DNA from: Eubacteriales bacterium | Lineage (GTDB): Bacteria; Bacillota; Clostridia; Oscillospirales; CAG-382 | DNA: 60,634 nucleotides | Assembly: GCA_045535465.1 (NCBI GenBank) | Contig: JAZSLS010000029.1 | Span: forward strand, 1 to 60,634 | Direction of reading: 5' to 3' | Shown here: in pieces, positions 1 through 60,634 of the stretch | How positions within the stretch are numbered: the first letter of the stretch is position 1 | Layout of the letters: each line of letters begins with the position of its first letter | Translations under genes and position numbers: made by a program | The notes under the pieces: model-generated | The model's database searches: none | The model's input: the letters and a program-made list of their open reading frames with translations, nothing else | Told to the model about the DNA's origin: nothing

Positions 1-265
1 TTCAGTTTTCTTTTGCAACATAGTTTTATCACGCCCCTTCATTTGTTTTGTTTTCAACTTGCCTAACACAAGCACTGTACCAAGTTGCTTGCGTTGCAGC
101 CTTTTCCTTTTGCCAACCATAAACTCCACCTTCCTGTTTTCAAGAATGCGGAGTTAATATAAAAAGCAAGGTTTCTTTTGGCAAGTAAAAAGGAATCATT
201 ACAGTTTTTCTTCCCAAAACAAAATTGATGAGACTGTTTCAGGTGCAATTTTATTATAAAGAGGA

Positions 266-292
266 ACGACTGGGAGGATGTCTCCCAGTCGT
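266..292 (-). terminator. Hairpin closing the minus-strand island operon
   Basis: Perfect 11-bp inverted repeat acgactgggag (266-276) / ctcccagtcgt (282-292) with a 5-nt loop, 12 nt beyond the stop of the last operon ORF (304). The trailing T-run on the minus strand is weak, so terminator function is inferred. Confidence 0.45.
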
Positions 293-303
293 CGATTTTG
301 CTG

Positions 304-582
304 TTACTTATAACTATTTAGTACTTTAATAAAACCATCATAATCTTTTTTTAGCATATCAATTGATAAAACTGCCGCTATAATCGAAAGCTTGTATTTT
401 TCAACAAGTAGCCCAACGCTAATATCACGATGTGCAAAACTATCTATATTTTCTCCTTTGAATAACTTTTCTAATATTTCAATACATTCTTCGGTCATAT
501 TGTTCAAGTCTATATTAGTTAGATTTGCTTCGTGTTCAGTGAAGCCATAATCAGAGATCAATATATTTGTATAATCTTTCAT
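304..582 (-). CDS. Small acidic cytoplasmic protein, candidate immunity partner of the adjacent HExxH effector
   Basis: 92-aa ORF with no signal peptide or TM. Its ATG overlaps the stop of ORF 582..1376 by 1 nt (TAATG on the minus strand). It is the last gene of the operon. Function is inferred from position only. Confidence 0.5.
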   Translation of the reverse strand: MKDYTNILISDYGFTEHEANLTNIDLNNMTEECIEILEKLFKGENIDSFAHRDISVGLLVEKYKLSIIAAVLSIDMLKKDYDGFIKVLNSYK

Positions 583-1376
583 TAAGAAACACCCCCATTT
601 TTAACAACTGTTTCCGCAAATGTTCTTGCATCAACCTCGATAGGTTGTGAAAAATACCGAGCAGGGTTTTGCTCATATCTAATGTAATTTGGGTGAAAAT
701 TATTTTTCCATTGCGATGCAGTATCACGATCCACACTATAAGCAGTAGGATTATTTGCAGCTGCATGTTGAAAAGCATGGCGTCCTTCGTGGAAAACAGT
801 ATCTATTGCATCAAGTCTATTCGCATTATCCGTCAAAACATCCGAATTAAGATACAAGTATCCATCTCCAGAATAATATCCTCGACTGTTTGGGTTGCCA
901 TCATAAAACCGAACACCACGCACTTCGAATCTAAATGCTTGGCCGGCTCGCAAAGCAAGAGTGTTTAATGCATCCTCGCGTTCGGTAATGTCCATTCTAT
1001 CCCAATTGCTTTCAGTGAAATATTGTGATAAATTTTGAAGACATTCAGAACATTTAACTGTTACGTCGCCATAAACATCGTTGTAAAATTCAATTTCACA
1101 TTCATCGCGGAACTGCTGTAATATAGAATTTGTTAGTTCGATATCGGTTATTCCTTTATCTTTTAAATCGTCCTTCTTTGCCTCAACACGCCTATCAATC
1201 GCATTTAACCCTGCTTGAATTAGTTCTTTTTTATCACGTTGTAATGCATAGGGCGTTTCTAGTGATGATGCATATGGCAACCCACTGGTTGTTGCGTTGT
1301 TGGTTATTTGGTTTGCAAAACTACTCGAAATAGTGTCGTTAAATTTTGACATATTCCCAGTGGCAGTTGACACCAT
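582..1376 (-). CDS. Zincin-like (HExxH) metallopeptidase-domain protein, candidate secreted effector/toxin
   Basis: 264 aa. The C-terminal half contains FHEGRHAFQH (HExxH) followed about 45 aa later by PIEVDAR, a possible third-ligand Glu. The N-terminal ~110 aa are helical/low-complexity. No Sec signal peptide. Confidence 0.6.
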   Translation of the reverse strand: MVSTATGNMSKFNDTISSSFANQITNNATTSGLPYASSLETPYALQRDKKELIQAGLNAIDRRVEAKKDDLKDKGITDIELTNSILQQFRDECEIEFYNDVYGDVTVKCSECLQNLSQYFTESNWDRMDITEREDALNTLALRAGQAFRFEVRGVRFYDGNPNSRGYYSGDGYLYLNSDVLTDNANRLDAIDTVFHEGRHAFQHAAANNPTAYSVDRDTASQWKNNFHPNYIRYEQNPARYFSQPIEVDARTFAETVVKNGGVS

Positions 1377-1393
1377 GCCTGCTACCGGGGATA

Positions 1394-1699
1394 TCAGTTT
1401 CCCGATGAAATTCCGTATTTTTTAGCAACGTAGGCGTCAATTTTTGTTGCAGTTTTTTCAAGCTCAGGAGGCAAATACTCAAGTGCTTCAGCAGCTTTCT
1501 TTTGTGCGGACTTAACATATTCCAATATATCCTTAAAATCCTCACTATGCGTGCCTAAACCTTCCATAATAGAGCTGTATGCTCTATCCATTTTTTCTGT
1601 TGCTTCGGCAATGTTTTCGATCGCAAATGGCATTGCTGCTGCAAATTGTCTTAATGCTTCGGCTCCTTCGGGAGTTAAAAACTTTTCTAAATTTGCCAT
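1394..1699 (-). CDS. Small all-helical protein (WXG100/Lap-like candidate, no WXG motif)
   Basis: 101 aa, predicted helix-loop-helix by composition (A/E/K rich, central GLGTH turn). Lies 17 nt upstream of the HExxH ORF and 12 nt downstream of the 86-aa ORF. The family call is inference. Confidence 0.5.
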   Translation of the reverse strand: MANLEKFLTPEGAEALRQFAAAMPFAIENIAEATEKMDRAYSSIMEGLGTHSEDFKDILEYVKSAQKKAAEALEYLPPELEKTATKIDAYVAKKYGISSGN

Positions 1700-1711
1700 T
1701 TTTCTTCTCCT

Positions 1712-1972
1712 TTAAATATCATCATAATCGTTAATTGCTTGTACTACAGCTTGTGTAGCATCTTCAGCAATTTGTGTAGCTTTGGTTAGCTCTTTTAAAG
1801 CTTCTTCCAAATTTCCGATGTGTCTTCTGGACAAGTCGTCGCTCCCCATAGTGGCATCGCAAACATTTGCAGCGTTTTTAAGAATAACAAAGTTTTCTTC
1901 TAACACCCCTTTGTATTCTTTAATTGCTTTTAATAATGCTTGTAAATCTTCGTATCGTGTAGCTCCTGCCAT
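1712..1972 (-). CDS. Small all-helical protein (WXG100-like size and position, no WXG motif)
   Basis: 86 aa, two helical halves separated by a TMGSDD turn. Lies 21 nt downstream of the FtsK-like ATPase. RBS-like aggagg is visible upstream on the minus strand (nt 1979-1984, reverse complement). Confidence 0.5.
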   Translation of the reverse strand: MAGATRYEDLQALLKAIKEYKGVLEENFVILKNAANVCDATMGSDDLSRRHIGNLEEALKELTKATQIAEDATQAVVQAINDYDDI

Positions 1973-1993
1973 GATTTTACCTCCTATAATAAT

Positions 1994-4900
1994 TTATTCT
2001 AAGTAATCCTCTTCTTCATCAACGATATTGATTGCATCTTGGCCCTGTACAGACCAACCATCAATGCACAAACCATTGTGCAAATATGGCCTGAATGAAA
2101 CTTCTTCTATCCCGTTTGTATAACGGAATATATGATTTGTTAGATTGGAAACCGCTTCAGCAAAGGAAGATGTAACAATTCCCACTGCTTCACTTTTAGC
2201 GGTTTGGAACATTATTCTATGCCTAAACAACGATTCATCCAATTTTGTTTGTCTGAAATCGCCACAAGTATCAAACTGCATTACGAAATGATATCCCCAT
2301 CTTGGCCCATGAGTGAGAATATATTTCAAATCATTTCGTGCGTCATATACTTTAGGATTGGCCAATGCATTTGCGGTGTTTGAAGAAATTTGAACGGTAA
2401 CACTTGACTTTACAGTAGTTACATTATCTGTTGACTGACCGCCATCTACATCGAGTTCCAAAGAGGCGAGGAATGTGTTTATATCCGCTTCGCCTTCATT
2501 GCGGCTTATCGAACCATATTCTTCATAAACACTCAAATCTTTTTTGCTATTAGACTGGTTCTCTTCGGCAAGATATTGCATATCCATCATAATGGTTTCA
2601 TAATTCATTATGAATATGGTTGTATTGGCTTCGACTTTGTCTTCAATAGCTTTCTTTAACTGAGATATTCGCGTACAGATATCTTCGATTCTTGAATACG
2701 ATTGATCAAAGGAAAAATCACATTCAGTTGTAATCTGTCGATAGATAGGGTTCTTAATAGAAGTCCAACACTCAGCTCGAACATCTTGCATTTTCAACGA
2801 ACGCACCGCACTCATAATTAAAGATGAACCCGACGTTTTTTCTCTTGTGGGAGCAACAAGCAAACAGTTTTCACAGAATCCATCAACCATTTCGATAGGA
2901 TAAAGCTTTAGCATTCTTTGCGGACTTCCTATAAACATGGTAATGTTTTTTTCGTAACTATTAGCGTTTGACTTGTTTAGATGCTCTAAAATGTCATCCG
3001 TTTGTTCCTCGAAAATTTCAAATGCATTACCATCTTTTATCATCGGACGTTTATGGATATAGGATTCAAAAACAGAAGCATCATAGGTCTTTTGTGGTGT
3101 GAACGTATGGTTAATAGATTCTATTAACGGAATTTGGCTATCTGAATTTGGTATGTACAAAACGTGAGCGTTACTTAATCGATCGCCTTGATCTGTGAGA
3201 GGAATTCTTTTGAGCGCGTAATGTACGGGCAGTTGTTCCATCAATAACTCGTCTCTCTCGCTGATGGTTTTTAAATCTAATGTGCTTTTTATGTCCGCAT
3301 AATCCGCTTTCATTGCGATTCTTTGTTGGATTTGATCCTTGGCCATTTCGGTCAAACCTCTTGTACCTTCGGTAAATCCTTGGCTAGAGAAGATGAATCG
3401 CATACCCAGTTTTGCACTTTTTGCTAAAATGGTTTGTAATTTAATCCTGTAATCTTCTTTTGCTAATGTAACTGAATGGGCTAATATATTTGACATTATC
3501 GAAAACTCATCAATAACAACAAATAATTCTGGCATGTATTTTTCTTCAGGAACATCACTCAATTTTTCCCATTTGCCCATAAATTTGTTTTGACGGGATA
3601 ACATTATTTCGGTAAGACGGTCCACCAAATCATAAACCAACTCGGGGGATTCGTCCAAAATAATATATCTTATATGGGGTATATTCTTGTTGACATATCG
3701 GCTAAATTCTGTTTTACCAAAATCCACAAGCCAAATTTCAACATTATCGGGATGAGTGGATTGTAAAATGCCTGTAATAATTGTGTGTATCAATGTTGAT
3801 TTACCGGAACGTGATGCACCGCAAATATAAGTGGCGAAATTTGAGTTTTCAAAGTCAAGATAAAGAATATTCCCATTGCTATCAAGACCATACGGAATAT
3901 TATCTAATTTTCTAATACCCTTTTTATGGCGTGTAGCTAACTCGAGACCAACTCTATTCAAGTAATTATTATTTAAATCGATAACAGATTTTTCGTTTAT
4001 ATATATCCGCTCAATATCGGCCGGCAAATTTGATGGTGCTAAATACCATGTAAATGCATGCGCTTTATCATTCTTGATAGAAAGATAAAAATCGTTATCG
4101 CTTTCAACGGTGATGTTAGTAGCGATATTTTTAATGAATTGATATATATCCGAATCAACTTGTCTATTTGCAGATTGATTATGTGTTAAAATTACAACGA
4201 TTCCATAATATTCTGCATTTGCACACAATTGTTGTATTAAATTGACTGAAGTTGAATCATATGCCTGGGGAAAATCGTGAAAGACAAAAACCTGCTTTTT
4301 GCCTTTGCTTTCACTTTTACTCACAGTGGCAACAATAGACTTGAGTTTTTTTCTAATTCCTTCTTCGGAATTAGGAACAGTATCTATTATTGAGTCATCT
4401 CCGCACAACTGGGACAAACAACCGAGCGAACTGGAATTAAATCGTATTGGGTCGATAAAAGCAATCTGAGTGAGATCTTGCCCGTAATGACGCAGATTGT
4501 TTAAAAGAATATTCTGTATTCCTTTTAACACATTTGCTTCTGACGAATTAGTATATTCAGCAAGTATAACCAATCCATCATTAACAATGATGTTTGCGGG
4601 TATTGATATTGTGGATTTTACAGCATTACACACTCCTTTGGTCTTATCAACAAATTTGGTTTCCATTCCTTTGGGAATTGGCAAAGGTAGTTCAACAGAT
4701 CCAATTGAAATGGTTCCGGTTTGTTCCGAGGATATGGACACTTTTTCCGTTTTCCCACCAAAAACATTTTGGTCGTTCAATACAAGATCTATAAATGACG
4801 AAAAGGATATGGAAAATAAATAGTTTTCTACTTCCGCCTTAGTGATCGAAATTTGGCTTTCGATAACGGAAGTCATCCTGTTGAATTCATTGGACAAATT

Positions 4901-5308
4901 CGCAATATGCATATCACTTGCTCTTGTTAACGAATCAACAGCAGATCTTAAATAAATAAGCTGCGCTGTTGCCTCAGCATACAGTTGAACAGCGTATGGA
5001 TCGTTAGATAAACCACTATTAATTTGAACAGAAAGGCGTGACAGGATACCGCTATCAAAAGGTTTTGCACTACTTGCATTCGTGTGAATTGAAGAATGTG
5101 TTCTAGCTATTTCAATAAAAGCATTGACTTTTGCTATGTGACGTTTGTTTTCTGCTAAATCATCTGCAAGTTTTTGCTTGGCATTAGCAATATCGTCAGA
5201 AAGTTTAGCCTTGTTTATTTCAACTTGTTGATATAGCGAAACGAGCCTTTGATTTAAAGTCTCAAGATCGGAATATATTTTATCGTATTTTTTTAACAAT
5301 GTGTCCAT
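1994..5308 (-). CDS. FtsK/SpoIIIE-family multi-domain ATPase (EssC/EccC-like) lacking recognisable TM or FHA regions
   Basis: 1104 aa. Intact Walker A CGASRSGKST (about nt 3800-3830) and Walker B-like ELFVVIDEFS. Flanked by two degenerate P-loop-like domains (QVFVFHDF..IVVILTHNQ upstream; LLVAPTREKTSGSS..TTIFIMNYE downstream). N-terminal ~150 aa are coiled coil. No hydrophobic stretch of TM length was seen. Confidence 0.8.
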   Translation of the reverse strand: MDTLLKKYDKIYSDLETLNQRLVSLYQQVEINKAKLSDDIANAKQKLADDLAENKRHIAKVNAFIEIARTHSSIHTNASSAKPFDSGILSRLSVQINSGLSNDPYAVQLYAEATAQLIYLRSAVDSLTRASDMHIANLSNEFNRMTSVIESQISITKAEVENYLFSISFSSFIDLVLNDQNVFGGKTEKVSISSEQTGTISIGSVELPLPIPKGMETKFVDKTKGVCNAVKSTISIPANIIVNDGLVILAEYTNSSEANVLKGIQNILLNNLRHYGQDLTQIAFIDPIRFNSSSLGCLSQLCGDDSIIDTVPNSEEGIRKKLKSIVATVSKSESKGKKQVFVFHDFPQAYDSTSVNLIQQLCANAEYYGIVVILTHNQSANRQVDSDIYQFIKNIATNITVESDNDFYLSIKNDKAHAFTWYLAPSNLPADIERIYINEKSVIDLNNNYLNRVGLELATRHKKGIRKLDNIPYGLDSNGNILYLDFENSNFATYICGASRSGKSTLIHTIITGILQSTHPDNVEIWLVDFGKTEFSRYVNKNIPHIRYIILDESPELVYDLVDRLTEIMLSRQNKFMGKWEKLSDVPEEKYMPELFVVIDEFSIMSNILAHSVTLAKEDYRIKLQTILAKSAKLGMRFIFSSQGFTEGTRGLTEMAKDQIQQRIAMKADYADIKSTLDLKTISERDELLMEQLPVHYALKRIPLTDQGDRLSNAHVLYIPNSDSQIPLIESINHTFTPQKTYDASVFESYIHKRPMIKDGNAFEIFEEQTDDILEHLNKSNANSYEKNITMFIGSPQRMLKLYPIEMVDGFCENCLLVAPTREKTSGSSLIMSAVRSLKMQDVRAECWTSIKNPIYRQITTECDFSFDQSYSRIEDICTRISQLKKAIEDKVEANTTIFIMNYETIMMDMQYLAEENQSNSKKDLSVYEEYGSISRNEGEADINTFLASLELDVDGGQSTDNVTTVKSSVTVQISSNTANALANPKVYDARNDLKYILTHGPRWGYHFVMQFDTCGDFRQTKLDESLFRHRIMFQTAKSEAVGIVTSSFAEAVSNLTNHIFRYTNGIEEVSFRPYLHNGLCIDGWSVQGQDAINIVDEEEDYLE

Positions 5309-5323
5309 AGCGATTCCTCTTTT

Positions 5324-6277
5324 TTATTCTACTGCCCATCCACGAGTTTCTTTATAATTACCATTAGTTGCAGTGTAAACTATAGTTGCGGATACATAAG
5401 TGTTGTAATAGTCATATTTTATATTGGTTACGATATTAGTACCGCTAGCATCTTGCGGGTATTTCATTGTGATGTTTAGCTGGATTGCAGATGCGATAGC
5501 ACGCGTCAAGGCTGTTTGCTCTAAAGGTGTTTCTAATTCATCGCAACGCTTGATTTCAAAATCATATGTTCCCAAATTGCATTCGATTTTATTTCGATAA
5601 ATTTTAAAAACAAAAGGTATATTGATTTGTTGGATATGGCTTCTTCTGTCAGCCGCATCGATGGTTTTTACAAATCCGTTGGTCATCCAATCAATAACTT
5701 CAACTGCCAAAGGACTTTCGGCAAATCGAACGCTCATTTTCTGCGCTTCGGCATTAAATCCGTTTAAATACGCCTGGTATTGTGCATCGGCTTCCGCTCT
5801 AACTTTTGCAATTGCTTTTTCACAATTCTCGTTTTCTGTGGCAATTTTATTTTCGGCATTTTGATTTGCAGAAGCGATTTGATTATCAATACTCTTATTA
5901 GAACCATTTTGTGCTGCAGCAATTAATCCACAAATGATCAATCCCAAAACAGCGCCAATAATACCGAACATAAACCAAAAAGCAAAAGCTGAACCGATTG
6001 AATCGCTAAAGTGAATCTGCGAGTCAATAGCATCTCCATTTGTGAAACAAACAAAAACACCGACAATTAATCCGACCACGCCACCGCCACCGGCAAAACT
6101 TAAATATTGCGGTTCTCCAGTGCTTTTGGACGAGTTTAGATTGCTTACAGTATTATTTTTAGATGTATTCAATCTGTGAATAGCATCGTTTTTTTGATTG
6201 GTGATTTGGCTAATTCTTTGATTTGTACTTCTTTCTAATTCTTCTTTATAAGTGTACGGAAACTGATTAAAGTTCAT
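5324..6277 (-). CDS. Membrane protein with two central TM helices and coiled-coil/beta-rich flanks
   Basis: 317 aa. Hydrophobic segments GGGGVVGLIVGVFVCF and FAFWFMFGIIGAVLGLIICGLIAAA. Q/N/A-rich helical stretch follows. Overlaps the upstream Lgt ORF by 11 nt. Confidence 0.6.
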   Translation of the reverse strand: MNFNQFPYTYKEELERSTNQRISQITNQKNDAIHRLNTSKNNTVSNLNSSKSTGEPQYLSFAGGGGVVGLIVGVFVCFTNGDAIDSQIHFSDSIGSAFAFWFMFGIIGAVLGLIICGLIAAAQNGSNKSIDNQIASANQNAENKIATENENCEKAIAKVRAEADAQYQAYLNGFNAEAQKMSVRFAESPLAVEVIDWMTNGFVKTIDAADRRSHIQQINIPFVFKIYRNKIECNLGTYDFEIKRCDELETPLEQTALTRAIASAIQLNITMKYPQDASGTNIVTNIKYDYYNTYVSATIVYTATNGNYKETRGWAVE

Positions 6278-7043
6278 TGATTGTATTCTCCTTTATGATC
6301 ATATAATTTTGTTTTTTATTTTGATTGGAATAAAGCAAAACAGTTATTCCAAAAAGCAATGTTAAAAGGCTGATGATTTGGGATGTTGACAAGTGTCCCC
6401 AGATACCACGAATATCATCACCACGTGCATACTCAATTACAAACCTATAACAAGAATATGTGATAAAATATATAGCTGTTCTTCGACCACGTATTTTCGT
6501 TTTATAAACAAATTGAAAGAATATAAATAACAAAATACAAAACAGAATCTCAATAAACCAAGTGGGAAACACTTCGACAAGCTCACCGTCAATTGGATAA
6601 CTAACGGCGAAAGGGCCATCATATTTGCATCCATAACAACAACCATTAAGATAACATCCAAATCTACCAATAGCATGTCCTAATGGAAGCAATGAAACAA
6701 ACACATCCGTATATTCTAAAAAGGGTTGTTTTTTTATTGCGCAAATTATTGCTAAGGACGCACACCCTCCAATAACACCACCGTAGAATACAGCCCCACC
6801 AAACAACAAATTGTACCAAAAGGGTTTATTAGAAACTGACATCATTGTAATAGCCGATAGCAATCTTACTCCAACTGCAGTTCCTATTAAAACGGGTACA
6901 ATCTTTTTCATTAAGTCTAAGAGGTACATTTTGGGGTACATCGGAGATTTAATATATACAGTAATAGTAGTAAAAAGTGCGATTAGGATTAGAAGTGAAA
7001 AAGTCGATATTTTCACACCTAGCAATTCAATGTAAGGAAACAT
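6267..7043 (-). CDS. lgt: Prolipoprotein diacylglyceryl transferase (Lgt) paralog
   Basis: 258 aa polytopic membrane protein with Lgt-family signatures FYGGVIGG and HAIGRFGCYLNGCCYG (Clostridial variant of the GRxGNFxN motif). Confidence 0.75.
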   Translation of the reverse strand: MFPYIELLGVKISTFSLLILIALFTTITVYIKSPMYPKMYLLDLMKKIVPVLIGTAVGVRLLSAITMMSVSNKPFWYNLLFGGAVFYGGVIGGCASLAIICAIKKQPFLEYTDVFVSLLPLGHAIGRFGCYLNGCCYGCKYDGPFAVSYPIDGELVEVFPTWFIEILFCILLFIFFQFVYKTKIRGRRTAIYFITYSCYRFVIEYARGDDIRGIWGHLSTSQIISLLTLLFGITVLLYSNQNKKQNYMIIKENTINEL

Positions 7044-7056
7044 TTATATTACCCAT

Positions 7057-7272
7057 TTAATTAGTGTTTTGTGATTTTACAAAGTCGGCAATGTCTCCAA
7101 TATTGCATTCAAGAACTTCAGCAATCCTTAAGAGAACGGAGATGGACACCTCTTGATTTTTCCTTAACTTAGTAAAAGTCGCGGGCGAAATTCCTGCACG
7201 TTTTCTAAGCTCTGCTTGAGTCAATTCTTTCTCTGCACATAAAACCCACATTTTCTTATAATTGATTTCCAT
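7057..7272 (-). CDS. XRE-family helix-turn-helix transcriptional regulator
   Basis: HTH core LTQAELRKRAGISPATFTKLRKNQEVSISVLLRIAEVL. I prefer the ATG at 7272 (MEINYKK..., RBS aggtgg 6 nt upstream) over the track start at 7290. Confidence 0.8.
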   Translation of the reverse strand: MEINYKKMWVLCAEKELTQAELRKRAGISPATFTKLRKNQEVSISVLLRIAEVLECNIGDIADFVKSQNTN

Positions 7273-7301
7273 GGTATACCACCTATGCATATATTTCTTT
7301 C

Positions 7302-7330
7302 ATTGTACCACAATTTTTTTGATTAAACAA
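7302..7330 (-). promoter_or_regulatory. Sigma-A-like promoter of the island operon
   Basis: On the minus strand: TTGTTT (7330-7325), 17-nt spacer, TACAAT (7307-7302), about 30 nt upstream of the XRE start. Confidence 0.4.
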
Positions 7331-7585
7331 CAGTTTTTTAAAAAAACGCATTATAAATTCGTACTTTCGCACGATTATTGTTGGTTCTTTTCATTTATAT
7401 GAAATATAATACATGAAAAGAGTATGGTAATTTTACTTGCTTTTTAGAGGTACGCCTGCAATATTGTAGGCGTACTTTTTATATAAACCAAGGAGGAATA
7501 GAAATGTTCGTAAAAGCAACGACAAAAGTAGTTGATTAAAAAGCATTCGGATCACAAGGCTGTGTGTGACCGAAGGAACGCAAAT

Positions 7586-8230
7586 ATGACTACAGCGGAA
7601 GTTGGTATGCCATCATTTGCAAACAGCCAACCGTCAGCGGTAGACGGCGTGAAAGATGTTCTTTGACCTATACCGCAAATGCTTCCGTACAGCACATAAG
7701 TACGGCAATGTTTCCGGGATTTACGTTGTAATAACAAATCTCTACCGAACGCCCGAGTTTTGCGGGGCGGCAGATTTATGATCTGCACTCGGTATGCGCA
7801 GCCGCTTGTCGGCACTCTGTTCTGCAGAGTCGGAGGTGCCGTGCGGCAAGGCATTTTGGGAGTATAAGAAACGAAAACCGGAGAAATGGCAGGTAAAGGC
7901 GCTGAAACTGCCAATGGGTGAGCTACGCCTTGCCGCGTTATGATGTGCTCTTTCAAATGATAAATGACCCTCTCACCGGATATGATAATATCCCATTGGA
8001 CATCCAAAAACTTCAAGCTAAAAAGCAAGCGCCCCTTTAACTTTGATTACGGAATGAGCGATGAGTGGACGGGATATGAAAAAGCCGACATAATGTTGTT
8101 TTATCCTGCACCGGTCGGTGCGTCTGTTTCTGAAAACGGAACAGAGAGAGAAATATGGAACGGTGATTTTACAGGAGAAGCCTTGTTTTATACCAAAAAA
8201 GGATTTTTAGAGTTGTTAACTAAACACTGA
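7586..8230 (+). pseudogene. Decayed coding region (protein-like segments in three frames), unknown family
   Basis: Protein-like translations are interrupted. Frame 2 runs MTTAEVGMPSF..VKDVL*. Frame 0 runs FDLYRKCFRTAHKYGNVSGIYVV..*..CGKAFWEYKKRKPEKWQVKALKLPMGELRLAAL*. Frame 1 runs YDVLFQMINDPLTGYDNIPLDIQKL. Frame 2 then gives the 88-aa ORF 7964..8230. At least 3 frameshifts and 1 in-frame stop are required. The region is GC-richer than the island on its left. Confidence 0.3.
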
Positions 8231-8317
8231 CCTTTACGCTTATTAAAACACTACAAATAAGCGTAAAAGTAAAGTGTTTTTTGAAAAATAGTATTATTTA
8301 CTTAATCGATGTAAGAG

Positions 8318-8356
8318 CCGCTGAGGATTAAATTTTCCTCGGCGGTTATCTTTGTT
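8318..8356 (+). terminator. Rho-independent terminator-like hairpin
   Basis: 10-bp stem ccgctgagga / tcctcggcgg (one G-U), 8-nt loop, followed by ttatctttgttt. Confidence 0.5.
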
Positions 8357-8492
8357 TATGCGTATCAATGGTTGACATTTACAGGGCGAAGGCGTCAGTT
8401 AGACCACCGAGACGGGCGGTGTTTTTTATTGACTTTTTTCTATAAAGAGCGATATAATTTTATTGCGTAAAAAATTAAATATTTTGGAAAAA

Positions 8493-8523
8493 TTTTTGGA
8501 CGTTTTGCGATTTTTGGATATTA
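8493..8523 (+). promoter_or_regulatory. Promoter-like element TTTTTGGAC-N16-ATATTA (copy 1, upstream of the sigma gene)
   Basis: TTTTTGGAC at 8493-8501 and ATATTA at 8518-8523 with a T-rich 16-nt spacer. The same 9-mer/16/6-mer recurs at 9140-9170. Confidence 0.4.
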
Positions 8524-8587
8524 TGTAGCGAGTGGTAAGATATTTGATGCTTTTGCGTACTCTACAATTACGGAACGGAGGCAGGCT

Positions 8588-9136
8588 GTGAAAAAGGAAA
8601 AAATAAATAGTAGCCCTTTGACGGATAGCCAAAGAGCCTTTGTAGAAAACCTTATCAGAGAAAACCAAGGTGCGATTTATTACATAATCAAAGCTGTACT
8701 GGGTGAGGTGTACGGGTATCTGCTAGACGATAGCGTGGGAAAACTGTATCTCCTTACCTGTGAAAAAATTAAGATAGTGGAAAACCACCCGTGTCCGAAG
8801 GCGTGGGTGCTTGTTGCAGCAAGGGTAACCGCCCTTTATATGATTAAAAACAACAGAAAAGACCTTGATGCCGTTCCCCTTGAGCGTGCGCCCGTGACCG
8901 AGGTTGACACCACTTACGAGGAAGCCTTGTTTGGAATATGGCTTGAGAACGATGTGCCCCAAAAGCTGCTTAACACGCTTACTAAAAGAGAAACGCAAAT
9001 TTATTACAAGCTGTACGTGGAAAACAAAGGCACCGAAACCGTGGCGGCAGAGCTTGGCTTAAAAGTCAGCACGGTAAGAAGCTTTAAACAACTGATTAAA
9101 GATAAACTGCGTGAACACGTAAACAAAAAGATATAA
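8588..9136 (+). CDS. Divergent sigma-70-family (ECF-like) sigma factor
   Basis: 182 aa, GTG start with GGAGG 6 nt upstream. C-terminal region-4 HTH LTKRETQIYYKLYVENKGTETVAAELGLKVSTVRSFKQLIKDKL. Region 2 is divergent. Confidence 0.7.
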   Translation: MKKEKINSSPLTDSQRAFVENLIRENQGAIYYIIKAVLGEVYGYLLDDSVGKLYLLTCEKIKIVENHPCPKAWVLVAARVTALYMIKNNRKDLDAVPLERAPVTEVDTTYEEALFGIWLENDVPQKLLNTLTKRETQIYYKLYVENKGTETVAAELGLKVSTVRSFKQLIKDKLREHVNKKI

Positions 9137-9139
9137 AAC

Positions 9140-9170
9140 TTTTTGGACATTTTTGGCTTTTGGGATATTA
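9140..9170 (+). promoter_or_regulatory. Promoter-like element TTTTTGGAC-N16-ATATTA (copy 2, upstream of the anti-sigma-like gene)
   Basis: TTTTTGGAC at 9140-9148 and ATATTA at 9165-9170, with identical spacing to copy 1. Confidence 0.4.
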
Positions 9171-9189
9171 ACAGACGAGGAGGGATAAA

Positions 9190-10425
9190 ATGAGCGTAAT
9201 TAAAACCGACAATTTCACAGCCGAGGAGCTTAAGACTATGTTCTGCGAAGGCGATATTGCTACCTCCGACCTTGACAGGGTGGCTTTATATAAGCTTATC
9301 GACTATGAAGTGGAGCGCCTTTGCTTTGGTGACGGCGATATAGAGCTTATAGAAGAATGCGCCGCACTTCTCGAAGCTATGGACCAGGGCGCAGACGTAG
9401 AAAGCGTATTTGTAAAAGCGGCGGATAACTGTTTGCCTAAGGTAAAAACAAAGCGTTTGCTTGTAAAACGTGCATTTATAATAGCGGCAGCGGTAGCTAC
9501 TCTCGTAATAGTCAGCACTGTAGTTGCATCTGCCCTTGGCTTTAATTTGTTTGACCATATAAGCAGAACGGTATTACAACCTGACGGAACCGTGCGGGAG
9601 GAGGGCGGCATTACCTTTTACAATGCAGGCGAACACAAGGAATATTTGAGCCTGAAGGAAGCAGTAGAAAAGGAAAACTTAAATATTATGTATCCTGCAT
9701 CCTTGCCTGAGGGGGTTATGGTTAAAGAAGTGCGAGTGGCCGATAGTCAAATAGGTGACAAGCGCATATATGTTTTCACCGATAACGACGACATAATTAT
9801 AACTGTTGATACAGGCGTTGCGCCTACGCAGGGAGCAACCGAAAACCAAGAGCCTTACACAAAAAACGGCGTTGACTACCTCATTTATGAAAGCACAACG
9901 GAGCATAAGTACGGTGCTTACTGCAACTCGGGTAATTGCGATTACATAATACAGGCAAAAAAATACGAGGACTTGATTTATATAATCGAAAACCTTGTTA
10001 ACCCTCAAGGCGCCACAAGCTTCGATAACAGCAATTACACTCCCTGCGCCCTTATTATCAACGGCAAGGATATAAGCGAGGATAATTATGTTGCTATGCA
10101 CGTTGAGAAAAAACAAGCCGCCTTGCCACTATTGGCAACACTTCGCGAGCTGGGTGCGGATATACAAGACGTAAGCGACACCGTAAAAAATGTTTCTTAC
10201 CAAAGCAAGACCTACGTTTTGGATATGGAAGGGTGTGCTTTAACCAACACAGACGGTAATAACGTGTTGTTGGTTGATGGCGGAGACTATTTTGTTTACG
10301 AAAAAGACGGCGAGCTTATAGTGATAGATTCCGTGCTTAGCTATGTATTCTATGATATGGGTATCAACTGTAGAATTACAATTGACAGAGAATCCTCTGC
10401 GGTAGTGATTGCACCGAACAGTTGA
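9190..10425 (+). CDS. Single-pass membrane protein, anti-sigma-factor-like (DUF4367-like ectodomain)
   Basis: 411 aa. Cytoplasmic ~95 aa, TM AFIIAAAVATLVIVSTVVASALGF, extracellular part with the YPASLPEGV motif I associate with DUF4367 anti-sigma-linked domains. Immediately follows the sigma gene. Paralog at 18474..19325. Confidence 0.55.
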   Translation: MSVIKTDNFTAEELKTMFCEGDIATSDLDRVALYKLIDYEVERLCFGDGDIELIEECAALLEAMDQGADVESVFVKAADNCLPKVKTKRLLVKRAFIIAAAVATLVIVSTVVASALGFNLFDHISRTVLQPDGTVREEGGITFYNAGEHKEYLSLKEAVEKENLNIMYPASLPEGVMVKEVRVADSQIGDKRIYVFTDNDDIIITVDTGVAPTQGATENQEPYTKNGVDYLIYESTTEHKYGAYCNSGNCDYIIQAKKYEDLIYIIENLVNPQGATSFDNSNYTPCALIINGKDISEDNYVAMHVEKKQAALPLLATLRELGADIQDVSDTVKNVSYQSKTYVLDMEGCALTNTDGNNVLLVDGGDYFVYEKDGELIVIDSVLSYVFYDMGINCRITIDRESSAVVIAPNS

Positions 10426-10442
10426 TTAAAGGAGGGGTGACT

Positions 10443-12545
10443 ATGAAAAAAATAATTAGCATTTTAGTTTTATTGGCTATGACGATAAGTATGCTATCAA
10501 TCGGCGGCTTTACCGTTTCAGCGGCAGACGGCACTTGGGGCTATCTTAAGTGGAGCTACGAGGACGGAACTCTTACCATAAGCGGAGAGGGCGAGATGGA
10601 TGACTTTGAGTGGAATTCCGATAAAGCGTGGCATACTTGGAACTGCAAAAAGGACGTTACTACAGTTATAATTGAAGGCGGCGTAAGCAACGTTTCCGAG
10701 TTTGCTTTTGCGGGATTCCCTAAATTAACAAGCGTTACCGTTATGGAGGGCGTTAAAAGCTTTGACAGACGGGCGTTTTATAGAAGCACTGCGTTGAAAA
10801 GTGTTAGCATACCGAACAGCGTGCAAAACCTCGAAGCGGCAGTGTTTTACGACTGCGCTTCCTTGGAAAGTGCAATTATTCCGAGTGGCGTTACAAAAAT
10901 AGATTTGTACACCTTTTACGGTTGTACATCGTTAAAAACCGTAGATATCCCCGAAACGGTTAAAGAAATTGAAGGCGGTTGCTTTGAAAACTGCGCTTCT
11001 TTGGAAAGCGTAGTTATCCCCGACGGCGTTACTGTGATTTGGGACTCGTTCAGAGGTTGCAGCTCTTTGAAAAGCGTTTCCGTTCCCGACAGCGTTACTG
11101 AAATAAGCTGGTACGCTTTTATGGATTGTACTTCCTTGGAGGATATAAGTATTTCCGAAAACGTTGTAAGCGTCAGAGGTGGTGCATTTACCAACACGAA
11201 ATACTATAATACCGAAAGTAATTGGGAAAACGGCGTTTTGTATCTCGACGGTTGGTTGATAGGCTCCTCTTCCGATGCTTTGGGTGATATTGTAATTAAG
11301 GATGGTACCAAGGGCATTATTGACGGTGCTTTTATGGGCCGTACCGCTGTGGAAAGTATTACTATACCCGAAAGTGTGGCCTTTTTGGGGATGAACATAT
11401 TTGAAGGCTGCAAAGGCTTAAAAAGCGCAACCATAAACAGCAAATGCGGCTATATTAATTACGGCACGTTTCAAAATTGTATAGCTTTGACAGACGTTAA
11501 TCTGCCCGACAATCTGGAAATAATAGACGAATATGTTTTTGCCGGTTGTTCTTCGCTGGAAGGCATAACTATTCCCGATGGCGTTAAGCGTATAGATTAC
11601 GATGCTTTTCAAAAATGTTACGCATTAACAAGCATTACTATACCGGACAGTGTGACTACGCTTGGAGGTACGGTGTTTAGTGAATGCACTTCGTTAACGA
11701 ATGTAAACATCGGCACGGGCGTTAAGGAGATTCCCGGAAACGCATTTAGGGGCTGTACAGCTTTGAAAACTATCACCATACCCGAAAACGTAACGAGTAT
11801 AGGCTGGTACGCCTTTGTTAATTGCACCTCTTTGGAAAACGTTAATATTCCTGCAGGAGTTAAAAATATATCTCTACACGCTTTTGACGGTTGCACTTCC
11901 TTGAATACGGCAATTATGCCTGAGGGCATTACCGAAATTGAGGAGTTTGCATATAACGAGTGCAATTCTTTAACTACTGTTACCATCCCTCAAACCGTCA
12001 AAAGTATAGGCAACGGTGCCTTTAACGGTTGTGATGCAATGGAAACTGTATATTACGGTGGCAGCGAAGCGGAATGGAAGGCTCTTTCTATCGGAACCGA
12101 TAACGATGCGCTTCTCGGTGCAAACGTGGTTTATAATTGTTCTGTAGAGGTGGGCGACGTAAACGGCGACGGGTATGTAGACAATATAGATGCTGTATTT
12201 GTGCTTAAATACGATGCAGGTATTATAGATAGAGTAGATGTTGCAGTTGCCGACGTAAACGGCGACGGTAAAGCTGATAACCTCGATGCGGTTATGATAC
12301 TTAAATACGATGCAGGCCTTGTAGACGGCTTTTGCCCCGTTTTGGGCCATAAAACGGCTGTAAAAAGCGTTTACGTTACAACTCATAAGGTAAGAGACAG
12401 CATCCCCAGATGTGTTGTGTGTACCTATGACGTTACCTATTGCGAGCGCTGCGGTGAGATAAAGGAACAGCTTCTTATTGCTACAACCGATATCAATTGT
12501 TGTGCGGCGGAGTCCCCTTCCGCTGCAACGGAGCTAAGCGACTAA
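10443..12545 (+). CDS. Secreted BspA-like leucine-rich-repeat protein with tandem dockerin repeats and a C-terminal 6-Cys module
   Basis: ATG at 10443 (aaaggagggg RBS) gives the signal peptide MKKIISILVLLAMTISMLSIGGFTVSA. More than 15 repeats of the F..C.SL.SV.IP..V..I pattern. Dockerin GDVNGDGYVDNIDAVFVLKYDAG / ADVNGDGKADNLDAVMILKYDAG (about 12150-12330), then a Cys-rich tail (12327-12545). Confidence 0.85.
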   Translation: MKKIISILVLLAMTISMLSIGGFTVSAADGTWGYLKWSYEDGTLTISGEGEMDDFEWNSDKAWHTWNCKKDVTTVIIEGGVSNVSEFAFAGFPKLTSVTVMEGVKSFDRRAFYRSTALKSVSIPNSVQNLEAAVFYDCASLESAIIPSGVTKIDLYTFYGCTSLKTVDIPETVKEIEGGCFENCASLESVVIPDGVTVIWDSFRGCSSLKSVSVPDSVTEISWYAFMDCTSLEDISISENVVSVRGGAFTNTKYYNTESNWENGVLYLDGWLIGSSSDALGDIVIKDGTKGIIDGAFMGRTAVESITIPESVAFLGMNIFEGCKGLKSATINSKCGYINYGTFQNCIALTDVNLPDNLEIIDEYVFAGCSSLEGITIPDGVKRIDYDAFQKCYALTSITIPDSVTTLGGTVFSECTSLTNVNIGTGVKEIPGNAFRGCTALKTITIPENVTSIGWYAFVNCTSLENVNIPAGVKNISLHAFDGCTSLNTAIMPEGITEIEEFAYNECNSLTTVTIPQTVKSIGNGAFNGCDAMETVYYGGSEAEWKALSIGTDNDALLGANVVYNCSVEVGDVNGDGYVDNIDAVFVLKYDAGIIDRVDVAVADVNGDGKADNLDAVMILKYDAGLVDGFCPVLGHKTAVKSVYVTTHKVRDSIPRCVVCTYDVTYCERCGEIKEQLLIATTDINCCAAESPSAATELSD

Positions 12546-12838
12546 AGCCTTTCCCCTTGACGGGCGACAGCTTTGCTTATTGACCTACGGAGCGTATGTA
12601 TGTTATAATAAACAAAAACCACAGCATAGGGCATAGCCGTGGTATAATAAGTATAAAAGAGTAGGTGGAAGCCAACCGAGAGTGATAAAGAAACCTTTGA
12701 GTATGAGCTTAAATCTGCTTTGGGCATAGCGGGGCTTGTTGCTTTCCCGGTGTTTTATATTGCGTTTTTAAGTAATAAAAAAGCTTGTAAAAACGTTAAA
12801 TATAAAAACTTTAAAGGTTTAAAGAAAGGGGTAGTGTT

Positions 12839-13309
12839 ATGTATAGCGCAGAAGAGGGCAGAGCGGATCTGCGAAGGAAAGAGCTGTCAAGTGCTATAAT
12901 TATGCTTATATCTACTGCTGTTTTGTCGCTTTTTATCTGGGGAACGGCATCAAGATACGGAGTAAGCGTGCCTTACGTGGGTGTGTACGTTTTGTGGTTT
13001 GCCCTTAGCGTTTATTTTACAAAAGCCTACCTGTTTTTAACTCCTCGCCGACGCTTTGGCACGGTAACGGCTATAAAGGATTTTAAAGAAACGTTTATAA
13101 GGAGCCACGGTGGAGCCGCCGGCGGCGGGCAAACCTACAGCGGAATGGCCGCTGTTGAATGTACTATTACCATAGCCTTTGACAGCGGCAAGGTGCGTGA
13201 CTTTGTGTTTGTTTACAAGGGCGACCTAAAAATTTTAAAGGTTGGCGACCGTGTGGGCATTTTCCGTTTTCTTAGAATGCCTGTGTGGGAAAAAACTCCG
13301 TTGGTTTAG
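12839..13309 (+). CDS. Small membrane protein, unknown function
   Basis: 156 aa with two N-terminal hydrophobic helices (AIIMLISTAVLSLFIWG, YVGVYVLWFALSVYF). RBS aaaggggtag upstream. Confidence 0.5.
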   Translation: MYSAEEGRADLRRKELSSAIIMLISTAVLSLFIWGTASRYGVSVPYVGVYVLWFALSVYFTKAYLFLTPRRRFGTVTAIKDFKETFIRSHGGAAGGGQTYSGMAAVECTITIAFDSGKVRDFVFVYKGDLKILKVGDRVGIFRFLRMPVWEKTPLV

Positions 13310-13477
13310 CTTTATAGGCGCAGGTATATAAAAGCCTTGCTTTATTTTTAGCTTGCAAAAAACCAAACGGTCAAAAAAACAAGCCGCACTCGGTTTTTTT
13401 GTATATGACAATTCGGCGTATTACTATACCTTATAACAAATAAATATGCAAACTTTTAAACTTTTGATAAAAAACGC

Positions 13478-13506
13478 TTGACATTTTAAAATTTGGGTAG
13501 TATAAT
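13478..13506 (+). promoter_or_regulatory. Consensus sigma-A promoter of the T-box/paaK operon
   Basis: TTGACA (13478-13483), 17-nt spacer, TATAAT (13501-13506). Confidence 0.7.
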
Positions 13507-13539
13507 ACATACAACAATTGAATGTGTTACACACAAAAT

Positions 13540-13822
13540 GCGTTGAGCAGAAACCAGTAGGTTGGAAAAAGGCTGGAGAGAGTTGCCGGTTGGTGCGAGG
13601 CAATGCGGACGTCCTTCACGAATTCATTCTGTTAGCAGTGCGCTGAATAAGAGCTTTCTCTTTAGTAGGATGCAACGGGTGTTCCCGTTATAGAACTAAG
13701 GTATGTCAGTACCTGAAAAGGTCACTATCGTGAGGTGGTGGCGAACTGAGGTGGTACCACGGGGTTATTGATTATCTCGTCCTCTGTATTCTCAATCGGA
13801 ATGCGGAGGGCGTTTTTGTTTT
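13540..13822 (+). promoter_or_regulatory. T-box riboswitch leader, specifier codon UUC (Phe)
   Basis: Stem I elements: AGTA, GGAGAGAGT (AG bay), GGTTGGTGCGAGG distal loop. Specifier loop ACGAA-TTC-A (TTC at 13623-13625), closed by cagaa/ttctg pairing. F-box CCCGTTA (about 13684-13690). T-box sequence AACTGAGGTGGTACCACGG (13743-13762). Terminator stem 13778-13786 / 13804-13812 followed by TTTTTGTTTT. Confidence 0.8.
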
Positions 13823-13892
13823 CCCTTTACACTCCGAAAAACTAATTTTAATTTATGCTTTTAGCAGGGGCTTAAAAGCAAAAAACGAAAGG

Positions 13893-15209
13893 GTGGTCAA
13901 AATGGCACAAAACTACTATCAACAAGAAATTGAAACTATGCCTCGTGAGGAAATGAAAAAGCTTCAATCCGAAAAGCTTGTTAAACAGGTTAAGCACGTT
14001 TACGATAACGTGGCATATTACCGTAACCTTATGGACGAGAAGGGCGTAAAGCCGGAGGATATACAGGGCATTGAAGACCTTCATAAGCTTCCTTTCCTTT
14101 CAAAGGCGGATTTAAGAGATGCTTACCCCTACGGGCTGCTGGGCAAGTCCCTTGACGATTGCGTTCGTATTCAGTCTACCTCCGGCACAACGGGTCGCCG
14201 TGTAGTTGCCTTTTACACACAGCACGATATTGACCTTTGGGAAGATTGCTGCGCTCGTGCAATAGTAGCTGCAGGCGGTTCAAAGCAGGACGTATGTCAG
14301 GTTGCGTACGGCTACGGCTTGTTCACAGGCGGTGCCGGGCTTAACGGCGGTTCTCATAAGGTTGGCTGCTTGACTCTTCCTATGTCATCGGGTAATACGG
14401 AAAGACAAATTCAGTTTATGATGGACCTTAACGCTACCATTCTTTGCTGCACTCCTTCCTATGCGGCATACATAGGCGAGAGCTTGAAGGAGCAGGGCTA
14501 CACTCCCGACAGGATTCCTTTAAAGGCGGGCATTTTCGGTGCAGAGCCTTGGACGGAGGAAATGCGCCGCGGTATTGAGGAGGCACTTGGTATTAAGGCC
14601 TACGATATTTACGGCCTTACTGAAACAACCGGTCCCGGCGTTGCCTTCGAATGCAGTGAGCAGACGGGTATGCATATAAACGAAGACCACTTCTATGCGG
14701 AGATTATCGACCCCGATACGGGTGAGGTTCTTCCCGAAGGAAGCAAGGGCGAGCTGGTGTTCACCTCTCTTGATAAAGAAGCTTTTCCGCTTCTTCGCTA
14801 TCGCACCCGTGATATTTGCGTTCTTTCCCGTGAAAAATGCTCTTGCGGGCGTACGCTGGTTAAGATGGCTAAGCCTATGGGCAGAACCGATGATATGCTT
14901 ATTATACGCGGTGTAAACGTATTCCCCAGCCAAATCGAAACCGTGCTTCTCAACGAGGGCTACCAGCCAAACTATCAGATTGTTGTTGACCGTGTTAAGA
15001 ATAACGACACCTTTGAGGTTAACGTGGAAATGTCCCCTGAGCAGTTTACCGATAAGCTTGCCGAAATTATAGGTATGGAAAAGGCGCTTGCAGGCGCAAT
15101 GAAAGCAATGCTTGGCATAAACCCTGCCGTTCATCTTGTTGCACCCAAGACCATTGCGAGAAGCGAGGGCAAGGCGGTTAGAGTTATTGACAAGAGAAAA
15201 CTTATATAA
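13893..15209 (+). CDS. paaK: Phenylacetate-CoA ligase family (PaaK-like adenylate-forming enzyme)
   Basis: 438 aa. N-terminus YYQQEIETMPREEMKKLQSEKLVKQVKHVYDNVAYYRNLM is typical of PaaK. AMP-binding motifs QSTSGTTGRR, YDIYGLTET and YRTRD. Confidence 0.85.
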   Translation: MVKMAQNYYQQEIETMPREEMKKLQSEKLVKQVKHVYDNVAYYRNLMDEKGVKPEDIQGIEDLHKLPFLSKADLRDAYPYGLLGKSLDDCVRIQSTSGTTGRRVVAFYTQHDIDLWEDCCARAIVAAGGSKQDVCQVAYGYGLFTGGAGLNGGSHKVGCLTLPMSSGNTERQIQFMMDLNATILCCTPSYAAYIGESLKEQGYTPDRIPLKAGIFGAEPWTEEMRRGIEEALGIKAYDIYGLTETTGPGVAFECSEQTGMHINEDHFYAEIIDPDTGEVLPEGSKGELVFTSLDKEAFPLLRYRTRDICVLSREKCSCGRTLVKMAKPMGRTDDMLIIRGVNVFPSQIETVLLNEGYQPNYQIVVDRVKNNDTFEVNVEMSPEQFTDKLAEIIGMEKALAGAMKAMLGINPAVHLVAPKTIARSEGKAVRVIDKRKLI

Positions 15210-15230
15210 CAAGGGAAGGGAGATAAAATT

Positions 15231-15662
15231 ATGGCTATTAAGCAATTAACGGTATTTGTTGAGAATAAACAAGGTGCGGTAGGCTCTATAACCGAGGCTC
15301 TTTCCAAAAACGGCATCAATCTACGTGCGCTTTCTATTGCCGAAACGCAGGATTTTGGCATTCTTCGCCTTATTGTTAAGGACGAGGCAACGGCGGAAAA
15401 GCTTTTAAAAGACGAAGGGTATCTTATTAAGATTACCGACGTTGTAGGCGTTAAAATCAGCGATGAGCCCGGCAAGCTTTCCGAAGCCCTTCGTGTTCTT
15501 GACGAAAAGAATATTAATATGGAATACCTGTATGCGTTTATGGCACGCACGGAAAAACACGCCTACGTGGTTATTCGTGTTGAGGATAACGCTGCGGCAG
15601 AAGCTGCTCTTGTAAATGCAGGGTTTAAGCTGGTAACTCAAGCAGACGTGGATAAGCTGTAA
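15231..15662 (+). CDS. ACT-domain protein
   Basis: 143 aa. Two beta-alpha-beta-beta-alpha-beta-like halves (LTVFVENKQGAVGSITEALSKNGINLRAL...; VVGVKISDEPGKLSEALRVLDEKNINMEYLYAF). Commonly paired with PaaK-like genes in Clostridia (from memory). Confidence 0.7.
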   Translation: MAIKQLTVFVENKQGAVGSITEALSKNGINLRALSIAETQDFGILRLIVKDEATAEKLLKDEGYLIKITDVVGVKISDEPGKLSEALRVLDEKNINMEYLYAFMARTEKHAYVVIRVEDNAAAEAALVNAGFKLVTQADVDKL

Positions 15663-15734
15663 CGTTAAGCAAAGGGAAAGAGCCGAAAGCAAAGGCTCTT
15701 TCCCGCTAATTGTAACGGGAGAAATTGACTGACA

Positions 15735-16163
15735 ATGTATTTTGATGAGCTTAAGGTCGGTATGGCGGTGGATACGGCACCTGCCCTTATAGAAAAAGAA
15801 AAAATGCTGGCGTTTGCCCGTGACTATGACAACATTCCTCTTCATACCGATGAGGAATACGCTAAAAGCACACCTTTCGGCAAGCTTATTGCACCGGGAG
15901 TAATGTCTTTTATGTCGGTTTGGGCAAAGTATTTGGAGGCGGATTTTTTTGGCAACGAGCTGCTTGCGGGAAAATCCACCAAAATCGAATGGCATAAGCC
16001 TGTGTATGCGGAGGACGTTCTTACAGGCAAGGCTACCATAACCAAGCTTGTAAAACGAAACGAAAAAAACGGCCTTGTTGAGGTTACCATAGAGGCATAT
16101 AACCAAAATGGCGAGCTTGTATTAACGGACGTTACAGAGGCTATTGTTAAATGCAAAAGATAA
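15735..16163 (+). CDS. MaoC-like hot-dog fold dehydratase
   Basis: 142 aa. FARDYDNIPLHTDEEYAKSTPFGKLIAPGVM matches the MaoC dehydratase hydratase-2 region. Confidence 0.7.
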   Translation: MYFDELKVGMAVDTAPALIEKEKMLAFARDYDNIPLHTDEEYAKSTPFGKLIAPGVMSFMSVWAKYLEADFFGNELLAGKSTKIEWHKPVYAEDVLTGKATITKLVKRNEKNGLVEVTIEAYNQNGELVLTDVTEAIVKCKR

Positions 16164-16167
16164 TAGA

Positions 16168-16204
16168 AACCGCTGAGGAGTAAAAACTCCTTGGCGGTTT
16201 TTTA
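16168..16204 (+). terminator. Rho-independent terminator
   Basis: 13-bp stem aaccgctgaggag / ctccttggcggtt (two G-U pairs) followed by a T-run. Confidence 0.7.
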
Positions 16205-16304
16205 GCTTGAAAATTTTTTCAAAAAACGTGGGGAAAACAAAGCTTTTAATTGTATAATAAGTAGAAGGGCAAAACAATACGGACCCTGGCAAGGAGGGTA
16301 TGTG

Positions 16305-16850
16305 ATGGATAACGGTGCAAGTAGCTACCGCCGTTTTCTGGATGGCGACGAAGCCGCCTTTGACGAAATAGTAAAGGAGCTTTTGCGCAGTCTTACTTTT
16401 TTTATTAACGGCTACGTTCGTGATATACACACAGCCGAGGATATTGCTATGGACGTTTTTGCGGAGCTTATAGCCCATAAGCACAGGTACAATTTTAAGG
16501 TTAGCCTTAAAACCTATCTTTTTACTTTGGGCAGAAGCCGTGCCCTTAACTACGTAAAACGCCGAAACAAGCTTAGCTTTGTGGAGCTGACGGAGGCAAA
16601 CGGTATAGAGGACAGGGAGCTGGAGGAAACAGTCCTTGCCGAGGAAAAAAAGCGTGTTGTTAACACCGCCATAGCCAAGCTTCCCGAAAATATGAGAGAG
16701 GTTATCCACTTAGTTTATTTTGAAGAGATGACATATGAAGAAGCATCAAGAGTAATGAAAATCAAACGCAAAAAGGTGGACTACCTTTTACAAAGGGCAA
16801 AAAAGGAGCTTATTGACATTTTAGGAGAGGAAGGGAAAGAACTGTTATGA
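16305..16850 (+). CDS. ECF-type RNA polymerase sigma factor
   Basis: Canonical region 2 (AEDIAMDVFAELI, TYLFTLGRSRALNYVKRR) and region 4 (REVIHLVYFEEMTYEEASRVMKIKRKKVDYLLQRAKKEL). ATG at 16305 lies 7 nt after GGAGG (the track GTG at 16302 is also possible). Confidence 0.85.
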   Translation: MDNGASSYRRFLDGDEAAFDEIVKELLRSLTFFINGYVRDIHTAEDIAMDVFAELIAHKHRYNFKVSLKTYLFTLGRSRALNYVKRRNKLSFVELTEANGIEDRELEETVLAEEKKRVVNTAIAKLPENMREVIHLVYFEEMTYEEASRVMKIKRKKVDYLLQRAKKELIDILGEEGKELL

Positions 16851-18043
16851 AAGAACTAAACAAATGTATAGAAGAAATAAAAAAGCTTGGAGATAAAAAA
16901 ATAAAAGCAAGAAGAAAAAGAATTACCATAGCCTTGGTGTCAACCTTTGCGGTTATAGCTTTGGCAATCCCCGTAACGCTTGGGCTTGCAGGCTCCGCAC
17001 CCCAAAACGCACCCTCTGACATAAGCTTGGTGTTGGATAACGAAAGCTTTGAAGACGGCAGCACTGCCGAGGATAATAAGGAAAAGCCCGAGGCAAGCCT
17101 GCCCGATGCCGATGAAAGCAGCATATCGATTGAGCCAAGCCAAGAGCCCGAGCCAAGCCCTCCTGAGACCAACGATAGCAGCGAAGCACCCGAGGAAAGC
17201 GAGCAGCCGACGCCTATCCCCCCCGATGACGGTGGTGAAGACGTAAGCAAGGCGCCCGAGGAATACAAAAAGCCCGACCCAAGCTGGCCTATTGTTTTTG
17301 TTGGAAAATACGACCCTTCAAATATGAAGGAAAGCGCAAGCTATTATTTTATTACTCCGGGTATGGTGGTAATAGACACTATGGTTCGCACAGAGAAGAA
17401 TATTAACAGCATAGACGATTTAGAGGACGGGGTTTTGTATCCTGTTAAATTCCACGCTATGGTTTACGAGTCCGAGGAGTTTAAAGCAGGGCTTTACAGC
17501 ATAAGAGAAGAAAGCATTGCTGCACGGTTGGAGGTAAGGAAAACCATAATAGATTTTATTGCAAAGTACGCAGAAGCGGAAAACCATTCTCTGCTTGAGT
17601 ATTATAAGGGCTATTATGATTACTATACGATTTGTGGTTTTATCTATAACCAATTATCTCCCGAATTTTGGCCGGGGCAAAACGCACCCGAGTTTGAAGA
17701 AATAACCTCTATGACCGAACGACAGGTTTGGGATGAATACCATTTAAAGGAGATGGAATATACCAAACAGGCGGTGGCAAGTGCGGAGGCAGTGATGTAT
17801 GAGCAGCTTGAAAAACAGGGCATAAGCTTTTATGACAAGACCTTGTACTATGAGCACTTAGGCGAGATAGTTAAAGAGGAAATTTTACGTGTTGCCTTTT
17901 TGTCCAAGGGGCAGATTGCGGCTTTGACTGCGGGAGAAGACTATGGCCTTTTGGTGGAGATAGTGTGCGATGAGCTGGCAAAAAAGGATAACGAGCCCGT
18001 TTATCTTCCCGCTTGCATCGTTCTTGAGGATCAATGCGATTAA
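16847..18043 (+). CDS. Single-pass membrane protein co-translated with the ECF sigma (putative anti-sigma/sensor)
   Basis: ATGA overlap with the sigma stop. Short cytoplasmic N-terminus, TM ITIALVSTFAVIALAIPVTLGLAG, long E/P/S-rich linker (about 17040-17280), then a ~260-aa globular ectodomain. No zinc-finger anti-sigma motif was seen. Confidence 0.55.
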   Translation: MKELNKCIEEIKKLGDKKIKARRKRITIALVSTFAVIALAIPVTLGLAGSAPQNAPSDISLVLDNESFEDGSTAEDNKEKPEASLPDADESSISIEPSQEPEPSPPETNDSSEAPEESEQPTPIPPDDGGEDVSKAPEEYKKPDPSWPIVFVGKYDPSNMKESASYYFITPGMVVIDTMVRTEKNINSIDDLEDGVLYPVKFHAMVYESEEFKAGLYSIREESIAARLEVRKTIIDFIAKYAEAENHSLLEYYKGYYDYYTICGFIYNQLSPEFWPGQNAPEFEEITSMTERQVWDEYHLKEMEYTKQAVASAEAVMYEQLEKQGISFYDKTLYYEHLGEIVKEEILRVAFLSKGQIAALTAGEDYGLLVEIVCDELAKKDNEPVYLPACIVLEDQCD

Positions 18044-18065
18044 AAGCAAAACAAAAAGCGTATAA

Positions 18066-18112
18066 ACGCCCCAAATAGGACTTAAAAGTCTTATTTGGGG
18101 CGTTTTGCCGTT
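18066..18112 (+). terminator. Rho-independent terminator
   Basis: 16-bp stem acgccccaaataggac / gtcttatttggggcgt (one G-U), 6-nt loop, followed by tttgccgtttt. Confidence 0.75.
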
Positions 18113-18302
18113 TTATATTAAAAGAGGCCCTTAATAGCGCAAATTGCCTTAATAATTGTTGTTTTTTGTATTTACATACAGATTAATTTGTGGTAGAATA
18201 AAAGGACGTATTGGCGTGGACGTTTTAAAATACTATGCTTTGCCTTTTTGCTTAAACGTAGGGTTGAGTTAGAGGGCTTTTGTTGAAAAGTTGTCTCCAT
18301 AA

Positions 18303-18419
18303 AACAAAAAAGGGGAAAAAATCACAGCGGAAAAGCTTGGTTTAACGCCCGAAACGGTCATAAATTTTAAAAAATTGATAAAAAATAAAATTTTGGAGCA
18401 AATTAATAAAAAAAATTAA
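18303..18419 (+). pseudogene. Truncated remnant of a sigma-factor gene (region 4 only), paralogous to 8588..9136
   Basis: Translation NKKGEKITAEKLGLTPETVINFKKLIKNKILEQINKKN* aligns with ENKGTETVAAELGLKVSTVRSFKQLIKDKLREHVNKKI* at the end of the 8588..9136 ORF. An in-frame TAA sits at 18300-18302 and there is no upstream ORF. Confidence 0.55.
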
Positions 18420-18473
18420 AAAATTTTTTTGTGTTTTTCGTTTTTATGACATTGTATAAGTGAGGTGAGAAAA

Positions 18474-19325
18474 ATGAAAAATAATATGCTTGAAAAATTT
18501 ACAGCTAGCGAGATTAAATCTATGCTTGACTCCGGTCAGGTTTCCTTGCAAGAACTGGACACCGAAACGGTGGGAGCGCTTATGGATTACGAAACAGATA
18601 GGCTTTGCGAGGGGGAAGGAGACGTTGACTTTATAAGTAAATGTGCGGATATTATCTGTGAAAAAGAAAATAGTATGATGTCCCACGAGGAATTTATGTC
18701 AATTGTTGACAAGACCACTGCCAAGTATTCTGCGCCTGCCAAAAAGCGTTTTAGCTTAAAGCGTGCTTTGGTAATAGCGGCATCTGTTGCTACGCTTATA
18801 ATCGGCGGTACCGTTGTTGCCTCTGCCTTTGGGTTTAATATGTATGACCTTATTGCTAAGGTTATATTGCAACCCGAGGGTACGGAGTTTGATAAAGACG
18901 GCTTTACTTTTTGCAATGCCGGCAAATACAAAACGTATCAAACTTTAAAAGAAGCATTTGAAAAAGAAAATTTAAATATTATGTATCCTGCGTCCTTGCC
19001 TGAAGGGGTTGCTATTAAAAAGGTAACCGTAGCCAATAGCCAAAGAGGTGATAAACGTATAAGTATATTCACCCACAACAACGATGTAATGTTTTCATTT
19101 GACATAGGTGTTATACGCAACGATGAAATGTTTGAAGACAAAGAGCTTTACACCGCAAAGAACGGTGTTAGCTATATTTTTTACGAATGCCCTGCGGATT
19201 TTGGTTACAAATACGGTGCTTTTACTAACGTTAATAATTGTGAGTATACTGTACAAACTCAAAAATACCAAGATTTAATTTATATTATAGAAAATATGGA
19301 GGATAATAATGAAAAGAATAATTAG
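18474..19325 (+). CDS. Anti-sigma-factor-like single-pass membrane protein, shorter paralog of 9190..10425
   Basis: Shares with 9190..10425 the blocks D(Y/Y)E(V/T)(E/D)RLC.G.GD, the TM, VLQP(D/E)GT, FYNAG/FCNAG, KENLNIMYPASLPEGV and YEDLIYIIEN/YQDLIYIIEN. ATG at 18474 with a gaggtga RBS is preferred over the track GTG at 18465. Confidence 0.6.
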   Translation: MKNNMLEKFTASEIKSMLDSGQVSLQELDTETVGALMDYETDRLCEGEGDVDFISKCADIICEKENSMMSHEEFMSIVDKTTAKYSAPAKKRFSLKRALVIAASVATLIIGGTVVASAFGFNMYDLIAKVILQPEGTEFDKDGFTFCNAGKYKTYQTLKEAFEKENLNIMYPASLPEGVAIKKVTVANSQRGDKRISIFTHNNDVMFSFDIGVIRNDEMFEDKELYTAKNGVSYIFYECPADFGYKYGAFTNVNNCEYTVQTQKYQDLIYIIENMEDNNEKNN

Positions 19326-19713
19326 TGCTTTAATGTGCCTTGTTTTGCTTTGCGTGGCGGCTTCTTCTGTTTCTGCCGCAGGTGATAACGGCGTTTACCG
19401 TTACGAAATAGACGGTGTTGAATACACCGTTACCTTTGAGGATGACGGCCTTTCTTCCGATGCGGAGGAAGCAATTGCAGAGAGCCTTGTAGGTTTAAGG
19501 GATGACTCTGCACATACCTACGGCTTGGGATGCATTCTTTTCGGCCACGACTGGGCTGTAAGACAAGCATACGTTACTCAGCATAAGGCGAGAGCAACCG
19601 AGCCCAGATGTATTATGCGCACCTATGACGTTACTTATTGCGAGGACTGTGACGAGATAAAGGAACGACTTCTTGTTAGCTCCGTATACATCAGCTGTTG
19701 TCCTAAGGACTAA
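19309..19713 (+). CDS. Small secreted protein consisting of a signal peptide, a short domain and the conserved 6-Cys module
   Basis: 134 aa. Signal peptide MKRIISALMCLVLLCVAASSVSAAG. C-terminus GCILFGHDWAVRQAYVTQHKARATEPRCIMRTYDVTYCEDCDEIKERLLVSSVYISCC is homologous to the tail of 10443..12545. GGAGGA RBS; overlaps the upstream ORF by 17 nt. Confidence 0.65.
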   Translation: MKRIISALMCLVLLCVAASSVSAAGDNGVYRYEIDGVEYTVTFEDDGLSSDAEEAIAESLVGLRDDSAHTYGLGCILFGHDWAVRQAYVTQHKARATEPRCIMRTYDVTYCEDCDEIKERLLVSSVYISCCPKD

Positions 19714-19845
19714 TTAGAACTAAATAATTAAAGGATACTATGAAGTTTAAGGCTGCTTTTTATTTAGCTTCTTAAGGCGGTATGGAAAAACGCTTTGCGG
19801 TTTGTTCAGGCACAAAATTTTCAGTTTTACCACCCGTTTAAACAC

Positions 19846-19875
19846 AAAACCACACCTGCAAAGGTGTGGTTTTTG
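19846..19875. terminator. Bidirectional terminator-like hairpin (CCACACC/GGTGTGG type)
   Basis: aaaaccacacct-gcaa-aggtgtggtttt. 12-bp stem including the A/T extension, with an A-run 5' and a T-run 3'. Lies between convergent genes. Confidence 0.65.
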
Positions 19876-19931
19876 TTCACATTTCGGGCGTTTTCACAAA
19901 AAACAGCTCCGTTTCACTCAACAGGAAACAA

Positions 19932-20957
19932 TTATAACGCTTTTGAAATTTCCACAAGTTGTTTGCGTGAGGAGACCCCAAGCTTTCCGTAAATGTTTTT
20001 GTTATGAAACTTAAGGGTGTTTTCGGTAATGCCAAGCAGCCCCATTATTTCTTTTGTGGATTTACCCTCCAAGTACGCATCGTATATAATTTTTTCGGTC
20101 TTCGTAAGCTCTGCAAGCCCCAGCCTGTATATCTGTAAGCCTTCCTTGCTTACTGCAACGTTTGCCGCAGCAGCCTGCGGCGGATTAAAGCTGATTGCTT
20201 GTTCTTTAAGCTTGTTATGCTCTGCAATAAGCATATTAAGCCCCAGTAAAAACAGCTCGCTTATTATGTAGGAAACCGAAAGCACCTCAAAATCAATGCT
20301 TACAAGCTGTTCGATAAACCACAGGCCTATATTGACAAAAACAGCTATGGTAAGTATAACCGTATACCCCATACTTTCCGCTTTCTTTTTTTTGTATGCG
20401 TAAACAATGGCGCAGACCATAGCGGAAAAATAACCTACAAGGTATACCAAATAAAGGCTGTGTAGCGGCCCGTAGACCTTTTCAAGTGTAGAAAAGCCGT
20501 TAACCGTTATCAGATGCACCTCTTTGTAATAAATGCCAAGGTATCCGGGGCTTGCGGCGACCAAAAACACAAGGCCGCTGATTCCTAAAAGCAGTAAAAC
20601 AACCCAACGCTTGCACTTAACCTTTATGGTGTTTAGCGTTATCATAAACATAGACAACGGAAGAAAAACCGAGCCAAGGTAAGCAACCCTGTTGGCAACA
20701 AGCGCTATGCTTAGCGTCTCGGAAACGGAAAGCCACAGGTAGCCAAAGTTAACCACCAAAACCGAGGAGAAAAGCAGCATATACCATATATCCTTCTTAT
20801 GCGATGAAAAACAGTACACTGCCAGCACCGCAACAGCCAGTATGGCTGTAACCGCATACACTATGGACAGGTTAGCCGTTTTGTCAACAACGCCGCAACC
20901 GGAAAGCATAAATACAAGCGGTAACAGCAACAAGTAACCTAAGCACTGCTTTTTCAT
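19932..20957 (-). CDS. Polytopic membrane protein with C-terminal LuxR-type HTH (membrane-bound regulator)
   Basis: C-terminus LTKTEKIIYDAYLEGKSTKEIMGLLGITENTLKFHNKNIYGKLGVSSRKQLVEI is a LuxR/GerE HTH. About 7 hydrophobic helices precede it. The start is moved to ATG 20957 (MKKQCLGYLLLLPLVFMLSGCG, AAGGAGG RBS) instead of the track start at 21134. Confidence 0.75.
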   Translation of the reverse strand: MKKQCLGYLLLLPLVFMLSGCGVVDKTANLSIVYAVTAILAVAVLAVYCFSSHKKDIWYMLLFSSVLVVNFGYLWLSVSETLSIALVANRVAYLGSVFLPLSMFMITLNTIKVKCKRWVVLLLLGISGLVFLVAASPGYLGIYYKEVHLITVNGFSTLEKVYGPLHSLYLVYLVGYFSAMVCAIVYAYKKKKAESMGYTVILTIAVFVNIGLWFIEQLVSIDFEVLSVSYIISELFLLGLNMLIAEHNKLKEQAISFNPPQAAAANVAVSKEGLQIYRLGLAELTKTEKIIYDAYLEGKSTKEIMGLLGITENTLKFHNKNIYGKLGVSSRKQLVEISKAL

Positions 20958-21334
20958 ACACTGCCTCCTTTCGGAAAAGATATCATTCCCCACACTAAAA
21001 CCTACACCAAAAACAATACGCACCACACCGAAAACAGAGAAAAGTGTGGTGACAAAGGGGTGGATAAGGTGTAAAATCATCCTAGATAGTAATACTATGA
21101 TGTATAATGTAGCATATTTTTGCAATTTTGTCAATAGCGGTGTAAAAGGAGTAAAGCTAAGAAAAATACATTTTTTAATTCAACAAAAGTTTTGCAAATA
21201 ATTGTTGTCTTGATTATGTGCATTTCAATGCTTTCGTCTTTGTTTGTAACGCATTCATTTGCATCAGAACAGTATTCTGACAACGTAGTGGAGGTGTATA
21301 TTCACACCGTGCATACGATAGTCAACTGGCAGCG

Positions 21335-23494
21335 TTGCGCATAGCAGGCTCTACCGATTATTATGATTGCGGTGTGTATCAGTATACGGGCAATAAGATT
21401 TCTACCGTTATATTTGATGGCGGCAGCTATACACTTACAGCCAAGACGGAAAAATTCGGCAGCGGTACACGTTCCAGAGAAAACTACTACCGTGGCTGTG
21501 TTATTGCCGACTACGTAAAGGCGGAAATACACGATGGCACCTTTACCGCAAAAAGTGAAGGCGTGGTTACTCAGTACGATATGTGTGCGAGAGAGCTTTC
21601 CGCATTTGCAACCTGCTGCTCCAGCACCCTTAATCCTGCCGGAAGAGACAGAAATAACCCTATGGTATACGGTGGCAAGTTTATCTCCGACGGTTATTCT
21701 CTGCACCATTTCGATACCTCGTCTACCCCCGACGAAACAAGATATATGGAAACACCTGCGATACTGGGCGGTGCGTTTTTCGGCCCCATAAGCTATATAG
21801 GCGCAACCTTTACGTATAATAGCGACGGTAATGACGAATACGAGGATATGAGCGCAAGCGAGATATTATACGGCAAAGCGTATTATCTTACAAGCGGCGG
21901 AAAATTAAAGGACGTAAGCGAGCTTACGCTTAAGGAATTGCACAAGTGCAAAACAGTGTATGCGGTAAGCAAAGAAACCTTCAATCTGGAAACAACTCCT
22001 TCTTACTATTACGATTACACGACAGTGGAGCCCAATCAGTCAGACACCTTCCGCATAAAGTACAAAACCCCCGAAAGTATGAAGGGGGTCCTGACAGTAC
22101 AGCCCTTTATAAGCCATTGTGCGGTAGATGTGGCAACTCAGGAAACAGGTGAGGAAACCAAGGTGTACAGCACCTACCACACCGTTAACTACGCAAATTA
22201 CACAGGTGGGGTAATGATAAAGGCAGGTCTGGAGGTCATATTTGGCGATGTGACCGTGGTCTTGGCAGACTCAAACCGTGTAAAGGTAAGCAATGACCGC
22301 CACCACGCAGAGATTGTTGTACAGCCTGCAAGCTGCCGTGTTGCACCCGGTGAAACGGCGGCAGCTACAGTTGTTGCCAACTATGCGCTGTCGTACCAAT
22401 GGCAGGTGCAGATAAGCGGTGGCTGGGTAAACATAACCGACACGTTATCGGCAAGTCTTGCGGAGGGCGGCTTGATATTGGAAGGGTATAAGGACAACAT
22501 CTTTGCCGTTACCGATACTAAAGGCGCTGTAGGAAGCATCAAAGCACGTTGCGTGATCACAAGCACTGCCTATTCTACCGTCACAAGTGACGTTGCTACT
22601 TTAACCTTTGGCGATAAGCCTATTATTGATAACTACTACGGCGGTAGCTTTAAAGAAGGTGGCGATGCTGTTTTCTACCTTTGGGGCTATTATTTTGAAA
22701 ACATTACCTGGACGGTAAGCAGTCGCTTGGGCAGCTTTAAGCTATACACTCTTGATGAGTTTGCTGCAGAAAAGGGCATAAACTACGAATTATCCTTCCT
22801 AAAGTTTAGCGATGATATTTACAGGGCAACCGTTACCTTTAAAAATGTGCCCGCAAGCGTGGCAAATACCTATAAGCTTGGCTATTCCGTTAAAAACGCT
22901 CTCGGTACCGTAGCCTACAGCGAGGATAATGCCATTCCCTTCAGCCTTGAGGTAGTAAAACCCACCATAACCTCCTTTATAAAAAGCGTTAGCGGTTATG
23001 ATGGGGACGACCTGAGCTTAAGCTTCGGTGCCGAGAATATGACCGAGGCAGATTGGCGCTTTGAAGCCACAGACAAGGACGGCTTAGTACAGGTATTCAG
23101 CCTTGAGGATATGAAAAGGGAATTTCCCGAAAGCACCTTTGAGGTAAAAACCGAGAGTAACACCTCTACCCTCACTGTAACCAACGCAAAAGAGGGGCTT
23201 AACGAATATGCCCTTTACGCTTATGCAGTGGGTGATAACGCTACAGCAAACGCAGGCAGTGCAAGCTTTAGGATAAAGGCCAAGGATGGCATTATCAGCA
23301 TTGGCGATGTTAATGCCGACAGTTATGTTGATAACCTTGATGCGGCAATGCTGCTTAAGTACGATGCCGGCATTATAGATATTAATGATACACAATCCCT
23401 TGCTGCTGATGTAAACGGTGACGGTTATGTGGATAATCTTGATGCCTCTATGATACTGAAATACGATGCAGGTATTATAACTGACTTTAATTAA
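21335..23494 (+). CDS. Dockerin-bearing surface protein, paralog of 28022..30673, apparently 5'-disrupted
   Basis: C-terminal GDVNADSYVDNLDAAMLLKYDAG / ADVNGDGYVDNLDASMILKYDAG. Collinear similarity to 28022..30673 (FDGGSYTL/IDGGNYTL, YQWQV Ig-like unit, VTFKNVPAS.. block). The track start is a TTG with no signal peptide. A signal-peptide ORF lies upstream in another frame (21216-21344). Confidence 0.65.
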   Translation: MRIAGSTDYYDCGVYQYTGNKISTVIFDGGSYTLTAKTEKFGSGTRSRENYYRGCVIADYVKAEIHDGTFTAKSEGVVTQYDMCARELSAFATCCSSTLNPAGRDRNNPMVYGGKFISDGYSLHHFDTSSTPDETRYMETPAILGGAFFGPISYIGATFTYNSDGNDEYEDMSASEILYGKAYYLTSGGKLKDVSELTLKELHKCKTVYAVSKETFNLETTPSYYYDYTTVEPNQSDTFRIKYKTPESMKGVLTVQPFISHCAVDVATQETGEETKVYSTYHTVNYANYTGGVMIKAGLEVIFGDVTVVLADSNRVKVSNDRHHAEIVVQPASCRVAPGETAAATVVANYALSYQWQVQISGGWVNITDTLSASLAEGGLILEGYKDNIFAVTDTKGAVGSIKARCVITSTAYSTVTSDVATLTFGDKPIIDNYYGGSFKEGGDAVFYLWGYYFENITWTVSSRLGSFKLYTLDEFAAEKGINYELSFLKFSDDIYRATVTFKNVPASVANTYKLGYSVKNALGTVAYSEDNAIPFSLEVVKPTITSFIKSVSGYDGDDLSLSFGAENMTEADWRFEATDKDGLVQVFSLEDMKREFPESTFEVKTESNTSTLTVTNAKEGLNEYALYAYAVGDNATANAGSASFRIKAKDGIISIGDVNADSYVDNLDAAMLLKYDAGIIDINDTQSLAADVNGDGYVDNLDASMILKYDAGIITDFN

Positions 23495-23510
23495 AAACGG
23501 AGGTTTTATT

Positions 23511-23969
23511 ATGAATTACGTCGGAAAATGGGTTTTCCATTCAATTGGCACTATGGACGAAAATGACACGCTTGTTTACCTTTCTGCGGAGGAGTACCTT
23601 AAGGCTCCGATGCCCTACGTTGATGAAACGGACGAAGAGGCCGTTGCAGACGAATTAAAAGAAAGAAACACTATGATAGGTATGCAGCTTAAAATCTGCG
23701 ATGACGGCAAAATGTATACCCTTATTCCCATACCCGCAGGGGTATCGCAAGCAGAGGTGGACGAGGCTGTAAGCGCAGGCGCCATAAAGCTTATGGACGG
23801 TATGATGTTTGATGTCCCCAAGTCTTGGGAAGACCGCAACGGTGAGTTTTGGTACGATTCGGGTATTGAGGGCGAAGTGTTTGGCGAAAAGACGGACTCT
23901 TGGGTTAAAGGATCTGATGAAGAAGGATTTATAAACATATTTACAACAAGGTTTACAAAAGCAGTTTGA
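23511..23969 (+). CDS. Acidic cytoplasmic protein, unknown function
   Basis: 152 aa, RBS acggagg, 16 nt after the preceding dockerin gene. No signal peptide. Confidence 0.55.
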   Translation: MNYVGKWVFHSIGTMDENDTLVYLSAEEYLKAPMPYVDETDEEAVADELKERNTMIGMQLKICDDGKMYTLIPIPAGVSQAEVDEAVSAGAIKLMDGMMFDVPKSWEDRNGEFWYDSGIEGEVFGEKTDSWVKGSDEEGFINIFTTRFTKAV

Positions 23970-24025
23970 GGAGATTTGGAATATAATAAAATGCGTTGGC
24001 TATCAAAACCGCCAACGCATTTTGT

Positions 24026-24523
24026 TTATAAATTTTGTTTTTTAAAAAGTTTTAACAGCTTTTTAATAGCCTCTGACGTGATAAAGCAATCCTGATTATT
24101 GGCTGAGTATATACGCTCTCCGCTTTCATATTCTACTGAAACCGTCGCACCAAACATATCAGGCAATCCGCTTACGTGGTAAGTGATGCCGTTAAACTGT
24201 GCAAAGTTATATTCAGAAATAACGCTTTGCAGCTCATCCATAAAAAACAGCGACGCAGAAAAAGCAAATTCTTCATTACGGCTTTTGTAGCTTGCGCTGA
24301 CAATGCCGTTTTCAACCCTTGCCTTCAAGGTGAAAACGCTTCTTTCCGGTTCCTCATCGTCTATCAAAGACAACGTGGAAAAAACACACTCAAAAACAGC
24401 TATCTTGGTGCAGCTTATAATTTTTGGTGCGTTGCAGTCACAGCGTTTTCTCACTCCGCCGTCAATGTCATCTGTGGATGTTTGATTGTTTTTGGTAAAA
24501 AGCTTTTTAATAAACTTACTCAT
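24026..24523 (-). CDS. Hypothetical protein
   Basis: 165-aa ORF that starts directly after the stop of 24524..25138 (coupled). No recognisable motifs. Confidence 0.5.
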   Translation of the reverse strand: MSKFIKKLFTKNNQTSTDDIDGGVRKRCDCNAPKIISCTKIAVFECVFSTLSLIDDEEPERSVFTLKARVENGIVSASYKSRNEEFAFSASLFFMDELQSVISEYNFAQFNGITYHVSGLPDMFGATVSVEYESGERIYSANNQDCFITSEAIKKLLKLFKKQNL

Positions 24524-25138
24524 TTACTCAGCAGTAGTTTCGGCAGAACTGTCTTCGTCAGCTTCATTGCCGAAGGCGGATTCTTTAACGGTAAGGCTTG
24601 ATATTATTCTTCTAACCTCTTCGTCTTCAAGGCTGATAGCGTCGTCCCCTTGCCCACGGGAGATAGTTACCATATATTGGTCATTGCCCTCGTCTATGTA
24701 AAGCATAACTATCGGATACCCCAAGCTATCGCAGGAAAAGCCTTCCCAGGTGCGGCCGCCAAGCTCAAAGGGAGCTATATCAACAACGTTGTCGTAGAAA
24801 AGCTTCATAGGTGCCGCAAGATAAATATCCTTGCCCCTATAATCAAGCTTAATATATGGCTTTGTTAAAATATCGGTTTCAACAACGCCGCCCTTGCAAA
24901 CGTTTATAGAGTTTTTGCTGATAGTGCAGGGGTCTTCAGCGTGTATGTCGATGTTGTTAAAAGCCTTCCACCCTTCGGGTACGGCTACGGTTATCTCGCC
25001 CACGTCATAAACCGTGTCAACGGGCGCAGCGTTTTCCTTAACGGCATCGTTTTTATCAACGGAATTTGCGCTGCCGTCACCGTCGGAAAAACAGCAAGCG
25101 GCAAACACGCAAAGGCATATAAGTGCAGCTAAAATCAT
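24524..25138 (-). CDS. Putative lipoprotein, unknown function
   Basis: N-terminus MILAALICLCVFAACCFSDG has a lipobox-like FAAC. Acidic mature part. Confidence 0.55.
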   Translation of the reverse strand: MILAALICLCVFAACCFSDGDGSANSVDKNDAVKENAAPVDTVYDVGEITVAVPEGWKAFNNIDIHAEDPCTISKNSINVCKGGVVETDILTKPYIKLDYRGKDIYLAAPMKLFYDNVVDIAPFELGGRTWEGFSCDSLGYPIVMLYIDEGNDQYMVTISRGQGDDAISLEDEEVRRIISSLTVKESAFGNEADEDSSAETTAE

Positions 25139-25182
25139 AGCAATATATTTGCGTTTAACGACTTCAATATTTTAAAAACAAA

Positions 25183-25752
25183 TTATGCCCAAGGGTCAGC
25201 CGCTTTAGGGGTGCGGATGTCGGGCAAAAGCATCTGTTCCCACAGGAACCAAACACCGTCACTGCCTCTCTTGCGCAGTACAATCTCACGTGCGTTGTCA
25301 GCACCGCCGCTCTTGATAAACAGCTTCATATAGCCCTCGTTTGCATCGGAGTAAGGGTTAGTGGAGATTGTAATCTTAAAGGGCTCGGCGGGTGTGTAAT
25401 TGTTATCGGGTGTTGCGCCTTCAAAGTAAGAAAAGGGAACGTACGTTTTGCCGTCACGGAAACGGTCGTTAAGGAAGGAAATGTCAACGCCGCTAAGAGG
25501 ACGAGGGCCTCTCAGCCAGTTAAGCATCTCGGTGCCTATCTGTCTGTCTGCCGCATAAGCGCAAAGAGCACAAACGGTAAGAGCTGCGGTTTTAAAGGGC
25601 GTGTCAAGCTTTGCTTCGGGAAGCGCCTGCATCTCTGCAAGGCTCTCCGGCAAGGCATTAAACGTAAACGTTTCGCTTTTGTTGCCTAAACTGTTCAGCG
25701 CATTGCTTGCCGCATTGCTTGCGGTGTTTTTTAACTTATCAAAAAGTCCCAT
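25183..25752 (-). CDS. Hypothetical cytoplasmic protein
   Basis: 189 aa, RBS ggaggtat upstream on the minus strand (25759-25766, reverse complement). No motifs recognised. Confidence 0.55.
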   Translation of the reverse strand: MGLFDKLKNTASNAASNALNSLGNKSETFTFNALPESLAEMQALPEAKLDTPFKTAALTVCALCAYAADRQIGTEMLNWLRGPRPLSGVDISFLNDRFRDGKTYVPFSYFEGATPDNNYTPAEPFKITISTNPYSDANEGYMKLFIKSGGADNAREIVLRKRGSDGVWFLWEQMLLPDIRTPKAADPWA

Positions 25753-26039
25753 ATAATACCTCCGTAAATAATTTTCATTACATCTTTAAACAACCTTTAC
25801 GTTAGAATTATAAATCCTTTTTCTTCCCAAGTACACACACTTTATACAAACAAAAGTGTGGGTTTTGCTCTGCCGGTGTGGGAAAAAGTGTGGTTTTTTC
25901 TAAAACCCACCCTTTTTACTACACTTTTTGAGGTAAAAAACTAAAACGCCCACACCTTTTTACAGCTAAAGTGTGTGGTTTTTTGCGTTTTTTTATCTAT
26001 AATTTATTATAGATAAATCCAAGCAAACGGAGGTATTTT

Positions 26040-27968
26040 ATGAAGAAGCTGTTTATACGTTTTATGTGTTTTGTGCTGGCGGCTTTGTGCGTGCCTGCGC
26101 TGAGCGCTTTTGCGGCAACAAAACCCGATAATGGAGATGTAGGTGCCGCAACAGTGACAGGAATAATCAGCGAGGTGTTTGTAAAAATTGAAGTTCCTGC
26201 CGGCGGAAGAGTTCCAAGCTTTGAAGCAACGGCTTTGACTTCAAGTATGTTGGAGTACAAAATTGCCAACTACAATTACGAGTACGATTCCGAGTATTAC
26301 CACAACTTCTATAAACACGGCATACAGTGGTACGACCTTGACAATGACCGTGCTTTGAAGGAAGGGGAAGCCTTTGTAACAGGCACCCGTTACAGGGTGG
26401 ATATAGCTATTAAGGTGAACTACGGTACGGATATTTGGGGCGTTCCTTATTACGCTTTTGCTGTAGACGTTGCAGGCTACTTAAACGGAATGACGGGTGA
26501 AGTAAAAAGCTTCAGAGGTGAAGACAAAGAACGGGTTCGTGAGCTTTCCTATACCTTCCCTCCCTGCGAGGCTGCACCTGCAGACATAGGCGGCGTTAAC
26601 CTTTGGATAGGCGAGCCGCTTGAGAACGCAACTGCTGACTTTTCTTTTACTACGAGCGACGTAGGCTACGTACCCGGCGAAGGTGAATCGTTTGCCGTAA
26701 ACGGCGTAACCTGGTACGATGCCGATACTTCAGTACCTATGGACATAACCGACACCTTCAAGGCAGGGCATCGATACACCGTAGCTATTGAGCTTAATGC
26801 GGCTTCTCCCTATATATTTGCAACCAATTCTGATGGGACAAGCAGGGTTTACGCAACTATAAACGGATACAGGGCAGAGGTTTACTGCAACGCTCAGACC
26901 GTTTCGGATATGGATACCGAGATATGGGTAAGGTACACCTTTGAAGCGTGCAATTCGCTGATAAGCACTGTGGAGGTTATGGACTTTTCTCTCCCCAAGG
27001 AGGGTAAAAAGGGCGATATAACGATGACCTCGCCCGATGACAGCATCTACACGGTGGAGGGTATCACCTGGCAGGACAGCATCTCGACCATTGCTACCTG
27101 GAACAAAAAGACAGGCTACACCTCTCAAAACGGCGTGTTTGAAAGCGGCGTTACTTATACCGTTACCGTAACTCTTGCGGCGCAGCCCGGCTATAAATTC
27201 GCTACCGATGGAGGCGGAAAGCCTGCTGTTATTGCCTCTGCCGGCGGGTTTGAGATGCAGGTTACGGAGCATTACGCTTACGCATCGGATTCCTATATAA
27301 TGGTTACGGGCAGATTTATATGTAAGCAAAGCCGTGTAAGCTATGTAAAGATTATAAACCTTGAAGAGCCTATAGCAGGCAAACACCCTGACTACACTGC
27401 AACATCCGTTGGCGTAGGATACCGCATAGAAACCGAGAGAGAGGCAAAGGACGTTGATTATAGTAACGGTCAGTACGTTGACCGTTACTACAAATACGGT
27501 GGCGTTGCTTGGTACGACCTTACGGAAGGCAGATATATCTATGCGGACGAAACCTTTATAGAGGGGCACGTTTACACCGTGTATATCGATATAGTTGCGG
27601 ATAGCGATAACGGATATGAGTTCAAGATAGACAGCGACTCCTACAGTCAGGTAATAGCTACTGTAAATGATAATCAAGCACTGGCTGTTTCGAAAGCATC
27701 AAACGCCTTCCGGAATCAATACGTGGAATACATCGTATCCTGCCATTACGTTTATGGAGGCGGAGAAGAAGGCACCAAGGGCGACGTAAACGGTGACGGC
27801 TACGTAGACAACCTTGATGCGGCGGCAATACTTAAGTACGATGCAGGTCTAAGCGACCTTATGGACAAGCAGCTTGCAAGCGCCGACGTTAACGACGACG
27901 GTTACGTGGATAACCTTGATGCCGCAAAGATACTTAAATACGATGCAGGTATTATAGATAGTCTTTAA
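26040..27968 (+). CDS. Secreted dockerin protein with four ~100-aa W-Y-D/..NG.. repeat modules
   Basis: Signal peptide MKKLFIRFMCFVLAALCVPALSAFA. Repeats contain GIQWYDL, GVTWYDA, GITWQDS and GVAWYDL. C-terminal GDVNGDGYVDNLDAAAILKYDAG / ADVNDDGYVDNLDAAKILKYDAG. Confidence 0.8.
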   Translation: MKKLFIRFMCFVLAALCVPALSAFAATKPDNGDVGAATVTGIISEVFVKIEVPAGGRVPSFEATALTSSMLEYKIANYNYEYDSEYYHNFYKHGIQWYDLDNDRALKEGEAFVTGTRYRVDIAIKVNYGTDIWGVPYYAFAVDVAGYLNGMTGEVKSFRGEDKERVRELSYTFPPCEAAPADIGGVNLWIGEPLENATADFSFTTSDVGYVPGEGESFAVNGVTWYDADTSVPMDITDTFKAGHRYTVAIELNAASPYIFATNSDGTSRVYATINGYRAEVYCNAQTVSDMDTEIWVRYTFEACNSLISTVEVMDFSLPKEGKKGDITMTSPDDSIYTVEGITWQDSISTIATWNKKTGYTSQNGVFESGVTYTVTVTLAAQPGYKFATDGGGKPAVIASAGGFEMQVTEHYAYASDSYIMVTGRFICKQSRVSYVKIINLEEPIAGKHPDYTATSVGVGYRIETEREAKDVDYSNGQYVDRYYKYGGVAWYDLTEGRYIYADETFIEGHVYTVYIDIVADSDNGYEFKIDSDSYSQVIATVNDNQALAVSKASNAFRNQYVEYIVSCHYVYGGGEEGTKGDVNGDGYVDNLDAAAILKYDAGLSDLMDKQLASADVNDDGYVDNLDAAKILKYDAGIIDSL

Positions 27969-28021
27969 TCGTCGCATTAGAAAAACGTACAACAAGTATA
28001 AAATAGAGAAAGGGCGATAAT

Positions 28022-30673
28022 ATGAAAAGAATAATAGCATTTTTACTTTGTTTTGTATTCCTTTGCGGAACTTTACCAATAGTTGCATCCGCAGAAGAGA
28101 ATACGGAGTTTGACGGGATAATAGAGATTAACAGCTGGGAGGCGTTTAAGGCGGCTTTTGAAAACCTGCCCGACTATGCCTTTGGCAACTACAGAATGGT
28201 GCTTATGAAGGACCTTGAACTGGACACGATTGACCGTGAACCCGTAAAGTACAGAGACTCCTGGATAAGTGTGTGGATAGAGGGTAACAACGTGGAGTTT
28301 GACTTTAACGGTCACACCCTCTCCTGTGTAGACGATATTTCCAATACCACCTCCAAATTTATAGAAATTAACGTATGCAACTTCGACCAGACCACCGGCT
28401 CTACCTTGCGTTTTATGGACTCCGTAGGCGGCGGCGGTATCAGCATGATCTCTCCCAGAGTTATAGATGACCAGATTGCCGCCATATTGGTAACGACCGG
28501 TGACTACTACCGTAAGGTTGAGGGCGTCTTGGATTACATCGATGAAAACCACAATAAGCTTATAATAGACGGCGGTAACTATACCCTTGAAACCTCAACC
28601 AAAAAATATGGCGGCGGCAGCACTTTAAGCCAAGGCATTAAATACAGAGGCACCTTTATAGCCCACAATATGCACACCGTTATAAACGACGGCTGTTTTG
28701 AAGCAAAGGGTAGCGGCTACGTTTACGATGGGGTCGACGCTTGCACAAGAGAACTTACAGCTTTCGGAACCACCAGATTTGGTAATACCTACGACAACTG
28801 GCAATCATTGGTAATAAACGGCGGCAAGTTCGAATCCGTCGGCTACTCCATTCACAACTTTGACGAGGGCGTAAACAATATCAACGGAATCACCGGAGGT
28901 TTGGATAACCAGCTTATCCCCGAAATAAACGGCGGTTTGTTCGCAGGGGGTATAGGCTTTATCGGTCATACCTTTTATACAGTTAATCATCCCAATACTC
29001 AAACAATCGGTTATTCCAAACTTGCAGAATACCAAGCCATTATGATGATAAAGAGCTTAAGCGCCACCGCTATTTTGACTCGCGAAAATACGTTTATAGA
29101 CGTTACCGAAGCTACCTTTGAGGACCTGCACGATGCCAGTCAGGTTCTAGTGATGAACGAGGGTATGCTGGGTCTTGAGTTTTCACCTACGGCGAAAGTG
29201 GGTTACAACACCGTGCTTTACTGTCCCATCGACAAGTCCGAAACCTTTTCAGTTAAGTTCGAATTAAGTGATTTTATCAAGGATCACGTTAACTACACGG
29301 TATATCTGCCCTATGTACACGTAAGGGGCAGGGGTGAAACTGAATGGAAGGAATACGACCGTGTTGACAGCAAAACCATAGAAATTGCAAACTATCCCAA
29401 CGGTCTTGAGGTGTTGGTAGGCTTTAAGATATTCGTAGCAAGACAAGAGTTTATATTTACCAGATTTTACACCGTCAACGTTACCGAGGCTTCCGCCCCC
29501 GCAAACATCATAACACAACCCGAAAGTGTGAAGGCTGGGGTAGGTGAGATAGCCGATGCGTTTGTGGAAGCAAGTAACGTGGACACCTATCAGTGGCAAG
29601 TGATGTTTGGCGACTCCTGGGTATCCGTTGACGACACGGTGGCGACTATGCTTGACGGTGTTCGTATGGGAGGCTATAACACCAGCAGCTTCCATATTCG
29701 TTCTACCGGTCTTGGCTCCATTAAGGTGCGTTGTCTGCTTACGGGTACTGACGGCTCTACAACAACCAGCCGTACCGTAACCCTGACCTTTGGTGACATT
29801 CCGCAGGTAGAAAACTTCTATTCCCACGGTTACTATGCAGACGGTGACGCCACCTTCTATCTCTGTGGCGATATGTTCGAAAAGGTGGACTGGACCGTTG
29901 TATACAGAAGCGGCAGTACCACTAAGTTCTATACCCTGGAGGAGTCCAAGGCAGAAACGGGCATTGATTACGATACAAGCCTTAAGCTTTTCGGCGGCGT
30001 TTACCGTGCGGTCGTAACCTTCAAAAACGTACCAGAAAGCTTTAGCGGTCAATACAGCGTAGGTTATTCCGTATCTAATGCTCTGGGTAAGGTGAACTTT
30101 AGCCTCGATAACGTAGTACCCTTTGAGTGTCTGCCCGAACTTCCCACAGTAACGGAAACGCTTACGGGCGATATCTGTAACGAGGGCGGAACCCTTACAT
30201 TCACCTTTACTTCTCCCGATATGACCTCTGCCGACTGGCTTTTTGAAAGCTATGACGAAGATGGCATAGGGGTAGTTCACAGCATCGACGAGATGAAGGC
30301 GGCCTTCCCCAAGTCTACCTTCAAAACGGAGCTTAAGGACGGCAAGGCTACCCTTACCGTTACCAACGCCGACGTAGCTATGAATTCCTATACCCTGTAC
30401 GCCTACGCCGTAGGTGCAAACGGTAGGGCAAACGCAGGCAGTATAGGCGTATCTGTAATGGAAAAAATTGTACTTTATGAAATAGGCGACGTAAATGCAG
30501 ACGGCTACGTGGACAACCTCGATGCGGCTATGGTGCTCAAGTACGATGCGGGTCTCATCGACCTTAAGTACGAGCAGTTGATTAGCGCCGACGCAAACGG
30601 CGACGGCTATGCCGACAACCTCGATGCCGCAATGATTCTCAAATACGATGCAGGCATTATTGATAGTCTTTAA
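28022..30673 (+). CDS. Large secreted dockerin protein (beta-helix-like N-terminal region, Ig-like units)
   Basis: Signal peptide MKRIIAFLLCFVFLCGTLPIVASA. C-terminal GDVNADGYVDNLDAAMVLKYDAG / ADANGDGYADNLDAAMILKYDAG. Full-length paralog of 21335..23494. Confidence 0.85.
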   Translation: MKRIIAFLLCFVFLCGTLPIVASAEENTEFDGIIEINSWEAFKAAFENLPDYAFGNYRMVLMKDLELDTIDREPVKYRDSWISVWIEGNNVEFDFNGHTLSCVDDISNTTSKFIEINVCNFDQTTGSTLRFMDSVGGGGISMISPRVIDDQIAAILVTTGDYYRKVEGVLDYIDENHNKLIIDGGNYTLETSTKKYGGGSTLSQGIKYRGTFIAHNMHTVINDGCFEAKGSGYVYDGVDACTRELTAFGTTRFGNTYDNWQSLVINGGKFESVGYSIHNFDEGVNNINGITGGLDNQLIPEINGGLFAGGIGFIGHTFYTVNHPNTQTIGYSKLAEYQAIMMIKSLSATAILTRENTFIDVTEATFEDLHDASQVLVMNEGMLGLEFSPTAKVGYNTVLYCPIDKSETFSVKFELSDFIKDHVNYTVYLPYVHVRGRGETEWKEYDRVDSKTIEIANYPNGLEVLVGFKIFVARQEFIFTRFYTVNVTEASAPANIITQPESVKAGVGEIADAFVEASNVDTYQWQVMFGDSWVSVDDTVATMLDGVRMGGYNTSSFHIRSTGLGSIKVRCLLTGTDGSTTTSRTVTLTFGDIPQVENFYSHGYYADGDATFYLCGDMFEKVDWTVVYRSGSTTKFYTLEESKAETGIDYDTSLKLFGGVYRAVVTFKNVPESFSGQYSVGYSVSNALGKVNFSLDNVVPFECLPELPTVTETLTGDICNEGGTLTFTFTSPDMTSADWLFESYDEDGIGVVHSIDEMKAAFPKSTFKTELKDGKATLTVTNADVAMNSYTLYAYAVGANGRANAGSIGVSVMEKIVLYEIGDVNADGYVDNLDAAMVLKYDAGLIDLKYEQLISADANGDGYADNLDAAMILKYDAGIIDSL

Positions 30674-30688
30674 CCAAAAGGTGATACA

Positions 30689-32179
30689 ATGAAGATATAC
30701 ACAAAAGCCTTTACTTTACTTTTATGCCTTATGCTTTGCCTGACAGGCATAAGCGTAAGCGCATACACTGCTTTGTTTTTCAAGTACAACTACACCTACG
30801 ATATAGGCGTAAGCTACGTTGGCGAAGCTATCACTCCCTATTCCGTAGCAGACGGCGTAAGCGGAGGCTTTGCCCCCTACACCTTCAGCAAGGTATCGGG
30901 TCCCGATTGGGTCAAGGTTTCCGCAGACGGTATTGTAAGCGGCACACCTACAAAGACCGCAGAAAACGGTGAAATGGTGCTTCGCGTAACGGATGACGAC
31001 GGCAACACCGCCGACCTAAGCGTTTTTGTTGCGGCTACTGCACCTGCTCCCTCCGACCGTGCTGTAATTTCAAGGGTTGCGGCTACATCTGAAAACTTTG
31101 TGACTATTCCGCACATCGGCACAAAATATCACTATCCCCAATTTACCGTTACCGAGGGTGCTCCTGCAAGCTTTGATTCCTCAACAGCCTATTGGCAAAA
31201 GAAGGACGGCAGCTTCTGGCAAAACCAATATTTATACAGCGGTTACACCTTTACTGCAGGCACTTACCGCCTTCAAGTGCGTGTTGAGCTGGATGGTAAC
31301 GCAGGTGCTACCCACGTTTTTGCAAGCAATGTCAGCGTAAGCGTTAACGGCGTTGCCTGGACGGTAAACGAGCCTGTGATATACGATGACAACTCCTATG
31401 TGTTTGCCATCTCGCCGGAGTTTGTGCTTACGGCAAGCGATGTTGCTCCTACCTTTACAGTCAGCTACGAAACAAACGGCGGTAACAGCATACCAAAGGC
31501 AAGTGGTCTTAAGTATTATGCAAAAATTCCCACTCCGCAGGCACCTGTAAGAGAAGGCTACACCTTTTACGGCTGGTACAGGGATGCAGAGCTTACGAAA
31601 GAGGTTGATTGGAATTACGGCATAACAGGGGACACCACTATATACGCAAAGTGGATAAAGAACGAATGTATACTTACTGAGCTTTCCTTTACGGTTACAG
31701 CACCTATGGGCGGGCAGGCTCCTTCTTACAGCATCCATTCCGCTTCGCCTGCGGTGTATACTGCGACAGTTGACTATTGGTATCTTTACGAGGAGCCGTA
31801 TCCTGCGTTGAGAAAGACAGACAGCTTTACAGCAGGGCAGGAGTATGCTTTAAGATATACGATTACCTTGGCAGACGGATACGTTTTGGGAAACTATGTA
31901 AGGGTAACGGTTAACGGAATAAGCGCTACCGTCTACGGCTCTTCCCTGCAGCAGCAGGTTGTTTTTGATGCCGCAACAGGCGGTACTAAAGGCGACGTAG
32001 ATGCACACGGCTACGTGGACAACCTTGATGCGGCTATGGTGCTCAAGTACGATGCGGGTATTGTAGATATGACGGCAGAGCAGTCAGCGGTCGGTGACGT
32101 AAACGGTGACGGTTACGTGGATAACCTTGATGCTGCACGTATTCTTAAATATGACGCAGGACTTATAGAAAACCTATAA
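30689..32179 (+). CDS. Secreted dockerin protein with Ig-like and Listeria-Bacteroides-type repeat
   Basis: Signal peptide MKIYTKAFTLLLCLMLCLTGISVSA. YTFSKVSGPDWVKVSADGIVSGTP (putative Ig-like). EGYTFYGWYRDAELTKEVDWNYGITGDTTIYAKW (Flg_new-type repeat). C-terminal GDVDAHGYVDNLDAAMVLKYDAG / GDVNGDGYVDNLDAARILKYDAG. Confidence 0.85.
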   Translation: MKIYTKAFTLLLCLMLCLTGISVSAYTALFFKYNYTYDIGVSYVGEAITPYSVADGVSGGFAPYTFSKVSGPDWVKVSADGIVSGTPTKTAENGEMVLRVTDDDGNTADLSVFVAATAPAPSDRAVISRVAATSENFVTIPHIGTKYHYPQFTVTEGAPASFDSSTAYWQKKDGSFWQNQYLYSGYTFTAGTYRLQVRVELDGNAGATHVFASNVSVSVNGVAWTVNEPVIYDDNSYVFAISPEFVLTASDVAPTFTVSYETNGGNSIPKASGLKYYAKIPTPQAPVREGYTFYGWYRDAELTKEVDWNYGITGDTTIYAKWIKNECILTELSFTVTAPMGGQAPSYSIHSASPAVYTATVDYWYLYEEPYPALRKTDSFTAGQEYALRYTITLADGYVLGNYVRVTVNGISATVYGSSLQQQVVFDAATGGTKGDVDAHGYVDNLDAAMVLKYDAGIVDMTAEQSAVGDVNGDGYVDNLDAARILKYDAGLIENL

Positions 32180-32332
32180 ATAAAAGGGCTGCCTTAACGA
32201 TGTGCGCTTTAAAAAGTGTTTGGCTTTTGCGGTTTACTTCATTAAGGCAGCTTTAGCGTTTTACCGCCGTGTATTGAAATGGGTTGCGTTTTGTGGTATA
32301 ATCCGCTTAAAGCAATTAAAAAGGTGTAGATT

Positions 32333-33232
32333 ATGAAACTTTACGCTCCCGAATATTATAAAAGCTTTGTTTGCATTGCGGATAAATGCAACCATAGCTG
32401 CTGTGTTGGCTGGGAAATAGATATTGACAGCGCAACCTTTGAAAAATACAAAAAGTGTAGCGACGGCTACGGTTTAAGCATTTTGAGCAGCATTTCTACG
32501 GAAGGAACGCCGCATTTTAAGCTTTGCAAAGGCGACAGATGCCCTCATCTTGATGAAAAGGGGCTTTGTAAAATTATTCTCGGTGCGGGCGAGGATTATC
32601 TTTGTGATATCTGCCGTGAGCACCCAAGGTTTTACAATTATACAGACGTTGCCGAGGTGGGGCTTGGTATGTCCTGCAGAGAGGCGGCAAGGCTTATTTT
32701 GTCTTCACCGAACTATGGCGTAATGGCAGAAGTGGGCGAAAAATCTTTTAGCGGTGACGATTTATGCTTTGACGGACGTGCGGAGCGCAAAAGGGTGTAC
32801 AAGGTGCTTTCCGATAAAAAGCTTAGCTATAAAACCAGGCTTAAGCTGCTTTGTAACGAGTACGGAATAGAGCTTGGCGATGACGGCCGGTGGTTGGAAA
32901 AGCTTAATTCGATGGAATATCTTGATGACGCCCACAGGGAGCTGTTTATGAGCTACTCATCAAAAAAGCACCCCGAGGGGAAGGACGAATATCTGGAAAG
33001 AGCGTTGGCGTATTTTGTTTACCGCCACTGTACCGAGGCGTTGGACGAGGAGGATTTTTGCGCACGTTTGCAGTTTTGTTTGTTTTTGGAAAGGCTTTTG
33101 GCTTCGCTTATTTGCTCCCAAAAGGCAGAAGCTTTGGAGGAAACAGCGGTTTTGGCAAGCATTATTTCTGAGGAGATAGAGTATTCCGACGACAATACCG
33201 AGCTTTTTTACAGCTTCTATTTCGCCGTTTAA
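32333..33232 (+). CDS. Cys-rich FliB-family protein (putative lysine-N-methylase-like)
   Basis: N-terminal YKSFVCIADKCNHSCCVGWEIDID plus later CPHLDEKGLCKI and CDICREHPRF motifs resemble the FliB/CxxCxxCC family (from memory). Confidence 0.5.
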   Translation: MKLYAPEYYKSFVCIADKCNHSCCVGWEIDIDSATFEKYKKCSDGYGLSILSSISTEGTPHFKLCKGDRCPHLDEKGLCKIILGAGEDYLCDICREHPRFYNYTDVAEVGLGMSCREAARLILSSPNYGVMAEVGEKSFSGDDLCFDGRAERKRVYKVLSDKKLSYKTRLKLLCNEYGIELGDDGRWLEKLNSMEYLDDAHRELFMSYSSKKHPEGKDEYLERALAYFVYRHCTEALDEEDFCARLQFCLFLERLLASLICSQKAEALEETAVLASIISEEIEYSDDNTELFYSFYFAV

Positions 33233-33295
33233 TATTGACAATTTTTTCCATTGGCTTTATACTTAAACAAATCAACAAAGTAAGGAGGGCGCTTT

Positions 33296-35593
33296 GTGTA
33301 CGAAAACGAGATGTTTGCAGGCTGGGAAATTGTGGAGCTTTTAGGTAAAGACGGCTCGGAAGAAGTATATAAAATACGAAAAACCGATGCTTCGGGCAGG
33401 GAAGTATATTCTGCAATGAAGGTTATGGCCGTTCCTGCTTCCAAGGAAGAATATCGCATTTACGCTGAAGACGGTTATGACGCCGAAAGCATAGCCAACA
33501 TATTTAAAAATCAGGTCACTGATATTTTAAACCAATATAAGCCGCTTTACGATATGCGGGAATGCACCAACGTAGTAGGCTGTGAGGAGTATAAGGTTGT
33601 ATCCCAACCCGACGGTTATTCCTACCGTGTGTTTATACGTATGGAGCTGCTTAAGACGCTTCCTGATGCAAACAGGGAAAAGCCCCTTACGGAAAAGGAA
33701 ATTGTTAAGCTGGGTATTGATATATGCAACGCCCTTCTTTGTTGCGAAAAAGTAGGCGTTGTACATAGGGATATCAAGCCCCAAAAGATTTTTGTTGACG
33801 ACAACGGTAATTATAAGCTGGGCGGTTTCAGCACCGCCAAGACAATGGACGGTACCGTTAAGGCAACAAGAATGGGATACTCGGCGTATTCAGCGCCGGA
33901 GGTGTTTAATAGCGGCGTTTACAATTCTAACGTTGATATATATTCTGTGGGTATGGTGCTTTATTGGCTTCTTAACGAAAAAAGATTGCCTTTTCTACCC
34001 TTGCCTCCCGCTGTTCCCACCAACGGACAAATTTCAGAGGCTCAGGTTAAGAGGCTAAGAGGCGCACCTATGCCCGAACCTAAAAACGGCTCTTCCGCTT
34101 TAAAGGCGGCAGTGCTTAAGGCTTGCGCCTTTGACCCCACGGCAAGGTTTTATACAGTAGCGGCGTTTAAACAGTCGCTGGAGGCTGAGCTTGAGGGCTT
34201 TGCCGCAGTTGCCGCTCCCAAGCCCGATGCGGTGGAGAGCCTTCCCGGCGAAAACAATAAAACCGAAGAGCCTAAAAAGAAAAGCAAAAAGTGGCTTATA
34301 ATACTGATTATAGCTATTGCCGCTTCGTTTGTCCTTCTTGTTATTGCGGTTATTGCCATAATAGTTTTCTTCTTCCTTTTCAACAGAACCGTTGAGGACG
34401 TAATCCGTTTTGAGGACGAAAGCTCGGCATACGTCAGTACGGACGCAGGCTTTAACGACGACCGTGAAGAGTCTCGGTACAGCGTTGATGAGAATAGCTC
34501 CTATATTGATGAAAGCATCTATCTTCCCCCTGAGGAAAGCTATGATGAGCCTTTCGAGGAAAGCAGTTACCTGCCTCCCGAGGAAAGCTATGACGAGCCT
34601 TCAGAGGAGAGCTACGACGAGCCTTCCGAGGAAAGCTACGACGTAGAAGGCTACGTTCGTTATAACGGCGCCTGGGGTGACCTTGAGTGGGAGATTTATT
34701 CCGACGGCACACTTCTTATAAGCGGCGAAGGCAAAATGGACGACCTAAGCTGGTACGAGGACGTTGCGTGGGCGGTGCATAGAGATGAAATTACTCGGGT
34801 TATAGTAAAAGAGGGCGTTACCTCTATCAGCGCATACGCTTTCAGCCAGCACGAAAAGGTAACCTCCGTTAAATTGCCTTCAAGTGTTAAAACCTTGGGG
34901 CTTAACTCCTTTAGAGCTTGTACCTCCATAAAAGAGCTTAGTATACCAAAAGGGGTTAACTACATAGACGAGGACGCTTTTGCCTTTTGTACCGACCTTG
35001 AAACCATTAATATCCCCGTCGGTGTAGACGAGATAAGCAAATGGCTGTTTGGCTACTGCACCTCCCTTAAGACCATAAACTACGATGGCACTGTGGCACA
35101 GTGGAGAGCGCTTCCCAAGGGTCTTAACTGGTTTAAGGATACCACTGATTTTAAGGTGCAATGCAGGGATGGCGTCATAAACCACACCATAAGCACAAAC
35201 TATACTCTTGCCTACTCAGCCTACACCGTAACCCTTACGGATAACGGCAACGGCACTGCAACCATAACGGCAGCAGTACCCGCAGGCGTGGTTTCGGGTA
35301 AAATAGTTATAAACACCAGCAGTGACCTTAGCCTTGTATCTGGCAGTGTTAAGGGCTACGGCGCAGTGAACGAAAACTACAATTCAGACGGTGTAAGCGG
35401 CGCTTGCGTTTCCTTTGCATCTTCCTCTGCTTTACCTAACGGTGAGATAGTTTTCTCCGCTACTTATACCGTAAAGGACGGCGCAGTTCTTGACTTTTCG
35501 GACTTTAACGCTCCTATTTGGGATATATCAAAAAGCGGTAGTACCATAGGCACTCAAAACACAAGCGATGTATTAAAAAAGCTTGTGAAATAA
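33296..35593 (+). CDS. Transmembrane Ser/Thr-kinase-like protein (predicted pseudokinase) with extracellular LRR and cohesin-like domain
   Basis: GTG start with a taaggaggg RBS. Kinase subdomains: GKDGSEEVYK, AMKV, HRDIKPQK (33764-33787), KLGGFS in place of K..DFG (33815-33832), SAPE. TM WLIILIIAIAASFVLLVIAVIAIIVFFFLF. Acidic EESYDEP repeats. BspA-like LRRs. C-terminal ~140-aa beta-rich domain. Confidence 0.8.
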   Translation: MYENEMFAGWEIVELLGKDGSEEVYKIRKTDASGREVYSAMKVMAVPASKEEYRIYAEDGYDAESIANIFKNQVTDILNQYKPLYDMRECTNVVGCEEYKVVSQPDGYSYRVFIRMELLKTLPDANREKPLTEKEIVKLGIDICNALLCCEKVGVVHRDIKPQKIFVDDNGNYKLGGFSTAKTMDGTVKATRMGYSAYSAPEVFNSGVYNSNVDIYSVGMVLYWLLNEKRLPFLPLPPAVPTNGQISEAQVKRLRGAPMPEPKNGSSALKAAVLKACAFDPTARFYTVAAFKQSLEAELEGFAAVAAPKPDAVESLPGENNKTEEPKKKSKKWLIILIIAIAASFVLLVIAVIAIIVFFFLFNRTVEDVIRFEDESSAYVSTDAGFNDDREESRYSVDENSSYIDESIYLPPEESYDEPFEESSYLPPEESYDEPSEESYDEPSEESYDVEGYVRYNGAWGDLEWEIYSDGTLLISGEGKMDDLSWYEDVAWAVHRDEITRVIVKEGVTSISAYAFSQHEKVTSVKLPSSVKTLGLNSFRACTSIKELSIPKGVNYIDEDAFAFCTDLETINIPVGVDEISKWLFGYCTSLKTINYDGTVAQWRALPKGLNWFKDTTDFKVQCRDGVINHTISTNYTLAYSAYTVTLTDNGNGTATITAAVPAGVVSGKIVINTSSDLSLVSGSVKGYGAVNENYNSDGVSGACVSFASSSALPNGEIVFSATYTVKDGAVLDFSDFNAPIWDISKSGSTIGTQNTSDVLKKLVK

Positions 35594-35604
35594 AGAAACA
35601 AAAA

Positions 35605-35639
35605 ACAGGCTGAGAAAAACCAAGTTTTTCTCAGCCTGT
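35605..35639 (+). terminator. Rho-independent terminator of the kinase-like gene
   Basis: Perfect 15-bp stem acaggctgagaaaaa / tttttctcagcctgt, 5-nt loop, followed by tttgg. Confidence 0.75.
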
Positions 35640-35644
35640 TTTGG

Positions 35645-35736
35645 TAAACAAATAAAAAGTTAAGCGTGGTTTGTGCCACGCTTAACAACATAAAAATTGT
35701 ATATAAACCTTCTTGCGTTCCGTGCTTATTTCACAT
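35645..35736. repeat. 92-bp direct repeat, copy 1 (contains an 11-bp-stem hairpin at 35659-35686)
   Basis: Matches 35841-35932 at an offset of 196 bp with about 3 mismatches. Hairpin gttaagcgtgg-tttgtg-ccacgcttaac is followed on the minus strand by tttttattt. Confidence 0.85.
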
Positions 35737-35840
35737 TGTGTTTTGGTTAGGGGATAGGGAAAAATGGACGGAATGGACGAACTGAACCCGAAGCTGTACT
35801 GAGTACTGCGACGGTTCAGTTCGTTCATAGCAAGAAGATA

Positions 35841-35932
35841 TAAATAAATAAAAAGTTAAGCGTGGTTTGTGCCACGCTTAACAACATAAAAATTGTATAT
35901 AAACCTTCTTGCGTTCCGTGCTTTTTTCACAT
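35841..35932. repeat. 92-bp direct repeat, copy 2 (hairpin 35855-35882 = proximal terminator of the minus-strand gene)
   Basis: See copy 1. Lies 3 nt beyond the stop (35936) of the 35936..38293 gene. Confidence 0.85.
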
Positions 35933-35935
35933 CCC

Positions 35936-38293
35936 CTAAGTTTTTAGGGATTTGGCGAGGGCAATATAATCAGCGGAATTAATTACTTTGTCCGGTGTGA
36001 GGTCGGCGGCAATGAATATACATCCCGTAAGCTCCATACCGCCTACAAGATGCGCACGCATAGAGATATAATCGCCGCTGCTGACAACGCCGTCACAGCT
36101 TATGTCGCCCACAATGGCAATATCCACGCTGTCTGTAACCTCGCCGTTGTAGCCAATGCTTTGTACGGTGCAGGCGGTGGTAATAACCTCACCGTCTGCA
36201 AGCGCCTTACCGTTTTTAATAACACGAAGGGTGTTAACGTTGGCAAAGCGGGATAAAAGCTCTGTTGCCGTAGTACCTGCTGCCGCATCTTTAATAACGC
36301 CCTCGTTAATTGTAACGTCGGCGTTTTCTTTTAGGGTAAGCTTGTAGTTTTCCTGCAAGGGCGGGTCTGCCACGTAGGTAGCGGAAAGCATACGTATGGT
36401 AGTTTCGTCCTTGTTGTTGGAAACGGGCTGAACTGCTACGTACATATTGCCGCCGTAGACCTTAACGCCTTGAACCGTAAGAGTAAAGTCGGCTATGCGG
36501 TATACTGCCTTGCGAGTGGCGTTGCCGCCGTTGGTGTACAGATATTTATATATCACAGGCAACTGCATTTTGGACACCGAGCCGCCAACCATATACAAAA
36601 ATTTTGCATCCGTTCCAACGCCGTCTGCCTCAAAGCCTTGAAAAGAGCTGTTAGGCTGGGTGTTAAGGCAGAAGTTGCTTTTAACTAAGGATGCGGCGTT
36701 TTTAAGGGAGTAGCTGCTTCCCGCAGCGCTTATTGCAGCGTTGAGAGAGCTTGTGGTGTAAACTGTGTAATATATATCGCCCGAAACGAATTGGGTGCGC
36801 ACAACAAGCCTGTTATCCGCCTTGCTTGTCATAGCCACAGCAGCACGCTTAACCGCCGTGCTGTCCATAGCCGTGGCGTTGGCGTTGGCGTAGGTAAGGT
36901 CTGTTATGGTTTTTGAAGTAAGGCTTGCTCCCGATGCGGTCACCGTGTATTCCAAGCGCAAAAGGGTGGTAGCGTAGCTGTCACTGCCGTAAACGGGCGC
37001 ACCTCCGGTCCAAAGATAGGTCTTGCCCGCAACGCTTTCGTCCACCTCAAGGCTTTCGCCTATGCCTGCTCCCGCAAGAACGGCATAGTCCAAAACCCTT
37101 GCCACGTTGCCGTTAAGCCCACAGCGTGAAATATACGTGTCACTGCCCGAGCGTTGGGAAACGTAAAGGGTGTTCATATCCTCGCTAAAGGCAAAATTTT
37201 GCACCGCATTGTTGGTGGGAAGCCCCTTAATCGTGTACTTGTGGTTAGCGTGAAGGGTCTCCACAGCGTAATCGTCAAGGGTATATATCTTGGTTTTGTT
37301 CTTCTTGCCGTCGCCGGTTTCATCATCTATAAAAATACAGTAAAAGGAGCCGTTTAGCATATAGGCGCTTTCAATTTCCACCTTGCTTTTTGCAGGAACG
37401 GTCCACACCTCTTTAAGAGTAATGGAGGACGAGGTGTAGCTGTACTTGTGTATGGTAGGCGTTTGCTGGTTGGAGCCGCCTGAGAAATAAAGGGTGCTTG
37501 TACCGTCAAGCCCCATACCCTGCATAGAGCCGTTGGGCAGGTCGCCGTCATAGCTTATCTTTGCAAGCTGGTGAGCTCCCATTGTCCCCATATCAACAGC
37601 TCCGCTTGATGCGGAGAGGGCGGCATTAAGGGCAGAGAACTTGTAACAGCACAAAAACTGCTTGTAGGTAGAGCCGTTTTTAAACTTAAGCCAAAACATT
37701 ATTCTGTCGCTGTTGGGTGAGGCGGAAAACGCCATACGGAAAATACGTGCGCCTGAGTATATGGAGCCGCCACCCTCCGTGGCGTTAATAAAGTCCGTAA
37801 GCCTTTTTACGTCTGCAGTACGTGCGCCTGTGGCTTGGGTGCTGTCGGGAACATATTTAAAACGGTAAAAGGTACGTGCCCAATAGGTGTCTGTATACAA
37901 AGCGTCCGTAGTGTCGGTAATGGTGTTGCCAACCACGTAAACGTAGGGCACACCCTCGTAGTCGTAAACAGCAAGAGCTTCGCCGTGACCGTAGTTTTCA
38001 AGTATCACGTAGTCAAGGCAGGTAGCGGTAAGCCCGTCGTCGGATACCAAACAGCGGGACAAATAGGTGTTTGCCTTAACACGCTGGGTAGCAAAAACGT
38101 AGCGGTCACCCTTAGCATCGTTATAGAAGAAAAACTGCTGCACCGCCTTGTTCGTGCCAAGGTTTTTAAGGGTCATAACCGCATTTGGCGTTTTGGTAAG
38201 GGAAGTGGCTGCGCTTACGCTTTCGGCTGAAAAGCACATACTGCCCAGCAAAAGCACCATAGTCATAAGAAAAGCGCCAAGTTGTTTTTTCAT
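35936..38293 (-). CDS. Secreted protein with two ~330-aa internal repeats and a divergent C-terminal dockerin-like module
   Basis: Start moved to ATG 38293 (MKKQLGAFLMTMVLLLGSMCFSAESVSA). Repeats share ..NAVQ.F.F....Y(V/V)(F/S)..R......Y(L/I)SRC.. and ..FQG(M/F)..DG.. blocks. C-terminus GDISCDGVVSSGDYISMRAHL...ADLTPDKVINSADYIALAKSL is EF-hand dockerin-like. Confidence 0.75.
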   Translation of the reverse strand: MKKQLGAFLMTMVLLLGSMCFSAESVSAATSLTKTPNAVMTLKNLGTNKAVQQFFFYNDAKGDRYVFATQRVKANTYLSRCLVSDDGLTATCLDYVILENYGHGEALAVYDYEGVPYVYVVGNTITDTTDALYTDTYWARTFYRFKYVPDSTQATGARTADVKRLTDFINATEGGGSIYSGARIFRMAFSASPNSDRIMFWLKFKNGSTYKQFLCCYKFSALNAALSASSGAVDMGTMGAHQLAKISYDGDLPNGSMQGMGLDGTSTLYFSGGSNQQTPTIHKYSYTSSSITLKEVWTVPAKSKVEIESAYMLNGSFYCIFIDDETGDGKKNKTKIYTLDDYAVETLHANHKYTIKGLPTNNAVQNFAFSEDMNTLYVSQRSGSDTYISRCGLNGNVARVLDYAVLAGAGIGESLEVDESVAGKTYLWTGGAPVYGSDSYATTLLRLEYTVTASGASLTSKTITDLTYANANATAMDSTAVKRAAVAMTSKADNRLVVRTQFVSGDIYYTVYTTSSLNAAISAAGSSYSLKNAASLVKSNFCLNTQPNSSFQGFEADGVGTDAKFLYMVGGSVSKMQLPVIYKYLYTNGGNATRKAVYRIADFTLTVQGVKVYGGNMYVAVQPVSNNKDETTIRMLSATYVADPPLQENYKLTLKENADVTINEGVIKDAAAGTTATELLSRFANVNTLRVIKNGKALADGEVITTACTVQSIGYNGEVTDSVDIAIVGDISCDGVVSSGDYISMRAHLVGGMELTGCIFIAADLTPDKVINSADYIALAKSLKT

Positions 38294-38416
38294 ATTAAGC
38301 CCCCCGTTTATTAATATATGTATAATTATAACATACATATACCGCCGTTTCAAGAAGTTTTTGGTTGACAAAACGGGTTTAATGTGTTAAAATTTAAAAA
38401 GGGGAGGTGACTCCGT

Positions 38417-39178
38417 ATGAAAGGATTGCGGTGCGGCGGCACGTGGGTACAAAAGACGTTTTTTGCTTTGGGCGTTATAACCTTTGTATACAGCCTTGTT
38501 ATGTCATTTTTCGTTAACTTAAATGCGGGTTTGCTTCTTCTTTTTATGGTGGGAGCTTATCTGATTTCCGTTGGCGTTTTTTATAAAAGAATAAAAAGCA
38601 GCACTTTAAACCGTGTGGGCTTTTTGGGTTCTGTTGGCGTGCTTTGCCTTGGCGTGGTTTTGGCAACGGCAATCGGCATATACGGTAACAGCGACACCCC
38701 AACGTACAAAGAGGATGCGGTAATTGTTCTCGGCTGCGGCATACGTGGGGAAGAGGTTTCCCTCCAGCTTCAGTCAAGGCTTGATGCCGCTTTTGAGTAT
38801 CATAAAGCTAACCCAAAGGCGATAATAGTGGTTTCGGGTGGGCAGGGGCCCGGTGAGGATATAACCGAGGCGCTTGCTATGGAAAGGTATCTTACAGATA
38901 AAGGCGTACCTAAAAGCCTAATTTTAAAAGAGGAAAAGTCTACGTCCACAAAAACAAATCTTACGTACTCTAAGGAGATACTGGATAAAAAGCTGGGAGA
39001 CGGATACAAAACGGTGCTTATTACCAATGATTACCACGTATACCGTGCTACTCGTCTTGCAAAAAAGCTGGGTGTTGACTGCACTCACGTCCACAGCAGC
39101 ACAGCGTGGAGCGAAGCGCCCATAAGATACTCCCGCGAGCTGCTTGCCGTAGCAAAAACCTTTTTGATGGATTTGTAA
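38417..39178 (+). CDS. DUF218/YdcF-SanA-like membrane-anchored protein
   Basis: N-terminal TM helices, then AVIVLGCGIRGEEVS, IIVVSGGQGPGEDITEA and VLITNDYHVYRA, which are typical of DUF218. Confidence 0.7.
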   Translation: MKGLRCGGTWVQKTFFALGVITFVYSLVMSFFVNLNAGLLLLFMVGAYLISVGVFYKRIKSSTLNRVGFLGSVGVLCLGVVLATAIGIYGNSDTPTYKEDAVIVLGCGIRGEEVSLQLQSRLDAAFEYHKANPKAIIVVSGGQGPGEDITEALAMERYLTDKGVPKSLILKEEKSTSTKTNLTYSKEILDKKLGDGYKTVLITNDYHVYRATRLAKKLGVDCTHVHSSTAWSEAPIRYSRELLAVAKTFLMDL

Positions 39179-39200
39179 AAAATAAAGGAGATAGAGTATT

Positions 39201-40313
39201 ATGAAAATTAAAGTCGGTATATTATTCCTTGCGGTTTTGCTTGCTCTTTGCTCTTGCACGGGCGGAGCTGATGACTATGCCTCTACGGAAACAAGCGTGG
39301 AAATAAGCACCGAGGAAAAGGTAGAGGCTTTCGGCGGTGACAATAGTTTTGATTATCATTACGCTATGGCGGCAGACAGCCTATTCTATATAAAGTCTTC
39401 TCCGGTGGGCGACAAGAACGATGGAATAGTGCGTTTTTCCAAAACAAATTTCAAGGACAAAACCCTTATTGCAAAAAAGTCCGCCTTTGGTGTAAAGGCG
39501 GAGGAAAAATTTTCGGCAACGGTAGTTGGTGTCAGCTCCCTGAGACTGTTTGTGGCTGTATCCGATAAGGTCTACAGTCTTACCCACGACGGTAACGACG
39601 TTAAGCTTTTGGCAGAGGGTGCGGTTTCCGTTTATTCAAACGGCGGCAGAATATATTTTACCCGTAAAGATGAAAGCGGCGGGCTAAAGCTTAACTGTTT
39701 TGATACTGCCACCGAGGAAACAACCGTGGTTGATACGGGTGATTACGTACCCGAGGGCTATTATTGGTGCCGCCTGAAAGGTGGTAAAATAGGGCTTTTA
39801 AACTATCCCAATGGGGTTGTTGTTGATGCGAAGGGTGAAGTACAGGTAAGAGAAATATCCGAGGAGGAAAAACAAACCGATGACCTTGGAAGAGATGAGA
39901 CTATACTTGAAAAAGTAAAAGGCTTTGTAACCGAAGGATGTGAGCTTGAAAGCTATGCCCTATGCAGCGGCTATGTCTACTACATAGAACGTGGCTCCGA
40001 GGGGAATACCCTTTACCGCATAGATGAAAATGGGGAAGGCAAAACCACGCTTAAAGAGAATACGCTCCTTTACAAGTTGTTTTCCTATAACGGCGTCCTT
40101 TACGGTGACGTAAACATTGCCGATGCCGACCACCTAATGAAGGTCGACGAAAAAGGCGACACTACGGAAACAGGCGCAGTTACCGAGGGTGCAGGGCAAA
40201 CAGGCTACGTGAAAATAGAAGGAGGCCTGTTTATAAGAACCTACAAATACATAAACCCGCCCAGACTTGTGTACGTATATAACCCTGAAACAGGCGAAGT
40301 GATAAACCGGTAA
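39201..40313 (+). CDS. Lipoprotein, beta-propeller-like, unknown function
   Basis: MKIKVGILFLAVLLALCSCTGG lipobox. Repeated ..Y(F/Y).. beta-strand pattern. Confidence 0.6.
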   Translation: MKIKVGILFLAVLLALCSCTGGADDYASTETSVEISTEEKVEAFGGDNSFDYHYAMAADSLFYIKSSPVGDKNDGIVRFSKTNFKDKTLIAKKSAFGVKAEEKFSATVVGVSSLRLFVAVSDKVYSLTHDGNDVKLLAEGAVSVYSNGGRIYFTRKDESGGLKLNCFDTATEETTVVDTGDYVPEGYYWCRLKGGKIGLLNYPNGVVVDAKGEVQVREISEEEKQTDDLGRDETILEKVKGFVTEGCELESYALCSGYVYYIERGSEGNTLYRIDENGEGKTTLKENTLLYKLFSYNGVLYGDVNIADADHLMKVDEKGDTTETGAVTEGAGQTGYVKIEGGLFIRTYKYINPPRLVYVYNPETGEVINR

Positions 40314-40432
40314 AATGATGTTACTGTTTTTCTATAACGCCCGGTATTTTTTAAAGTTTTTAGGTAAAATTTTTAGGTTTTTTGCCTTTTCGGTTGTATT
40401 AAAGAATGGAACCTTAAGAGAGGAGTGTTTTT

Positions 40433-42337
40433 ATGAAAAAAATATTTTCTGTTTTTCTTGCCCTTGCCCTTTGTTTTGCATTAACTCCCTTTAGTGTGGG
40501 AGCAGGAGTTAAAAGCATAGATGACGGAATTACCGATAGCGGTGATTGCGGAGATGCTGTGTATTGGTGTTTTTATGCCGAATCGGGCATACTCAGCATA
40601 GACGGTTTGGGTGAAATGTATGATTATCCCGATGGTACCCCTTGGGAAAGCTACAATGCCGAAATTAAGGCTGTGCATATCTTTGATGCCATTACTTATA
40701 TCGGTGAAAACGCTTTTAAGGACTGTACTGCTCTTAAAAGTATTGTTCTTCCCAACAGCGTTACTTCCGTTGGCGATGGTGCGTTTCGGGGTTGCAGTAA
40801 TCTTCAAGATATTACCGTTCCTGCCGGTCTGACAGCCATTGGCAAATCTGCGTTTTGGGGTTGCGCATACCTGAGAGTCGTGTATTTAAGCGATATTGGC
40901 GCTTGGTGCGGTATTGAATTTGAGGATGATTATTCAAACCCTTTCACCCAAGATTGCAGTATGTACCTTGACGGTACTTTGGTAAATAAAGTGGTTATCC
41001 CCGACGGTGTTACCGCTATTAAGGACAGAGCGTTTTACGGTTGCGCTTCTATCGAAAGCTTTGATATTCCGGACAGCGTTACATCTATCGGCTCACGTGC
41101 TTTTTACGGATGTACCACCCTTGAAAGTATGATTATACCTGACAGCGTTACAAGCATTGGCTCCTATGCGTTCAACGGATGCTCGGACCTTGAAAATATC
41201 AGCATTTCCGATAACATTCTTTCCATTGGCAAGTATGCGTTTAAAGGAACCGCTTATTATGAAAATGTGAACAACTGGGAAAACGATATACTGTATATTG
41301 ACAACTGCTTAATCGAAGTGAAGGAAACGTTTGAAGGCGATTATACAGTAAAGCACGACACCAAATGTATAGCAAGTTACAGCTTCCTTAACTGTTCTTC
41401 CCTTACAAGCCTTACTATAGGCGACGGTATTGCTTACCGTATGGATATGTACGAATTTCACGATAACACTTCCCTTAAAAGCCTTGTTCTCGGAAACGGT
41501 GTAAATCACATAGATAGCCGTGTGTTTTTGTATTGCCCTTCCATTGAAACTCTTGTAATAGGCGGCGGCGTTACTTTTGTGAGACCGTCTGCTTTTGAGG
41601 CTTGCACTTCTCTCAAACGTGTTTTTATAAAGGGTGTAATTGAAAGATGGCTCCACGACGTGTTTTATGACACCACTTCCTGTAACAGCGTTTACATAGA
41701 TTCTCCTACGGTTGCCGACAGCTTGGTTTTGGGAAAAGATGACGGCATACTTAGGCACGTTAAAGCCGTAATGCTTGAGAGCTCCATTACAAACGTTACC
41801 GACCAAGTAAAGAAAAATTACACGTATACGGAAACCTTTAATTGCGGAGGAAAAACCTATAACTCCTATAGTGACCATGCTCACGTTTGGGAGGAATACA
41901 GTTCAGCTGCCAACGGATGCGCAAAGAACGGCTTTACAGGTCACGAGTGTTCCGTTTGCGGTACGATTAAGGGAGATGTTGTTTCGGGGCATACCTATTC
42001 CGACGGGTGGAGCGAAGACGGCACTAACCATTGGCTTGTTTGCTCTCTTTGCAGCTATACGTCCGATAAGACAGAGCACGGTTACGACAACGGCTTTGAT
42101 GCCGAGTGCAACACCTGTGGTATCGAAAGGGAGCTTAATATTCAGCAGGGCGACATAAACAATGACGGATATGTTGATAACATGGATGCCGCAGCGATAC
42201 TCAAGTATGACTCAGGCATTACGGATATCCCTGAAAACGCCCGCTCCTTTGCAGATGTTAACGGCGATAGCTTTGCCGATAACCTTGACACAGTACGAAT
42301 CCTCAAATACGACGCAGGGCTTATCGACAGCCTGTAA
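40433..42337 (+). CDS. Secreted BspA-like LRR protein with a Cys/His-rich insert and tandem dockerin repeats
   Basis: Signal peptide MKKIFSVFLALALCFALTPFSVGA. LRR_5-type repeats. GHECSVCGTIKGDVVSGHTYS..HWLVCSLCSYTSDKTEHGYD..AECNTCG. C-terminal GDINNDGYVDNMDAAAILKYDSG / ADVNGDSFADNLDTVRILKYDAG. Confidence 0.85.
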   Translation: MKKIFSVFLALALCFALTPFSVGAGVKSIDDGITDSGDCGDAVYWCFYAESGILSIDGLGEMYDYPDGTPWESYNAEIKAVHIFDAITYIGENAFKDCTALKSIVLPNSVTSVGDGAFRGCSNLQDITVPAGLTAIGKSAFWGCAYLRVVYLSDIGAWCGIEFEDDYSNPFTQDCSMYLDGTLVNKVVIPDGVTAIKDRAFYGCASIESFDIPDSVTSIGSRAFYGCTTLESMIIPDSVTSIGSYAFNGCSDLENISISDNILSIGKYAFKGTAYYENVNNWENDILYIDNCLIEVKETFEGDYTVKHDTKCIASYSFLNCSSLTSLTIGDGIAYRMDMYEFHDNTSLKSLVLGNGVNHIDSRVFLYCPSIETLVIGGGVTFVRPSAFEACTSLKRVFIKGVIERWLHDVFYDTTSCNSVYIDSPTVADSLVLGKDDGILRHVKAVMLESSITNVTDQVKKNYTYTETFNCGGKTYNSYSDHAHVWEEYSSAANGCAKNGFTGHECSVCGTIKGDVVSGHTYSDGWSEDGTNHWLVCSLCSYTSDKTEHGYDNGFDAECNTCGIERELNIQQGDINNDGYVDNMDAAAILKYDSGITDIPENARSFADVNGDSFADNLDTVRILKYDAGLIDSL

Positions 42338-42349
42338 TACATTAGCAAA

Positions 42350-42385
42350 AACCCCCATCCGATTATTTACGATCGGACGGGGGTT
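42350..42385. terminator. Bidirectional terminator hairpin between convergent genes
   Basis: aacccccatccgat-tatttacg-atcggacgggggtt (one mismatch). Confidence 0.6.
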
Positions 42386-42390
42386 GACTT

Positions 42391-43944
42391 TTACATAGGC
42401 AATTTACCCGTAGGTGTAATATCGCCCTTCAGTTGTTTAATGGCGGTACGGATGCCGTTTGGGGTATACTCGTACAAGCAGGAGTAGTTTTTAAGACCGT
42501 CAAAATGAAAACGGTCGGAAGGGCCCTTTACGGAAACCACGTACACGGTATCAACAGCCTTAAGCAGAGCGTTTATCGTGTTTTTCTGTGTCTCGTCACG
42601 GTAGGCGTCGTAGGAGTAGATAACAACGGCATCGGCGCTCTTTGCAGCATCAAGGGCTGCATCAACAAAGCTTTCGTCCTTGGTAAAGGTAAGCACTTTG
42701 TTGTCGGGGAAAGCCTTCTTAAGCTCCGCAGGCAGGCTTCTTTCGTCAAACTCATCCTCGGCAATGCTTGCCACCCTCACCTTGGCGGCTACTATCAGCG
42801 TATCGGGGGTAAGCTTGGGTGCATTGCCCGAAACAAGGGTAAAGGACCCGTCTACAATGCTTTGCATAAGGGCGTGGTCTTCTTCTTTTACCTTGTAGTC
42901 GCTATCCGTAAAGCTTTCCTTAAGCCCGCCGACAAGCTTAGCCTTGGCACGGTTTATGCGCCTTACCTTTTCACGCAGAAGCTCCACGGGCAGCTCTCCG
43001 CTTTCTACCGCCTTTTTCACTTCATCAAAGGCGTCCTTTTGCTCGTCATACTCGTGGCAAAGAAGCAGTATGTCACAGCCTGCAATAAGCGCCAGCACAG
43101 AACCGCGCCCTATGCCGTAATGGTCGGCAATAGCCTTCATTTCCATACCGTCGGAGATAATAAGCCCGTCAAAGCCCATCTTGCCCCTAAGCACCTCTGT
43201 AAGCAGCACGGGAGAAAGGGTGGAGGGCAGAGTATCAAAGGCCTTGAACAGACAATGGCTGGTCATAAGGGCGTCACTTTCTATAAGACGTCCAAAGGGG
43301 TACATATTATAGCCGAGGAGGGTATCCTTATCATCTTCTATAACAGGAAGCTCCAGGTGCGAGTCCTTGGTACTGGAGCCTGCGCCGGGAAAGTGCTTTA
43401 TACAGCTAAGTACACCGCCGTCCTGCAAACCGCGTACAAAACCGCCTGCACCCTCAAGAACTATCTCCTTGGTTGCGCCGTACCCTCTTACGTTTACCAA
43501 GGGGTTTGCAAGGTCTTCGTTTATTTCAAGGCAGGGCGCAAGGTCCACGTTTATGCCCAGTGCAAGCATATCCTTTGCCACGATATAGCCCGTTTTGTAG
43601 GGTGCGTCCTTTACGGAGCTGGCAGAGGTGCCCAAGGGGCTTGCGGGGAAGGTAACGTCCTTAAAAAGTCTTACCACCATACCGCCCTCTTGGTCAATGG
43701 AAACCAAGGGGAAAGAGCCCGTAACCTCTTCCGTATAGCGGTAAAGCTCCTTCATAAAGCTTTTCATCTGCGCTGTGCCTACGTAGTTACGGGAAAACAG
43801 AATATAGTTGCCTATACTGTAGTCCTTAATAAACCTTGCGTAATGCTCGTCAAGCTTTGCCGAGGGCAAGCCTACCATTATAACCTGACCTATAAGCTCG
43901 TCAACGCTCATATCCTCCACGGGCTTTATGCTGTAATTTATCAT
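42391..43944 (-). CDS. nagZ: Glycoside hydrolase family 3 beta-N-acetylhexosaminidase (NagZ-like)
   Basis: KHFPGAGSSTKDSHLELPVI and GLIISDGMEM motifs. Start moved to ATG 43944 (MINYSIKPVEDMSVDELIGQVIMVGL, AGGAGG RBS) rather than the track start at 44061. Confidence 0.85.
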   Translation of the reverse strand: MINYSIKPVEDMSVDELIGQVIMVGLPSAKLDEHYARFIKDYSIGNYILFSRNYVGTAQMKSFMKELYRYTEEVTGSFPLVSIDQEGGMVVRLFKDVTFPASPLGTSASSVKDAPYKTGYIVAKDMLALGINVDLAPCLEINEDLANPLVNVRGYGATKEIVLEGAGGFVRGLQDGGVLSCIKHFPGAGSSTKDSHLELPVIEDDKDTLLGYNMYPFGRLIESDALMTSHCLFKAFDTLPSTLSPVLLTEVLRGKMGFDGLIISDGMEMKAIADHYGIGRGSVLALIAGCDILLLCHEYDEQKDAFDEVKKAVESGELPVELLREKVRRINRAKAKLVGGLKESFTDSDYKVKEEDHALMQSIVDGSFTLVSGNAPKLTPDTLIVAAKVRVASIAEDEFDERSLPAELKKAFPDNKVLTFTKDESFVDAALDAAKSADAVVIYSYDAYRDETQKNTINALLKAVDTVYVVSVKGPSDRFHFDGLKNYSCLYEYTPNGIRTAIKQLKGDITPTGKLPM

Positions 43945-44086
43945 AATAACGACCTCCTTGAAGTTTATGGTTACATTATAGCTTAAAAGCCTGCGTAGGT
44001 CAATATAGATATTTTGTTTCAAACCGCTTGCTAAGCAGGTGGTTTTTTGGTATAATCCCATTATAAATAACGAGGAATTAAATATT

Positions 44087-44761
44087 ATGAAAATAAAACG
44101 GTGGTTGCCTGCGACGGTGTTTGTCTGCGCCGAAGCAGTGCTTTACTATATAATAATGACCGCAGGGGGCACCTTGCTTTGGGTAAGCCAATTTGCGGCA
44201 ATATGCCTATGCTTTATCTTTTCGCTTTTTGGGCTTAGGGATAAAAGCTATGCTATACCCATAGCTCTTGCTTTTACTGTGGGAGCCGATTATTTTTTGG
44301 TAGCCCATCATCCGCAGCTAAGGCTTTGGGGTATGCTTTTCTTTTTAGGCACACAAGGCGCATACGCCTTTTTGTTGCATAAGCAAAAAAGCAAAAAGGC
44401 GTTTCTTTGGTTAAGGCTTGGACTAAGTGCAATATCAACCGTCCTTTGCTTTGCGGTTTTGGGCAAGAGAACGGATGCCTTATCCGTAATATCCCTTTGC
44501 TACTACGCAAACCTTATAACCAATATAATTATGGCGTTTGCGGGCTTTAGCAAAAACCGTCTTTTTGCCGTAGGGCTTGCGCTGTTTTTGCTTTGTGATA
44601 CTATTGTTGGGCTGCAGGTAGCGTGCGAAGGGTATCTGCCCATTAAAGAAGGCTCCTTTTTGCACAGCGTTGTATTTTCGCCCTTTAATTCGGCGTGGAT
44701 GTTTTATTTGCCGTCTCAGGTGATTATTGCACTTTGCGCTATACGAAAAACAAAAAAATAA
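44087..44761 (+). CDS. Polytopic membrane protein (possibly YhhN family)
   Basis: About 7 hydrophobic helices. ATG at 44087 (MKIKRWLPATVFV). The family assignment is tentative. Confidence 0.45.
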   Translation: MKIKRWLPATVFVCAEAVLYYIIMTAGGTLLWVSQFAAICLCFIFSLFGLRDKSYAIPIALAFTVGADYFLVAHHPQLRLWGMLFFLGTQGAYAFLLHKQKSKKAFLWLRLGLSAISTVLCFAVLGKRTDALSVISLCYYANLITNIIMAFAGFSKNRLFAVGLALFLLCDTIVGLQVACEGYLPIKEGSFLHSVVFSPFNSAWMFYLPSQVIIALCAIRKTKK

Positions 44762-44770
44762 GCACTTGTC

Positions 44771-44809
44771 AAACTGCACACAAAAGTTTTTCTTTTGTGT
44801 GCAGTTTTT
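44771..44809 (+). terminator. Rho-independent terminator
   Basis: Perfect 16-bp stem aaactgcacacaaaag / cttttgtgtgcagttt, 5-nt loop, T-run. Confidence 0.8.
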
Positions 44810-44913
44810 ACATTGACTTTTAATGAAATAATATATAAAATGATAAATTAGAGTAGGTGTGCTCTAATGGAATACTGTGTCTAACTGCAACTATTTTTAA
44901 ACAAGGTGTATTT

Positions 44914-45435
44914 ATGACTGATAAGGATTTAAAAAAACTAAGCCGAGCAGAGCTTTTGGAGATGCTTATAGCAGCAACGGAAGAAAACGAAGGGCTTAAG
45001 GATACAATTCGTTCCCTTCAGGCTCGTCTTGATGACAGAAGAATAATGATAGATGAGTCCGGCTCTATTGCCGAGGCAAGCCTGAAGCTAAACGGCATTT
45101 TTGAGGCGGCGCAAAGAGCGGCGGATGACTATATAGAAAACGTACGCCGCGGCAGCCGTAAGCAGGCGGAGCTTTTGGAAAAAGCGGAGGAGCTTGCCAG
45201 GGAAAAGGTTACGGAGATGATAAGCGAAGCAGACGAGCGTTGCCGCAAAATGGAAATGGAAACGGAAAGAAAGTGCGACGCTTTAACCAGAAAAGCAAGG
45301 CGTGAGTCCGATGCGTACTGGGCGCAGGTTTCCGCTAAGCTGGATGCGTATCTTAAACAGCACAGTGACCTTCGCAACCTGCTTACCCGTGATTTTCCCG
45401 CTGTCGGAAGCAGTGCGTTTAACTTGGAAGAATAG
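44914..45435 (+). CDS. Coiled-coil protein, unknown function
   Basis: ATG at 44914 with an aaggtg RBS (MTDKDLKKLSRAELLEML...). Heptad-rich E/R/A composition. Confidence 0.5.
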   Translation: MTDKDLKKLSRAELLEMLIAATEENEGLKDTIRSLQARLDDRRIMIDESGSIAEASLKLNGIFEAAQRAADDYIENVRRGSRKQAELLEKAEELAREKVTEMISEADERCRKMEMETERKCDALTRKARRESDAYWAQVSAKLDAYLKQHSDLRNLLTRDFPAVGSSAFNLEE

Positions 45436-45437
45436 CT

Positions 45438-46019
45438 ATGGCAAGGCACAAAAACAAAGAACGCCCTTCCATAAGCAGTATGGAAGCGGAGCTTAGGCGT
45501 GTAAAACGGCGCAAAAGGTATTTTCGTGTTATACAAAGCACTATTTATACTCTTATAACCGTGGCAGCCGTAGCGGCGCTTATTGCTACCTTGTGGATGC
45601 CCGTGTTGCAAATACACGGCAACTCTATGTCACCATCAATGGAAGACGGCAACATATTGGTTTCCGTAAAGGGTGACGCATATAAGCAGGGCGATGTAAT
45701 TGCTTTCTATTATAATAATAAGATACTTGTAAAAAGGGTCATAGCCCTGCCCGGTGATTGGGTGGATATAGACGAGAACGGCAACGTAAGCGTAAACGGT
45801 GTTTTGCTGGACGAGCCGTACGTTGAAAAGAAGGCTTACGGCGAATGTGACCTGGAGTTTCCGTATCAGGTGCCTGCTGCAAAGCTTTTTGTGTTGGGCG
45901 ACCAAAGGTCTGTTTCTACCGACTCACGCAATAGCACCATAGGCTGCGTGGCTAACGACCAAATTGTAGGGAAAATTGTTTTCAGAGTGTGGCCTATAAA
46001 GGATATAGGCAAGGTATAA
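45438..46019 (+). CDS. lepB: Type I signal peptidase
   Basis: TM anchor, catalytic Ser box GNSMSPSM, Lys box LVKRVIALPGD, and GDQRSVSTDSR box. Confidence 0.85.
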   Translation: MARHKNKERPSISSMEAELRRVKRRKRYFRVIQSTIYTLITVAAVAALIATLWMPVLQIHGNSMSPSMEDGNILVSVKGDAYKQGDVIAFYYNNKILVKRVIALPGDWVDIDENGNVSVNGVLLDEPYVEKKAYGECDLEFPYQVPAAKLFVLGDQRSVSTDSRNSTIGCVANDQIVGKIVFRVWPIKDIGKV

Positions 46020-46033
46020 TTAAAGGATAAATT

Positions 46034-49000
46034 ATGAAAAAGGACGTGCTGCGACAAGCGGCGAAGTACAGCAGAGCTAACAATCGAATAAAACGCTGGC
46101 ATCGTGTCGTGGCAGGTCTTGCGGCGGTGGTGGTATTTGTTACCACCTATGCTCTTATTCTACCGGCACTTACCAAGGAGAGGGAGCGCTTTTGCGGTTT
46201 GGAGGAGCATACCCATAAAGCGGAGTGCTACTTTACTCCCAAGGAGGAGCTTTGCTGTGAAGTAAAGACCCACTCACACGATGAAAAATGCAAAAACGAG
46301 GCAGGCGACCTTGTTTGCGGCTACTCAAATTACGTAATTCACAGTCACAACGATAGATGCTACGACGAAAAGGGGCTTCTTGCCTGCCGTTTGGCGGAGA
46401 TAGAGCTTCACGTTCACGACGAAAGCTGTGTCGAATGCAGCAAGGCTACGGAGCTTCACACTCACGGCGAGGGCTGTAAGGGTGAAAACGGCGCTGTAAT
46501 TTGCGGCAAGACGGAGCTTGAGGAGCATATCCACACGGACACCTGCTTTAAGACGGTGACCGACGCTGCGCCTGTTTTGATATGTACCCAAAAGGAGCAT
46601 AGCCACGACGAGGGCTGTTACGTGGATAAAACCAAGGACGTGGAGACGGCAGACGACTGGGAAAAGAGCATCCCCAAGGAGCTTGCAGGCGTATGGGGCG
46701 AGGATGTGGTAAGCGTGGCAAAAAGCCAGCTTGGCTACTTTGAAAGCTCCGTTAATACGGTAACCGACGCCAAGGGCGACGTTCGGGGCTATACCCGTTA
46801 CGGCGCTTGGTACGGCTCTCCCTACGGAGCGTGGGATGCTACCTTTGCTTCCTTCTGCTTGCATTACGCAGGGGTGGATAAAAACTACTTTGCCTTTGAA
46901 GCTGACAGCGCTAAGTGGATGAAGCATTTGGAGGCTTCGGGCTACTATCAAAAGGCGGCGGGCTATATACCTAAGGAAGGCGACCTTGTGTTCTTCCGCA
47001 ACGGTGTCGGTGATAAGGCGGTTTACAACGTGGCAATAGTTGCCGCCGTATCCGCAGATGATGCGGGAGCGCTTACGGGCATAAAGGCCATAGCGGGTGA
47101 CGTGGGAAACCGTGTTCAGTACCAAAGCTATGATATAAACGACGAGATGATACAGGGCTACGGCACTCTTGGTGTAGCCTATGGTGAATACAAAAACAGC
47201 ACTCCCAGAGAGCAGGTATACGAGGATGGTGAAGTAACCGTAAAAGCCCTTTACTATCCTGCGGCAGGTATACCCGAAGGGGCAGTGCTTACCGTAAAGC
47301 CTATAAGCAAGGAGCTTTTGGAATACGAAAGCTGCTATGATAAGGCAAAAACAAGGCTGGATGCTTTGGGTGGTCAGGTAAAGACCACCGATATTAAGGA
47401 CTTTAGGCTTTACGATATAGGCTTTGTGCTTAACGGCAAGGAAATACAGCCTATTGAAAAGGTTGATATAAGCATAAGCTATCCCAACGAAGGGGTAGAT
47501 GAGGAGGAAACCGTAACGGTCTTCCACTACGTGGACGACAAGGCGGAAATTTTGGGGGCACAGGAATACAGCCTTGAGGATGGGGTGCTGACCACGGATT
47601 TTGAGACGGAAAGCTTTTCTTTATTCGCAATAGTTACCTCCGAAAGCCAAGTTAACAGTATTGTAACCCTTAACCAACACAGCGTGACTTCCAACACCAA
47701 CCTGAGACAGCTTGGGGACATAACCTTTGCCATAGTCAACGGCGACTACGCTATGACAGCAAAGGAGGACGGCACCCTTGCGGTAGAGCAGATAAGGGCA
47801 CGGGAAAACGGCGTAATTACGGCAAACGAAAAGCTTTGCCGTTGGCTGCTTACCAAGTACAGCACAAGTTACTATAACTATGAGTATTACATAAGCACTA
47901 CCATAAACGGTACTACCTATTATCTTATGCTGTCGGGCACCACCCTTCAGCTGACTACGGCTCAAGCTTCCCGTACACGCTTTACCTTTGCTCAGTCAAG
48001 CGGCCCCGTAACGATAAGGAACGGCAACAGTAGCTATATAAGAGTAGCCGAAAGCGGTGTAAGCGTAGGCAGCTCTATGCAGCTTGGTCTGTACAGGGTG
48101 CCTACGGGTGAGTTTACGGTTAATTTTGACGGTCAGATAGGTCTGCCTAAATACAATGGCAGTAATAACCACAAATACCGTCTGGCGGAAAACATAGCGG
48201 TTACCACCACGGGTGGCGGCTACGTTACCTTACCTGCCACTATGACCCTTCCGGGCAACTATCCTATGAAGCTTAACGGCTGGTACGACATTATAAATAT
48301 GGTCTACTACGACAGCTCTATGCTGGGTAAGCGGATAAGGGTTACCAACAACACCATCTTCTATCCCGAATGGATAGCCGAAACCTACGATATAGGTCAG
48401 GACGTGGACGTGGTTGAAAATCAACCCGACACCAGCGACTTTATCACCACCACGGTATTTGATTATAACGAGCTGTTTAACACCCACTCGGCAAACTATT
48501 CTCCCACAGACGGCACTTGGACCTTTGACCCTAACAGTGAGCTGGGCTTTATCTTCTTTGACTACTTTGACTCCCCTGCGGGTAACATAGGTGATATGTC
48601 AAACAAGGGCGTGGCTGTAAACGGCGTAACCGTAAATCAGGAAAAAACGGCGGGTACAAGAGGTGCAAGTACCAACTTCCCCGGTACCATAACGCCTAAC
48701 ATAGCCAACGAAAAAAGGCTTAACGCTTTGTTTGGTGATGACCCGATAGCGGGTCGAATTTCCTTGGGTGAAGGGGACTGGCTATACAGCTTTGACCCGG
48801 AGATAGGCTTTTATTACTACAACAGCGCAAAAAACGCTGCCTCCTACAACCAAAGCCAACAGCGTTTTTACGTTTACGACTACACCGTAAACATCGACAG
48901 CCAAAACAGCTTGAACGACTTTTTGCCCTTTAACTACGGAAAAACCACCTACAAGGAGAAGGACAACGAGGCAAACTACTGGTTTGGTATGAAAAGTGAG

Positions 49001-51085
49001 ATAACCTTCTATTTGCCTGCCGACAGCGGTAACCCCTTGAATATTGCCGCCGACGGTAAAACGGATATGCAGCTTCGCTTTTCGGGCGACGATGACGTTT
49101 GGATATTCATCGATGGGGAGCTGGCTCTTGACCTGGGCGGCGTACACGACGTGGTTTACGGCGAGGTTAACTTTGCCACGGGCAAGGTCAAGACCGGTCA
49201 GGCAATAGATGCAAACCATATAGCGGATAACACCGCAAGCAGCTATGCGGGTATGCCCGGCGTTACGGGCACTGCAGGTGTAACCACTACCGACCTTCCT
49301 ACTGTACTTGAAGGCGGTAAGGAGCACACCATAACCATTTATTATTTGGAACGAGGTTCATCTCTTTCCAACTGTTCTATTTACTTTAACCTCTCTCCCT
49401 CCTACGCCTTGGAAATAACCAAGCACGATAAGGAAGGCAGTAAGCTTTTGCAGGGTGCAGAGTTTAAAATATACGACGATGAGGAATGTACCAAGCCCTC
49501 TGTTTTATATCTGCAGGAGGAAAACGGTACGCTTACCGAGGTTTACGACTACACCTTTGTTACCGACGAAAGCGGTGTTGCAAGGTGCTGGGGTATGCTT
49601 CTCGGTAAATCCTACTACATAAAAGAGGTAAAGCCGCCGCCGGGCTATACCGATATGTCCTACTACGTAATACGAATAAACCTCTCGGAGAGGGGTGAGG
49701 TTACCTACGTAGCCTTGGACAGCAACGGCGGCAATTGGCTGTATGCCGACGCATACATTTTCGCTTCGGACGAATCCCACCGTGTGGAGATAGATATCTA
49801 TAACGGCAAGATAGACGAGCTGTATATCGGCGGCGAAAAGAAGCTGTACGTTGAAAAGAAATGGGCAGAGGGGAGCGAAAACATTCCCCAAAGCATTGAC
49901 GTAAGGCTATACGCCAACGGGTTGGCTACCGACCGTATGCTTACCCTTGACGCTTCAACCGAGTGGAAGGGCTTCTTCTACAGCCTTAAGGAAAAGGACG
50001 ATGACGGCAACGAAATAGTTTATACCGTTAAGGAGGAAAACCCACCTGCGGGCTTTGGCGACAGCTACACGCAGACCGTCGGCACGGAAACTAAACCGGG
50101 TGAAAAAATACCTGCCCACTGGGAGCAAACGCTAAAGCTTGAGCCGGGTTACGTTTATCGCCTTGTGTTACCTAACTATTACGGATGGGCAATAATGGGC
50201 TACTCCAATTCCGAGTCTATCGAGCCTGCCATTGTTGACGACAGCAAAAAGGATCAGCTTTGGTATGCCTATGAGGCTGAAGGCGGTGTAAGACTTCAGA
50301 ACGTAGCCTATCCCAACAGGTATCTCGGTATAGGTCAGAACGTAGTCGGCACTACAACCTCCACAGGTAACGATACCATTCTTTTCCTCTCCAACGGCTA
50401 CTTGAAGAGCGCCTACGGCAACTACGCCAAAAAGGGCGAAAAAACCGTAATAGGCGGCAGCGGCTGGGGCTTTAGAACCACCGCAAACGAAAGCGAGGCC
50501 ACGGGCGTTGTAGCCTACAAGTGGGTAGAGGCGCAGGACACTACCGTTACCGAAGACGTAGACGGCTGGCTTATTACAAACACCCCTTGGGACGAAACAA
50601 TGGATATCCCCATAGAAAAGCTGTGGGATGCCACCGTTTCGGACGGGCACAAGGAGGCAGTTACCGTTCACCTGTATCTGGTAGAAACGGGCAATACGGA
50701 TACCGTTACCCATATACAAAGCCTTACCTTAAACGCCGACAACGGCTATAAGGGAAGCTTTACGGAGCTACCATATCCCGAAGAAGGAAGCTACTACTGT
50801 GTAATGGAGCAAACTCAAAGCTTTGCGCCCACCTACGGCGGGGCAGTGGTTACCATCTTCGCAGACAACGCATATCACGATGCCGCACGGGTAGAAATTG
50901 ACAGCCAAGGTAAGGCACATACCGTAAGCATCACAAACTCCTTGCTGGTACTGCTTCCCGAAACGGGCGGCAGCGGCATAGCCTTGTATACTGCATCGGG
51001 GCTTGTCCTTATAGGAATAGGCGCAGCCTTGCTGTATATAAACAAAAAACGCAGAAGGGAGGTAAACAGCCTTCCCGGTGCGTAA
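46034..51085 (+). CDS. LPXTG-anchored giant pilus tip/adhesin-like protein
   Basis: 1683 aa. N-terminal TM/signal anchor. Seven C-x(4-8)-HxH-x3-C units (46193-46618). CHAP-like region (..GAWDATFASFCLHYAG.., GDLVFF). Fibro-slime/PA14-like FSGDDDVWIFIDGELALDLGGVH...IYYLERGSSLSN (about 48980-49380). SpaA/CnaB-like units (LEITKHDKEG..YYIKEVKPPPGY; KKWAEGSE..). Sorting signal LPETG (50954-50968) plus hydrophobic tail plus KKRRRE. Confidence 0.85.
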   Translation: MKKDVLRQAAKYSRANNRIKRWHRVVAGLAAVVVFVTTYALILPALTKERERFCGLEEHTHKAECYFTPKEELCCEVKTHSHDEKCKNEAGDLVCGYSNYVIHSHNDRCYDEKGLLACRLAEIELHVHDESCVECSKATELHTHGEGCKGENGAVICGKTELEEHIHTDTCFKTVTDAAPVLICTQKEHSHDEGCYVDKTKDVETADDWEKSIPKELAGVWGEDVVSVAKSQLGYFESSVNTVTDAKGDVRGYTRYGAWYGSPYGAWDATFASFCLHYAGVDKNYFAFEADSAKWMKHLEASGYYQKAAGYIPKEGDLVFFRNGVGDKAVYNVAIVAAVSADDAGALTGIKAIAGDVGNRVQYQSYDINDEMIQGYGTLGVAYGEYKNSTPREQVYEDGEVTVKALYYPAAGIPEGAVLTVKPISKELLEYESCYDKAKTRLDALGGQVKTTDIKDFRLYDIGFVLNGKEIQPIEKVDISISYPNEGVDEEETVTVFHYVDDKAEILGAQEYSLEDGVLTTDFETESFSLFAIVTSESQVNSIVTLNQHSVTSNTNLRQLGDITFAIVNGDYAMTAKEDGTLAVEQIRARENGVITANEKLCRWLLTKYSTSYYNYEYYISTTINGTTYYLMLSGTTLQLTTAQASRTRFTFAQSSGPVTIRNGNSSYIRVAESGVSVGSSMQLGLYRVPTGEFTVNFDGQIGLPKYNGSNNHKYRLAENIAVTTTGGGYVTLPATMTLPGNYPMKLNGWYDIINMVYYDSSMLGKRIRVTNNTIFYPEWIAETYDIGQDVDVVENQPDTSDFITTTVFDYNELFNTHSANYSPTDGTWTFDPNSELGFIFFDYFDSPAGNIGDMSNKGVAVNGVTVNQEKTAGTRGASTNFPGTITPNIANEKRLNALFGDDPIAGRISLGEGDWLYSFDPEIGFYYYNSAKNAASYNQSQQRFYVYDYTVNIDSQNSLNDFLPFNYGKTTYKEKDNEANYWFGMKSEITFYLPADSGNPLNIAADGKTDMQLRFSGDDDVWIFIDGELALDLGGVHDVVYGEVNFATGKVKTGQAIDANHIADNTASSYAGMPGVTGTAGVTTTDLPTVLEGGKEHTITIYYLERGSSLSNCSIYFNLSPSYALEITKHDKEGSKLLQGAEFKIYDDEECTKPSVLYLQEENGTLTEVYDYTFVTDESGVARCWGMLLGKSYYIKEVKPPPGYTDMSYYVIRINLSERGEVTYVALDSNGGNWLYADAYIFASDESHRVEIDIYNGKIDELYIGGEKKLYVEKKWAEGSENIPQSIDVRLYANGLATDRMLTLDASTEWKGFFYSLKEKDDDGNEIVYTVKEENPPAGFGDSYTQTVGTETKPGEKIPAHWEQTLKLEPGYVYRLVLPNYYGWAIMGYSNSESIEPAIVDDSKKDQLWYAYEAEGGVRLQNVAYPNRYLGIGQNVVGTTTSTGNDTILFLSNGYLKSAYGNYAKKGEKTVIGGSGWGFRTTANESEATGVVAYKWVEAQDTTVTEDVDGWLITNTPWDETMDIPIEKLWDATVSDGHKEAVTVHLYLVETGNTDTVTHIQSLTLNADNGYKGSFTELPYPEEGSYYCVMEQTQSFAPTYGGAVVTIFADNAYHDAARVEIDSQGKAHTVSITNSLLVLLPETGGSGIALYTASGLVLIGIGAALLYINKKRRREVNSLPGA

Positions 51086-51152
51086 GGTTTTGGCAAAAAA
51101 ACAAAAATAAAAATAAAAAAATAAAAACACCAAAAACGAAAGGAAACCAAAA

Positions 51153-52727
51153 ATGAAAAGAACAGTAAAGTTCACAAGCGTTCTCGTTCTCGCACTTGCT
51201 ATGCTTGTTGCAATGGCAAGTACCGCTTTTGCAGTTGACGTAACCATTAACGGCGGCGCAAACGGCTCTGAATATTCCGCATTTAAGCTTCTTTCCGCTA
51301 CCGACGGCGGCGAAGGCAAATTCGCTTACACCCTTAACGATAAGTACACTGCCATCCTTCAGGCTGTTACCGGCAAGACCGAGCAGGCTGACATCGTAGC
51401 TTACATAGGCGAACAGGATACCGCAGAAGAAACCCGTGCTTTTGCAGATGCTGTTTATGCTGCAATCGTTACAGCAGGCATCGAAGCAGATGATACTACC
51501 GACAACGACGTTTTTGAAGGCCTTGAACAGGGTTACTACCTTATAGCAGAAACCCAGCTTGCAAACGAAGCAGATACCTTCTCTCTCGTTATGCTCAAAA
51601 CCGCAGGTGAAGAAAACATCACCGTTACCACTAAGGAAGACCTTCCCACCGTTGAAAAGAAGATAGAAGAAAAGAACGACAGCACCGGCGACGCTTCTTG
51701 GGGCGACCACGCTGACTACGACATCGGCGACAGCATCAATTACCGCATTACCGGTACCGTTTCCGAAAAGTATGCTGATTACAAGAGCTACTACTATCGC
51801 TTTGTAGATACTATGGACGCAGGTCTTACCTACAATAAGGACGCTAAGGTTTACGTTGTAAACGGCGAAAGCAAGGTAGAAGTTACCGAACAGTTTACCA
51901 TAGTTGAAACCGAGGACAACGGCTTTACCGCAACCGCTAACCTTAAGGAGCTTGCAGACGTTACTGTTAACGCTTCCACCAAAATAGTTGTAGAATACAG
52001 CGCAACCCTTAACGCAAACGCTGTTCACGGCACTCCCGGCAACGAAAACGTTGTATACCTTGAATACGAAAACAATCCTTACCACGCTGCAGACGGCAAT
52101 CCTGCTACTCCCGACAGACCCGGTGACGAAACTCCCGAAGATACCGATGACGATACTCCCGGTAAGACCACCGAGGACGTAAACATTGTTTTCACCTTCA
52201 AGTCCACCGTTAACAAGGTAGACAAGGACGGCGAAGCTCTTGCAGGTGCAGGCTTTACCCTTTATAAGGAAATCTACACTCCCGCAGCCGAAGAAGGCGG
52301 CGAGGCTACCTACGCTTGGGAAGCGGTAGGCGAAGAAATTAAGGGCGTTACCACCTTTAACTTCCTCGGTCTTGACGCAGGCAACTACAAGCTCGTGGAA
52401 ACCACCGTTCCCGCAGGCTACAATAAGTGCGATGACGTTGTATTTGAAGTAGCTGCTGCTTATGACCTTGAAAAGGATCCTCCCGAGCTTACCGCTATCG
52501 AAGTTAAGGACGCAGACGGCGTTGTTGTTTCCGAAGGCAACGAAGCTGCATTTTCCGTTGACCTTGCCGCAGGCGAAGTTGTTACCGACGTTGTTAACGT
52601 AACCGGTTCCGAGCTTCCTTCCACCGGTGGTATGGGTACTACCATTCTCTATATCCTTGGCGGCGTACTTCTTGTTGGCGGCCTTGTTGCTCTTATTGCC
52701 GTAAAGCGTATGAGAGGCGACAACTAA
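51153..52727 (+). CDS. LPXTG major pilin (backbone subunit)
   Basis: Signal peptide MKRTVKFTSVLVLALAMLVAMASTAFA. Lys-containing DLPTVEKKI pilin-motif-like segment. E-box-like YKLVETTVPAGY. LPSTG (52624-52638) plus TM plus KRMRGDN. Confidence 0.85.
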   Translation: MKRTVKFTSVLVLALAMLVAMASTAFAVDVTINGGANGSEYSAFKLLSATDGGEGKFAYTLNDKYTAILQAVTGKTEQADIVAYIGEQDTAEETRAFADAVYAAIVTAGIEADDTTDNDVFEGLEQGYYLIAETQLANEADTFSLVMLKTAGEENITVTTKEDLPTVEKKIEEKNDSTGDASWGDHADYDIGDSINYRITGTVSEKYADYKSYYYRFVDTMDAGLTYNKDAKVYVVNGESKVEVTEQFTIVETEDNGFTATANLKELADVTVNASTKIVVEYSATLNANAVHGTPGNENVVYLEYENNPYHAADGNPATPDRPGDETPEDTDDDTPGKTTEDVNIVFTFKSTVNKVDKDGEALAGAGFTLYKEIYTPAAEEGGEATYAWEAVGEEIKGVTTFNFLGLDAGNYKLVETTVPAGYNKCDDVVFEVAAAYDLEKDPPELTAIEVKDADGVVVSEGNEAAFSVDLAAGEVVTDVVNVTGSELPSTGGMGTTILYILGGVLLVGGLVALIAVKRMRGDN

Positions 52728-52762
52728 TAAGCAAACAGAACACACGTTAACCGACTTTATGC

Positions 52763-52796
52763 GCCTCTGTATCCCGATTTTTCGGGATACAGAGGC
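52763..52796 (+). promoter_or_regulatory. Perfect 14-bp stem-loop between the pilin and sortase genes
   Basis: gcctctgtatcccg-attttt-cgggatacagaggc, directly followed by the sortase RBS aaggaga. No 3' T-run. Confidence 0.5.
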
Positions 52797-52810
52797 AAGG
52801 AGACTTCAGG

Positions 52811-53632
52811 ATGAAAAAGCATTTTACAACCTTACTTATAATAACCATCATTCTTCTTGGCGCCTCCTTGCTTCTGTATCCCACGGTAAGCGATTATTGG
52901 AACTCCCTGCACCAATCTCGTGCCATAGCAAGCTACGTTGACGAAATAAATAATATGGACGAGGACAGGTATAACAAAATTTTGTCCGATGCGGTGGAGT
53001 ACAACAAAAACCTTGCAGCCACTCCTCACAGTCTTGTTCTTGATAAGGAGCAGAGAAAGGTATACGATGCTCAGCTTAATATAACGGGCAACGGCATAAT
53101 GGGGTATATAGACATTCCCGAAATATCCTGCCACTTGCCCATATATCACGGTATCGGTAACGACGTTTTGCAGGTTGCCGTGGGTCATATGGACGGCTCA
53201 AGCCTGCCTATCGGCGGCGAAAGCACCCACTCCGTTCTCTCAGGGCATAGAGGCTTGCCCTCTGCAAAGCTTTTTACCGACCTGGATAAGCTTGCAACCG
53301 GTGACGTATTTATAATAACAGTTCTTGACGAGGTCTACACCTACGAGGTATACGATATAGCGACGGTGCTCCCTCACGAAGTGGATGGACTTAAAATAGA
53401 AAAGGGCAAGGAGCTATGCACCTTGGTTACCTGCACCCCTTACGGGGTCAACTCCCACCGGCTGTTGGTTAAAGGCAGGCGTATAGAAAACGCTGAGGAG
53501 GTAACTGTTTTGCGTGTTACCTCGGAAGCAACTCGTATACGTCCATTGGCTGTTATGCCTATGGTGGCAACGCCTCTTTTAATCGTTTTGCTTTTTATTT
53601 TGTACTTAAAGCCTGTTAAAAAGGACGATTAA
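52811..53632 (+). CDS. srtC: Class C (pilus-polymerising) sortase
   Basis: N-terminal TM, HSVLSGHRG His box, catalytic TLVTCTPYG (Cys codon 53432-53434), RLLVKGRR Arg box, C-terminal TM. Confidence 0.9.
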   Translation: MKKHFTTLLIITIILLGASLLLYPTVSDYWNSLHQSRAIASYVDEINNMDEDRYNKILSDAVEYNKNLAATPHSLVLDKEQRKVYDAQLNITGNGIMGYIDIPEISCHLPIYHGIGNDVLQVAVGHMDGSSLPIGGESTHSVLSGHRGLPSAKLFTDLDKLATGDVFIITVLDEVYTYEVYDIATVLPHEVDGLKIEKGKELCTLVTCTPYGVNSHRLLVKGRRIENAEEVTVLRVTSEATRIRPLAVMPMVATPLLIVLLFILYLKPVKKDD

Positions 53633-53655
53633 ATTTAAAAAAACACAAATACCTA

Positions 53656-53684
53656 TTGCATTATTCGCTTTTTTAGTGTATAAT
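53656..53684 (+). promoter_or_regulatory. Sigma-A promoter with extended -10
   Basis: TTGCAT (53656-53661), 17-nt spacer, TGTATAAT (TATAAT at 53679-53684). Confidence 0.65.
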
Positions 53685-53699
53685 GCTACAAATTAATAC

Positions 53700-53875
53700 T
53701 TTCCGTAGGACGTTTACAGGAGATTACCGCAAGGTAGCCGAAGGAGCAAAACTCTCAGGTCGTTAGTTGTAGCGAGGACTGTAAGCTGACGGAGCTTTGG
53801 AGAAACCCATCAAATTGGGTGCCGAAGGTGCAAACGCATACTCTGCGTAATCTCTCAGGCAAAAGGACAAAGTTT
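53700..53875 (+). promoter_or_regulatory. Tandem glycine riboswitch
   Basis: Aptamer 1: CAGGAGA..GCCGAAGGAGCAA..CTCTCAGGT..GAGGAC. Aptamer 2: TTGGAGAA..GTGCCGAAGGTGCAA..TCTCTCAGGCAAAAGGAC. Lies upstream of an alanine/glycine:cation symporter gene, the classic context. Confidence 0.8.
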
Positions 53876-53916
53876 ACTTTCTTTTCTTTTGGGAAAGGAC
53901 TGTATTTTTGTGTTTT

Positions 53917-53959
53917 TACGGCGGAGTGCGTTTGTTGCACTACCGCCGTATTATATTTT
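53917..53959 (+). terminator. Expression-platform terminator of the glycine riboswitch
   Basis: tacggcggagtgc-gtttgtt-gcactaccgccgta (one bulge), followed by ttatatttt. Confidence 0.65.
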
Positions 53960-53972
53960 AAGGAGATAATAA

Positions 53973-55496
53973 ATGAGCGAGATTTTGAAAAATGTTGAAA
54001 GTGTAAACAGTGTTATCAACGATTTTGTTTGGACAAAGCTTGGGCTTTTCATTCTCATAGGCGCAGGTATAATTCTTACCTGCTGTACCAAGTTTTTCCA
54101 GATAACTCACCCCGTACATTGGTGGAAAAACACCATAGGCACGGTGTTTAAAAAGAACAGCTCCAGTGTTAAAAACAACGACAAAAGGGCAATAAGCCAG
54201 TTCCAATCTCTTTGTACCGCCCTTGCGGCAACCATAGGTACGGGTAACATAGCGGGCGTTTCTGCGGCTATCGTTGTGGGCGGCCCCGGCGCTGTGTTCT
54301 GGATGTGGGTTGCGGCTTTCCTTGGTATGATGACCAACTTCTCCGAAAACGTGTTGGGTATCTATTTCCGCCGCCGCAATAAGGACGGCGAATGGTCAGG
54401 CGGTGCTATGTACTACCTTAAGGACGGTCTTGGCAAAAAGAAGGGTATGGGAACCATAAGCAAGGTTCTTGCTGTTCTCTTTGCAATTTTTGCTATCCTT
54501 GCGTCCTTCGGTATCGGCAATATGAGTCAGGTTAACAAAATAGCTCTTAACCTTAACTCCGCCTTCTTTAGTAAGGTGGATTTGGGGACTGTCGGCGGTA
54601 TTTCCGTTATCAACATCATCATAGGTGCGGCCTTGGTGGTTCTTGGAGGTCTTATCATTCTCGGCGGCCTTCAGCGTATAGCTACCTTTGCTGAGCGTGT
54701 TATACCCGTTATGGCTGTTCTCTACGTTATCGGCTGTCTTGTTATCTTCTTTGCCAATATAACTGTTGCCAGTGACGTATTTGCTTCTATTTTCCGCTTC
54801 GCTTTCGGCGCAAAGGCCGTGGCAGGCGGTGCTATCGGTACGGTTATAGTACAGGGCTGTAAGAGAGGCGTGTTCTCCAACGAGGCAGGTCTTGGCTCTT
54901 CCGTAATGGTTCACTCCTCCTCCAACGTTAAGGAGCCTGTAAGACAGGGTATGTGGGGCATCTTCGAGGTATTCTTTGATACCTTTGTGGTTTGCACTAT
55001 GACTGCCTTTGTGGTTCTTTCTTCCGGCTTTATCAATCTTGAAACAGGCGCAGCTCTTGAAGATATTAATGATGCAACCCTTGTTTCCGACGCCTTTGGT
55101 AAGATTTTCGGCTCTGCGGGCTCAATGTTTGTGGCAATAGCAATGCTCTTCTTCGCCTTTACCACCGTTCTCGGCTGGTCTCAGTACGGCGCTAAGGCTG
55201 TGGAATATCTCTTCGGCGTAAAGGGCGCAAAGATATATAAGGCAATCTTCGTGCTTATGATAATCTCCGGTGCGCTTATGACCTCCGGTCTCGCTTGGGA
55301 CATCTCCGACACCTTTAACGGCCTTATGATGATACCTAACCTTATAGCGGTTATTGCTCTTGCACCGTTGGTTGCAAAAATAACCAAAAACTACGTAAAC
55401 CGCAGAATAAAGGGCAAGTCTCCCAAGCCTATGCTTTCCTATGATGCAGATATACAAAAGGAAATGGAAAAGGCGCTTAAGAAGTCCGACGACTAA
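53973..55496 (+). CDS. agcS: Alanine/glycine:sodium symporter (AGCS family)
   Basis: 507 aa polytopic. SQFQSLCTALAATIGTGNIAGV and FSNEAGLGSS motifs are typical of AGCS transporters. Confidence 0.85.
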   Translation: MSEILKNVESVNSVINDFVWTKLGLFILIGAGIILTCCTKFFQITHPVHWWKNTIGTVFKKNSSSVKNNDKRAISQFQSLCTALAATIGTGNIAGVSAAIVVGGPGAVFWMWVAAFLGMMTNFSENVLGIYFRRRNKDGEWSGGAMYYLKDGLGKKKGMGTISKVLAVLFAIFAILASFGIGNMSQVNKIALNLNSAFFSKVDLGTVGGISVINIIIGAALVVLGGLIILGGLQRIATFAERVIPVMAVLYVIGCLVIFFANITVASDVFASIFRFAFGAKAVAGGAIGTVIVQGCKRGVFSNEAGLGSSVMVHSSSNVKEPVRQGMWGIFEVFFDTFVVCTMTAFVVLSSGFINLETGAALEDINDATLVSDAFGKIFGSAGSMFVAIAMLFFAFTTVLGWSQYGAKAVEYLFGVKGAKIYKAIFVLMIISGALMTSGLAWDISDTFNGLMMIPNLIAVIALAPLVAKITKNYVNRRIKGKSPKPMLSYDADIQKEMEKALKKSDD

Positions 55497-55502
55497 TATT
55501 TT

Positions 55503-55535
55503 AAACGGCAGGGATATTGTATCTCTGCCGTTTTT
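55503..55535 (+). terminator. Rho-independent terminator
   Basis: aaacggcaggga-tattg-tatctctgccgttt plus a T-run. Confidence 0.7.
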
Positions 55536-55566
55536 GTGTTATATTAAATAAAACGGAGGTAATGAT

Positions 55567-56100
55567 ATGATTATAAGAACCGAAACCGAAAAGGATTTTG
55601 ACGTAATTGATAAAATACACGACAGCGCTTTTGGCCACAATTGGGAAAGCGCCTTGATAAGAAGGCTGAGAAACAGAGAAGACTATATAAAGGACTTTTC
55701 TCTTGTGGCAGAGATAGACGGGGAAGTAGTGGGCCACGTTTTGTTTACTCACGTAACGGTGGAATCCCCCGTTAAAAGCACCCCTGCCGTTATACTTGCG
55801 CCCTTGGCCGTGTTTAAGGACTATCGCAGCATAGGTGCCGGTACCGCCTTGGTTGCAGAGGGCATAAAAAGGACAAGAGAGGCAGGCTACGGTCTTATGC
55901 TTGTCTACGGTCACCGCTTTTATGAAAAGAAGTTTGGCTTTACCTTAGCGCACGAGCAGGGCATATTCCGCCCTAATCCTATGCCTAACGCACCCGTGCG
56001 TATGCTCCCGCTAACGGAAAAGGGAGCAGAGGGCGTTTCGGGTGTTATAAAATATCCTGTGGAGTTCAGACCGCTTATTGATGAATGGTACGGAGAATAA
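55567..56100 (+). CDS. GNAT-family N-acetyltransferase
   Basis: 177 aa. AVFKDYRSIGAGTALVAEGIKRTREAGY matches the acetyl-CoA binding motif A (R/Q-x-x-G-x-G/A). Confidence 0.75.
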   Translation: MIIRTETEKDFDVIDKIHDSAFGHNWESALIRRLRNREDYIKDFSLVAEIDGEVVGHVLFTHVTVESPVKSTPAVILAPLAVFKDYRSIGAGTALVAEGIKRTREAGYGLMLVYGHRFYEKKFGFTLAHEQGIFRPNPMPNAPVRMLPLTEKGAEGVSGVIKYPVEFRPLIDEWYGE

Positions 56101-56101
56101 T

Positions 56102-57274
56102 ATGAAAGCAAAACGAGTTTTTCTTATAGTGCTGGATAGCTTTGGCATAGGCGCTTTGCCCGATGCGGCAAATTACGGCGATGCAGGCGCAAACACTCTG
56201 CACGGTGTAAGAAACCACCCTGCCTTTATGGTACCTAATATGAAAAGCTTGGGGCTTTTTAATATAGAGGGTGTAGGCGGCGGTGTTAATACGCCTTTGG
56301 GCGCTTATGCCCGTGTGGCGGAAGCATCCAACGGTAAGGACACCATTATAGGCCATTGGGAGATATGCGGCATAGTCTCCGAACGTGACCTGCCTACCTA
56401 TAAAAACGGCTTTCCCAAGGAGCTGATAGACGAGTTTTCGGCAAAAACGGGCAGAGGTGTTCTTTGCAATAAGCCCTATTCGGGCACCGAGGTAATAAAG
56501 GACTACGGTGACGAGCACGTTAAAACGGGCGACCTTATAGTTTACACCTCGGCAGACAGCGTTTTTCAGATAGCCGCTCACGAGGAGGTAGTGCCTGTGG
56601 AGGAGCTTTATCGCTGTTGTGAAATTGCAAGAGAAATGCTTACGGGCGACCACGCTGTCGGTAGGGTAATAGCCCGTCCATTTATAGGTGCAGACGGTGT
56701 TTACACCCGCACAGCAAACCGCCGCGACTACGCTTTGCCCCCTTCTGCCAAGACATCCCTTGACTGTATAAAGGAAAGCGGCAGGGAAGTTATAGCCATT
56801 GGCAAGATAAACGATATATTTGCGGGTAAAGGCATAAGCCGCTTTGCAAAAACCAAAAACAATGCCGACGGTATGGCAAAAACTATGGAAGCGGCAAAGG
56901 AAGACTTTACGGGGCTTTGCTTTACCAACCTTGTGGATTTTGACCAGCTTTACGGCCACCGCAGGGACGTGGAGGGCTACGCAAGGGCGCTTAGCCGGTT
57001 TGATGCGTGGCTTGGCGGCTTTATGGCAGAAATGAAAGAGGACGACGTGCTCTTTATCACCGCCGACCACGGCTGCGACCCCTCCTACACCCATACCGAC
57101 CACACAAGGGAGTACGTGCCTCTGCTTGTTTACGGCAGCAAGGTTAAAAGCCTTGATATGGGTGTTCTTAACAGCTTTGCGGATATAGGCAAAACAGTGG
57201 AAACCGTTCTTGGAGTAAAGGGGAAAACGGCGGGCAAGGATTTTTCTGACCGTCTATTTGATATTGGTACTTGA
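56102..57274 (+). CDS. deoB: Phosphopentomutase
   Basis: MKAKRVFLIVLDSFGIGALPDAANYGDAGANTL N-terminus, and TADHGCDP metal site. ATG at 56102 is preferred over the track start at 56078. Confidence 0.9.
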   Translation: MKAKRVFLIVLDSFGIGALPDAANYGDAGANTLHGVRNHPAFMVPNMKSLGLFNIEGVGGGVNTPLGAYARVAEASNGKDTIIGHWEICGIVSERDLPTYKNGFPKELIDEFSAKTGRGVLCNKPYSGTEVIKDYGDEHVKTGDLIVYTSADSVFQIAAHEEVVPVEELYRCCEIAREMLTGDHAVGRVIARPFIGADGVYTRTANRRDYALPPSAKTSLDCIKESGREVIAIGKINDIFAGKGISRFAKTKNNADGMAKTMEAAKEDFTGLCFTNLVDFDQLYGHRRDVEGYARALSRFDAWLGGFMAEMKEDDVLFITADHGCDPSYTHTDHTREYVPLLVYGSKVKSLDMGVLNSFADIGKTVETVLGVKGKTAGKDFSDRLFDIGT

Positions 57275-57318
57275 TTATTGACTAAAAATGTGGCATAATT
57301 ACAAAGTAAGAAGGGTAG

Positions 57319-57762
57319 GTGTGTAAGTTGGCAGAAAAGGTTTACGTTAGCCGCAGTGCGGCGGAAACTGAGGAAATAGCAAAAAATCTTGCCGAAAGTC
57401 TTCAGGCAGGAGACGTGCTTGCGCTGTACGGTGATATGGGCGCAGGCAAAACTGCCTTTGTGCGCGGCTTGGTTTCTCGCCTTTTGCCCGAATGTGTCCG
57501 TCTTGTACACAGCCCTACCTTTGCTATAGTTAATGAATACGCAGGAAGCGACTATTCTATTTATCACTTCGACTTTTACCGTCTTAAGGACGAGGAGGAT
57601 TTGTACTCCATAGCGTTTTTTGACTATCTTGACCGTGGCGGTATTATAGTAACGGAGTGGAGTGAGCTTTTTGAGGATATACTGCCCCCTTCGGGCAAGA
57701 AGGTTCGCATAGAAAAAACGGGCGAGGAGGAGAGAAGGATATATGCTGATTTTGGCAATTGA
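57319..57762 (+). CDS. tsaE: tRNA t6A37 biosynthesis ATPase TsaE
   Basis: P-loop LYGDMGAGKTAFVRG, SPTFAIVNEY, HFDFYRL motifs. The start (GTG 57319 or TTG 57328) is uncertain. Confidence 0.85.
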   Translation: MCKLAEKVYVSRSAAETEEIAKNLAESLQAGDVLALYGDMGAGKTAFVRGLVSRLLPECVRLVHSPTFAIVNEYAGSDYSIYHFDFYRLKDEEDLYSIAFFDYLDRGGIIVTEWSELFEDILPPSGKKVRIEKTGEEERRIYADFGN

Positions 57763-58459
57763 TACGTCGGCAGTCACCGCAACGGCGGCAGTGGCTGAAC
57801 GGGACGGTAAGGAGATTAAAAAATTTGCCCTTGCTACCGTCAACAACGGACTTACCCATAGCGAAACGCTTTTCCCTCTTATAGATAACGCTCTTACTAC
57901 CTTCGGCAAAACCATAAAGGACGTGTCCCTTTTTGCCGTTTCTGCAGGTCCCGGCTCCTTTACCGGTGTTAGGATAGGCGTTTCCGCCGTAAAGGGCCTT
58001 GCCTTTGACGGCAGACCGGTTGCGGAGGTTTCCACCTTGGAGGCTTTAGCGGAGAATATCGGTGCGGAAGGCGTTATATGTCCTCTTATGGATGCACGCC
58101 GAGGTGTATTTTACAACGCTTTGTTTAGAAAAACGGAAGGCAGGCTGGAAAGGCTTACGCCCGACCGTGCCATTGACGCTGCAGCTTTATCGGCGGAGCT
58201 TGAAGGCTACGGCACTGCGTATATTTGCGGCGACGGCGCAGCTCTTTACGAAAGCCTGCACACGGGCACGGCAGCTCTTGTAACTCCTCCTCTTTGCGGC
58301 AGATACCAAAACGCCTTGTCCGTTGCTCTTTGCGGCGGCAGAATGTATGAAGAGGGCAAAACGGTAACGGCGGCAGAGCTTAACACCATATATTTACGTA
58401 AACCCCAAGCGGAGAGGGAAAGAGAAGAAAGACTAAAAAAGGAGAACAACGGACAATGA
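57743..58459 (+). CDS. tsaB: tRNA t6A37 biosynthesis protein TsaB
   Basis: MLILAIDTSA N-terminus and GPGSFTGVRIGVS motif. Overlaps tsaE by 20 nt. Confidence 0.85.
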   Translation: MLILAIDTSAVTATAAVAERDGKEIKKFALATVNNGLTHSETLFPLIDNALTTFGKTIKDVSLFAVSAGPGSFTGVRIGVSAVKGLAFDGRPVAEVSTLEALAENIGAEGVICPLMDARRGVFYNALFRKTEGRLERLTPDRAIDAAALSAELEGYGTAYICGDGAALYESLHTGTAALVTPPLCGRYQNALSVALCGGRMYEEGKTVTAAELNTIYLRKPQAEREREERLKKENNGQ

Positions 58460-58890
58460 AAATAGTAATAGCGGCAGACCACGGCGGATATGATATAAAG
58501 GAAGCAATAAAGGCGGCGCTTACAGAGGACGGTCACGAGGTGCAGGATTTGGGTACGGATAACGGCACTACCTCTGTTGATTATCCCCTTTTTGCAAAGG
58601 CTCTTTGCGGCGTTATACTCGGCGGCGAGGCGGAGCTAGGTATTCTTTGCTGCGGTACGGGCATAGGTATGTCTATGGCGGCAAACAAGCATAAGGGTAT
58701 AAGGGCTGCAGTTCTTTCCGATGAGTATTCTGCACGTCTTACCAGAAACCATAATAACGCAAACGTGCTTTGCCTTGGCGGCAGAGTTGTTGACAGCGAA
58801 AAGGCTGTTTCTCTTGCCCGTATATTTGTAGGCGCTGAGTACGAGGGCGGCCGTCACCAAAGACGTGTGGATATGCTTGAAACTCTTTAA
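58456..58890 (+). CDS. rpiB: Ribose-5-phosphate isomerase B
   Basis: MKIVIAADHGGYDIKEAI, CGTGIGMSMAANK, NNANVLCLGGRV motifs. ATGA overlap with tsaB. Confidence 0.9.
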   Translation: MKIVIAADHGGYDIKEAIKAALTEDGHEVQDLGTDNGTTSVDYPLFAKALCGVILGGEAELGILCCGTGIGMSMAANKHKGIRAAVLSDEYSARLTRNHNNANVLCLGGRVVDSEKAVSLARIFVGAEYEGGRHQRRVDMLETL

Positions 58891-58906
58891 AGCATAGGAG
58901 ATAAAA

Positions 58907-60040
58907 ATGGATAATAACAAAACTACCGAGGGCAAGGCAATACCTACCCCTACTGGTGTTTTTGAGGTTGACAATTATAAAAGCGGGGTAATACCCACTC
59001 CGGTTACCCCGGTGGAAAACGAAGGCGGCAGAGCAGTAAGCGAGAAAACCTTAAAAAAGCGGCTTGCACGTATTGCCGCATCACGCCTTATGCTGGTTAT
59101 GGCAGTGCTGCTCAGCGTTTCTGCAGTGCTTACCCTTTTAAGAGGCTATTTTTGGCCCTTTACAACGGTGCTTTTTTTGCACAGGCTTCTTGCTGCCGTA
59201 AGTGCGTGGGTGCTTTATTCAACGGCAGGTAAACGGGGCGGAAGGCTGCTGGCGGCAGCTCCGCTGTACGCTACCATAGCTTCCGTAACGGGACTTGTGT
59301 TCCTTGCCGTGTACATTTTTTGCGGTATGTTCGGCAAAATGGTGCTTGTAAGCGGTGAAAACGCCGAGGAATGGGTGCGTCTTATCTACGGTGCGGGGCT
59401 ATGGGCAATACTTCCGTCGTTGGCGTGCTTGGTTATGGCGTATTGCTTGTATCTTTTCAAAAGGCACGAAAGGTTTCTTGCACTTAACGTAAGAGACGGT
59501 TTAAGGTACGGCTTTGCTTTTGAAAAGGGCTACGGCAGCTTTTCCCGCTCTGCAATTATTCTTGCGGCGGTAATGTTTACTTTTCAGATATTTAGGGGCT
59601 TTGTAGACTCCTTCGGTGCCTTTGGTTGGTTCCCCGAAAGTGCGGTTGCTCTTTACGACAGGCTGTTTTTGTCCCAAAAATTTTATGCGGTAAATCTTAT
59701 TGGCGTAATTATTCACTGCGGCGCTTTGGCCTGTGCGGTTCTCTTGTCCTTCAAATATTCCTCTGTGGTGAAGAAATATAAAATCCAAAGAGAAATATAT
59801 CGCCAATCCAAGGAGGCGGAGGAACGTAAAATGCCCGAGGACAGCGATAACCTGCAAAACAACGAAGAGCTGAAGAAAGCAGGCGATAACGAGCTTGTTT
59901 TTGCCGAGGAGGAGGACGAAACGGCGGAGGAAAACGAAAACGTCAATCAGCTTTGCGAGGACAAACCTGCAGACGATGCATCAAAGGAGTTCTCTGCGGT
60001 AAATTCTTTTGAAAATAACGTTCCAAAAAATACAAAATAA
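58907..60040 (+). CDS. Membrane protein with an acidic C-terminal tail, unknown function
   Basis: 377 aa, about 6 hydrophobic helices, E/D/N-rich C-terminus. Confidence 0.55.
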   Translation: MDNNKTTEGKAIPTPTGVFEVDNYKSGVIPTPVTPVENEGGRAVSEKTLKKRLARIAASRLMLVMAVLLSVSAVLTLLRGYFWPFTTVLFLHRLLAAVSAWVLYSTAGKRGGRLLAAAPLYATIASVTGLVFLAVYIFCGMFGKMVLVSGENAEEWVRLIYGAGLWAILPSLACLVMAYCLYLFKRHERFLALNVRDGLRYGFAFEKGYGSFSRSAIILAAVMFTFQIFRGFVDSFGAFGWFPESAVALYDRLFLSQKFYAVNLIGVIIHCGALACAVLLSFKYSSVVKKYKIQREIYRQSKEAEERKMPEDSDNLQNNEELKKAGDNELVFAEEEDETAEENENVNQLCEDKPADDASKEFSAVNSFENNVPKNTK

Positions 60041-60184
60041 GTAAAAAAACTATTGACAAAAGGCCTTGTGCGGTGGTATAATACCCTTACCTCTGCAAAA
60101 GGTCTTTTTTTTCGTGCCGTTTTCGGCAAAAATTAAGCTCTTTTGAAATAAGAGGAAGGTAACAAATAATGGAGGTGCCGATTA

Positions 60185-60334
60185 ATGAGAGTTAAGATCA
60201 CTTTTGTTTGTAGTGAATGCAAGCAGAGAAACTACGAAAGCATGAAAAACAAAAAGAATGACCCCGACAGACTCGAGCTTAAGAAGTATTGCAGATTCTG
60301 CAAGAAGCGCACAGCTCACAAGGAAAGTAAGTAA
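60185..60334 (+). CDS. rpmG: 50S ribosomal protein L33
   Basis: 49-aa [49 protein letters not shown] with CxxC...CxxC. GGAGGTG RBS. Not in the ORF track (below the size cutoff). Confidence 0.9.
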
Positions 60335-60346
60335 GGAGTAACGGTT

Positions 60347-60634
60347 ATGAAAAAAACACTTAGTGTAATTGCACTGCTGCTCTCCTTAGCTACAGTTATT
60401 TCCTTTGGTTCTATCGCAAGCTACGCTGCTCCCATCGATGTAATAAGCGTTGATGCAACCGCAGACGCTACCGCCGATGCAACTGCTGACGCTACCGCCG
60501 ATGCAACCGCAGACGATACCGCCGATGCAACCGCAGACGATACTTCTGATGCAACCGCAGACGATACTGCTGATGCAACCGCAGACGATACTTCCGATGC
60601 AACCGCAGACGATACCGCCGATGCAACCGCAGAC
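60347..60634 (+). CDS. Secreted repeat protein (DATADDTA octapeptide repeats), 3'-truncated by the window edge
   Basis: ATG at 60347 with an aaggag RBS. Signal peptide MKKTLSVIALLLSLATVISFGSIASYAAP. Then D-A-T-A-D-(A/D)-T-(A/S) repeats run to the end of the window. Confidence 0.7.
   Translation, partial: MKKTLSVIALLLSLATVISFGSIASYAAPIDVISVDATADATADATADATADATADDTADATADDTSDATADDTADATADDTSDATADDTADATAD
60452..60634 (+). repeat. 24-nt in-frame tandem repeat (gatgcaaccgcagac + gat/gct-acy-kcy)
   Basis: At least 7.5 consecutive units are visible. The array continues beyond the window. Confidence 0.85.

Follow-up and report, generated by a model that had tools for sequence, protein, structure and literature searches.

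Organization of the eight-gene unit

The window, a stretch of 60,634 nt representing one contig of a metagenome-assembled genome, carries eight closely spaced genes on its minus strand (positions 304-7290), all of which were found as open reading frames of the sizes given in an earlier note made from the letters of the DNA. In the 5' to 3' order these encode a helix-turn-helix (HTH) regulator, a paralog of prolipoprotein diacylglyceryl transferase (Lgt), a protein with two transmembrane (TM) segments, an ATPase, helical proteins of 86 and 101 aa, a 264-aa HExxH protein and a 92-aa protein, and the successive gaps and overlaps of +13, -11, +15, +21, +12, +17 and -1 nt reproduce the range previously reported. 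The first gene (7057-7290, minus strand, 77 aa) specifies an Xre/Cro-type regulator (Pfam HTH_26, E 4.9e-19), of which an 87% identical copy occupies the equivalent position in related locus L009, other loci carrying different regulators. The promoter proposed at 7302-7330 (minus strand) remains plausible as a candidate sigma-A element, reading TTGTTT, a 17-nt spacer and an extended -10 (TGg-TACAAT), but it lies below the threshold of a consensus scan and was missing from its list because the -35 hexamer matches at only 3 of 6 positions. The hairpin said to close the unit was also recovered, at 265-293, with a 12-bp stem (7 GC) and a terminator-like score on both strands. The G+C content of the cassette is 0.36-0.37, as against 0.42-0.50 in the remaining window. 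The arrangement is more than the product of chance, being shared by dozens of independent loci.

Two membrane partners had been claimed for the ATPase, and both proteins are encoded as stated, although the Lgt paralog (6267-7043, minus strand, 258 aa; Pfam LGT PF01790, E 3.8e-38) lies outside the universal core of the cassette. The other, a 317-aa protein (5324-6277, minus strand) for which Pfam and PDB searches returned no family, contains hydrophobic segments at residues 58-85 and 93-125 and is the proposed membrane partner. It consists of an N-terminal tail, a TM hairpin in which TM1 bears a Cys (VFVC) at its outer end, a coiled coil and a conserved C-terminal domain of about 125 aa bearing the motifs DAADRRSH, YPxDxSG and YTAxNGNY. 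No channel-forming component was recognisable in the cassette.

The ATPase is related to type VII secretion motors

The 1104-aa ATPase (1994-5308, minus strand) was characterised through Pfam, NCBIfam, PDB profile and Foldseek searches, AlphaFold2 modelling and hydropathy analysis. A coiled coil (residues 1-183) is followed by a degenerate alpha/beta domain (199-440), an active P-loop domain (about 470-700) holding GASRSGKST and VVIDEFS, two further degenerate domains (760-915 and 990-1095) and an acidic tail. The earlier note was therefore right about a single intact P-loop, but the degenerate P-loop-like domains number three and not two, one preceding the active domain and two coming after it, as in EccC. 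Its coiled-coil N-terminus was also seen in the AlphaFold2 model, in which residues 2-183 are helical and four alpha/beta domains follow, and the claimed lack of a TM segment was borne out by hydropathy, since no 19-residue window reaches a Kyte-Doolittle value of 1.6 (maximum 1.44). An N-terminal hydrophobic segment was likewise found in no member of the ATPase family. Conservation is highest in the active domain, at 58-93% identity as against 27-77% elsewhere.

Similarity searches showed that the protein is related to EccC and EssC, the motors of type VII secretion systems (T7SS), as the earlier note had proposed. NCBIfam returned only EccCb (top), EccCa and EssC, at scores of about 50-59 bits that are far below the curated cut-offs of 347-778 for these families. 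The best PDB sequence match in the profile search was EccC of T. curvata (4nh0, E 3.8e-18), and the top eight Foldseek matches were all EccC or EssC (E 3e-19 to 5e-11), the best alignment extending over 1045 columns. The closest relatives in both sequence and fold are thus EccC of T7SSa (T. curvata 4nh0, 4n1a) and EssC/YukB of T7SSb (Geobacillus 5fv0, 4lya), with which the cassette ATPase shares tandem FtsK-like alpha/beta domains, its active domain corresponding to ATPase 1/D1, and a gene position directly upstream of helical proteins of about 100 aa and toxins. Unlike these motors, it lacks N-terminal TM helices and FHA domains, having a coiled coil of about 180 aa instead, it retains Walker A and B in one domain only, and it is about 1100 aa long rather than 1300-1500 aa.

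On a very different view, the ATPase would serve a mobile island as a DNA translocase of the FtsK/TraB/TcpA type, for conjugation or chromosome partitioning, with the small genes as unrelated cargo. Pfam FtsK_SpoIIIE does match (E 3e-16), over residues 472-627 only, and relaxase and primase genes are found near some loci. This explanation is nevertheless highly improbable: FtsK was matched at E 0.005 in the same profile search that gave EccC at about E 4e-18, the protein has no TM anchor, its one active and three degenerate domains follow the multi-domain architecture of EccC, and it is linked to small helical proteins and toxins rather than to relaxases, none of which occurs in the window or in loci L004 and L006. 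Furthermore, searches of 72,556 plasmids, 50,697 phages and IMG/VR yielded no full-length relative.

Small helical proteins and the cargo slot

Immediately 3' of the ATPase gene, a place conserved for this family, lies the gene for the 86-aa helical protein (1712-1972, minus strand), a candidate co-secreted partner or adaptor with a central AANVCxxxMGxD motif. It is followed by that for the 101-aa protein (1394-1699, minus strand), which has an invariant central Gly (LGxH) and a C-terminal TADKIxxY. The two families are distantly related to one another (hhalign 43%, E 2.5e-4), their central Gly residues aligning. Both had been described as WXG100/Lap-like in size and position without a WXG motif; the motif is indeed absent, but a conserved central Gly (LGxH, MGxD) stands at the WXG site. 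On sequence grounds a relation to WXG100 proteins appears marginal. Weak EspC or WXG100 matches recur among members of both families (WXG100 in 2 of 20 members of the 86-aa family), comparison with S. aureus EsxA by hhalign reached probabilities of 11% and 0.4%, and the PDB profile search returned generic coiled coils. The 101-aa family is covered by no Pfam model, and the LXG, DUF3130, DUF3958 and WXG100 models gave no match to it. In the AlphaFold2 model (pLDDT 87.6) the 101-aa protein forms a single long helix, unlike the hairpin of WXG100 proteins, and the 12 top-ranking fold matches in the PDB were all B. anthracis EsxB (E 0.15-0.5, TM 0.56-0.67). Size, all-helical character, a mid-length Gly and a site downstream of the ATPase are shared with the WXG100 proteins EsxA and EsxB (B. 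anthracis EsxB, 4j11).

The 101-aa domain is also fused to many toxin domains. Library-wide it was found in 473 clusters, of which about 42 of the top 150 were proteins of 160-620 aa with polymorphic-toxin C-termini and the domain at residues 1-97. The toxin classes represented are ADP-ribosyltransferases, HNH and other nucleases, glutamine deamidase and Ntox15. Among these long members the C-termini were ADPrib_exo_Tox (7), Endonuclea_NS_2 (2), Gln_amidase (2), LHH (2), Ntox15 (1), Colicin-DNase/WHH (1) and ART (1), and in related loci the domain is joined to ADP-ribosyltransferase, Colicin-DNase/WHH and HExxH domains. Since it forms the N-terminus of so many toxin-domain proteins, the 101-aa family appears to behave like an LXG/WXG-type targeting domain. 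Judged by its sequence, the 101-aa protein of the window is the free-standing form of this domain and more than the 'helper' of the earlier note, a label too narrow for a domain that heads toxins in related loci.

The position after the two small-protein genes proved to be a hypervariable toxin slot across related loci, in agreement with the helper-helper-toxin-immunity order read previously. Unfused cargo at related loci includes Gln_amidase, WHH, C39-like and kinase domains, and behind the toxins come short ORFs, frequently two in a row, that are candidates for immunity genes. In the window the slot holds the 264-aa protein (582-1376, minus strand), which has no 101-like N-terminal domain and instead combines a disordered N-terminal region (GNMSKFNDTI) with a C-terminal HExxH (HEGRH) zincin-like domain. 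Over the first 25 residues it shares 64% identity with the L006 cargo, which is otherwise different, and over the C-terminal domain it shares 34% with the cargo of L001, a distant cassette. The one family match was a weak one to the DUF6782 metallopeptidases (Pfam, E 0.0015), and no PDB relative was found. The start of the 92-aa gene (304-582, minus strand) overlaps the stop of the 264-aa gene by 1 nt; its product matched no Pfam family and has no homologue in the other loci. From position and the HExxH motif the two are a candidate toxin and a candidate immunity protein, the latter because of the gene order typical of polymorphic toxins.

The order of two small helical partners, toxin and immunity gene resembles that of the LXG/Lap1-Lap2 loci of T7SSb (DUF3130/DUF3958; Klein et al. 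2024, PMC10801868), as do the N-terminal helical targeting domain of the toxins and their interchangeable C-terminal domains. Unlike LXG, however, the cassette targeting domain measures about 95 aa rather than about 200 aa, has LGxH in place of LXG and also occurs free-standing, and some cargo, that of the window included, is without it.

Recurrence, mobility and a proposed export mechanism

The survey of recurrence suggested in the earlier note yielded 53 full-length ATPase homologues at 38-100% identity; species-representative genomes contributed 24 cassette loci and metagenome contigs 51. A four-gene core of the 2-TM protein, the ATPase and helical proteins of about 86 and 101 aa is conserved, both small-protein genes being present in 55 of the 60 loci with enough downstream flank and 2-TM homologues adjoining the ATPase in 26 of the 34 loci with both flanks. 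The hosts, from two phyla, are uncultured gut Bacillota of several families and Eggerthellaceae; that of the window's cassette has been described as a gut Ruminococcus-like bacterium. The context is mobile, as integrases, relaxases, primase or transposases often adjoin the cassette elsewhere.

As these islands also carry Fic, SocA_Panacea and MmeI-type restriction-modification genes nearby, the cassette could instead act within the cell as a conflict system of the anti-phage abortive infection or toxin-antitoxin kind, its ATPase sensing or translocating the DNA of an invader and freeing or activating the variable toxin in the producer. Defence systems typically also have variable effector modules, and in PADLOC the P-loop domain resembled the defence ATPases mad8 (E 2e-13) and SspH (E 4e-8). 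These matches, however, extend over the generic FtsK domain only, whereas the fold of the whole protein is closest to EccC/EssC. Furthermore, ADPrib_exo_Tox, Ntox15, LHH, WHH, Colicin-DNase and Gln_amidase are catalogued domains of secreted polymorphic toxins, and the effectors bear a dedicated N-terminal helical domain and are followed by candidate immunity ORFs, which makes a purely intracellular role quite improbable.

The earlier note had left open whether the cassette is a satellite of a T7SS encoded elsewhere or a distinct module. As a satellite, the soluble ATPase and small proteins would pass toxins on to a canonical membrane-bound T7SS (T7SSb or another subtype) located elsewhere in the genome, which would suit an ATPase with no TM segment of its own. 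In ESX systems EccC can be split, with a soluble half, EccCb, and EccCb was the top NCBIfam match; the DNA in view is, moreover, a single contig. Against this, a conserved 2-TM protein comes with the cassette itself, the targeting domain constitutes a separate family, and integrative or mobilisable islands move the cassette between families and into Actinomycetota. No cassette protein matched the EssB/YukC, EsaA, EssA or YukD (EsaB) families in family searches, as the earlier note had stated, a search of the 19 largest remaining ORFs of the window revealed no further T7SS-like gene, and all loci with Pfam-annotated called genes are free of T7SS core genes to a distance of 10 kb. A satellite role is therefore unlikely.

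Gene sets around an EssC-like ATPase and WXG100-like proteins are known from Bacillota and Actinomycetota as T7SSc-T7SSj, some of them minimal, e.g., T7SSg (Garrett, Higginson and Palmer 2024, PMC11217815). In the described subtypes T7SSa-j the ATPase (TsxC) is membrane-bound in all and a YukD-like TsxB occurs in most, whereas the cassette ATPase is soluble, and Lgt and the 2-TM protein of the cassette are mentioned for none (PMC11217815); none of these published subtypes matches the cassette. The overall T7SS-like reading is thus supported by the ATPase matches, the lack of a TM segment and the variable toxin slot, and a distinct module is favoured over a satellite island because of its own membrane protein, its own targeting-domain family, its mobility across families and two phyla and the lack of a matching published subtype. 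The cassette is probably a self-contained, horizontally mobile and undescribed T7SS-like toxin export system that directs interchangeable toxins against rival bacteria.

For such a system it is proposed that the soluble four-domain ATPase would oligomerise and dock through its N-terminal coiled coil on the cytoplasmic coiled coil and the C-terminal domain of the 2-TM protein, which would act as membrane anchor, perhaps also as channel; EccC and EssC meet the need for an anchor through their own TM helices. By analogy with the EsxA/B and LXG-Lap complexes, the 86-aa and 101-aa proteins and the toxin may form a helical complex, the toxin either being headed by a 101-like domain of its own or, in the case of the window, having a short conserved N-terminus and depending on the free-standing 101-aa protein. 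On the same analogy the degenerate C-terminal ATPase domains may recognise this complex. Export would be powered by hydrolysis of ATP in the one P-loop domain that is intact. The cargo of the window would be the HExxH zincin-like protein, with self-protection through the overlapping 92-aa gene suggested by the gene order.

More speculatively, the co-transcribed Lgt paralog may, in this clade of cassettes, attach lipid to the Cys found in the 2-TM protein at the outer end of TM1. The paralog is restricted to one clade, being present in 15 of the 34 loci with both flanks. Aligned to E. coli Lgt (5azb), it retains R143, G154, Y235, R239 and E243 and carries the substitutions H103Y, N146C and E151C. 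The motif GRxGCxxxGCCxG is common to 110 of 118 relatives, including the housekeeping lspA-lgt pair (L032), and the cassette Lgt shares its fold family and motif set with this 'GCxxxGCCxG' subfamily. Unlike the housekeeping copy, which adjoins lspA, it belongs to a secretion-like operon carried by a mobile island, and the cassette copies form a separate clade with at least 41% identity among themselves and at most 38% to others.

The eight-gene unit and its ATPase

Eight ORFs were called on the minus strand of the window, a complete contig of 60,634 bases, between positions 304 and 7290, with gaps or overlaps of +13, -11, +15, +21, +12, +17 and -1 nt and a hairpin at the end, so the tight unit described in the earlier note had been correctly observed. 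The unit comprises an HTH regulator of 77 aa (HTH_26, E 5e-19), an Lgt paralog of 258 aa (6267-7043; PF01790, E 3.8e-38), a 317-aa protein with two hydrophobic segments (5324-6277; the 2-TM protein), a 1104-aa ATPase (1994-5308), two small helical proteins of 86 and 101 aa, a 264-aa HExxH protein that is the candidate toxin, and a 92-aa ORF whose start overlaps the stop of the 264-aa gene by one base. It ends at a terminator-like hairpin with a 12-bp stem (265-293). Upstream, on the same strand, lies a candidate promoter (7302-7330; TTGTTT-N17-TGgTACAAT), plausibly of the extended -10 type, which fell below the threshold of the consensus scan. The G+C content of 0.36-0.37 over positions 1-8000, against 0.42-0.50 over the remainder of the contig, suggests an acquired island. 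Its border is probably the G+C-richer spacer between the cassette and the next gene (7380-8420), which coincides with the G+C step, contains only an 88-aa ORF and an unsupported 158-aa TTG ORF, and gave no significant Rfam, BLAST or plasmid match.

EccC and EssC, the ATPases of type VII secretion systems (T7SS), carry two N-terminal transmembrane (TM) helices, and EssC also carries FHA domains. The cassette ATPase differs in lacking both and in having an N-terminal coiled coil instead. No 19-residue window of the protein reached a Kyte-Doolittle value of 1.6 (maximum 1.44), no FHA domain was matched by Pfam, and no N-terminal hydrophobic segment was seen in 59 full-length ATPase ORFs from related loci and the window or in 53 database homologues, the marginal hydrophobic windows of the family being confined to alpha/beta domains. 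Since an N-terminal hydrophobic window is missing across the family, the motor is, as judged from these sequences, soluble. An AlphaFold2 model built from a 13-sequence alignment (mean pLDDT 71) consists of a helical, coiled-coil N-terminus (residues 2-183), alpha/beta domains (199-440, 760-915 and 990-1095) and a P-loop domain (~470-700) that was modelled with low confidence. When the model was compared with the PDB using Foldseek, the top eight matches were EccC/EssC chains (E 3e-19 to 5e-11), ranking above KaiC, and the best of these alignments extended over 1045 columns. The four modelled alpha/beta domains, together with the fold matches, indicate the DUF-D1-D2-D3 layout of EccC, with the tandem FtsK/SpoIIIE-like nucleotide-binding domains of the EccC/EssC type. 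Walker A (GASRSGKST) and Walker B (VVIDEFS) are kept in D1 only, which is also the best conserved region (58-93% identity, versus 27-77% elsewhere). The earlier note had described a TM-less, EssC-like ATPase with a coiled-coil rather than FHA-like N-terminus, and both the TM scan and the sequence and fold comparisons bore this out.

The Pfam FtsK_SpoIIIE match was confined to residues 472-627, and the only NCBIfam matches were to EccCb, EccCa and EssC, all far below the curated thresholds. The models TIGR03924, TIGR03925 and TIGR03928 scored 56.7, 58.7 and 49.4 bits, and their respective cut-offs are 509, 347 and 778 bits. FtsK/SpoIIIE and TcpA/TraB translocases are anchored by an N-terminal TM region, contain one motor domain, and either carry a gamma domain for DNA recognition or are linked to conjugation genes. 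That the ATPase is such a DNA translocase, an option which the earlier note had raised in its conjugative TraB/TcpA form, is extremely improbable, as the comparison of the family profile with PDB sequences gave an E-value of 3.8e-18 for T. curvata EccC (4nh0), aligned at its first ATPase domain, and only 0.005 for FtsK; moreover, the protein has no TM segment and its conserved neighbours are small helical proteins and toxins. The C-terminus of the family, beyond the final alpha/beta domain, is a conserved acidic tail with the consensus EEEEYLL, which reads DEEEDYLE in the window ATPase. Two homologues of 1526-1529 aa in related loci elsewhere (L065:4397-8977 and L066:4925-9514) have an additional N-terminal coiled coil and alpha/beta region, again without a TM segment, and a three-gene small-protein set lies downstream of them.

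In T7SSb loci, the core genes EsaA/YueB, EssA, EssB/YukC and EsaB/YukD are found beside essC. No match to any of these was obtained with Pfam or NCBIfam in the eight cassette proteins, as had been claimed from the sequence of the window, or in the 2-TM family, and a search of the 19 largest ORFs outside the cassette likewise found none. We consider it unlikely that the cassette serves as a satellite of another T7SS.

Small helical proteins and toxin cargo

WXG100 proteins such as EsxAB form helix-turn-helix hairpins of ~100 aa with a central W-x-G. The absence of this motif from the two small proteins, already noticed in the window, was confirmed for both families, in which a central MGxD (86-aa family, as part of AANVCxxxMGxD) or LGxH (101-aa family) stands in its place. 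Alignment of the 101-aa family further revealed that the mid-length Gly of LGxH is invariant and that a TADKIxxY motif is present at the C-terminus. A weak relationship between the two families was detected by hhalign (43%, E 2.5e-4), in which the central Gly residues fall opposite each other. Matches to known families were few and had weak E-values, being to EspC in 5 of 31 members of the 101-aa family and to WXG100 in 1 of these 31 and in 2 of 20 members of the 86-aa family. The hhalign probabilities against S. aureus EsxA were 11% and 0.4%, and a profile search of the PDB returned generic coiled coils. In the AlphaFold2 model of the 101-aa protein (pLDDT 87.6), residues 10-95 form a single helix, not a hairpin. 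A fold search of the PDB with this model nevertheless placed B. anthracis EsxB in all twelve best positions (TM 0.56-0.67, rmsd ~3 Å, 18-20% identity), with E-values of only 0.15-0.5; CFP-10/ESAT-6 ranked 14th and the TelA-LXG/Lap complex 42nd. The small proteins are possible members of the WXG100 clan and are likely to be its functional analogues.

Proteins of 276-334 aa encoded in related loci begin with the 101-aa domain, over ~95 residues, and have as C-termini an ADP-ribosyltransferase (PF03496, E 5e-24), Colicin-DNase/WHH nucleases or an HExxH domain. An exhaustive HMM search of 1.84 billion representative proteins (E <= 1e-3) found the domain in 473 clusters at 50% identity, including fusions that did not surface in a word-index search with the same profile, which returned small proteins only. 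About 42 of the best 150 clusters are proteins of 160-620 aa that carry the domain at residues 1-97. Pfam assigned ADPrib_exo_Tox to seven of these long proteins, Endonuclea_NS_2, Gln_amidase and LHH to two each, and Ntox15, Colicin-DNase/WHH and ART to one each, while their shared N-terminus corresponded to no Pfam family. LXG toxins combine an N-terminal LXG domain (PF04740) with Lap partners (DUF3130/DUF3958), and no match to LXG, DUF3130 or DUF3958 was obtained in the 42 long proteins, the cassette cargo or the small proteins. Polymorphic toxin systems are characterized by an N-terminal trafficking domain, varied C-terminal toxin domains and immunity genes (Zhang et al. 2012, PMC3482391). 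One shared N-terminus followed by diverse toxin C-termini, as found here, is the signature of such a trafficking domain, and small ORFs that are putative immunity genes come after the toxins in the loci.

Cargo without the 101-aa domain was also seen, namely a glutamine deamidase toxin (PF15644), a WHH nuclease, a C39-like peptidase and a protein kinase. The window cargo likewise is not fused to the domain. Over its first 25 residues (MVSTATGNMSKFNDTI...), it shares 64% identity with the same stretch of the cargo of one related locus (L006), from which it otherwise differs, and its HEGRH domain shares 34% identity with the cargo of a distant cassette (L001), indicating modular shuffling. No relatives of this candidate toxin were found in JGI metagenomes or the PDB, and none were found for the 92-aa ORF, which from its position is a candidate immunity protein. 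In two further loci (L010:14644-16322 and L014:14580-16243), a second free-standing copy of the 101-aa family is followed by a 437-aa protein kinase-domain protein (Pkinase, E 1e-13), which may be a kinase-type effector of the same system.

The 2-TM protein and the Lgt paralog

The 2-TM protein begins with an N-terminal tail of ~60 residues, followed by a TM hairpin with an acidic loop of ~15 residues, a coiled coil and a conserved C-terminal domain of ~125 residues in which R211, D276, G279, A303 and N305 are invariant. No relatives were found in Pfam or the PDB. As the loop is acidic, the sequence suggests that both termini are cytoplasmic, and the coiled coil and C-terminal domain would then be placed to bind the coiled coil of the ATPase. 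Some cassettes encode two or three tandem 2-TM paralogs (284 and 317 aa, ~46% identical; L007:7353-9182, L009:4432-6260, L011 and L040).

Lgt (PF01790) is recognized by a seven-TM fold with R143, G154, R239 and E243, and the paralog qualifies as a member, since alignment to E. coli Lgt (5azb) showed that these residues and Y235 are kept, with the changes H103Y, N146C and E151C (E. coli numbering). A reading of these changes as the mark of a catalytically dead, cassette-specific Lgt was rejected, since the motif GRxGCxxxGCCxG is common to 110 of 118 relatives, one of which is encoded directly after lspA, a housekeeping context. Because the three changes are shared with this housekeeping subfamily, the cassette Lgt is probably an active enzyme. 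A Cys marks the outer end of TM1 in 23 of the 26 2-TM proteins encoded in loci with Lgt (among L001-L064) and in 8 of 25 from loci where Lgt was undetected, these being raw counts that ignore phylogeny and include some truncated contigs. This Cys frequently stands in a lipobox-like setting (FFAC, FIAC, LIAC), the window sequence being VFVC, and the Lgt may lipid-modify the neighbouring 2-TM protein at this residue.

Recurrence, mobility and proposed function

The ATPase family comprises 53 clusters of ~1100 aa with 38-100% identity, none of which bears a functional name. A scan of one genome per species yielded 24 cassette loci, all in metagenome-assembled genomes (MAGs), with hosts that are Eggerthellaceae or gut or rumen Bacillota (Faecalimonas, Ruminococcus, Blautia, Lachnospiraceae, Oscillospiraceae, Christensenellaceae, Anaerovoracaceae and one Streptococcus), and 51 further loci came from a metagenome scan. 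Among named genomes, the closest cassette was in a Faecalimonas MAG, with 78% ATPase identity, and the next in a Ruminococcus MAG, with 71%. According to one profile HMM per family, both small-protein genes are present in 55 of the 60 loci that have a downstream flank of 1.5 kb or more, and of 34 loci with both flanks, 26 have the 2-TM protein and 15 the Lgt paralog, figures that are approximate as some loci possibly stem from repeated sampling of one element. From these counts, the universal core is four genes (2-TM protein, ATPase, 86-aa and 101-aa families), and the Lgt is clade-specific. The 2-TM gene usually lies just upstream of the ATPase gene and, in some clades, downstream. In the most distant clade (L023-L027), the large proteins had no Pfam match; the neighbouring ClpB-like genes and recombinase did.

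The cassettes are flanked by tyrosine integrases, Mob_Pre or MOB relaxases, a primase, transposases, Fic/SocA and an MmeI-type restriction-modification gene, and the integrases, relaxases and transposases indicate that they are cargo of small mobile islands. Full-length ATPase relatives were absent from PLSDB plasmids, INPHARED phages and IMG/VR. Between the window and locus L009, identity is 87% for the HTH regulator, 69% for the Lgt and 78% for the 2-TM protein, versus 51% for the ATPase and 49% and 54% for the 86-aa and 101-aa proteins; these two halves point to recombination at the border of the 2-TM and ATPase genes and thus to a mosaic cassette. A junction within the ATPase gene, as in essC variants, was rejected because the L009 ATPase is evenly ~50% identical.

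Taken together, the interpretation of the earlier note, a T7SS-like toxin cassette around an EssC-like ATPase, was largely upheld, and we consider it fairly probable that the cassette is a self-contained, mobile and undescribed T7SS-like exporter of polymorphic toxins, built on a soluble EccC-like motor that works with a separate 2-TM partner and a new helical targeting domain. No Lgt-linked or TM-less T7SS-like system was found described in the full-text literature open without subscription. T7SSc-j, defined from RefSeq by Garrett et al. 2024 (PMC11217815), have a membrane-bound ATPase in all cases and a YukD-like protein in most, and their description differs in mentioning neither Lgt nor any protein resembling the 2-TM partner. 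A role as an intracellular defence or abortive-infection module is quite unlikely, as PADLOC 2.0 detected no defined anti-phage system and its domain-level matches (mad8, SspH, LeoBC) were limited to generic ATPase domains.

It is also possible, and is put forward tentatively, that the exporter constitutes an autonomous, undescribed T7SS subtype. In such a system, the soluble motor would be recruited to the membrane by the separate 2-TM protein, which in one clade would be S-diacylglyceryl-modified at the outer TM1 Cys by a dedicated, co-transcribed Lgt paralog; substrates would be chosen via the new ~95-aa LGxH helical domain, either fused to the toxin or supplied in trans, and the subtype would spread on small mobile islands among uncultured gut Clostridia and Eggerthellaceae.

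As far as is known, Gram-positive bacteria deliver antibacterial toxins mainly by type VII secretion, and we know of no delivery route for many toxins of Lachnospiraceae, Ruminococcus and Oscillospiraceae, the uncultured Clostridia that dominate the gut. Were the cassette to export its cargo, gut microbiome ecology would gain a compact mobile weapon system, and the new searchable targeting domain would flag hundreds of unannotated toxins. It would also provide a natural 'split' T7SS motor, with membrane anchoring and ATPase on separate polypeptides, which would help to dissect the coupling of ATP hydrolysis to transport by EccC/EssC. Should the tie between the assembly of a secretion machine and lipoprotein modification prove real, it would be without precedent among T7SS.

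Elsewhere in the window, a cluster (21335-42337) includes many dockerin type I proteins, BspA-type LRR proteins and a Ser/Thr kinase fused to LRR_5 (33296-35593), and a 1683-aa Cna_B/SpaA surface protein is encoded at 46034-51085. Together these suggest that the host is Ruminococcus-like and produces a cellulosome. The region 53787-55496 shows a known pairing, a glycine riboswitch aptamer immediately upstream of the gene for a sodium:alanine symporter. In the region 13534-15209, a T-box leader (104.5 bits) is followed by a PaaK-like AMP-binding ligase (AMP-binding and AMP-binding_C_2), a target that is neither an aminoacyl-tRNA synthetase nor a transporter.

Follow-up and report, generated by a model that had tools for sequence, protein, structure and literature searches.

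A secreted cysteine/histidine module encoded behind an ECF sigma factor and an anti-sigma-like membrane protein in gut Clostridia, and its possible part in extracytoplasmic signalling

The window analyzed here is the whole stretch of 60,634 nucleotides from a Eubacteriales bacterium (contig JAZSLS010000029.1). It contains two gene cassettes, each ending in a copy of the same small cysteine- and histidine-rich module. The features of the two cassettes are as follows (positions of the window).

8429..8458, forward strand: housekeeping-type promoter-like site of cassette 1, TTGACT-18-TATAAT (11 of 12 consensus matches; consensus only)
8588..9136, forward strand: sig1, an ECF sigma factor of 182 aa with a Sigma70_r4_2 match
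9190..10425, forward strand: anti1, a single-pass anti-sigma-like membrane protein of 411 aa; its homologues are anti2 and the products of the second gene in all related loci
10443..12152, forward strand: signal peptide of the fusion protein and its BspA-type LRR region (LRR_5, E 1.4e-155)
12153..12308, forward strand: type I dockerin of the fusion protein, aa 578-629 (Dockerin_1, 36.3 bits; cut-off 22.9)
12327..12545, forward strand: Cys/His module copy 1, with its core reaching to C-C at 12503, followed by a 13-residue tail and the stop; matches the family profile and shares 77% identity with the P0016 module
18171..18199, forward strand: housekeeping-type promoter-like site of cassette 2, TTTACA-17-TAGAAT with TG (10 of 12 matches, extended -10; consensus only)
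18309..18419, forward strand: remnant of the cassette 2 sigma gene, comprising its final ~36 codons with the stop (51% identity with aa 147-181 of sig1, E 1.3e-7)
18465..19325, forward strand: anti2, an anti-sigma-like membrane protein (database start ATG 18474, 283 aa)
19309..19521, forward strand: signal peptide (aa 1-23, cleaved after VSA) followed by the N-terminal beta-hairpin/helix portion of the small protein
19522..19713, forward strand: Cys/His module copy 2, stand-alone form, stop included

The third gene of cassette 1 encodes a fusion in which the module follows the LRR region and the dockerin. Its open reading frame (10422..12545) has 707 aa as listed from a TTG at 10422, and the real start is likely the ATG at 10443, which opens with MKKIISIL and has GGAGG ahead of it. 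The dockerin scores above its cut-off, and two 'DVNGDG' repeats are visible in its translation. In anti1, aa 1-275 form a conserved core, and positions ~10013-10425 encode an additional C-terminal domain that is missing in the orthologue of locus L157 and is homologous to part of a dockerin protein of locus L004. When the two fusion cassettes were compared, the sigma factor (85%), the anti-sigma (75%), the dockerin (66%) and the module (77%) were conserved and the LRR region was replaced. The LRR region is only 27-35% identical to that of the orthologue P0016, and no nucleotide homology to the P0016 cassette was found over 10013-12246.

Cassette 2 encodes the module in a small secreted protein of 134 aa (19309..19713), the start of which overlaps the anti2 stop by 17 nt. 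A preliminary description of this DNA had listed the proteins at 9190..10425 and 18474..19325 as sensors. That list overlooked that the sigma gene of cassette 2 is only a remnant, and also that the pair at 16302..18043 is an unrelated ECF system. The closest relative of cassette 2, L035, has an intact 182-aa sigma factor at the place of the remnant. A small lipoprotein gene lies just downstream in some loci; cassette 2 lacks both this gene and the sigma gene, and its anti2 and module genes are intact. The dN/dS values against L035 were 0.24 for anti2, 0.14 for the module gene and 0.10 for the module alone. Thus, anti2 and the module gene have been under purifying selection over the divergence from L035, a span from which the period since the deletion is not separable. 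The AF2 model of anti2 has four cytoplasmic N-terminal helices, a transmembrane helix at 95-119 and a beta-rich ectodomain, for which the best PDB match was RseB, at a marginal level (E 2.5e-3, TM 0.23).

The two tails (12327-12545 and 19522-19713) share 32 of 57 residues (56%; BLASTP, E 8e-26), and tblastn with either tail found exactly two copies of the module within the whole window. Both tail translations given earlier were correct, and each is the C-terminus of a real open reading frame. The motifs that had been called invariant do hold between these two copies, but across the family neither EIKE nor the R of HK-x-R is conserved, and most of TYDVTY is not conserved either. The family-wide invariants, in small-protein numbering, are C75, G79, H80, H92, P99, R100, C101, C111, C114, C130 and C131. 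The additional cysteine in 'VVCTYD' of the fusion copy is unconserved, and it is a histidine in the orthologue P0016.

The preliminary description had made its case depend on conservation beyond this genome. The module is indeed conserved far beyond it: an exhaustive profile search returned 361 cluster representatives of the module family. A word-indexed protein search, which gave 10 and then 3 matches, badly under-reports the family compared with this number. Nearly all members are secreted proteins of 120-145 aa with the module at the C-terminus. They have a conserved Sec signal peptide (cleavage-site A23 in 143 of 150 members) and no anchor, and the mature protein of ~110 residues contains eight candidate metal ligands. 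The dockerin fusion occurred once among the 150 best of the 361 representatives. The module had rightly been said to exist as a stand-alone secreted mini-protein; however, its position after a dockerin is not the typical form, since the stand-alone protein of ~130 aa is the norm and the fusion a rare derivative. The host bacteria are anaerobes of the gut, of the Oscillospiraceae/Ruminococcus type. Matches in sequencing runs were partial only and came from herbivore gut metagenomes, none of them from RNA.

As the preliminary description had supposed, the module is without annotation: it has no above-threshold Pfam or NCBIfam match, and when the window proteins were scanned against Pfam, NCBIfam, PHROGs and PADLOC, neither the module nor the anti-sigma-like proteins matched any family above threshold. 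In the literature, we found no paper mentioning DUF1660 and none describing this operon. The module is, as judged from sequence comparison, an undescribed secreted domain of ~60 residues. It does have distant kin: it is a remote and elaborated relative of DUF1660 (Pfam PF07874, PHROG 2670), a group of small prophage proteins whose own function is unknown. Both share an 'L-x-C-x-LFGH-x-W' element and a downstream 'C-x-R-C' knuckle, which correspond to C75, H80, C111 and C114.

The hhalign comparison of the module with DUF1660 gave a probability of 96.3% (E 1.5e-9, 29 columns), a match inflated in its N-terminal part because the phage sequences were collected with the shared motif. The Pfam DUF1660 model was matched by 14 of 145 family members at E < 0.01, and the family consensus matches PHROG 2670 (E 1e-4). 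No module sequence reached the Pfam gathering cut-off of 21.4 bits: the best natural member scored 19.3, the family consensus 17.3, and the two window copies 16.1 and 14.3 bits, whereas genuine phage members score 23.6-84 bits. Further, the recovered phage ORFs have 45-85 aa, no signal peptide and a single four-ligand set, with the motif N-terminal in most of them. The module, in contrast, is C-terminal in Sec-exported chromosomal proteins tied to sigma operons, and a 17-residue insertion (H92...P-R-C101) together with a C-terminal strand ending in C-C would add a second site. A scan of viral contigs found no confirmed relative, and a tblastn search of phage genomes with the consensus yielded chance-level matches only (E 0.8-8). 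We read the module as an elaboration of the single-site knuckle of the DUF1660 phage proteins.

Six cysteines and two histidines are essentially invariant among 150 members. The chain ends in C-C in 92% of members, and the terminal cysteine is replaced by histidine in 13 of 184 sequences and by any other residue only once. AF2 models gave pLDDT values of 85-91 for aa 30-60 of the small protein and 81-94 for the module, which is predicted as a folded three-stranded sheet. The predicted secondary structure, with the geometry deduced from strand order, places four ligands at either end of the sheet, and the CxxC falls at the beta4-beta5 turn, a beta-hairpin turn as in zinc knuckles. Zinc ribbons and knuckles hold one Zn by four Cys/His ligands that come from two knuckles at such turns; among them, the eL37 zinc ribbon was a weak match (E 0.12). 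Foldseek of the small-protein model found no usable match in the PDB (best E 0.06, TM 0.2) or among viral structures (best E 8e-3, TM 0.31). Because of the Cys6His2 invariance, the swap of the last cysteine for histidine and the two groups of four ligands, we infer two Cys3His metal sites rather than disulfides, with C75, H80, C111 and C114 as candidate ligands of the first site and H92, C101, C130 and C131 of the second. The module would then be a small secreted domain built on a beta-sheet of three strands and stabilized by two metal sites with four ligands each, and it probably binds zinc.

It is very unlikely, in our judgment, that the module is instead a knob knotted by three disulfides without metal. 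Such a knob would give secreted proteins a stable adhesive or a protective cap, and its histidines would do something else. Six conserved cysteines in a secreted protein are the classic setting for disulfides, and three could form in the members that end in C-C. However, a disulfide partner would not tolerate the specific replacement of the terminal cysteine by histidine, and the two histidines are as invariant as the cysteines. The hosts are gut anaerobes, in whose surroundings extracellular thiols tend to stay reduced. The knuckle-like position of the CxxC and the relationship to DUF1660 proteins, which lack signal peptides, also argue against the knob.

The preliminary description had further proposed a sorting or attachment signal. 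Such a role, like that of a precursor of a modified peptide (bacteriocin, ranthipeptide or SCIFF-like), seems hardly credible to us. The module is cysteine-rich, it stands at the extreme C-terminus and the gene product is small, all of which would be expected of these. But the structure prediction gives a folded beta-rich domain without a hydrophobic tail or sortase-type motif, the signal peptide is an ordinary Sec one with a conserved alanine at the cleavage site, and no radical-SAM or other modifying enzyme or dedicated exporter recurs in the neighborhoods. SCIFF/ranthipeptide precursors are leader-core peptides that lack a Sec signal and lie beside a radical-SAM maturase; here the Sec signal is conserved, and no maturase was found in any neighborhood examined.

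We then consider the genomic context. The order ECF sigma gene, single-pass anti-sigma-like gene, module gene was found in 9 of 9 loci reached through the module, in the second known fusion, and, among the more divergent metagenome loci, in all those whose upstream DNA was long enough (from a scan run with a 12-sequence subgroup of the family). It was also present in 4 of 4 anti2 homologues looked up, which had been found by a search with anti2 and not with the module. Across about 35 loci, the module gene never occurred apart from the sigma/anti-sigma pair. The distance from the anti-sigma stop to the module start was -17 to +7 nt in 22 loci, and the ribosome-binding site of the module gene often lies inside the conserved anti-sigma tail.

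The sigma family profile matches SigW (E 7e-21, positions 6-176, sigma2-sigma4), and TIGR02937 matches 18 of 18 sigma members; on these profile matches, the sigma factor is of the true ECF type, with sigma2 and sigma4 only. The anti-sigma-like protein is conserved in 24 loci and shows weak DUF4179/DUF4367 matches; none of the recognized anti-sigma domain models was matched by the membrane proteins, and the assignment as anti-sigma is based on position and architecture. In most related loci, the sigma gene is preceded by comparable TTGACA/TATAAT sites, and a search of the loci for a common ECF-type (autoregulatory) promoter brought up only housekeeping-type sites. Because the operons stand behind such promoter-like sites, which are consensus matches only, it is suggested that the three proteins are made together.

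Since the gene of the module protein directly follows those of an ECF sigma factor and a membrane anti-sigma, the protein may be the extracellular partner of the anti-sigma ectodomain and the third part of an ECF signaling switch. We hold this as the likeliest reading, but tentatively, at slightly less than even confidence. The module would normally be the C-terminal half of a Sec-exported protein of ~130 aa, the obligatory third product of an operon for an ECF sigma and an anti-sigma with a LolA/RseB-like ectodomain. The secreted protein would bind this ectodomain outside the cell, and the binding would set the stability of the anti-sigma against degradation and hence the release of the sigma factor. 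Both the physical binding and any effect on sigma activity are inferred here. Among the three functional guesses of the preliminary description, a ligand for the anti-sigma sensors and a zinc-stabilized domain appear to fit the evidence best, the former because of universal synteny and translational coupling, the latter because of the invariant Cys6His2 set and the cysteine-to-histidine replacement.

Synteny cannot tell a signaling component from a dedicated output, because operon-linked genes co-occur regardless of contact. The small protein could thus be a secreted effector under control of the sigma factor, such as an inhibitor of hostile enzymes, an antimicrobial or competition factor, or a metal scavenger, and no part of the sensor; we regard this as rather unlikely. 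In ECF operons, the main effector is often encoded behind the regulators, as with oatA, which is co-transcribed with sigV-rsiV, and the present protein is freely secreted and unanchored. The downstream lipoprotein of some loci could be an immunity or partner protein, and the ABC transporter genes near the cassettes in L026, L011 and L028 and the RHS-type toxin genes near several cassettes would also suit an effector. However, these additional neighbors are inconsistent from locus to locus and no defense-system model matches. The gene was never seen away from the sigma/anti-sigma pair, it was kept with the anti-sigma gene after cassette 2 lost its sigma gene, and an effector fused to a variable LRR-dockerin protein in the same operon slot is hard to rationalize. 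A component of anti-phage defense was rejected as a candidate.

In E. coli RpoE-RseA-RseB, Cupriavidus CnrH-CnrY-CnrX and FecI-FecR-FecA, a third protein binds the anti-sigma on its outer side and controls sigma release. As in these systems, the present loci encode an exported third protein alongside an ECF sigma and a single-pass anti-sigma, and the role of the module may be likened to that of RseB for RseA, CnrX for CnrY or FecA for FecR. However, the module protein is unrelated to RseB, CnrX and FecA in sequence and fold. An RseB/LolA-like fold, if present anywhere, would be in the anti-sigma ectodomain and not in the third protein. Moreover, unlike in those systems, the hosts are Gram-positive-type Clostridia without a periplasm.

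DUF4179 anti-sigmas are almost exclusive to Firmicutes (PMC7826278). The domain is weakly matched by 3 of 21 partner proteins (best E 0.002) and by neither anti1 nor anti2. RsiV/SigV and RsiP/SigP of Bacillus are likewise Firmicutes ECF pairs whose single-pass anti-sigmas have a DUF4179-like region. RsiV senses lysozyme directly, and no dedicated secreted partner is known to be encoded downstream of it. The SigI/RsgI regulators of cellulosomes are also alternative sigma/anti-sigma pairs of dockerin-bearing, fiber-associated Clostridia with an extracellular sensing moiety. However, the present sigma does not resemble SigI, being a canonical ECF factor made up of sigma2 and sigma4, neither RsgI_N nor a carbohydrate-binding module was matched by the anti-sigma, and the sensing moiety, if any, would be on a separate protein.

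ECF sigma factors are the largest class of signal-transducing sigma factors in bacteria. To our knowledge, the input signals of most ECF groups are unknown, and those of gut Clostridia in particular. With its invariant and experimentally tractable extracellular component, this compact unit of three genes would offer a handle on what such systems sense. In the fusion, the conserved module may act as a constant plug to the anti-sigma factor, and the fast-changing LRR region, exposed on the cellulosome, as the variable surface that senses or binds. The swapping of the LRR part between close relatives suggests a route by which binding proteins displayed on the surface or the cellulosome could report to transcription. 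It is also conceivable, but quite unlikely in our view, that in these strict anaerobes the module is an extracellular zinc-thiolate switch in which oxidants or metal shortage strip or oxidize the Cys3His sites, unfold the protein and alter its grip on the anti-sigma. If so, the operon would be an extracellular counterpart of the cytoplasmic RsrA-type redox switch or of the CnrX metal sensor, and the fusion would tie gene expression to a hypervariable LRR surface protein carried on the cellulosome. The module would also place the fold of DUF1660, a phage family that is widespread but has no known function, in a cellular context for the first time.

The module occurs twice in the window, at the ends of two gene sets:

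8588..9136: sig1, ECF sigma gene of cassette 1
9190..10425: anti1, anti-sigma-like membrane protein gene of cassette 1
10422..12545: 707-aa ORF of cassette 1, LRR-dockerin-module fusion
18309-18419: sigma remnant of cassette 2
18465..19325: anti2, membrane protein gene of cassette 2, homologous to anti1
19309..19713: 134-aa ORF of cassette 2, small secreted protein

The two tail sequences in the preliminary description are exact translations of 12327-12545 and 19522-19713. Copy 1 ends the 707-aa ORF, which contains five LRR_5 stretches (E = 1.4 × 10−155) and a type I dockerin (aa 578-629). Copy 2 forms the end of the 134-aa ORF, which opens with a signal peptide. Aligned over 57 residues, the tails share 56% identity (E = 8 × 10−26), and no third copy was found in any frame of the window. 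Elsewhere in the window, the dockerin protein 21335..23494 stops nine residues past its dockerin, which marks the module of 10422..12545 as added.

Several other features of the window were recorded:

19932-21134 (minus strand): 7TM-LuxR membrane regulator (HisKA_7TM and GerE)
21335-23494: dockerin-encoding segment
23302-23479, 27882-27956, 30587-30660, 32095-32170: nucleotide matches to dockerin-encoding DNA
33296-35593: predicted Ser/Thr protein kinase (Pkinase, E = 7 × 10−23) with BspA-type LRR_5 at aa ~498-602, another LRR domain joined to a signalling protein
35936-38371 (minus strand): 811-aa protein matching a phage receptor-binding beta-propeller domain

Given these further dockerin-encoding segments, proteins with dockerins seem to be numerous in this organism.

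The module had not been recognised in the preliminary description, and indeed no Pfam or NCBIfam model matched either module protein at threshold. It is conserved well outside this genome, contrary to one outcome considered there. Among 1.84 billion cluster representatives, an exhaustive profile search recovered 361 relatives at E ≤ 1 × 10−3 and 179 at E ≤ 1 × 10−10. A word-indexed protein search had returned 10 relatives (115-128 aa) and then 3; family rarity taken from it alone would be badly wrong. Nearly all of the best 150 of the 361 relatives are 120-145 aa long with the module at the extreme C-terminus; the single LRR-dockerin-module fusion among them, P0016 (705 aa), resembles that of the window. 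Thus, the stand-alone secreted form noted earlier does exist, but it is the rule, and the form following a dockerin is the exception. In the 150-member alignment, C75, G79, H80, H92, P99, R100, C101, C111, C114, C130, and C131 (small-protein numbering) are invariant or nearly so, and 143 members keep the signal-peptidase Ala (position 23); conservation is no more than moderate over the first 45 residues of the mature protein. The relatives found in genomes and metagenomes belong to Oscillospiraceae, Ruminococcus, and unclassified Clostridia MAGs from human, sheep, cattle, and wildlife guts. At one locus (L029, 5275-5643), a second, tandem module gene is degenerate and lacks P-R-C and the terminal C-C.

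In both cassettes the module gene lies directly 3' of the homologous membrane protein gene. The order ECF sigma (~180 aa), membrane protein (~260-295 aa), module gene was found at all loci reached via the module in species genomes and assemblies, at every more divergent metagenome locus with sufficient upstream DNA, and at P0016. It was also kept in 4/4 anti2 homologues looked up with anti2, not the module, as query. Only these three genes recur; the other neighbours (a ~127-aa lipoprotein, an XRE regulator, ABC transporter genes, RHS toxins) are sporadic. In L002, L004, L006, L008, L033, L034, L035, and L036, the lipoprotein gene adjoins the cassette; wherever it is downstream, it comes immediately after the module gene. 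RHS/YD-repeat toxin-like genes lie a few kb from the cassette in L004 (27-980), L005 (26-3754), L008 (8102-9052), and L033 (963-2120), and in L026 a three-gene ABC transporter (2320-4911) separates the anti-sigma-like and module genes.

The sigma profile matched SigW over both domains (E = 7 × 10−21), and 18/18 sigma members tested matched TIGR02937. The membrane protein, called anti-sigma-like from its position and architecture, is modelled with four cytoplasmic helices, one TM helix, and a beta-rich ectodomain (pLDDT 80-93). Its best structural match, a marginal one, is RseB (E = 2.5 × 10−3, probability 0.99, TM 0.23). A few members weakly matched DUF4179 or DUF4367; anti-sigma factors bearing DUF4179 are nearly confined to Firmicutes (PMC7826278).

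The distance from anti-sigma stop to module start is −17 to +7 nt across 22 loci. At these loci the DNA encoding the conserved '...ENMKE' tail of the anti-sigma-like protein often holds the Shine-Dalgarno (AAGGAG) of the module gene (window 19290-19330), so conservation of this tail may partly reflect the downstream ribosome-binding site. Housekeeping-type promoter-like sites, as consensus matches only, lie upstream of most operons and of both window cassettes. Synteny alone is compatible with a dedicated secreted effector, a role that we consider somewhat unlikely for the module protein.

In cassette 2 the sigma gene is gone except for its last ~36 codons (18309-18419; 51% identical to sig1). 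Its closest relative, L035, has an intact upstream sigma gene and a downstream lipoprotein gene, which cassette 2 also lacks; homology between the two covers 18410-19761 only. Cassette 2 keeps intact anti2 and small genes (dN/dS 0.24 and 0.14, respectively; module alone 0.10). The gene pair directly upstream (16302-18043), a sigma gene with sigma2 and sigma4 matches and a 398-aa single-pass partner with a Pro/Glu/Ser-rich linker, is a separate, ordinary ECF system unrelated to the cassette family.

Cassette 1 (8588-12545) is complete, and we compared it with its orthologue at L157.

Identity between cassette 1 and its L157 orthologue
Sigma: 85%
Anti-sigma core: 75%
LRR region: 27-35%
Dockerin: 66%
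Module: 77%

Nucleotide homology covers 8421-10012 and 12247-12503. There is none between 10013-12246 and L157 1720-3596, whereas the rest of the cassette is 81-84% identical. The non-homologous block takes in the C-terminal extension of anti1, all of the LRR region, and the start of the dockerin; the LRR 'payload' is swapped or hypervariable between the two cassettes. The ~136-aa anti1 extension (10013-10425) is absent from L157. Its homologous counterpart in L004 lies at the C-terminal end of a separate signal-peptide and dockerin protein (1491-2270), encoded just upstream of the L004 sigma gene. The extension matched no family, with one weak sub-threshold hit to alpha-amylase domain C (E = 0.027).

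The strict gene co-occurrence, the gene overlap, the survival of the pair once sigma was lost, and a module that stays constant next to a variable LRR region lead us to favour, tentatively and at a little under even chances, a module protein that is the extracellular physical partner of the anti-sigma ectodomain. Such a partnership would be like RseB-RseA, CnrX-CnrY, and FecA-FecR.

AlphaFold2 with a 12-sequence alignment gave the small protein a mean pLDDT of 76.6 (81-94 over the module strands, residues 81-130), with a beta-hairpin (29-43), helices (50-60, 72-78), and strands (83-91, 101-111, 116-128). The beta4-beta5 turn carries C111 and C114; C75 and H80 come just ahead of beta3. From this strand topology, the eight ligands would form two candidate sets of four, C75, H80, C111, and C114 at one sheet end and H92, C101, C130, and C131 at the opposite end. 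Among 184 classified sequences, the last position is Cys in 170, His in 13, and Phe in 1; CxxC spacing is 2 in 180 and 4 in 4. The Cys-to-His swap fits a metal ligand rather than a disulfide partner and, with the invariant His residues, makes a pure disulfide knob quite improbable. A role outside the cell as a zinc-thiolate switch, responding to redox state or metal, would be a minor possibility for the module. The predicted fold, the Sec signal, and the absence of maturases render a modified-peptide precursor, or the sorting or attachment signal suggested earlier, highly improbable. The only PDB sequence similarity was weak, to the eL37 zinc ribbon (E = 0.12), and Foldseek with the small-protein model found nothing similar among solved and viral structures.

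A remote relation was detected to PF07874 (DUF1660, 'prophage protein'), matched at E < 0.01 by 14/145 members, and to PHROG 2670, matched by the family consensus (E = 1 × 10−4). All PF07874 scores were under the 21.4-bit cut-off, and DUF1660 membership by the Pfam criterion was rejected. The motif C-K-[LF]-F-G-H-K-W occurs in >120 viral contigs (chance expectation <1 by our own estimate), mostly in ORFs of 45-85 aa without a signal peptide that start 'MKLLCKLFGHKW' and have C-x-R-C 5-34 residues on. Six that were checked are true DUF1660 members (23.6-84 bits). These phage proteins (L037-L156) are very uniform, with 'MKLLCKLFGHKW', a variable spacer, C-x-R-C, and a conserved acidic tail ('NRSDLDESENV...KWLDKHMD') unrelated to the module. 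Hhalign matched the module profile to them over the first Cys/His element and the CxxC knuckle (probability 96.3%, E = 1.5 × 10−9), a match partly built in because the phage set was gathered with the shared motif. The 17-residue insertion (H92 ... P-R-C101) and the C-terminal strand with C-C are found only in the module. Since the core elements align and these additions are specific to it, the best description of the module is that of a DUF1660 knuckle elaborated into a secreted, two-site domain.

No mention of DUF1660 was found in the searched literature, and no description of the operon or domain in curated libraries or the searchable literature. The operon would be a three-component ECF signalling unit, with a Cys6His2 domain not described before as its putative third component.

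What the first reader, a model, noticed from the sequence alone, without database searches (positions are those of the whole stretch)
33296..35593. Membrane pseudokinase whose ectodomain combines the LRR head of the secreted dockerin proteins with a cohesin-like domain
The cytoplasmic domain keeps VAIK-like AMK, HRD and SAPE. However, the catalytic-loop Asn is Lys (HRDIKPQK, codon 33785-33787), and DFG is replaced by GFS (KLGGFS). Both Mg-binding residues are therefore missing, which predicts an inactive or atypical kinase.

After one TM helix and EESYDEP acidic repeats (about 34518-34640), the ectodomain starts with the same WG.L.W....DGTL.ISGEG.MDD head plus BspA-like LRRs as the secreted protein encoded at 10443.

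Instead of a dockerin, it ends in a ~140-aa beta-rich module (about 35150-35590: ..TATITAAVPAGVVSGKIVINTSSDLSLVSGSVKG..NGEIVFSATYTVKDGA..). Its strand pattern resembles cohesins.

If this is a cohesin, the protein could tether the neighbouring dockerin proteins to the membrane and couple their occupancy to intracellular signalling. As far as I know, that architecture has not been described.
Basis: partly seen in the sequence, partly recalled or inferred. Interest (0 to 1): 0.75.

Follow-up and report, generated by a model that had tools for sequence, protein, structure and literature searches.

The report
Membrane pseudokinase with cohesin-like ectodomain module
This gene encodes a single-pass membrane protein with a catalytically crippled Ser/Thr-kinase domain inside the cell; its outer part ends in a previously unannotated beta-sandwich module that looks like, but is not proven to be, the cohesin that docks secreted dockerin proteins onto gut Clostridia.

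Summary
ORF 33296-35593 (765 aa) has, in order: a Hanks-type kinase domain, one TM helix, acidic 8-aa repeats, BspA-type LRRs and a 135-aa C-terminal module.

Across 119 homologues, 31 alignment columns are invariant. The query differs at exactly three of them: alphaC Glu (E80Q), catalytic-loop Asn (N164K) and DFG Asp (D177G). It also carries G19D, G179S and T195Y. It is therefore a lone pseudokinase, or an atypical kinase, inside an otherwise canonical kinase family.

The C-terminal module matches no Pfam or NCBIfam family. An exhaustive HMMER search still found about 58 representative relatives. In them the module is tied to dockerins (at least 28 of 61 proteins), to sortase-type anchors, to lipoprotein signals or to N-terminal TM anchors. 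In a conserved two-gene unit it sits directly upstream of a dockerin protein.

AlphaFold2 on a 66-sequence alignment gives a confident beta-sandwich (pLDDT 93.9). In Foldseek against the PDB, 24 of the 50 best matches are cohesins, but the matches are weak (best E 1.9e-3; TM 0.31-0.57). No sequence profile links the module to cohesins.

The cohesin reading is therefore plausible but unproven, and coupling to signalling is speculation. Only this one protein fuses the module to a kinase domain.

The parts
33235..33263 (+). sigma-70-like promoter candidate (TTGACA-17-TATACT, 11/12) in the 63-nt gap after the upstream FliB-like gene
   Evidence: this is a consensus match only
33282..33298 (+). Shine-Dalgarno AAGGAGG (33282-33288) and GTG start codon (33296-33298)
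   Evidence: Sequence read. Homologues begin at the same point (MYENE..., P0004)
33296..34195 (+). cytoplasmic Hanks-type (pseudo)kinase domain, residues 1-300
   Evidence: Pfam Pkinase E 6.8e-23; NCBIfam PknB/Stk1-type partial matches; PDB PknB E 3e-14
33344..33370 (+). degenerate Gly-rich loop GKDGSEEVY (family consensus G.GGFSKVY; G19D)
33419..33421 (+). K42, the retained beta3 (VAIK) lysine
   Evidence: 99% K in homologues; K in the query
33533..33535 (+). Q80 in place of the alphaC glutamate (Glu in 119 of 119 homologues)
33764..33787 (+). catalytic loop HRDIKPQK: HRD Asp kept, metal-binding Asn replaced by Lys (N164K)
33824..33832 (+). GFS in place of DFG (D177G, G179S)
33878..33880 (+). 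Y195 in place of the conserved activation-segment Thr (GT..YMAPE becomes GY..YSAPE)
34292..34381 (+). single TM helix (residues 333-362) preceded by KKKSKK, giving an N-in/C-out topology like PknB
   Evidence: Sequence; the topology is inferred from the positive-inside rule
34511..34643 (+). acidic tandem repeats (E-E-S-Y-D-E-P-S; 24-nt period, 4.7 copies), an extracellular linker
34664..35185 (+). BspA-type LRR domain with N-cap (AWGDLEWEIYSDGTLLISGEGKMDD) and C-cap (YDGTVAQWRALPKG...QCRDGVINH)
   Evidence: Pfam LRR_5 E 1e-23 to 1e-24; 41% identity to ORF 10422
35186..35590 (+). C-terminal 135-aa beta-sandwich module of an unannotated, dockerin-associated family (cohesin-like fold)
   Evidence: no family match; family of about 58 representatives; AF2 pLDDT 93.9; cohesins are the best but weak structural neighbours
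35602..35642 (.). perfect 19-bp hairpin flanked by T/A runs directly after the stop codon; candidate bidirectional terminator, so the gene looks monocistronic

Best explanation
What is shown. The gene derives from a large Clostridial family of PknB-like receptor kinases with the layout N-terminal cytoplasmic kinase, one TM helix and a variable ectodomain, which is often LRR_5. In this copy the kinase domain has lost the alphaC Glu, the catalytic-loop Asn and the DFG Asp, along with the Gly-loop G2, the DFG Gly and an activation-segment Thr. It keeps the fold, the beta3 Lys and the HRD Asp.

What is shown for the ectodomain. It consists of an acidic repeat linker, a short BspA-type LRR block and a C-terminal beta-sandwich. 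That sandwich belongs to a previously unannotated module family found only in cell-surface or dockerin-bearing proteins of uncultured Eubacteriales.

What is inferred (most likely reading). The module is a highly divergent cohesin-type docking domain. On this reading the protein acts as a membrane-anchored, monovalent 'anchoring scaffoldin' that holds one of the many locally encoded dockerin proteins, or another dockerin partner, at the cell surface. The dead kinase domain would then serve as a cytoplasmic scaffold or dimerisation partner, for example for an active paralogous kinase, rather than as an enzyme. Whether it transmits any signal is unknown.
For: Kinase fold and lost residues.
- establish the fold and the losses.
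- Of 31 columns invariant in 119 homologues, the query differs at exactly E80Q, N164K and D177G.
- It deviates at 14 of 78 columns that are at least 90% conserved. The other homologues average 1.7 (sd 2.3).

The kinase+TM+LRR_5 architecture is common in the family.

The module family.
- The exhaustive HMMER search gave 58 proteins at E <= 1e-10.
- There are no Pfam or NCBIfam matches.

Architectures parallel known scaffoldin types.
- Signal peptide, module, linker and an NPXTG-like sortase anchor, as in ScaE or Sca2-type anchors: 9 proteins.
- Lipoprotein signal, linker and module: 12 by regex, about 18 by inspection.
- One to three modules plus a dockerin, as in adaptor scaffoldins (P0123, P0124, P0139, P0147).
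- Peptidase/CHAP, Flg_new repeats, module and dockerin (P0130-32, P0136, P0141).

Operon evidence. A conserved unit [TM-Big_3-LRR-module] then an 18-nt gap then a 607-aa dockerin protein occurs in three contigs. The dockerin proteins are 65% identical between the loci.

Window context. The window carries six proteins with one homogeneous dockerin type, GDVNGDGYVDNLDAA.ILKYDAG. No recognisable cohesin was found among the ORFs scanned.

Structure. AF2 gives a 9-10-strand sandwich at pLDDT 93.9. Of the 50 best Foldseek PDB hits, 24 are cohesins of types I, II and III plus the C. perfringens and Archaeoglobus cohesins.

Precedent. bioRxiv 10.64898/2026.02.05.704116 reports sequence-invisible cohesin families, TM-anchored single cohesins, and scaffoldins carrying LRR, Flg, endopeptidase and Ricin domains in ruminococci.
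Against: - No Foldseek match reaches E <= 1e-3. TM-scores to cohesins are only 0.31-0.57 with RMSD 5-10 A, and CBM2, pilin and other sandwiches are interleaved.
- No sequence or profile link to cohesins was found.
- Many family members place the module immediately before a dockerin in enzyme-bearing proteins. That position also fits a CBM or an X-module.
- Dockerin binding was not tested, and no complex model could be run.
- The kinase+module fusion is a singleton among about 15 billion proteins, so it has no conservation support.
- The closest ectodomain homologue has only a 20-residue cytoplasmic tail. The surface function therefore does not need the kinase domain.
Confidence: 0.45

Rival explanations
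1. The C-terminal module is not a cohesin. It is a carbohydrate- or ligand-binding (CBM-like, adhesin) or spacer beta-sandwich that travels with dockerin systems. On this reading the protein is a surface adhesin or sensor that binds a substrate or host glycan through LRR plus module, and it does not tether dockerin proteins.
For: - Foldseek similarity to cohesins is weak, and CBM2 (1exg, 6qfs), the GH20 N-domain, Als3 and pilin domains score in the same range.
- The preprint read notes that cohesin-like sandwich profiles also capture CBMs.
- The module often sits directly before a dockerin in enzyme proteins, as CBMs and X-modules do.
- Weak sub-threshold Pfam similarity exists to the starch-binding X25 module in 6 of 66 members.
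- The family has nearly invariant aromatics (Y65, W112) that could form a sugar site.
Against: - No CBM family is detected by Pfam in any of the 66 members.
- About half the family are small surface-anchored proteins whose only globular domain is this module. Several others already carry a discoidin-like putative binding domain in front of it. That layout resembles CBM+cohesin+anchor scaffoldins.
- Cohesins make up 24 of the 50 best structural hits, although they are a small share of PDB sandwiches.
- The operon with a dockerin protein is conserved.
Confidence: 0.3
2. The kinase domain is not dead. It is an atypical, metal-independent kinase comparable to CASK (GFG in place of DFG, Asn replaced), with K164 partly compensating for the missing Mg2+. 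The protein would then be a real ligand-gated receptor kinase. This rival concerns only the cytoplasmic half and is compatible with either reading of the module.
For: - The beta3 Lys (K42), the HRD Asp (D159) and the APE motif are retained, and the domain is 65% identical to an apparently active homologue, P0004.
- The Asn-to-Lys change puts a positive charge where Mg2+ would sit (sequence; inference).
- CASK as precedent comes from my own knowledge of the literature (Mukherjee et al. 2008). It was not checked here.
Against: Besides both metal ligands, the alphaC Glu (100% conserved), the Gly-loop G2, the DFG Gly and the activation-segment Thr are also lost. Six hits on catalytic or regulatory positions look like relaxed selection on catalysis rather than a tuned alternative mechanism.
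Confidence: 0.15
3. The cytoplasmic domain is an evolutionary relic with no function of its own. An LRR-kinase gene acquired the LRR-module cassette, or the reverse, and only the surface part is now under selection. The kinase domain is drifting towards loss, with the kinase-less P0125-type protein as the end state.
For: - The fusion is a singleton.
- P0125 and P0121 carry the same LRR+module ectodomain (60% identity over 348 aa) on a simple TM anchor with a 20-residue tail.
- The query is an outlier in deviations at conserved kinase positions.
Against: - The 765-codon frame is intact, with a good RBS and its own promoter-like and terminator elements.
- The kinase domain still scores 82 bits against Pfam Pkinase and is 65% identical to P0004.
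- The substitutions are concentrated in catalytic residues rather than spread over the fold. That is the usual signature of a maintained pseudokinase.
Confidence: 0.15

Closest known systems
PknB/PrkC/Stk1-type bacterial receptor Ser/Thr kinases (eSTKs), specifically the Clostridial subfamily with variable ectodomains (PASTA, LRR_5, Flg_new, Big_3, RCC1)
   Same: Same topology: N-terminal cytoplasmic Hanks kinase, one TM helix, C-terminal ectodomain. It shows 40-65% identity in the kinase domain, and the kinase+LRR_5 combination is shared with at least 30 of the 120 best hits.
   Different: All 119 retrieved relatives keep the alphaC Glu, HRDxKPxN and the DFG Asp, whereas this protein lacks all three. 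None of them has the C-terminal module.
Bacterial membrane pseudokinases: M. tuberculosis MviN (ActPs3) and the T7SSb component EssB/YukC
   Same: These are bitopic membrane proteins with a cytoplasmic degraded kinase fold and an extracellular domain. They act as scaffolds or dimerisation platforms rather than enzymes (PMC12599244; PMC9600267).
   Different: Those are old, conserved pseudokinase families with all motifs degraded. This protein is a sporadic, mildly degraded member of an active family. It has a different ectodomain and shows no relation to MurJ or the T7SS.
Anchoring scaffoldins with a single cohesin (R. flavefaciens ScaE, R. bromii Sca2, and TM-anchored single-cohesin proteins of ruminococci)
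   Same: A single cohesin-like sandwich is displayed on the cell surface in an organism with many dockerin proteins. Family members have the ScaE-like layout of signal peptide, module, linker and sortase signal. LRRs and TM anchors occur in scaffoldins described in bioRxiv 10.64898/2026.02.05.704116.
   Different: There is no sequence similarity to any cohesin type, and structural similarity is below that paper's threshold. The anchor is an N-terminal TM helix attached to a kinase-fold domain, which is not reported there ('kinase' occurs 0 times). Dockerin binding is untested.
RsgI anti-sigma factors of Acetivibrio (Clostridium) thermocellum
   Same: These are membrane proteins that expose a cellulosome-type module (a CBM) outside and carry a signalling domain inside, linking extracellular polysaccharide status to the cytoplasm. 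This comparison comes from my own knowledge and was not checked here.
   Different: The signalling chemistry differs (anti-sigma/sigma-I versus a kinase fold), the extracellular modules differ, and there is no homology.
CASK and other 'pseudokinases' lacking the DFG Asp and catalytic Asn
   Same: The same pair of metal-ligand losses (GFG/GFS, Asn replaced) occurs with the Lys and HRD retained. This comes from my own knowledge and was not checked here.
   Different: CASK keeps the alphaC Glu. It is a eukaryotic CaMK-family protein and is unrelated in context.

Membership tests
Hanks-type protein kinase (Pfam PF00069) | Kinase fold recognised by the family profile | tested here: met
   Pkinase E 6.8e-23, 81.8 bits against a cut-off of 31.7; PknB structures E 3e-14
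Hanks-type protein kinase (catalytically competent) | beta3 Lys (VAIK) and HRD catalytic Asp | tested here: met
   K42 and D159 are present
Hanks-type protein kinase (catalytically competent) | alphaC Glu, catalytic-loop Asn and DFG Asp (salt bridge and the two Mg2+ ligands) | tested here: not met
   E80Q, N164K and D177G. Each is invariant in 119 of 119 homologues
Pseudokinase | Kinase fold lacking at least one of the canonical catalytic residues | tested here: met
Pseudokinase | Absence of phosphotransfer activity or nucleotide binding | not testable with these tools
   Needs biochemical assays. A CASK-like atypical activity cannot be excluded
BspA-type LRR (Pfam PF13306 LRR_5) | Profile match above the gathering score | tested here: met
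   83.8-87.4 bits against a cut-off of 27.7
Cohesin (Pfam PF00963; types I-III) | Sequence-profile membership | tested here: not met
   No PF00963 hit in the query or in any of 66 family modules at E <= 1. A family profile against all PDB sequences finds no cohesin. hhalign against CipA Coh7 gives probability 0.4% (sequence verified against 1AOH)
Cohesin (structural definition) | Nine-stranded jelly-roll beta-sandwich superposable on reference cohesins (TM-align >= 0.65 in bioRxiv 10.64898/2026.02.05.704116) | tested here: inconclusive
   The AF2 model has 9-10 strands at pLDDT 93.9. Cohesins are 24 of the 50 best Foldseek hits, but the best E is 1.9e-3 and TMq is 0.31-0.57 (2vo8 0.57, 3fnk 0.52, 2zf9 0.50-0.51). 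TM-align against 1OHZ, 1TYJ and 2ZF9 could not be run
Cohesin (functional definition) | Ca2+-dependent binding of a dockerin | not testable with these tools
Cohesin/scaffoldin (contextual) | Occurs in dockerin-rich genomes in scaffoldin-like architectures (anchor+module; modules+dockerin) | tested here: met
   At least 28 of 61 proteins have a dockerin, 9 have an NPXTG-like anchor, and about 18 are lipoproteins. There is a conserved operon with a dockerin protein, and the window holds six dockerin proteins. The same context would also fit a CBM
Carbohydrate-binding module (any Pfam CBM family) | Profile match to a CBM family | tested here: not met
   None at E <= 1 apart from sub-threshold X25_BaPul_like in 6 of 66 members, best E 0.006. 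CBM2 structures align at TMq 0.31-0.43

The most novel reading that the evidence does not exclude
The module is a real new cohesin type, and this protein is a cohesin-bearing receptor. On this reading, docking of a secreted dockerin protein on the outer face changes the oligomeric state of the cytoplasmic pseudokinase. The pseudokinase then allosterically regulates an active paralogous Hanks kinase. That would be the first direct link between cellulosome-like surface assembly and Ser/Thr-kinase signalling.
Probability: 0.1. Interest if true: 0.85.

Novelty: new variant of a known kind. Interest (0 to 1): 0.55.

Why it matters
If the module binds dockerins, it defines a further sequence-invisible cohesin family. 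The family has about 58 clusters at 50% identity, none annotated, in uncultured gut or rumen-type Eubacteriales that carry many dockerin proteins of non-cellulolytic type (LRR proteins, peptidases, lectins). That would help explain how such 'orphan' dockerin proteomes are attached to cells.

The fusion to a kinase-fold domain would be the first physical link between a cohesin-dockerin system and Hanks-type signalling. It also offers a natural example of a bacterial receptor kinase caught shortly after losing catalysis.

If the module is instead a CBM or adhesin, the protein is a modest variation on the common LRR receptor kinases of Clostridia.

Tried and rejected
- **Word-index homologue searches with the module** found only P0121, both with the single sequence and with the 66-sequence profile. 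The family became visible only in the exhaustive HMMER search.
- **AF2 on a two-sequence alignment** failed (pLDDT 40). It was repeated with 66 sequences.
- **Sequence links to cohesins** were all negative:
  - phmmer and hmmsearch of the module or the family profile against the PDB;
  - a Pfam scan of all 66 modules;
  - hhalign against a verified CipA cohesin.
- **The recurrent weak CFSR (PF19079) match** is only the 'TDNGDGT.T.T' hairpin motif. It stays below threshold and was rejected as a family assignment.
- **Genome-collection scan.** It first failed with the wide alignment. With a narrower one it gave only two MAG loci, both 'Eubacteriales bacterium'.
- **The JGI metagenome scan** found nothing.
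- **Cluster look-up** gave no source names for any family member.
- **Context look-up of the closest kinase homologue P0004** returned no record, so orthology and synteny of the kinase half could not be tested.
- **Further module copies or a canonical cohesin in the window** were sought and not found.
- **An internalin-type inter-repeat Ig domain** was considered for the module. It was rejected because most family members have no LRR.
- **The organism** could not be identified beyond Clostridia/Eubacteriales-like.
Full report
**The gene**

Window 33296-35593 (+) is an intact 765-codon ORF. It starts at a GTG that lies 7 nt after an AAGGAGG Shine-Dalgarno sequence. A promoter-like site (TTGACA-17-TATACT, 33235-33263) sits in the 63-nt gap behind the upstream FliB-like methylase gene. 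A perfect 19-bp hairpin (35602-35642) follows the stop codon directly. The gene therefore looks monocistronic. The next gene downstream is convergent.

**Domain layout**

- Pfam finds Pkinase at residues 104-290 (E 6.8e-23) and LRR_5 at residues 498-602 (E 1.2e-23). It finds nothing significant on the last 135 residues.
- NCBIfam gives only partial PknB/Stk1-type kinase matches.
- One 30-residue hydrophobic helix (residues 333-362) follows a KKKSKK cluster. This implies the N-in/C-out topology of PknB-type receptor kinases.
- Next comes a real tandem array of acidic 8-residue repeats at 34511-34643 (24-nt period, 4.7 copies).
- After that come the LRR N-cap, about five BspA-type repeats and the usual C-cap (..YDGTVAQWRALPKG..CRDGVINH).
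- The C-terminal module occupies residues 631-765.

**The kinase domain**

A database search returned a large family of Clostridial/Oscillospiraceae proteins. They share the layout kinase, TM helix and variable ectodomain (PASTA, LRR_5, Flg_new, Big_3, RCC1-like, discoidin and others). Identity in the kinase domain is 40-65%, and kinase+LRR_5 is a common combination within the family.

All 119 retrieved relatives keep HRDxKPxN and the DFG Asp. In a MAFFT alignment, 31 columns are strictly invariant among the 119. The query differs at exactly three of them:
- E80Q, the alphaC glutamate;
- N164K, the catalytic-loop asparagine;
- D177G, the DFG aspartate.

It also differs at:
- G19D, the second glycine of the Gly-rich loop;
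- G179S, the DFG glycine;
- T195Y, in the activation segment (GT..YMAPE becomes GY..YSAPE).

The beta3 Lys (K42), the HRD Asp (D159) and the APE motif are kept. Alignment to PknB and SNF1 crystal-structure sequences confirms that these motifs are equivalent.

The query deviates at 14 of 78 columns that are at least 90% conserved. The other members average 1.7 (sd 2.3). Overall identity to P0004, which looks active, is still 65%.

This pattern is a retained fold with losses concentrated on catalytic residues. It is what is expected of a pseudokinase. An atypical metal-independent activity of the CASK kind cannot be excluded from sequence alone (CASK is cited from my own knowledge).

A caveat applies: no orthologue with the same substitutions was found, so the state is not shown to be conserved. 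Known bacterial membrane pseudokinases such as MviN and EssB/YukC are old, fully degraded families (PMC12599244). This protein is a sporadic case inside an active family.

**The LRR head**

The segment from AWGDLEWEIYSDGTLLISGEGKMDD onwards is 41% identical over 148 residues (E 2e-32) to the N-terminus of the secreted LRR_5+dockerin protein at 10422-12545. It is about 30% identical to the one at 40433-42337. The N-cap motif is also present in kinase homologues such as P0002 and P0003. The resemblance is therefore real, but it is a general property of this LRR class and not a special link to the local dockerin proteins.

**The C-terminal module: a new family**

The fast word-index search found a single relative, P0121 at 62% identity. 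The exhaustive HMMER scan of 1.84 billion cluster representatives found 67 proteins, 58 of them at E <= 1e-10. After domain extraction there were 66 module copies in 61 proteins. No member carries a source name. No member matches Pfam Cohesin or any CBM family at E <= 1. The two genome hits are 'Eubacteriales bacterium' MAGs.

Architectures in the family:
- At least 28 proteins also have a dockerin. These include proteins that are just signal peptide, module and dockerin, or two to three tandem modules plus a dockerin. Others combine M23/CHAP/NlpC-type peptidases or lectins with Flg_new repeats, the module and a dockerin.
- Nine have a signal peptide, often a discoidin-like domain, a low-complexity linker, the module, another linker and a C-terminal '(N/P)xTGD + TM + KKRA' signal. 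That signal scores just under the cut-off of NCBIfam NF033846, 'Ruminococcus NPXTG-anchored protein'.
- About 18 are small lipoproteins whose only globular part is the module.
- Three are N-terminally TM-anchored: the query, P0125 and the VWA protein P0154.

Only the query has a kinase domain.

P0125 and P0121 share the whole LRR+module ectodomain with the query (60% identity over 348 residues). They sit on a plain TM anchor with a 20-residue cytoplasmic tail and a Big_3 domain. In three contigs that gene is followed after 18 nt, with its own Shine-Dalgarno sequence, by a 607-aa dockerin protein. That protein is 65% identical between the loci.

The window itself encodes six proteins with one very uniform dockerin type, GDVNGDGYVDNLDAA.ILKYDAG. 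The same type is seen on module-bearing proteins from other samples. No recognisable cohesin and no second module copy occur in the window.

**Fold of the module**

With two sequences AlphaFold2 failed (pLDDT 40). With the 66-sequence alignment it gave a confident all-beta domain of 9-10 strands (pLDDT 93.9, pTM 0.87).

Foldseek against the PDB gave no match at E <= 1e-3. Among the 50 best matches, 24 are cohesins:
- C. acetobutylicum CohA2 (6kgf);
- R. flavefaciens ScaB Coh5 (5n5p) and ScaE (2zf9);
- C. thermocellum type I and type II cohesins;
- A. cellulolyticus ScaA (3fnk);
- the C. perfringens cohesin-like modules (2vo8, 2jh2, 2o4e);
- the Archaeoglobus cohesin (2xdh).

For these, E ranges from 2e-3 to 5e-2, query-normalised TM from 0.31 to 0.57, and RMSD from 5 to 10 A. 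CBM2, pilin, the diphtheria-toxin R domain and AP2-mu sandwiches are interleaved among them.

Sequence-level tests are negative:
- the family profile against all PDB sequences;
- Pfam;
- hhalign against CipA cohesin 7, whose sequence I recalled and then verified against 1AOH.

A 2026 preprint (bioRxiv 10.64898/2026.02.05.704116) bears directly on this.
- It shows that ruminococci hold several cohesin families invisible to sequence methods.
- It confirms some of them by crystallography.
- It uses TM-align >= 0.65 to reference cohesins as its criterion.
- It warns that cohesin-like sandwich profiles also pick up CBMs.
- It describes TM-anchored single cohesins and scaffoldins carrying LRR, Flg, endopeptidase and Ricin domains. 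These are the same kinds of architecture seen in the present family.
- It does not mention kinases.

My Foldseek TM values are below that threshold. They come from Foldseek's own alignments, not from TM-align, so the structural membership test is inconclusive.

**Conservation within the module**

Conservation is highest in the stretches SGKIV, NENY, G.CVSFA and (D)..P.WNL. By order along the chain these correspond to strands 3, 5, 6 and 8, which form the dockerin-binding sheet in cohesins. I had no model coordinates and could not check which side chains are exposed, so this is only a hint.

**Interpretation**

Shown:
- a receptor-kinase-type membrane protein whose kinase domain has lost key catalytic residues;
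- an ectodomain of LRR plus a member of a new, dockerin-associated beta-sandwich family with a cohesin-like fold.

Inferred (about 45%): the module is a divergent cohesin-type docking domain. The protein would then be a membrane-anchored monovalent anchor for dockerin proteins, and the dead kinase domain would serve at most as a scaffold or dimerisation element.

Rivals:
- The main rival (about 30%) is a CBM- or adhesin-type function of the module.
- A CASK-like residual activity (about 15%) concerns only the cytoplasmic half.
- A functionless relic domain (about 15%) also concerns only the cytoplasmic half.

The idea that dockerin occupancy is signalled into the cell is not supported by anything beyond the architecture. 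It is weakened by the kinase-less homologues and by the fusion being unique among about 15 billion proteins.

**Novelty and score**

The parts are of known kinds: an eSTK-family pseudokinase, BspA-type LRRs, and a cohesin-like sandwich in a dockerin-rich Clostridial genome. Divergent and TM-anchored cohesins have just been described.

New here are an unannotated module family of about 58 clusters and its one-off fusion to a degraded kinase. I rate it a new variant of a known kind, with interest 0.55. If dockerin binding and pseudokinase-mediated signalling were both shown, it would deserve about 0.85. I put that at roughly 10%.

Noticed in passing
window 35645-35736 and 35841-35932: A 92-nt direct repeat (98% identical, 196 nt apart) lies in the intergenic region between the target gene and the convergent gene 35936-38371. 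Each copy holds the same 28-nt terminator-like hairpin (GTTAAGCGTGGCACAAACCACGCTTAAC), which occurs nowhere else in the window. It may be a local duplication of the 3' end region of the minus-strand gene.
   Followed up: partly
window 21335-32179, plus 10422-12545 and 40433-42337: Six secreted proteins carry one very uniform dockerin type (GDVNGDGYVDNLDAA.ILKYDAG), and four of them are consecutive (21335, 26040, 28022, 30689). Apart from LRR_5 and one Flg_new repeat, their N-terminal parts have no Pfam match. No canonical cohesin was seen in the window.
   Followed up: partly
window 35936-38371 (-): An 811-aa secreted protein has two repeated halves weakly matching the phage 5-bladed beta-propeller receptor-binding platform (PF21311, E 4e-7). 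Its C-terminus looks like a degenerate dockerin (GDISCDGVVSSGDY...AADLTPDKVINSADY) that Pfam does not call.
   Followed up: no
L001 1467-3293; L004 9528-11351; L005 3051-4682: A conserved 607-608-aa dockerin protein (65% identity between loci) is always encoded 18 nt downstream of the kinase-less LRR+module membrane protein (P0125/P0121). Its N-terminal roughly 540 residues have no family assignment. In L001 the upstream gene is broken by a frameshift and an internal LRR deletion, which may be an assembly artefact or a pseudogene.
   Followed up: partly
P0126, P0127, P0135, P0144, P0149, P0165, P0182, P0186 (C-termini); also L003 8838-9770: These proteins have a C-terminal sorting signal '(N/P)xTGD(A/L)G + hydrophobic helix + KK(R/K)A'. 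It scores just below the cut-off of NCBIfam NF033846 (Ruminococcus NPXTG-anchored protein). It is probably a sortase signal variant typical of this lineage.
   Followed up: partly
window 19932-21134 (-): A 400-aa protein combines the 7TM region of 7TM histidine kinases (HisKA_7TM, E 8e-13) directly with a LuxR/GerE HTH. It has no kinase or receiver domain, so it may be a membrane-bound one-component regulator.
   Followed up: no
window 1-8000: This segment is distinctly AT-rich (GC 0.36-0.37, against 0.42-0.50 in the rest). All its genes are on the minus strand, including an 1104-aa FtsK/SpoIIIE-family ATPase (1994-5308). It may be a mobile element or a secretion/conjugation module.
   Followed up: no
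window 46034-52727: A Gram-positive pilus locus: a 1683-aa LPXTG protein with PA14, SpaA and Cna_B domains, followed by a 524-aa backbone-pilin-like LPXTG protein.
   Followed up: no
window 32333-33232 (+): The gene directly upstream of the target is a truncated-looking flagellin lysine-N-methylase (FliB, NF038110; E 3.5e-46). It matches only the first roughly 139 of the 373 model positions.
   Followed up: no
P0017 (homologue of the kinase domain, 48 member sequences): This homologue deviates at 14 of 78 conserved kinase columns, as many as the query, while keeping HRD..N and DFG. It could be a second, more widespread divergent or pseudokinase lineage in the family.
   Followed up: no
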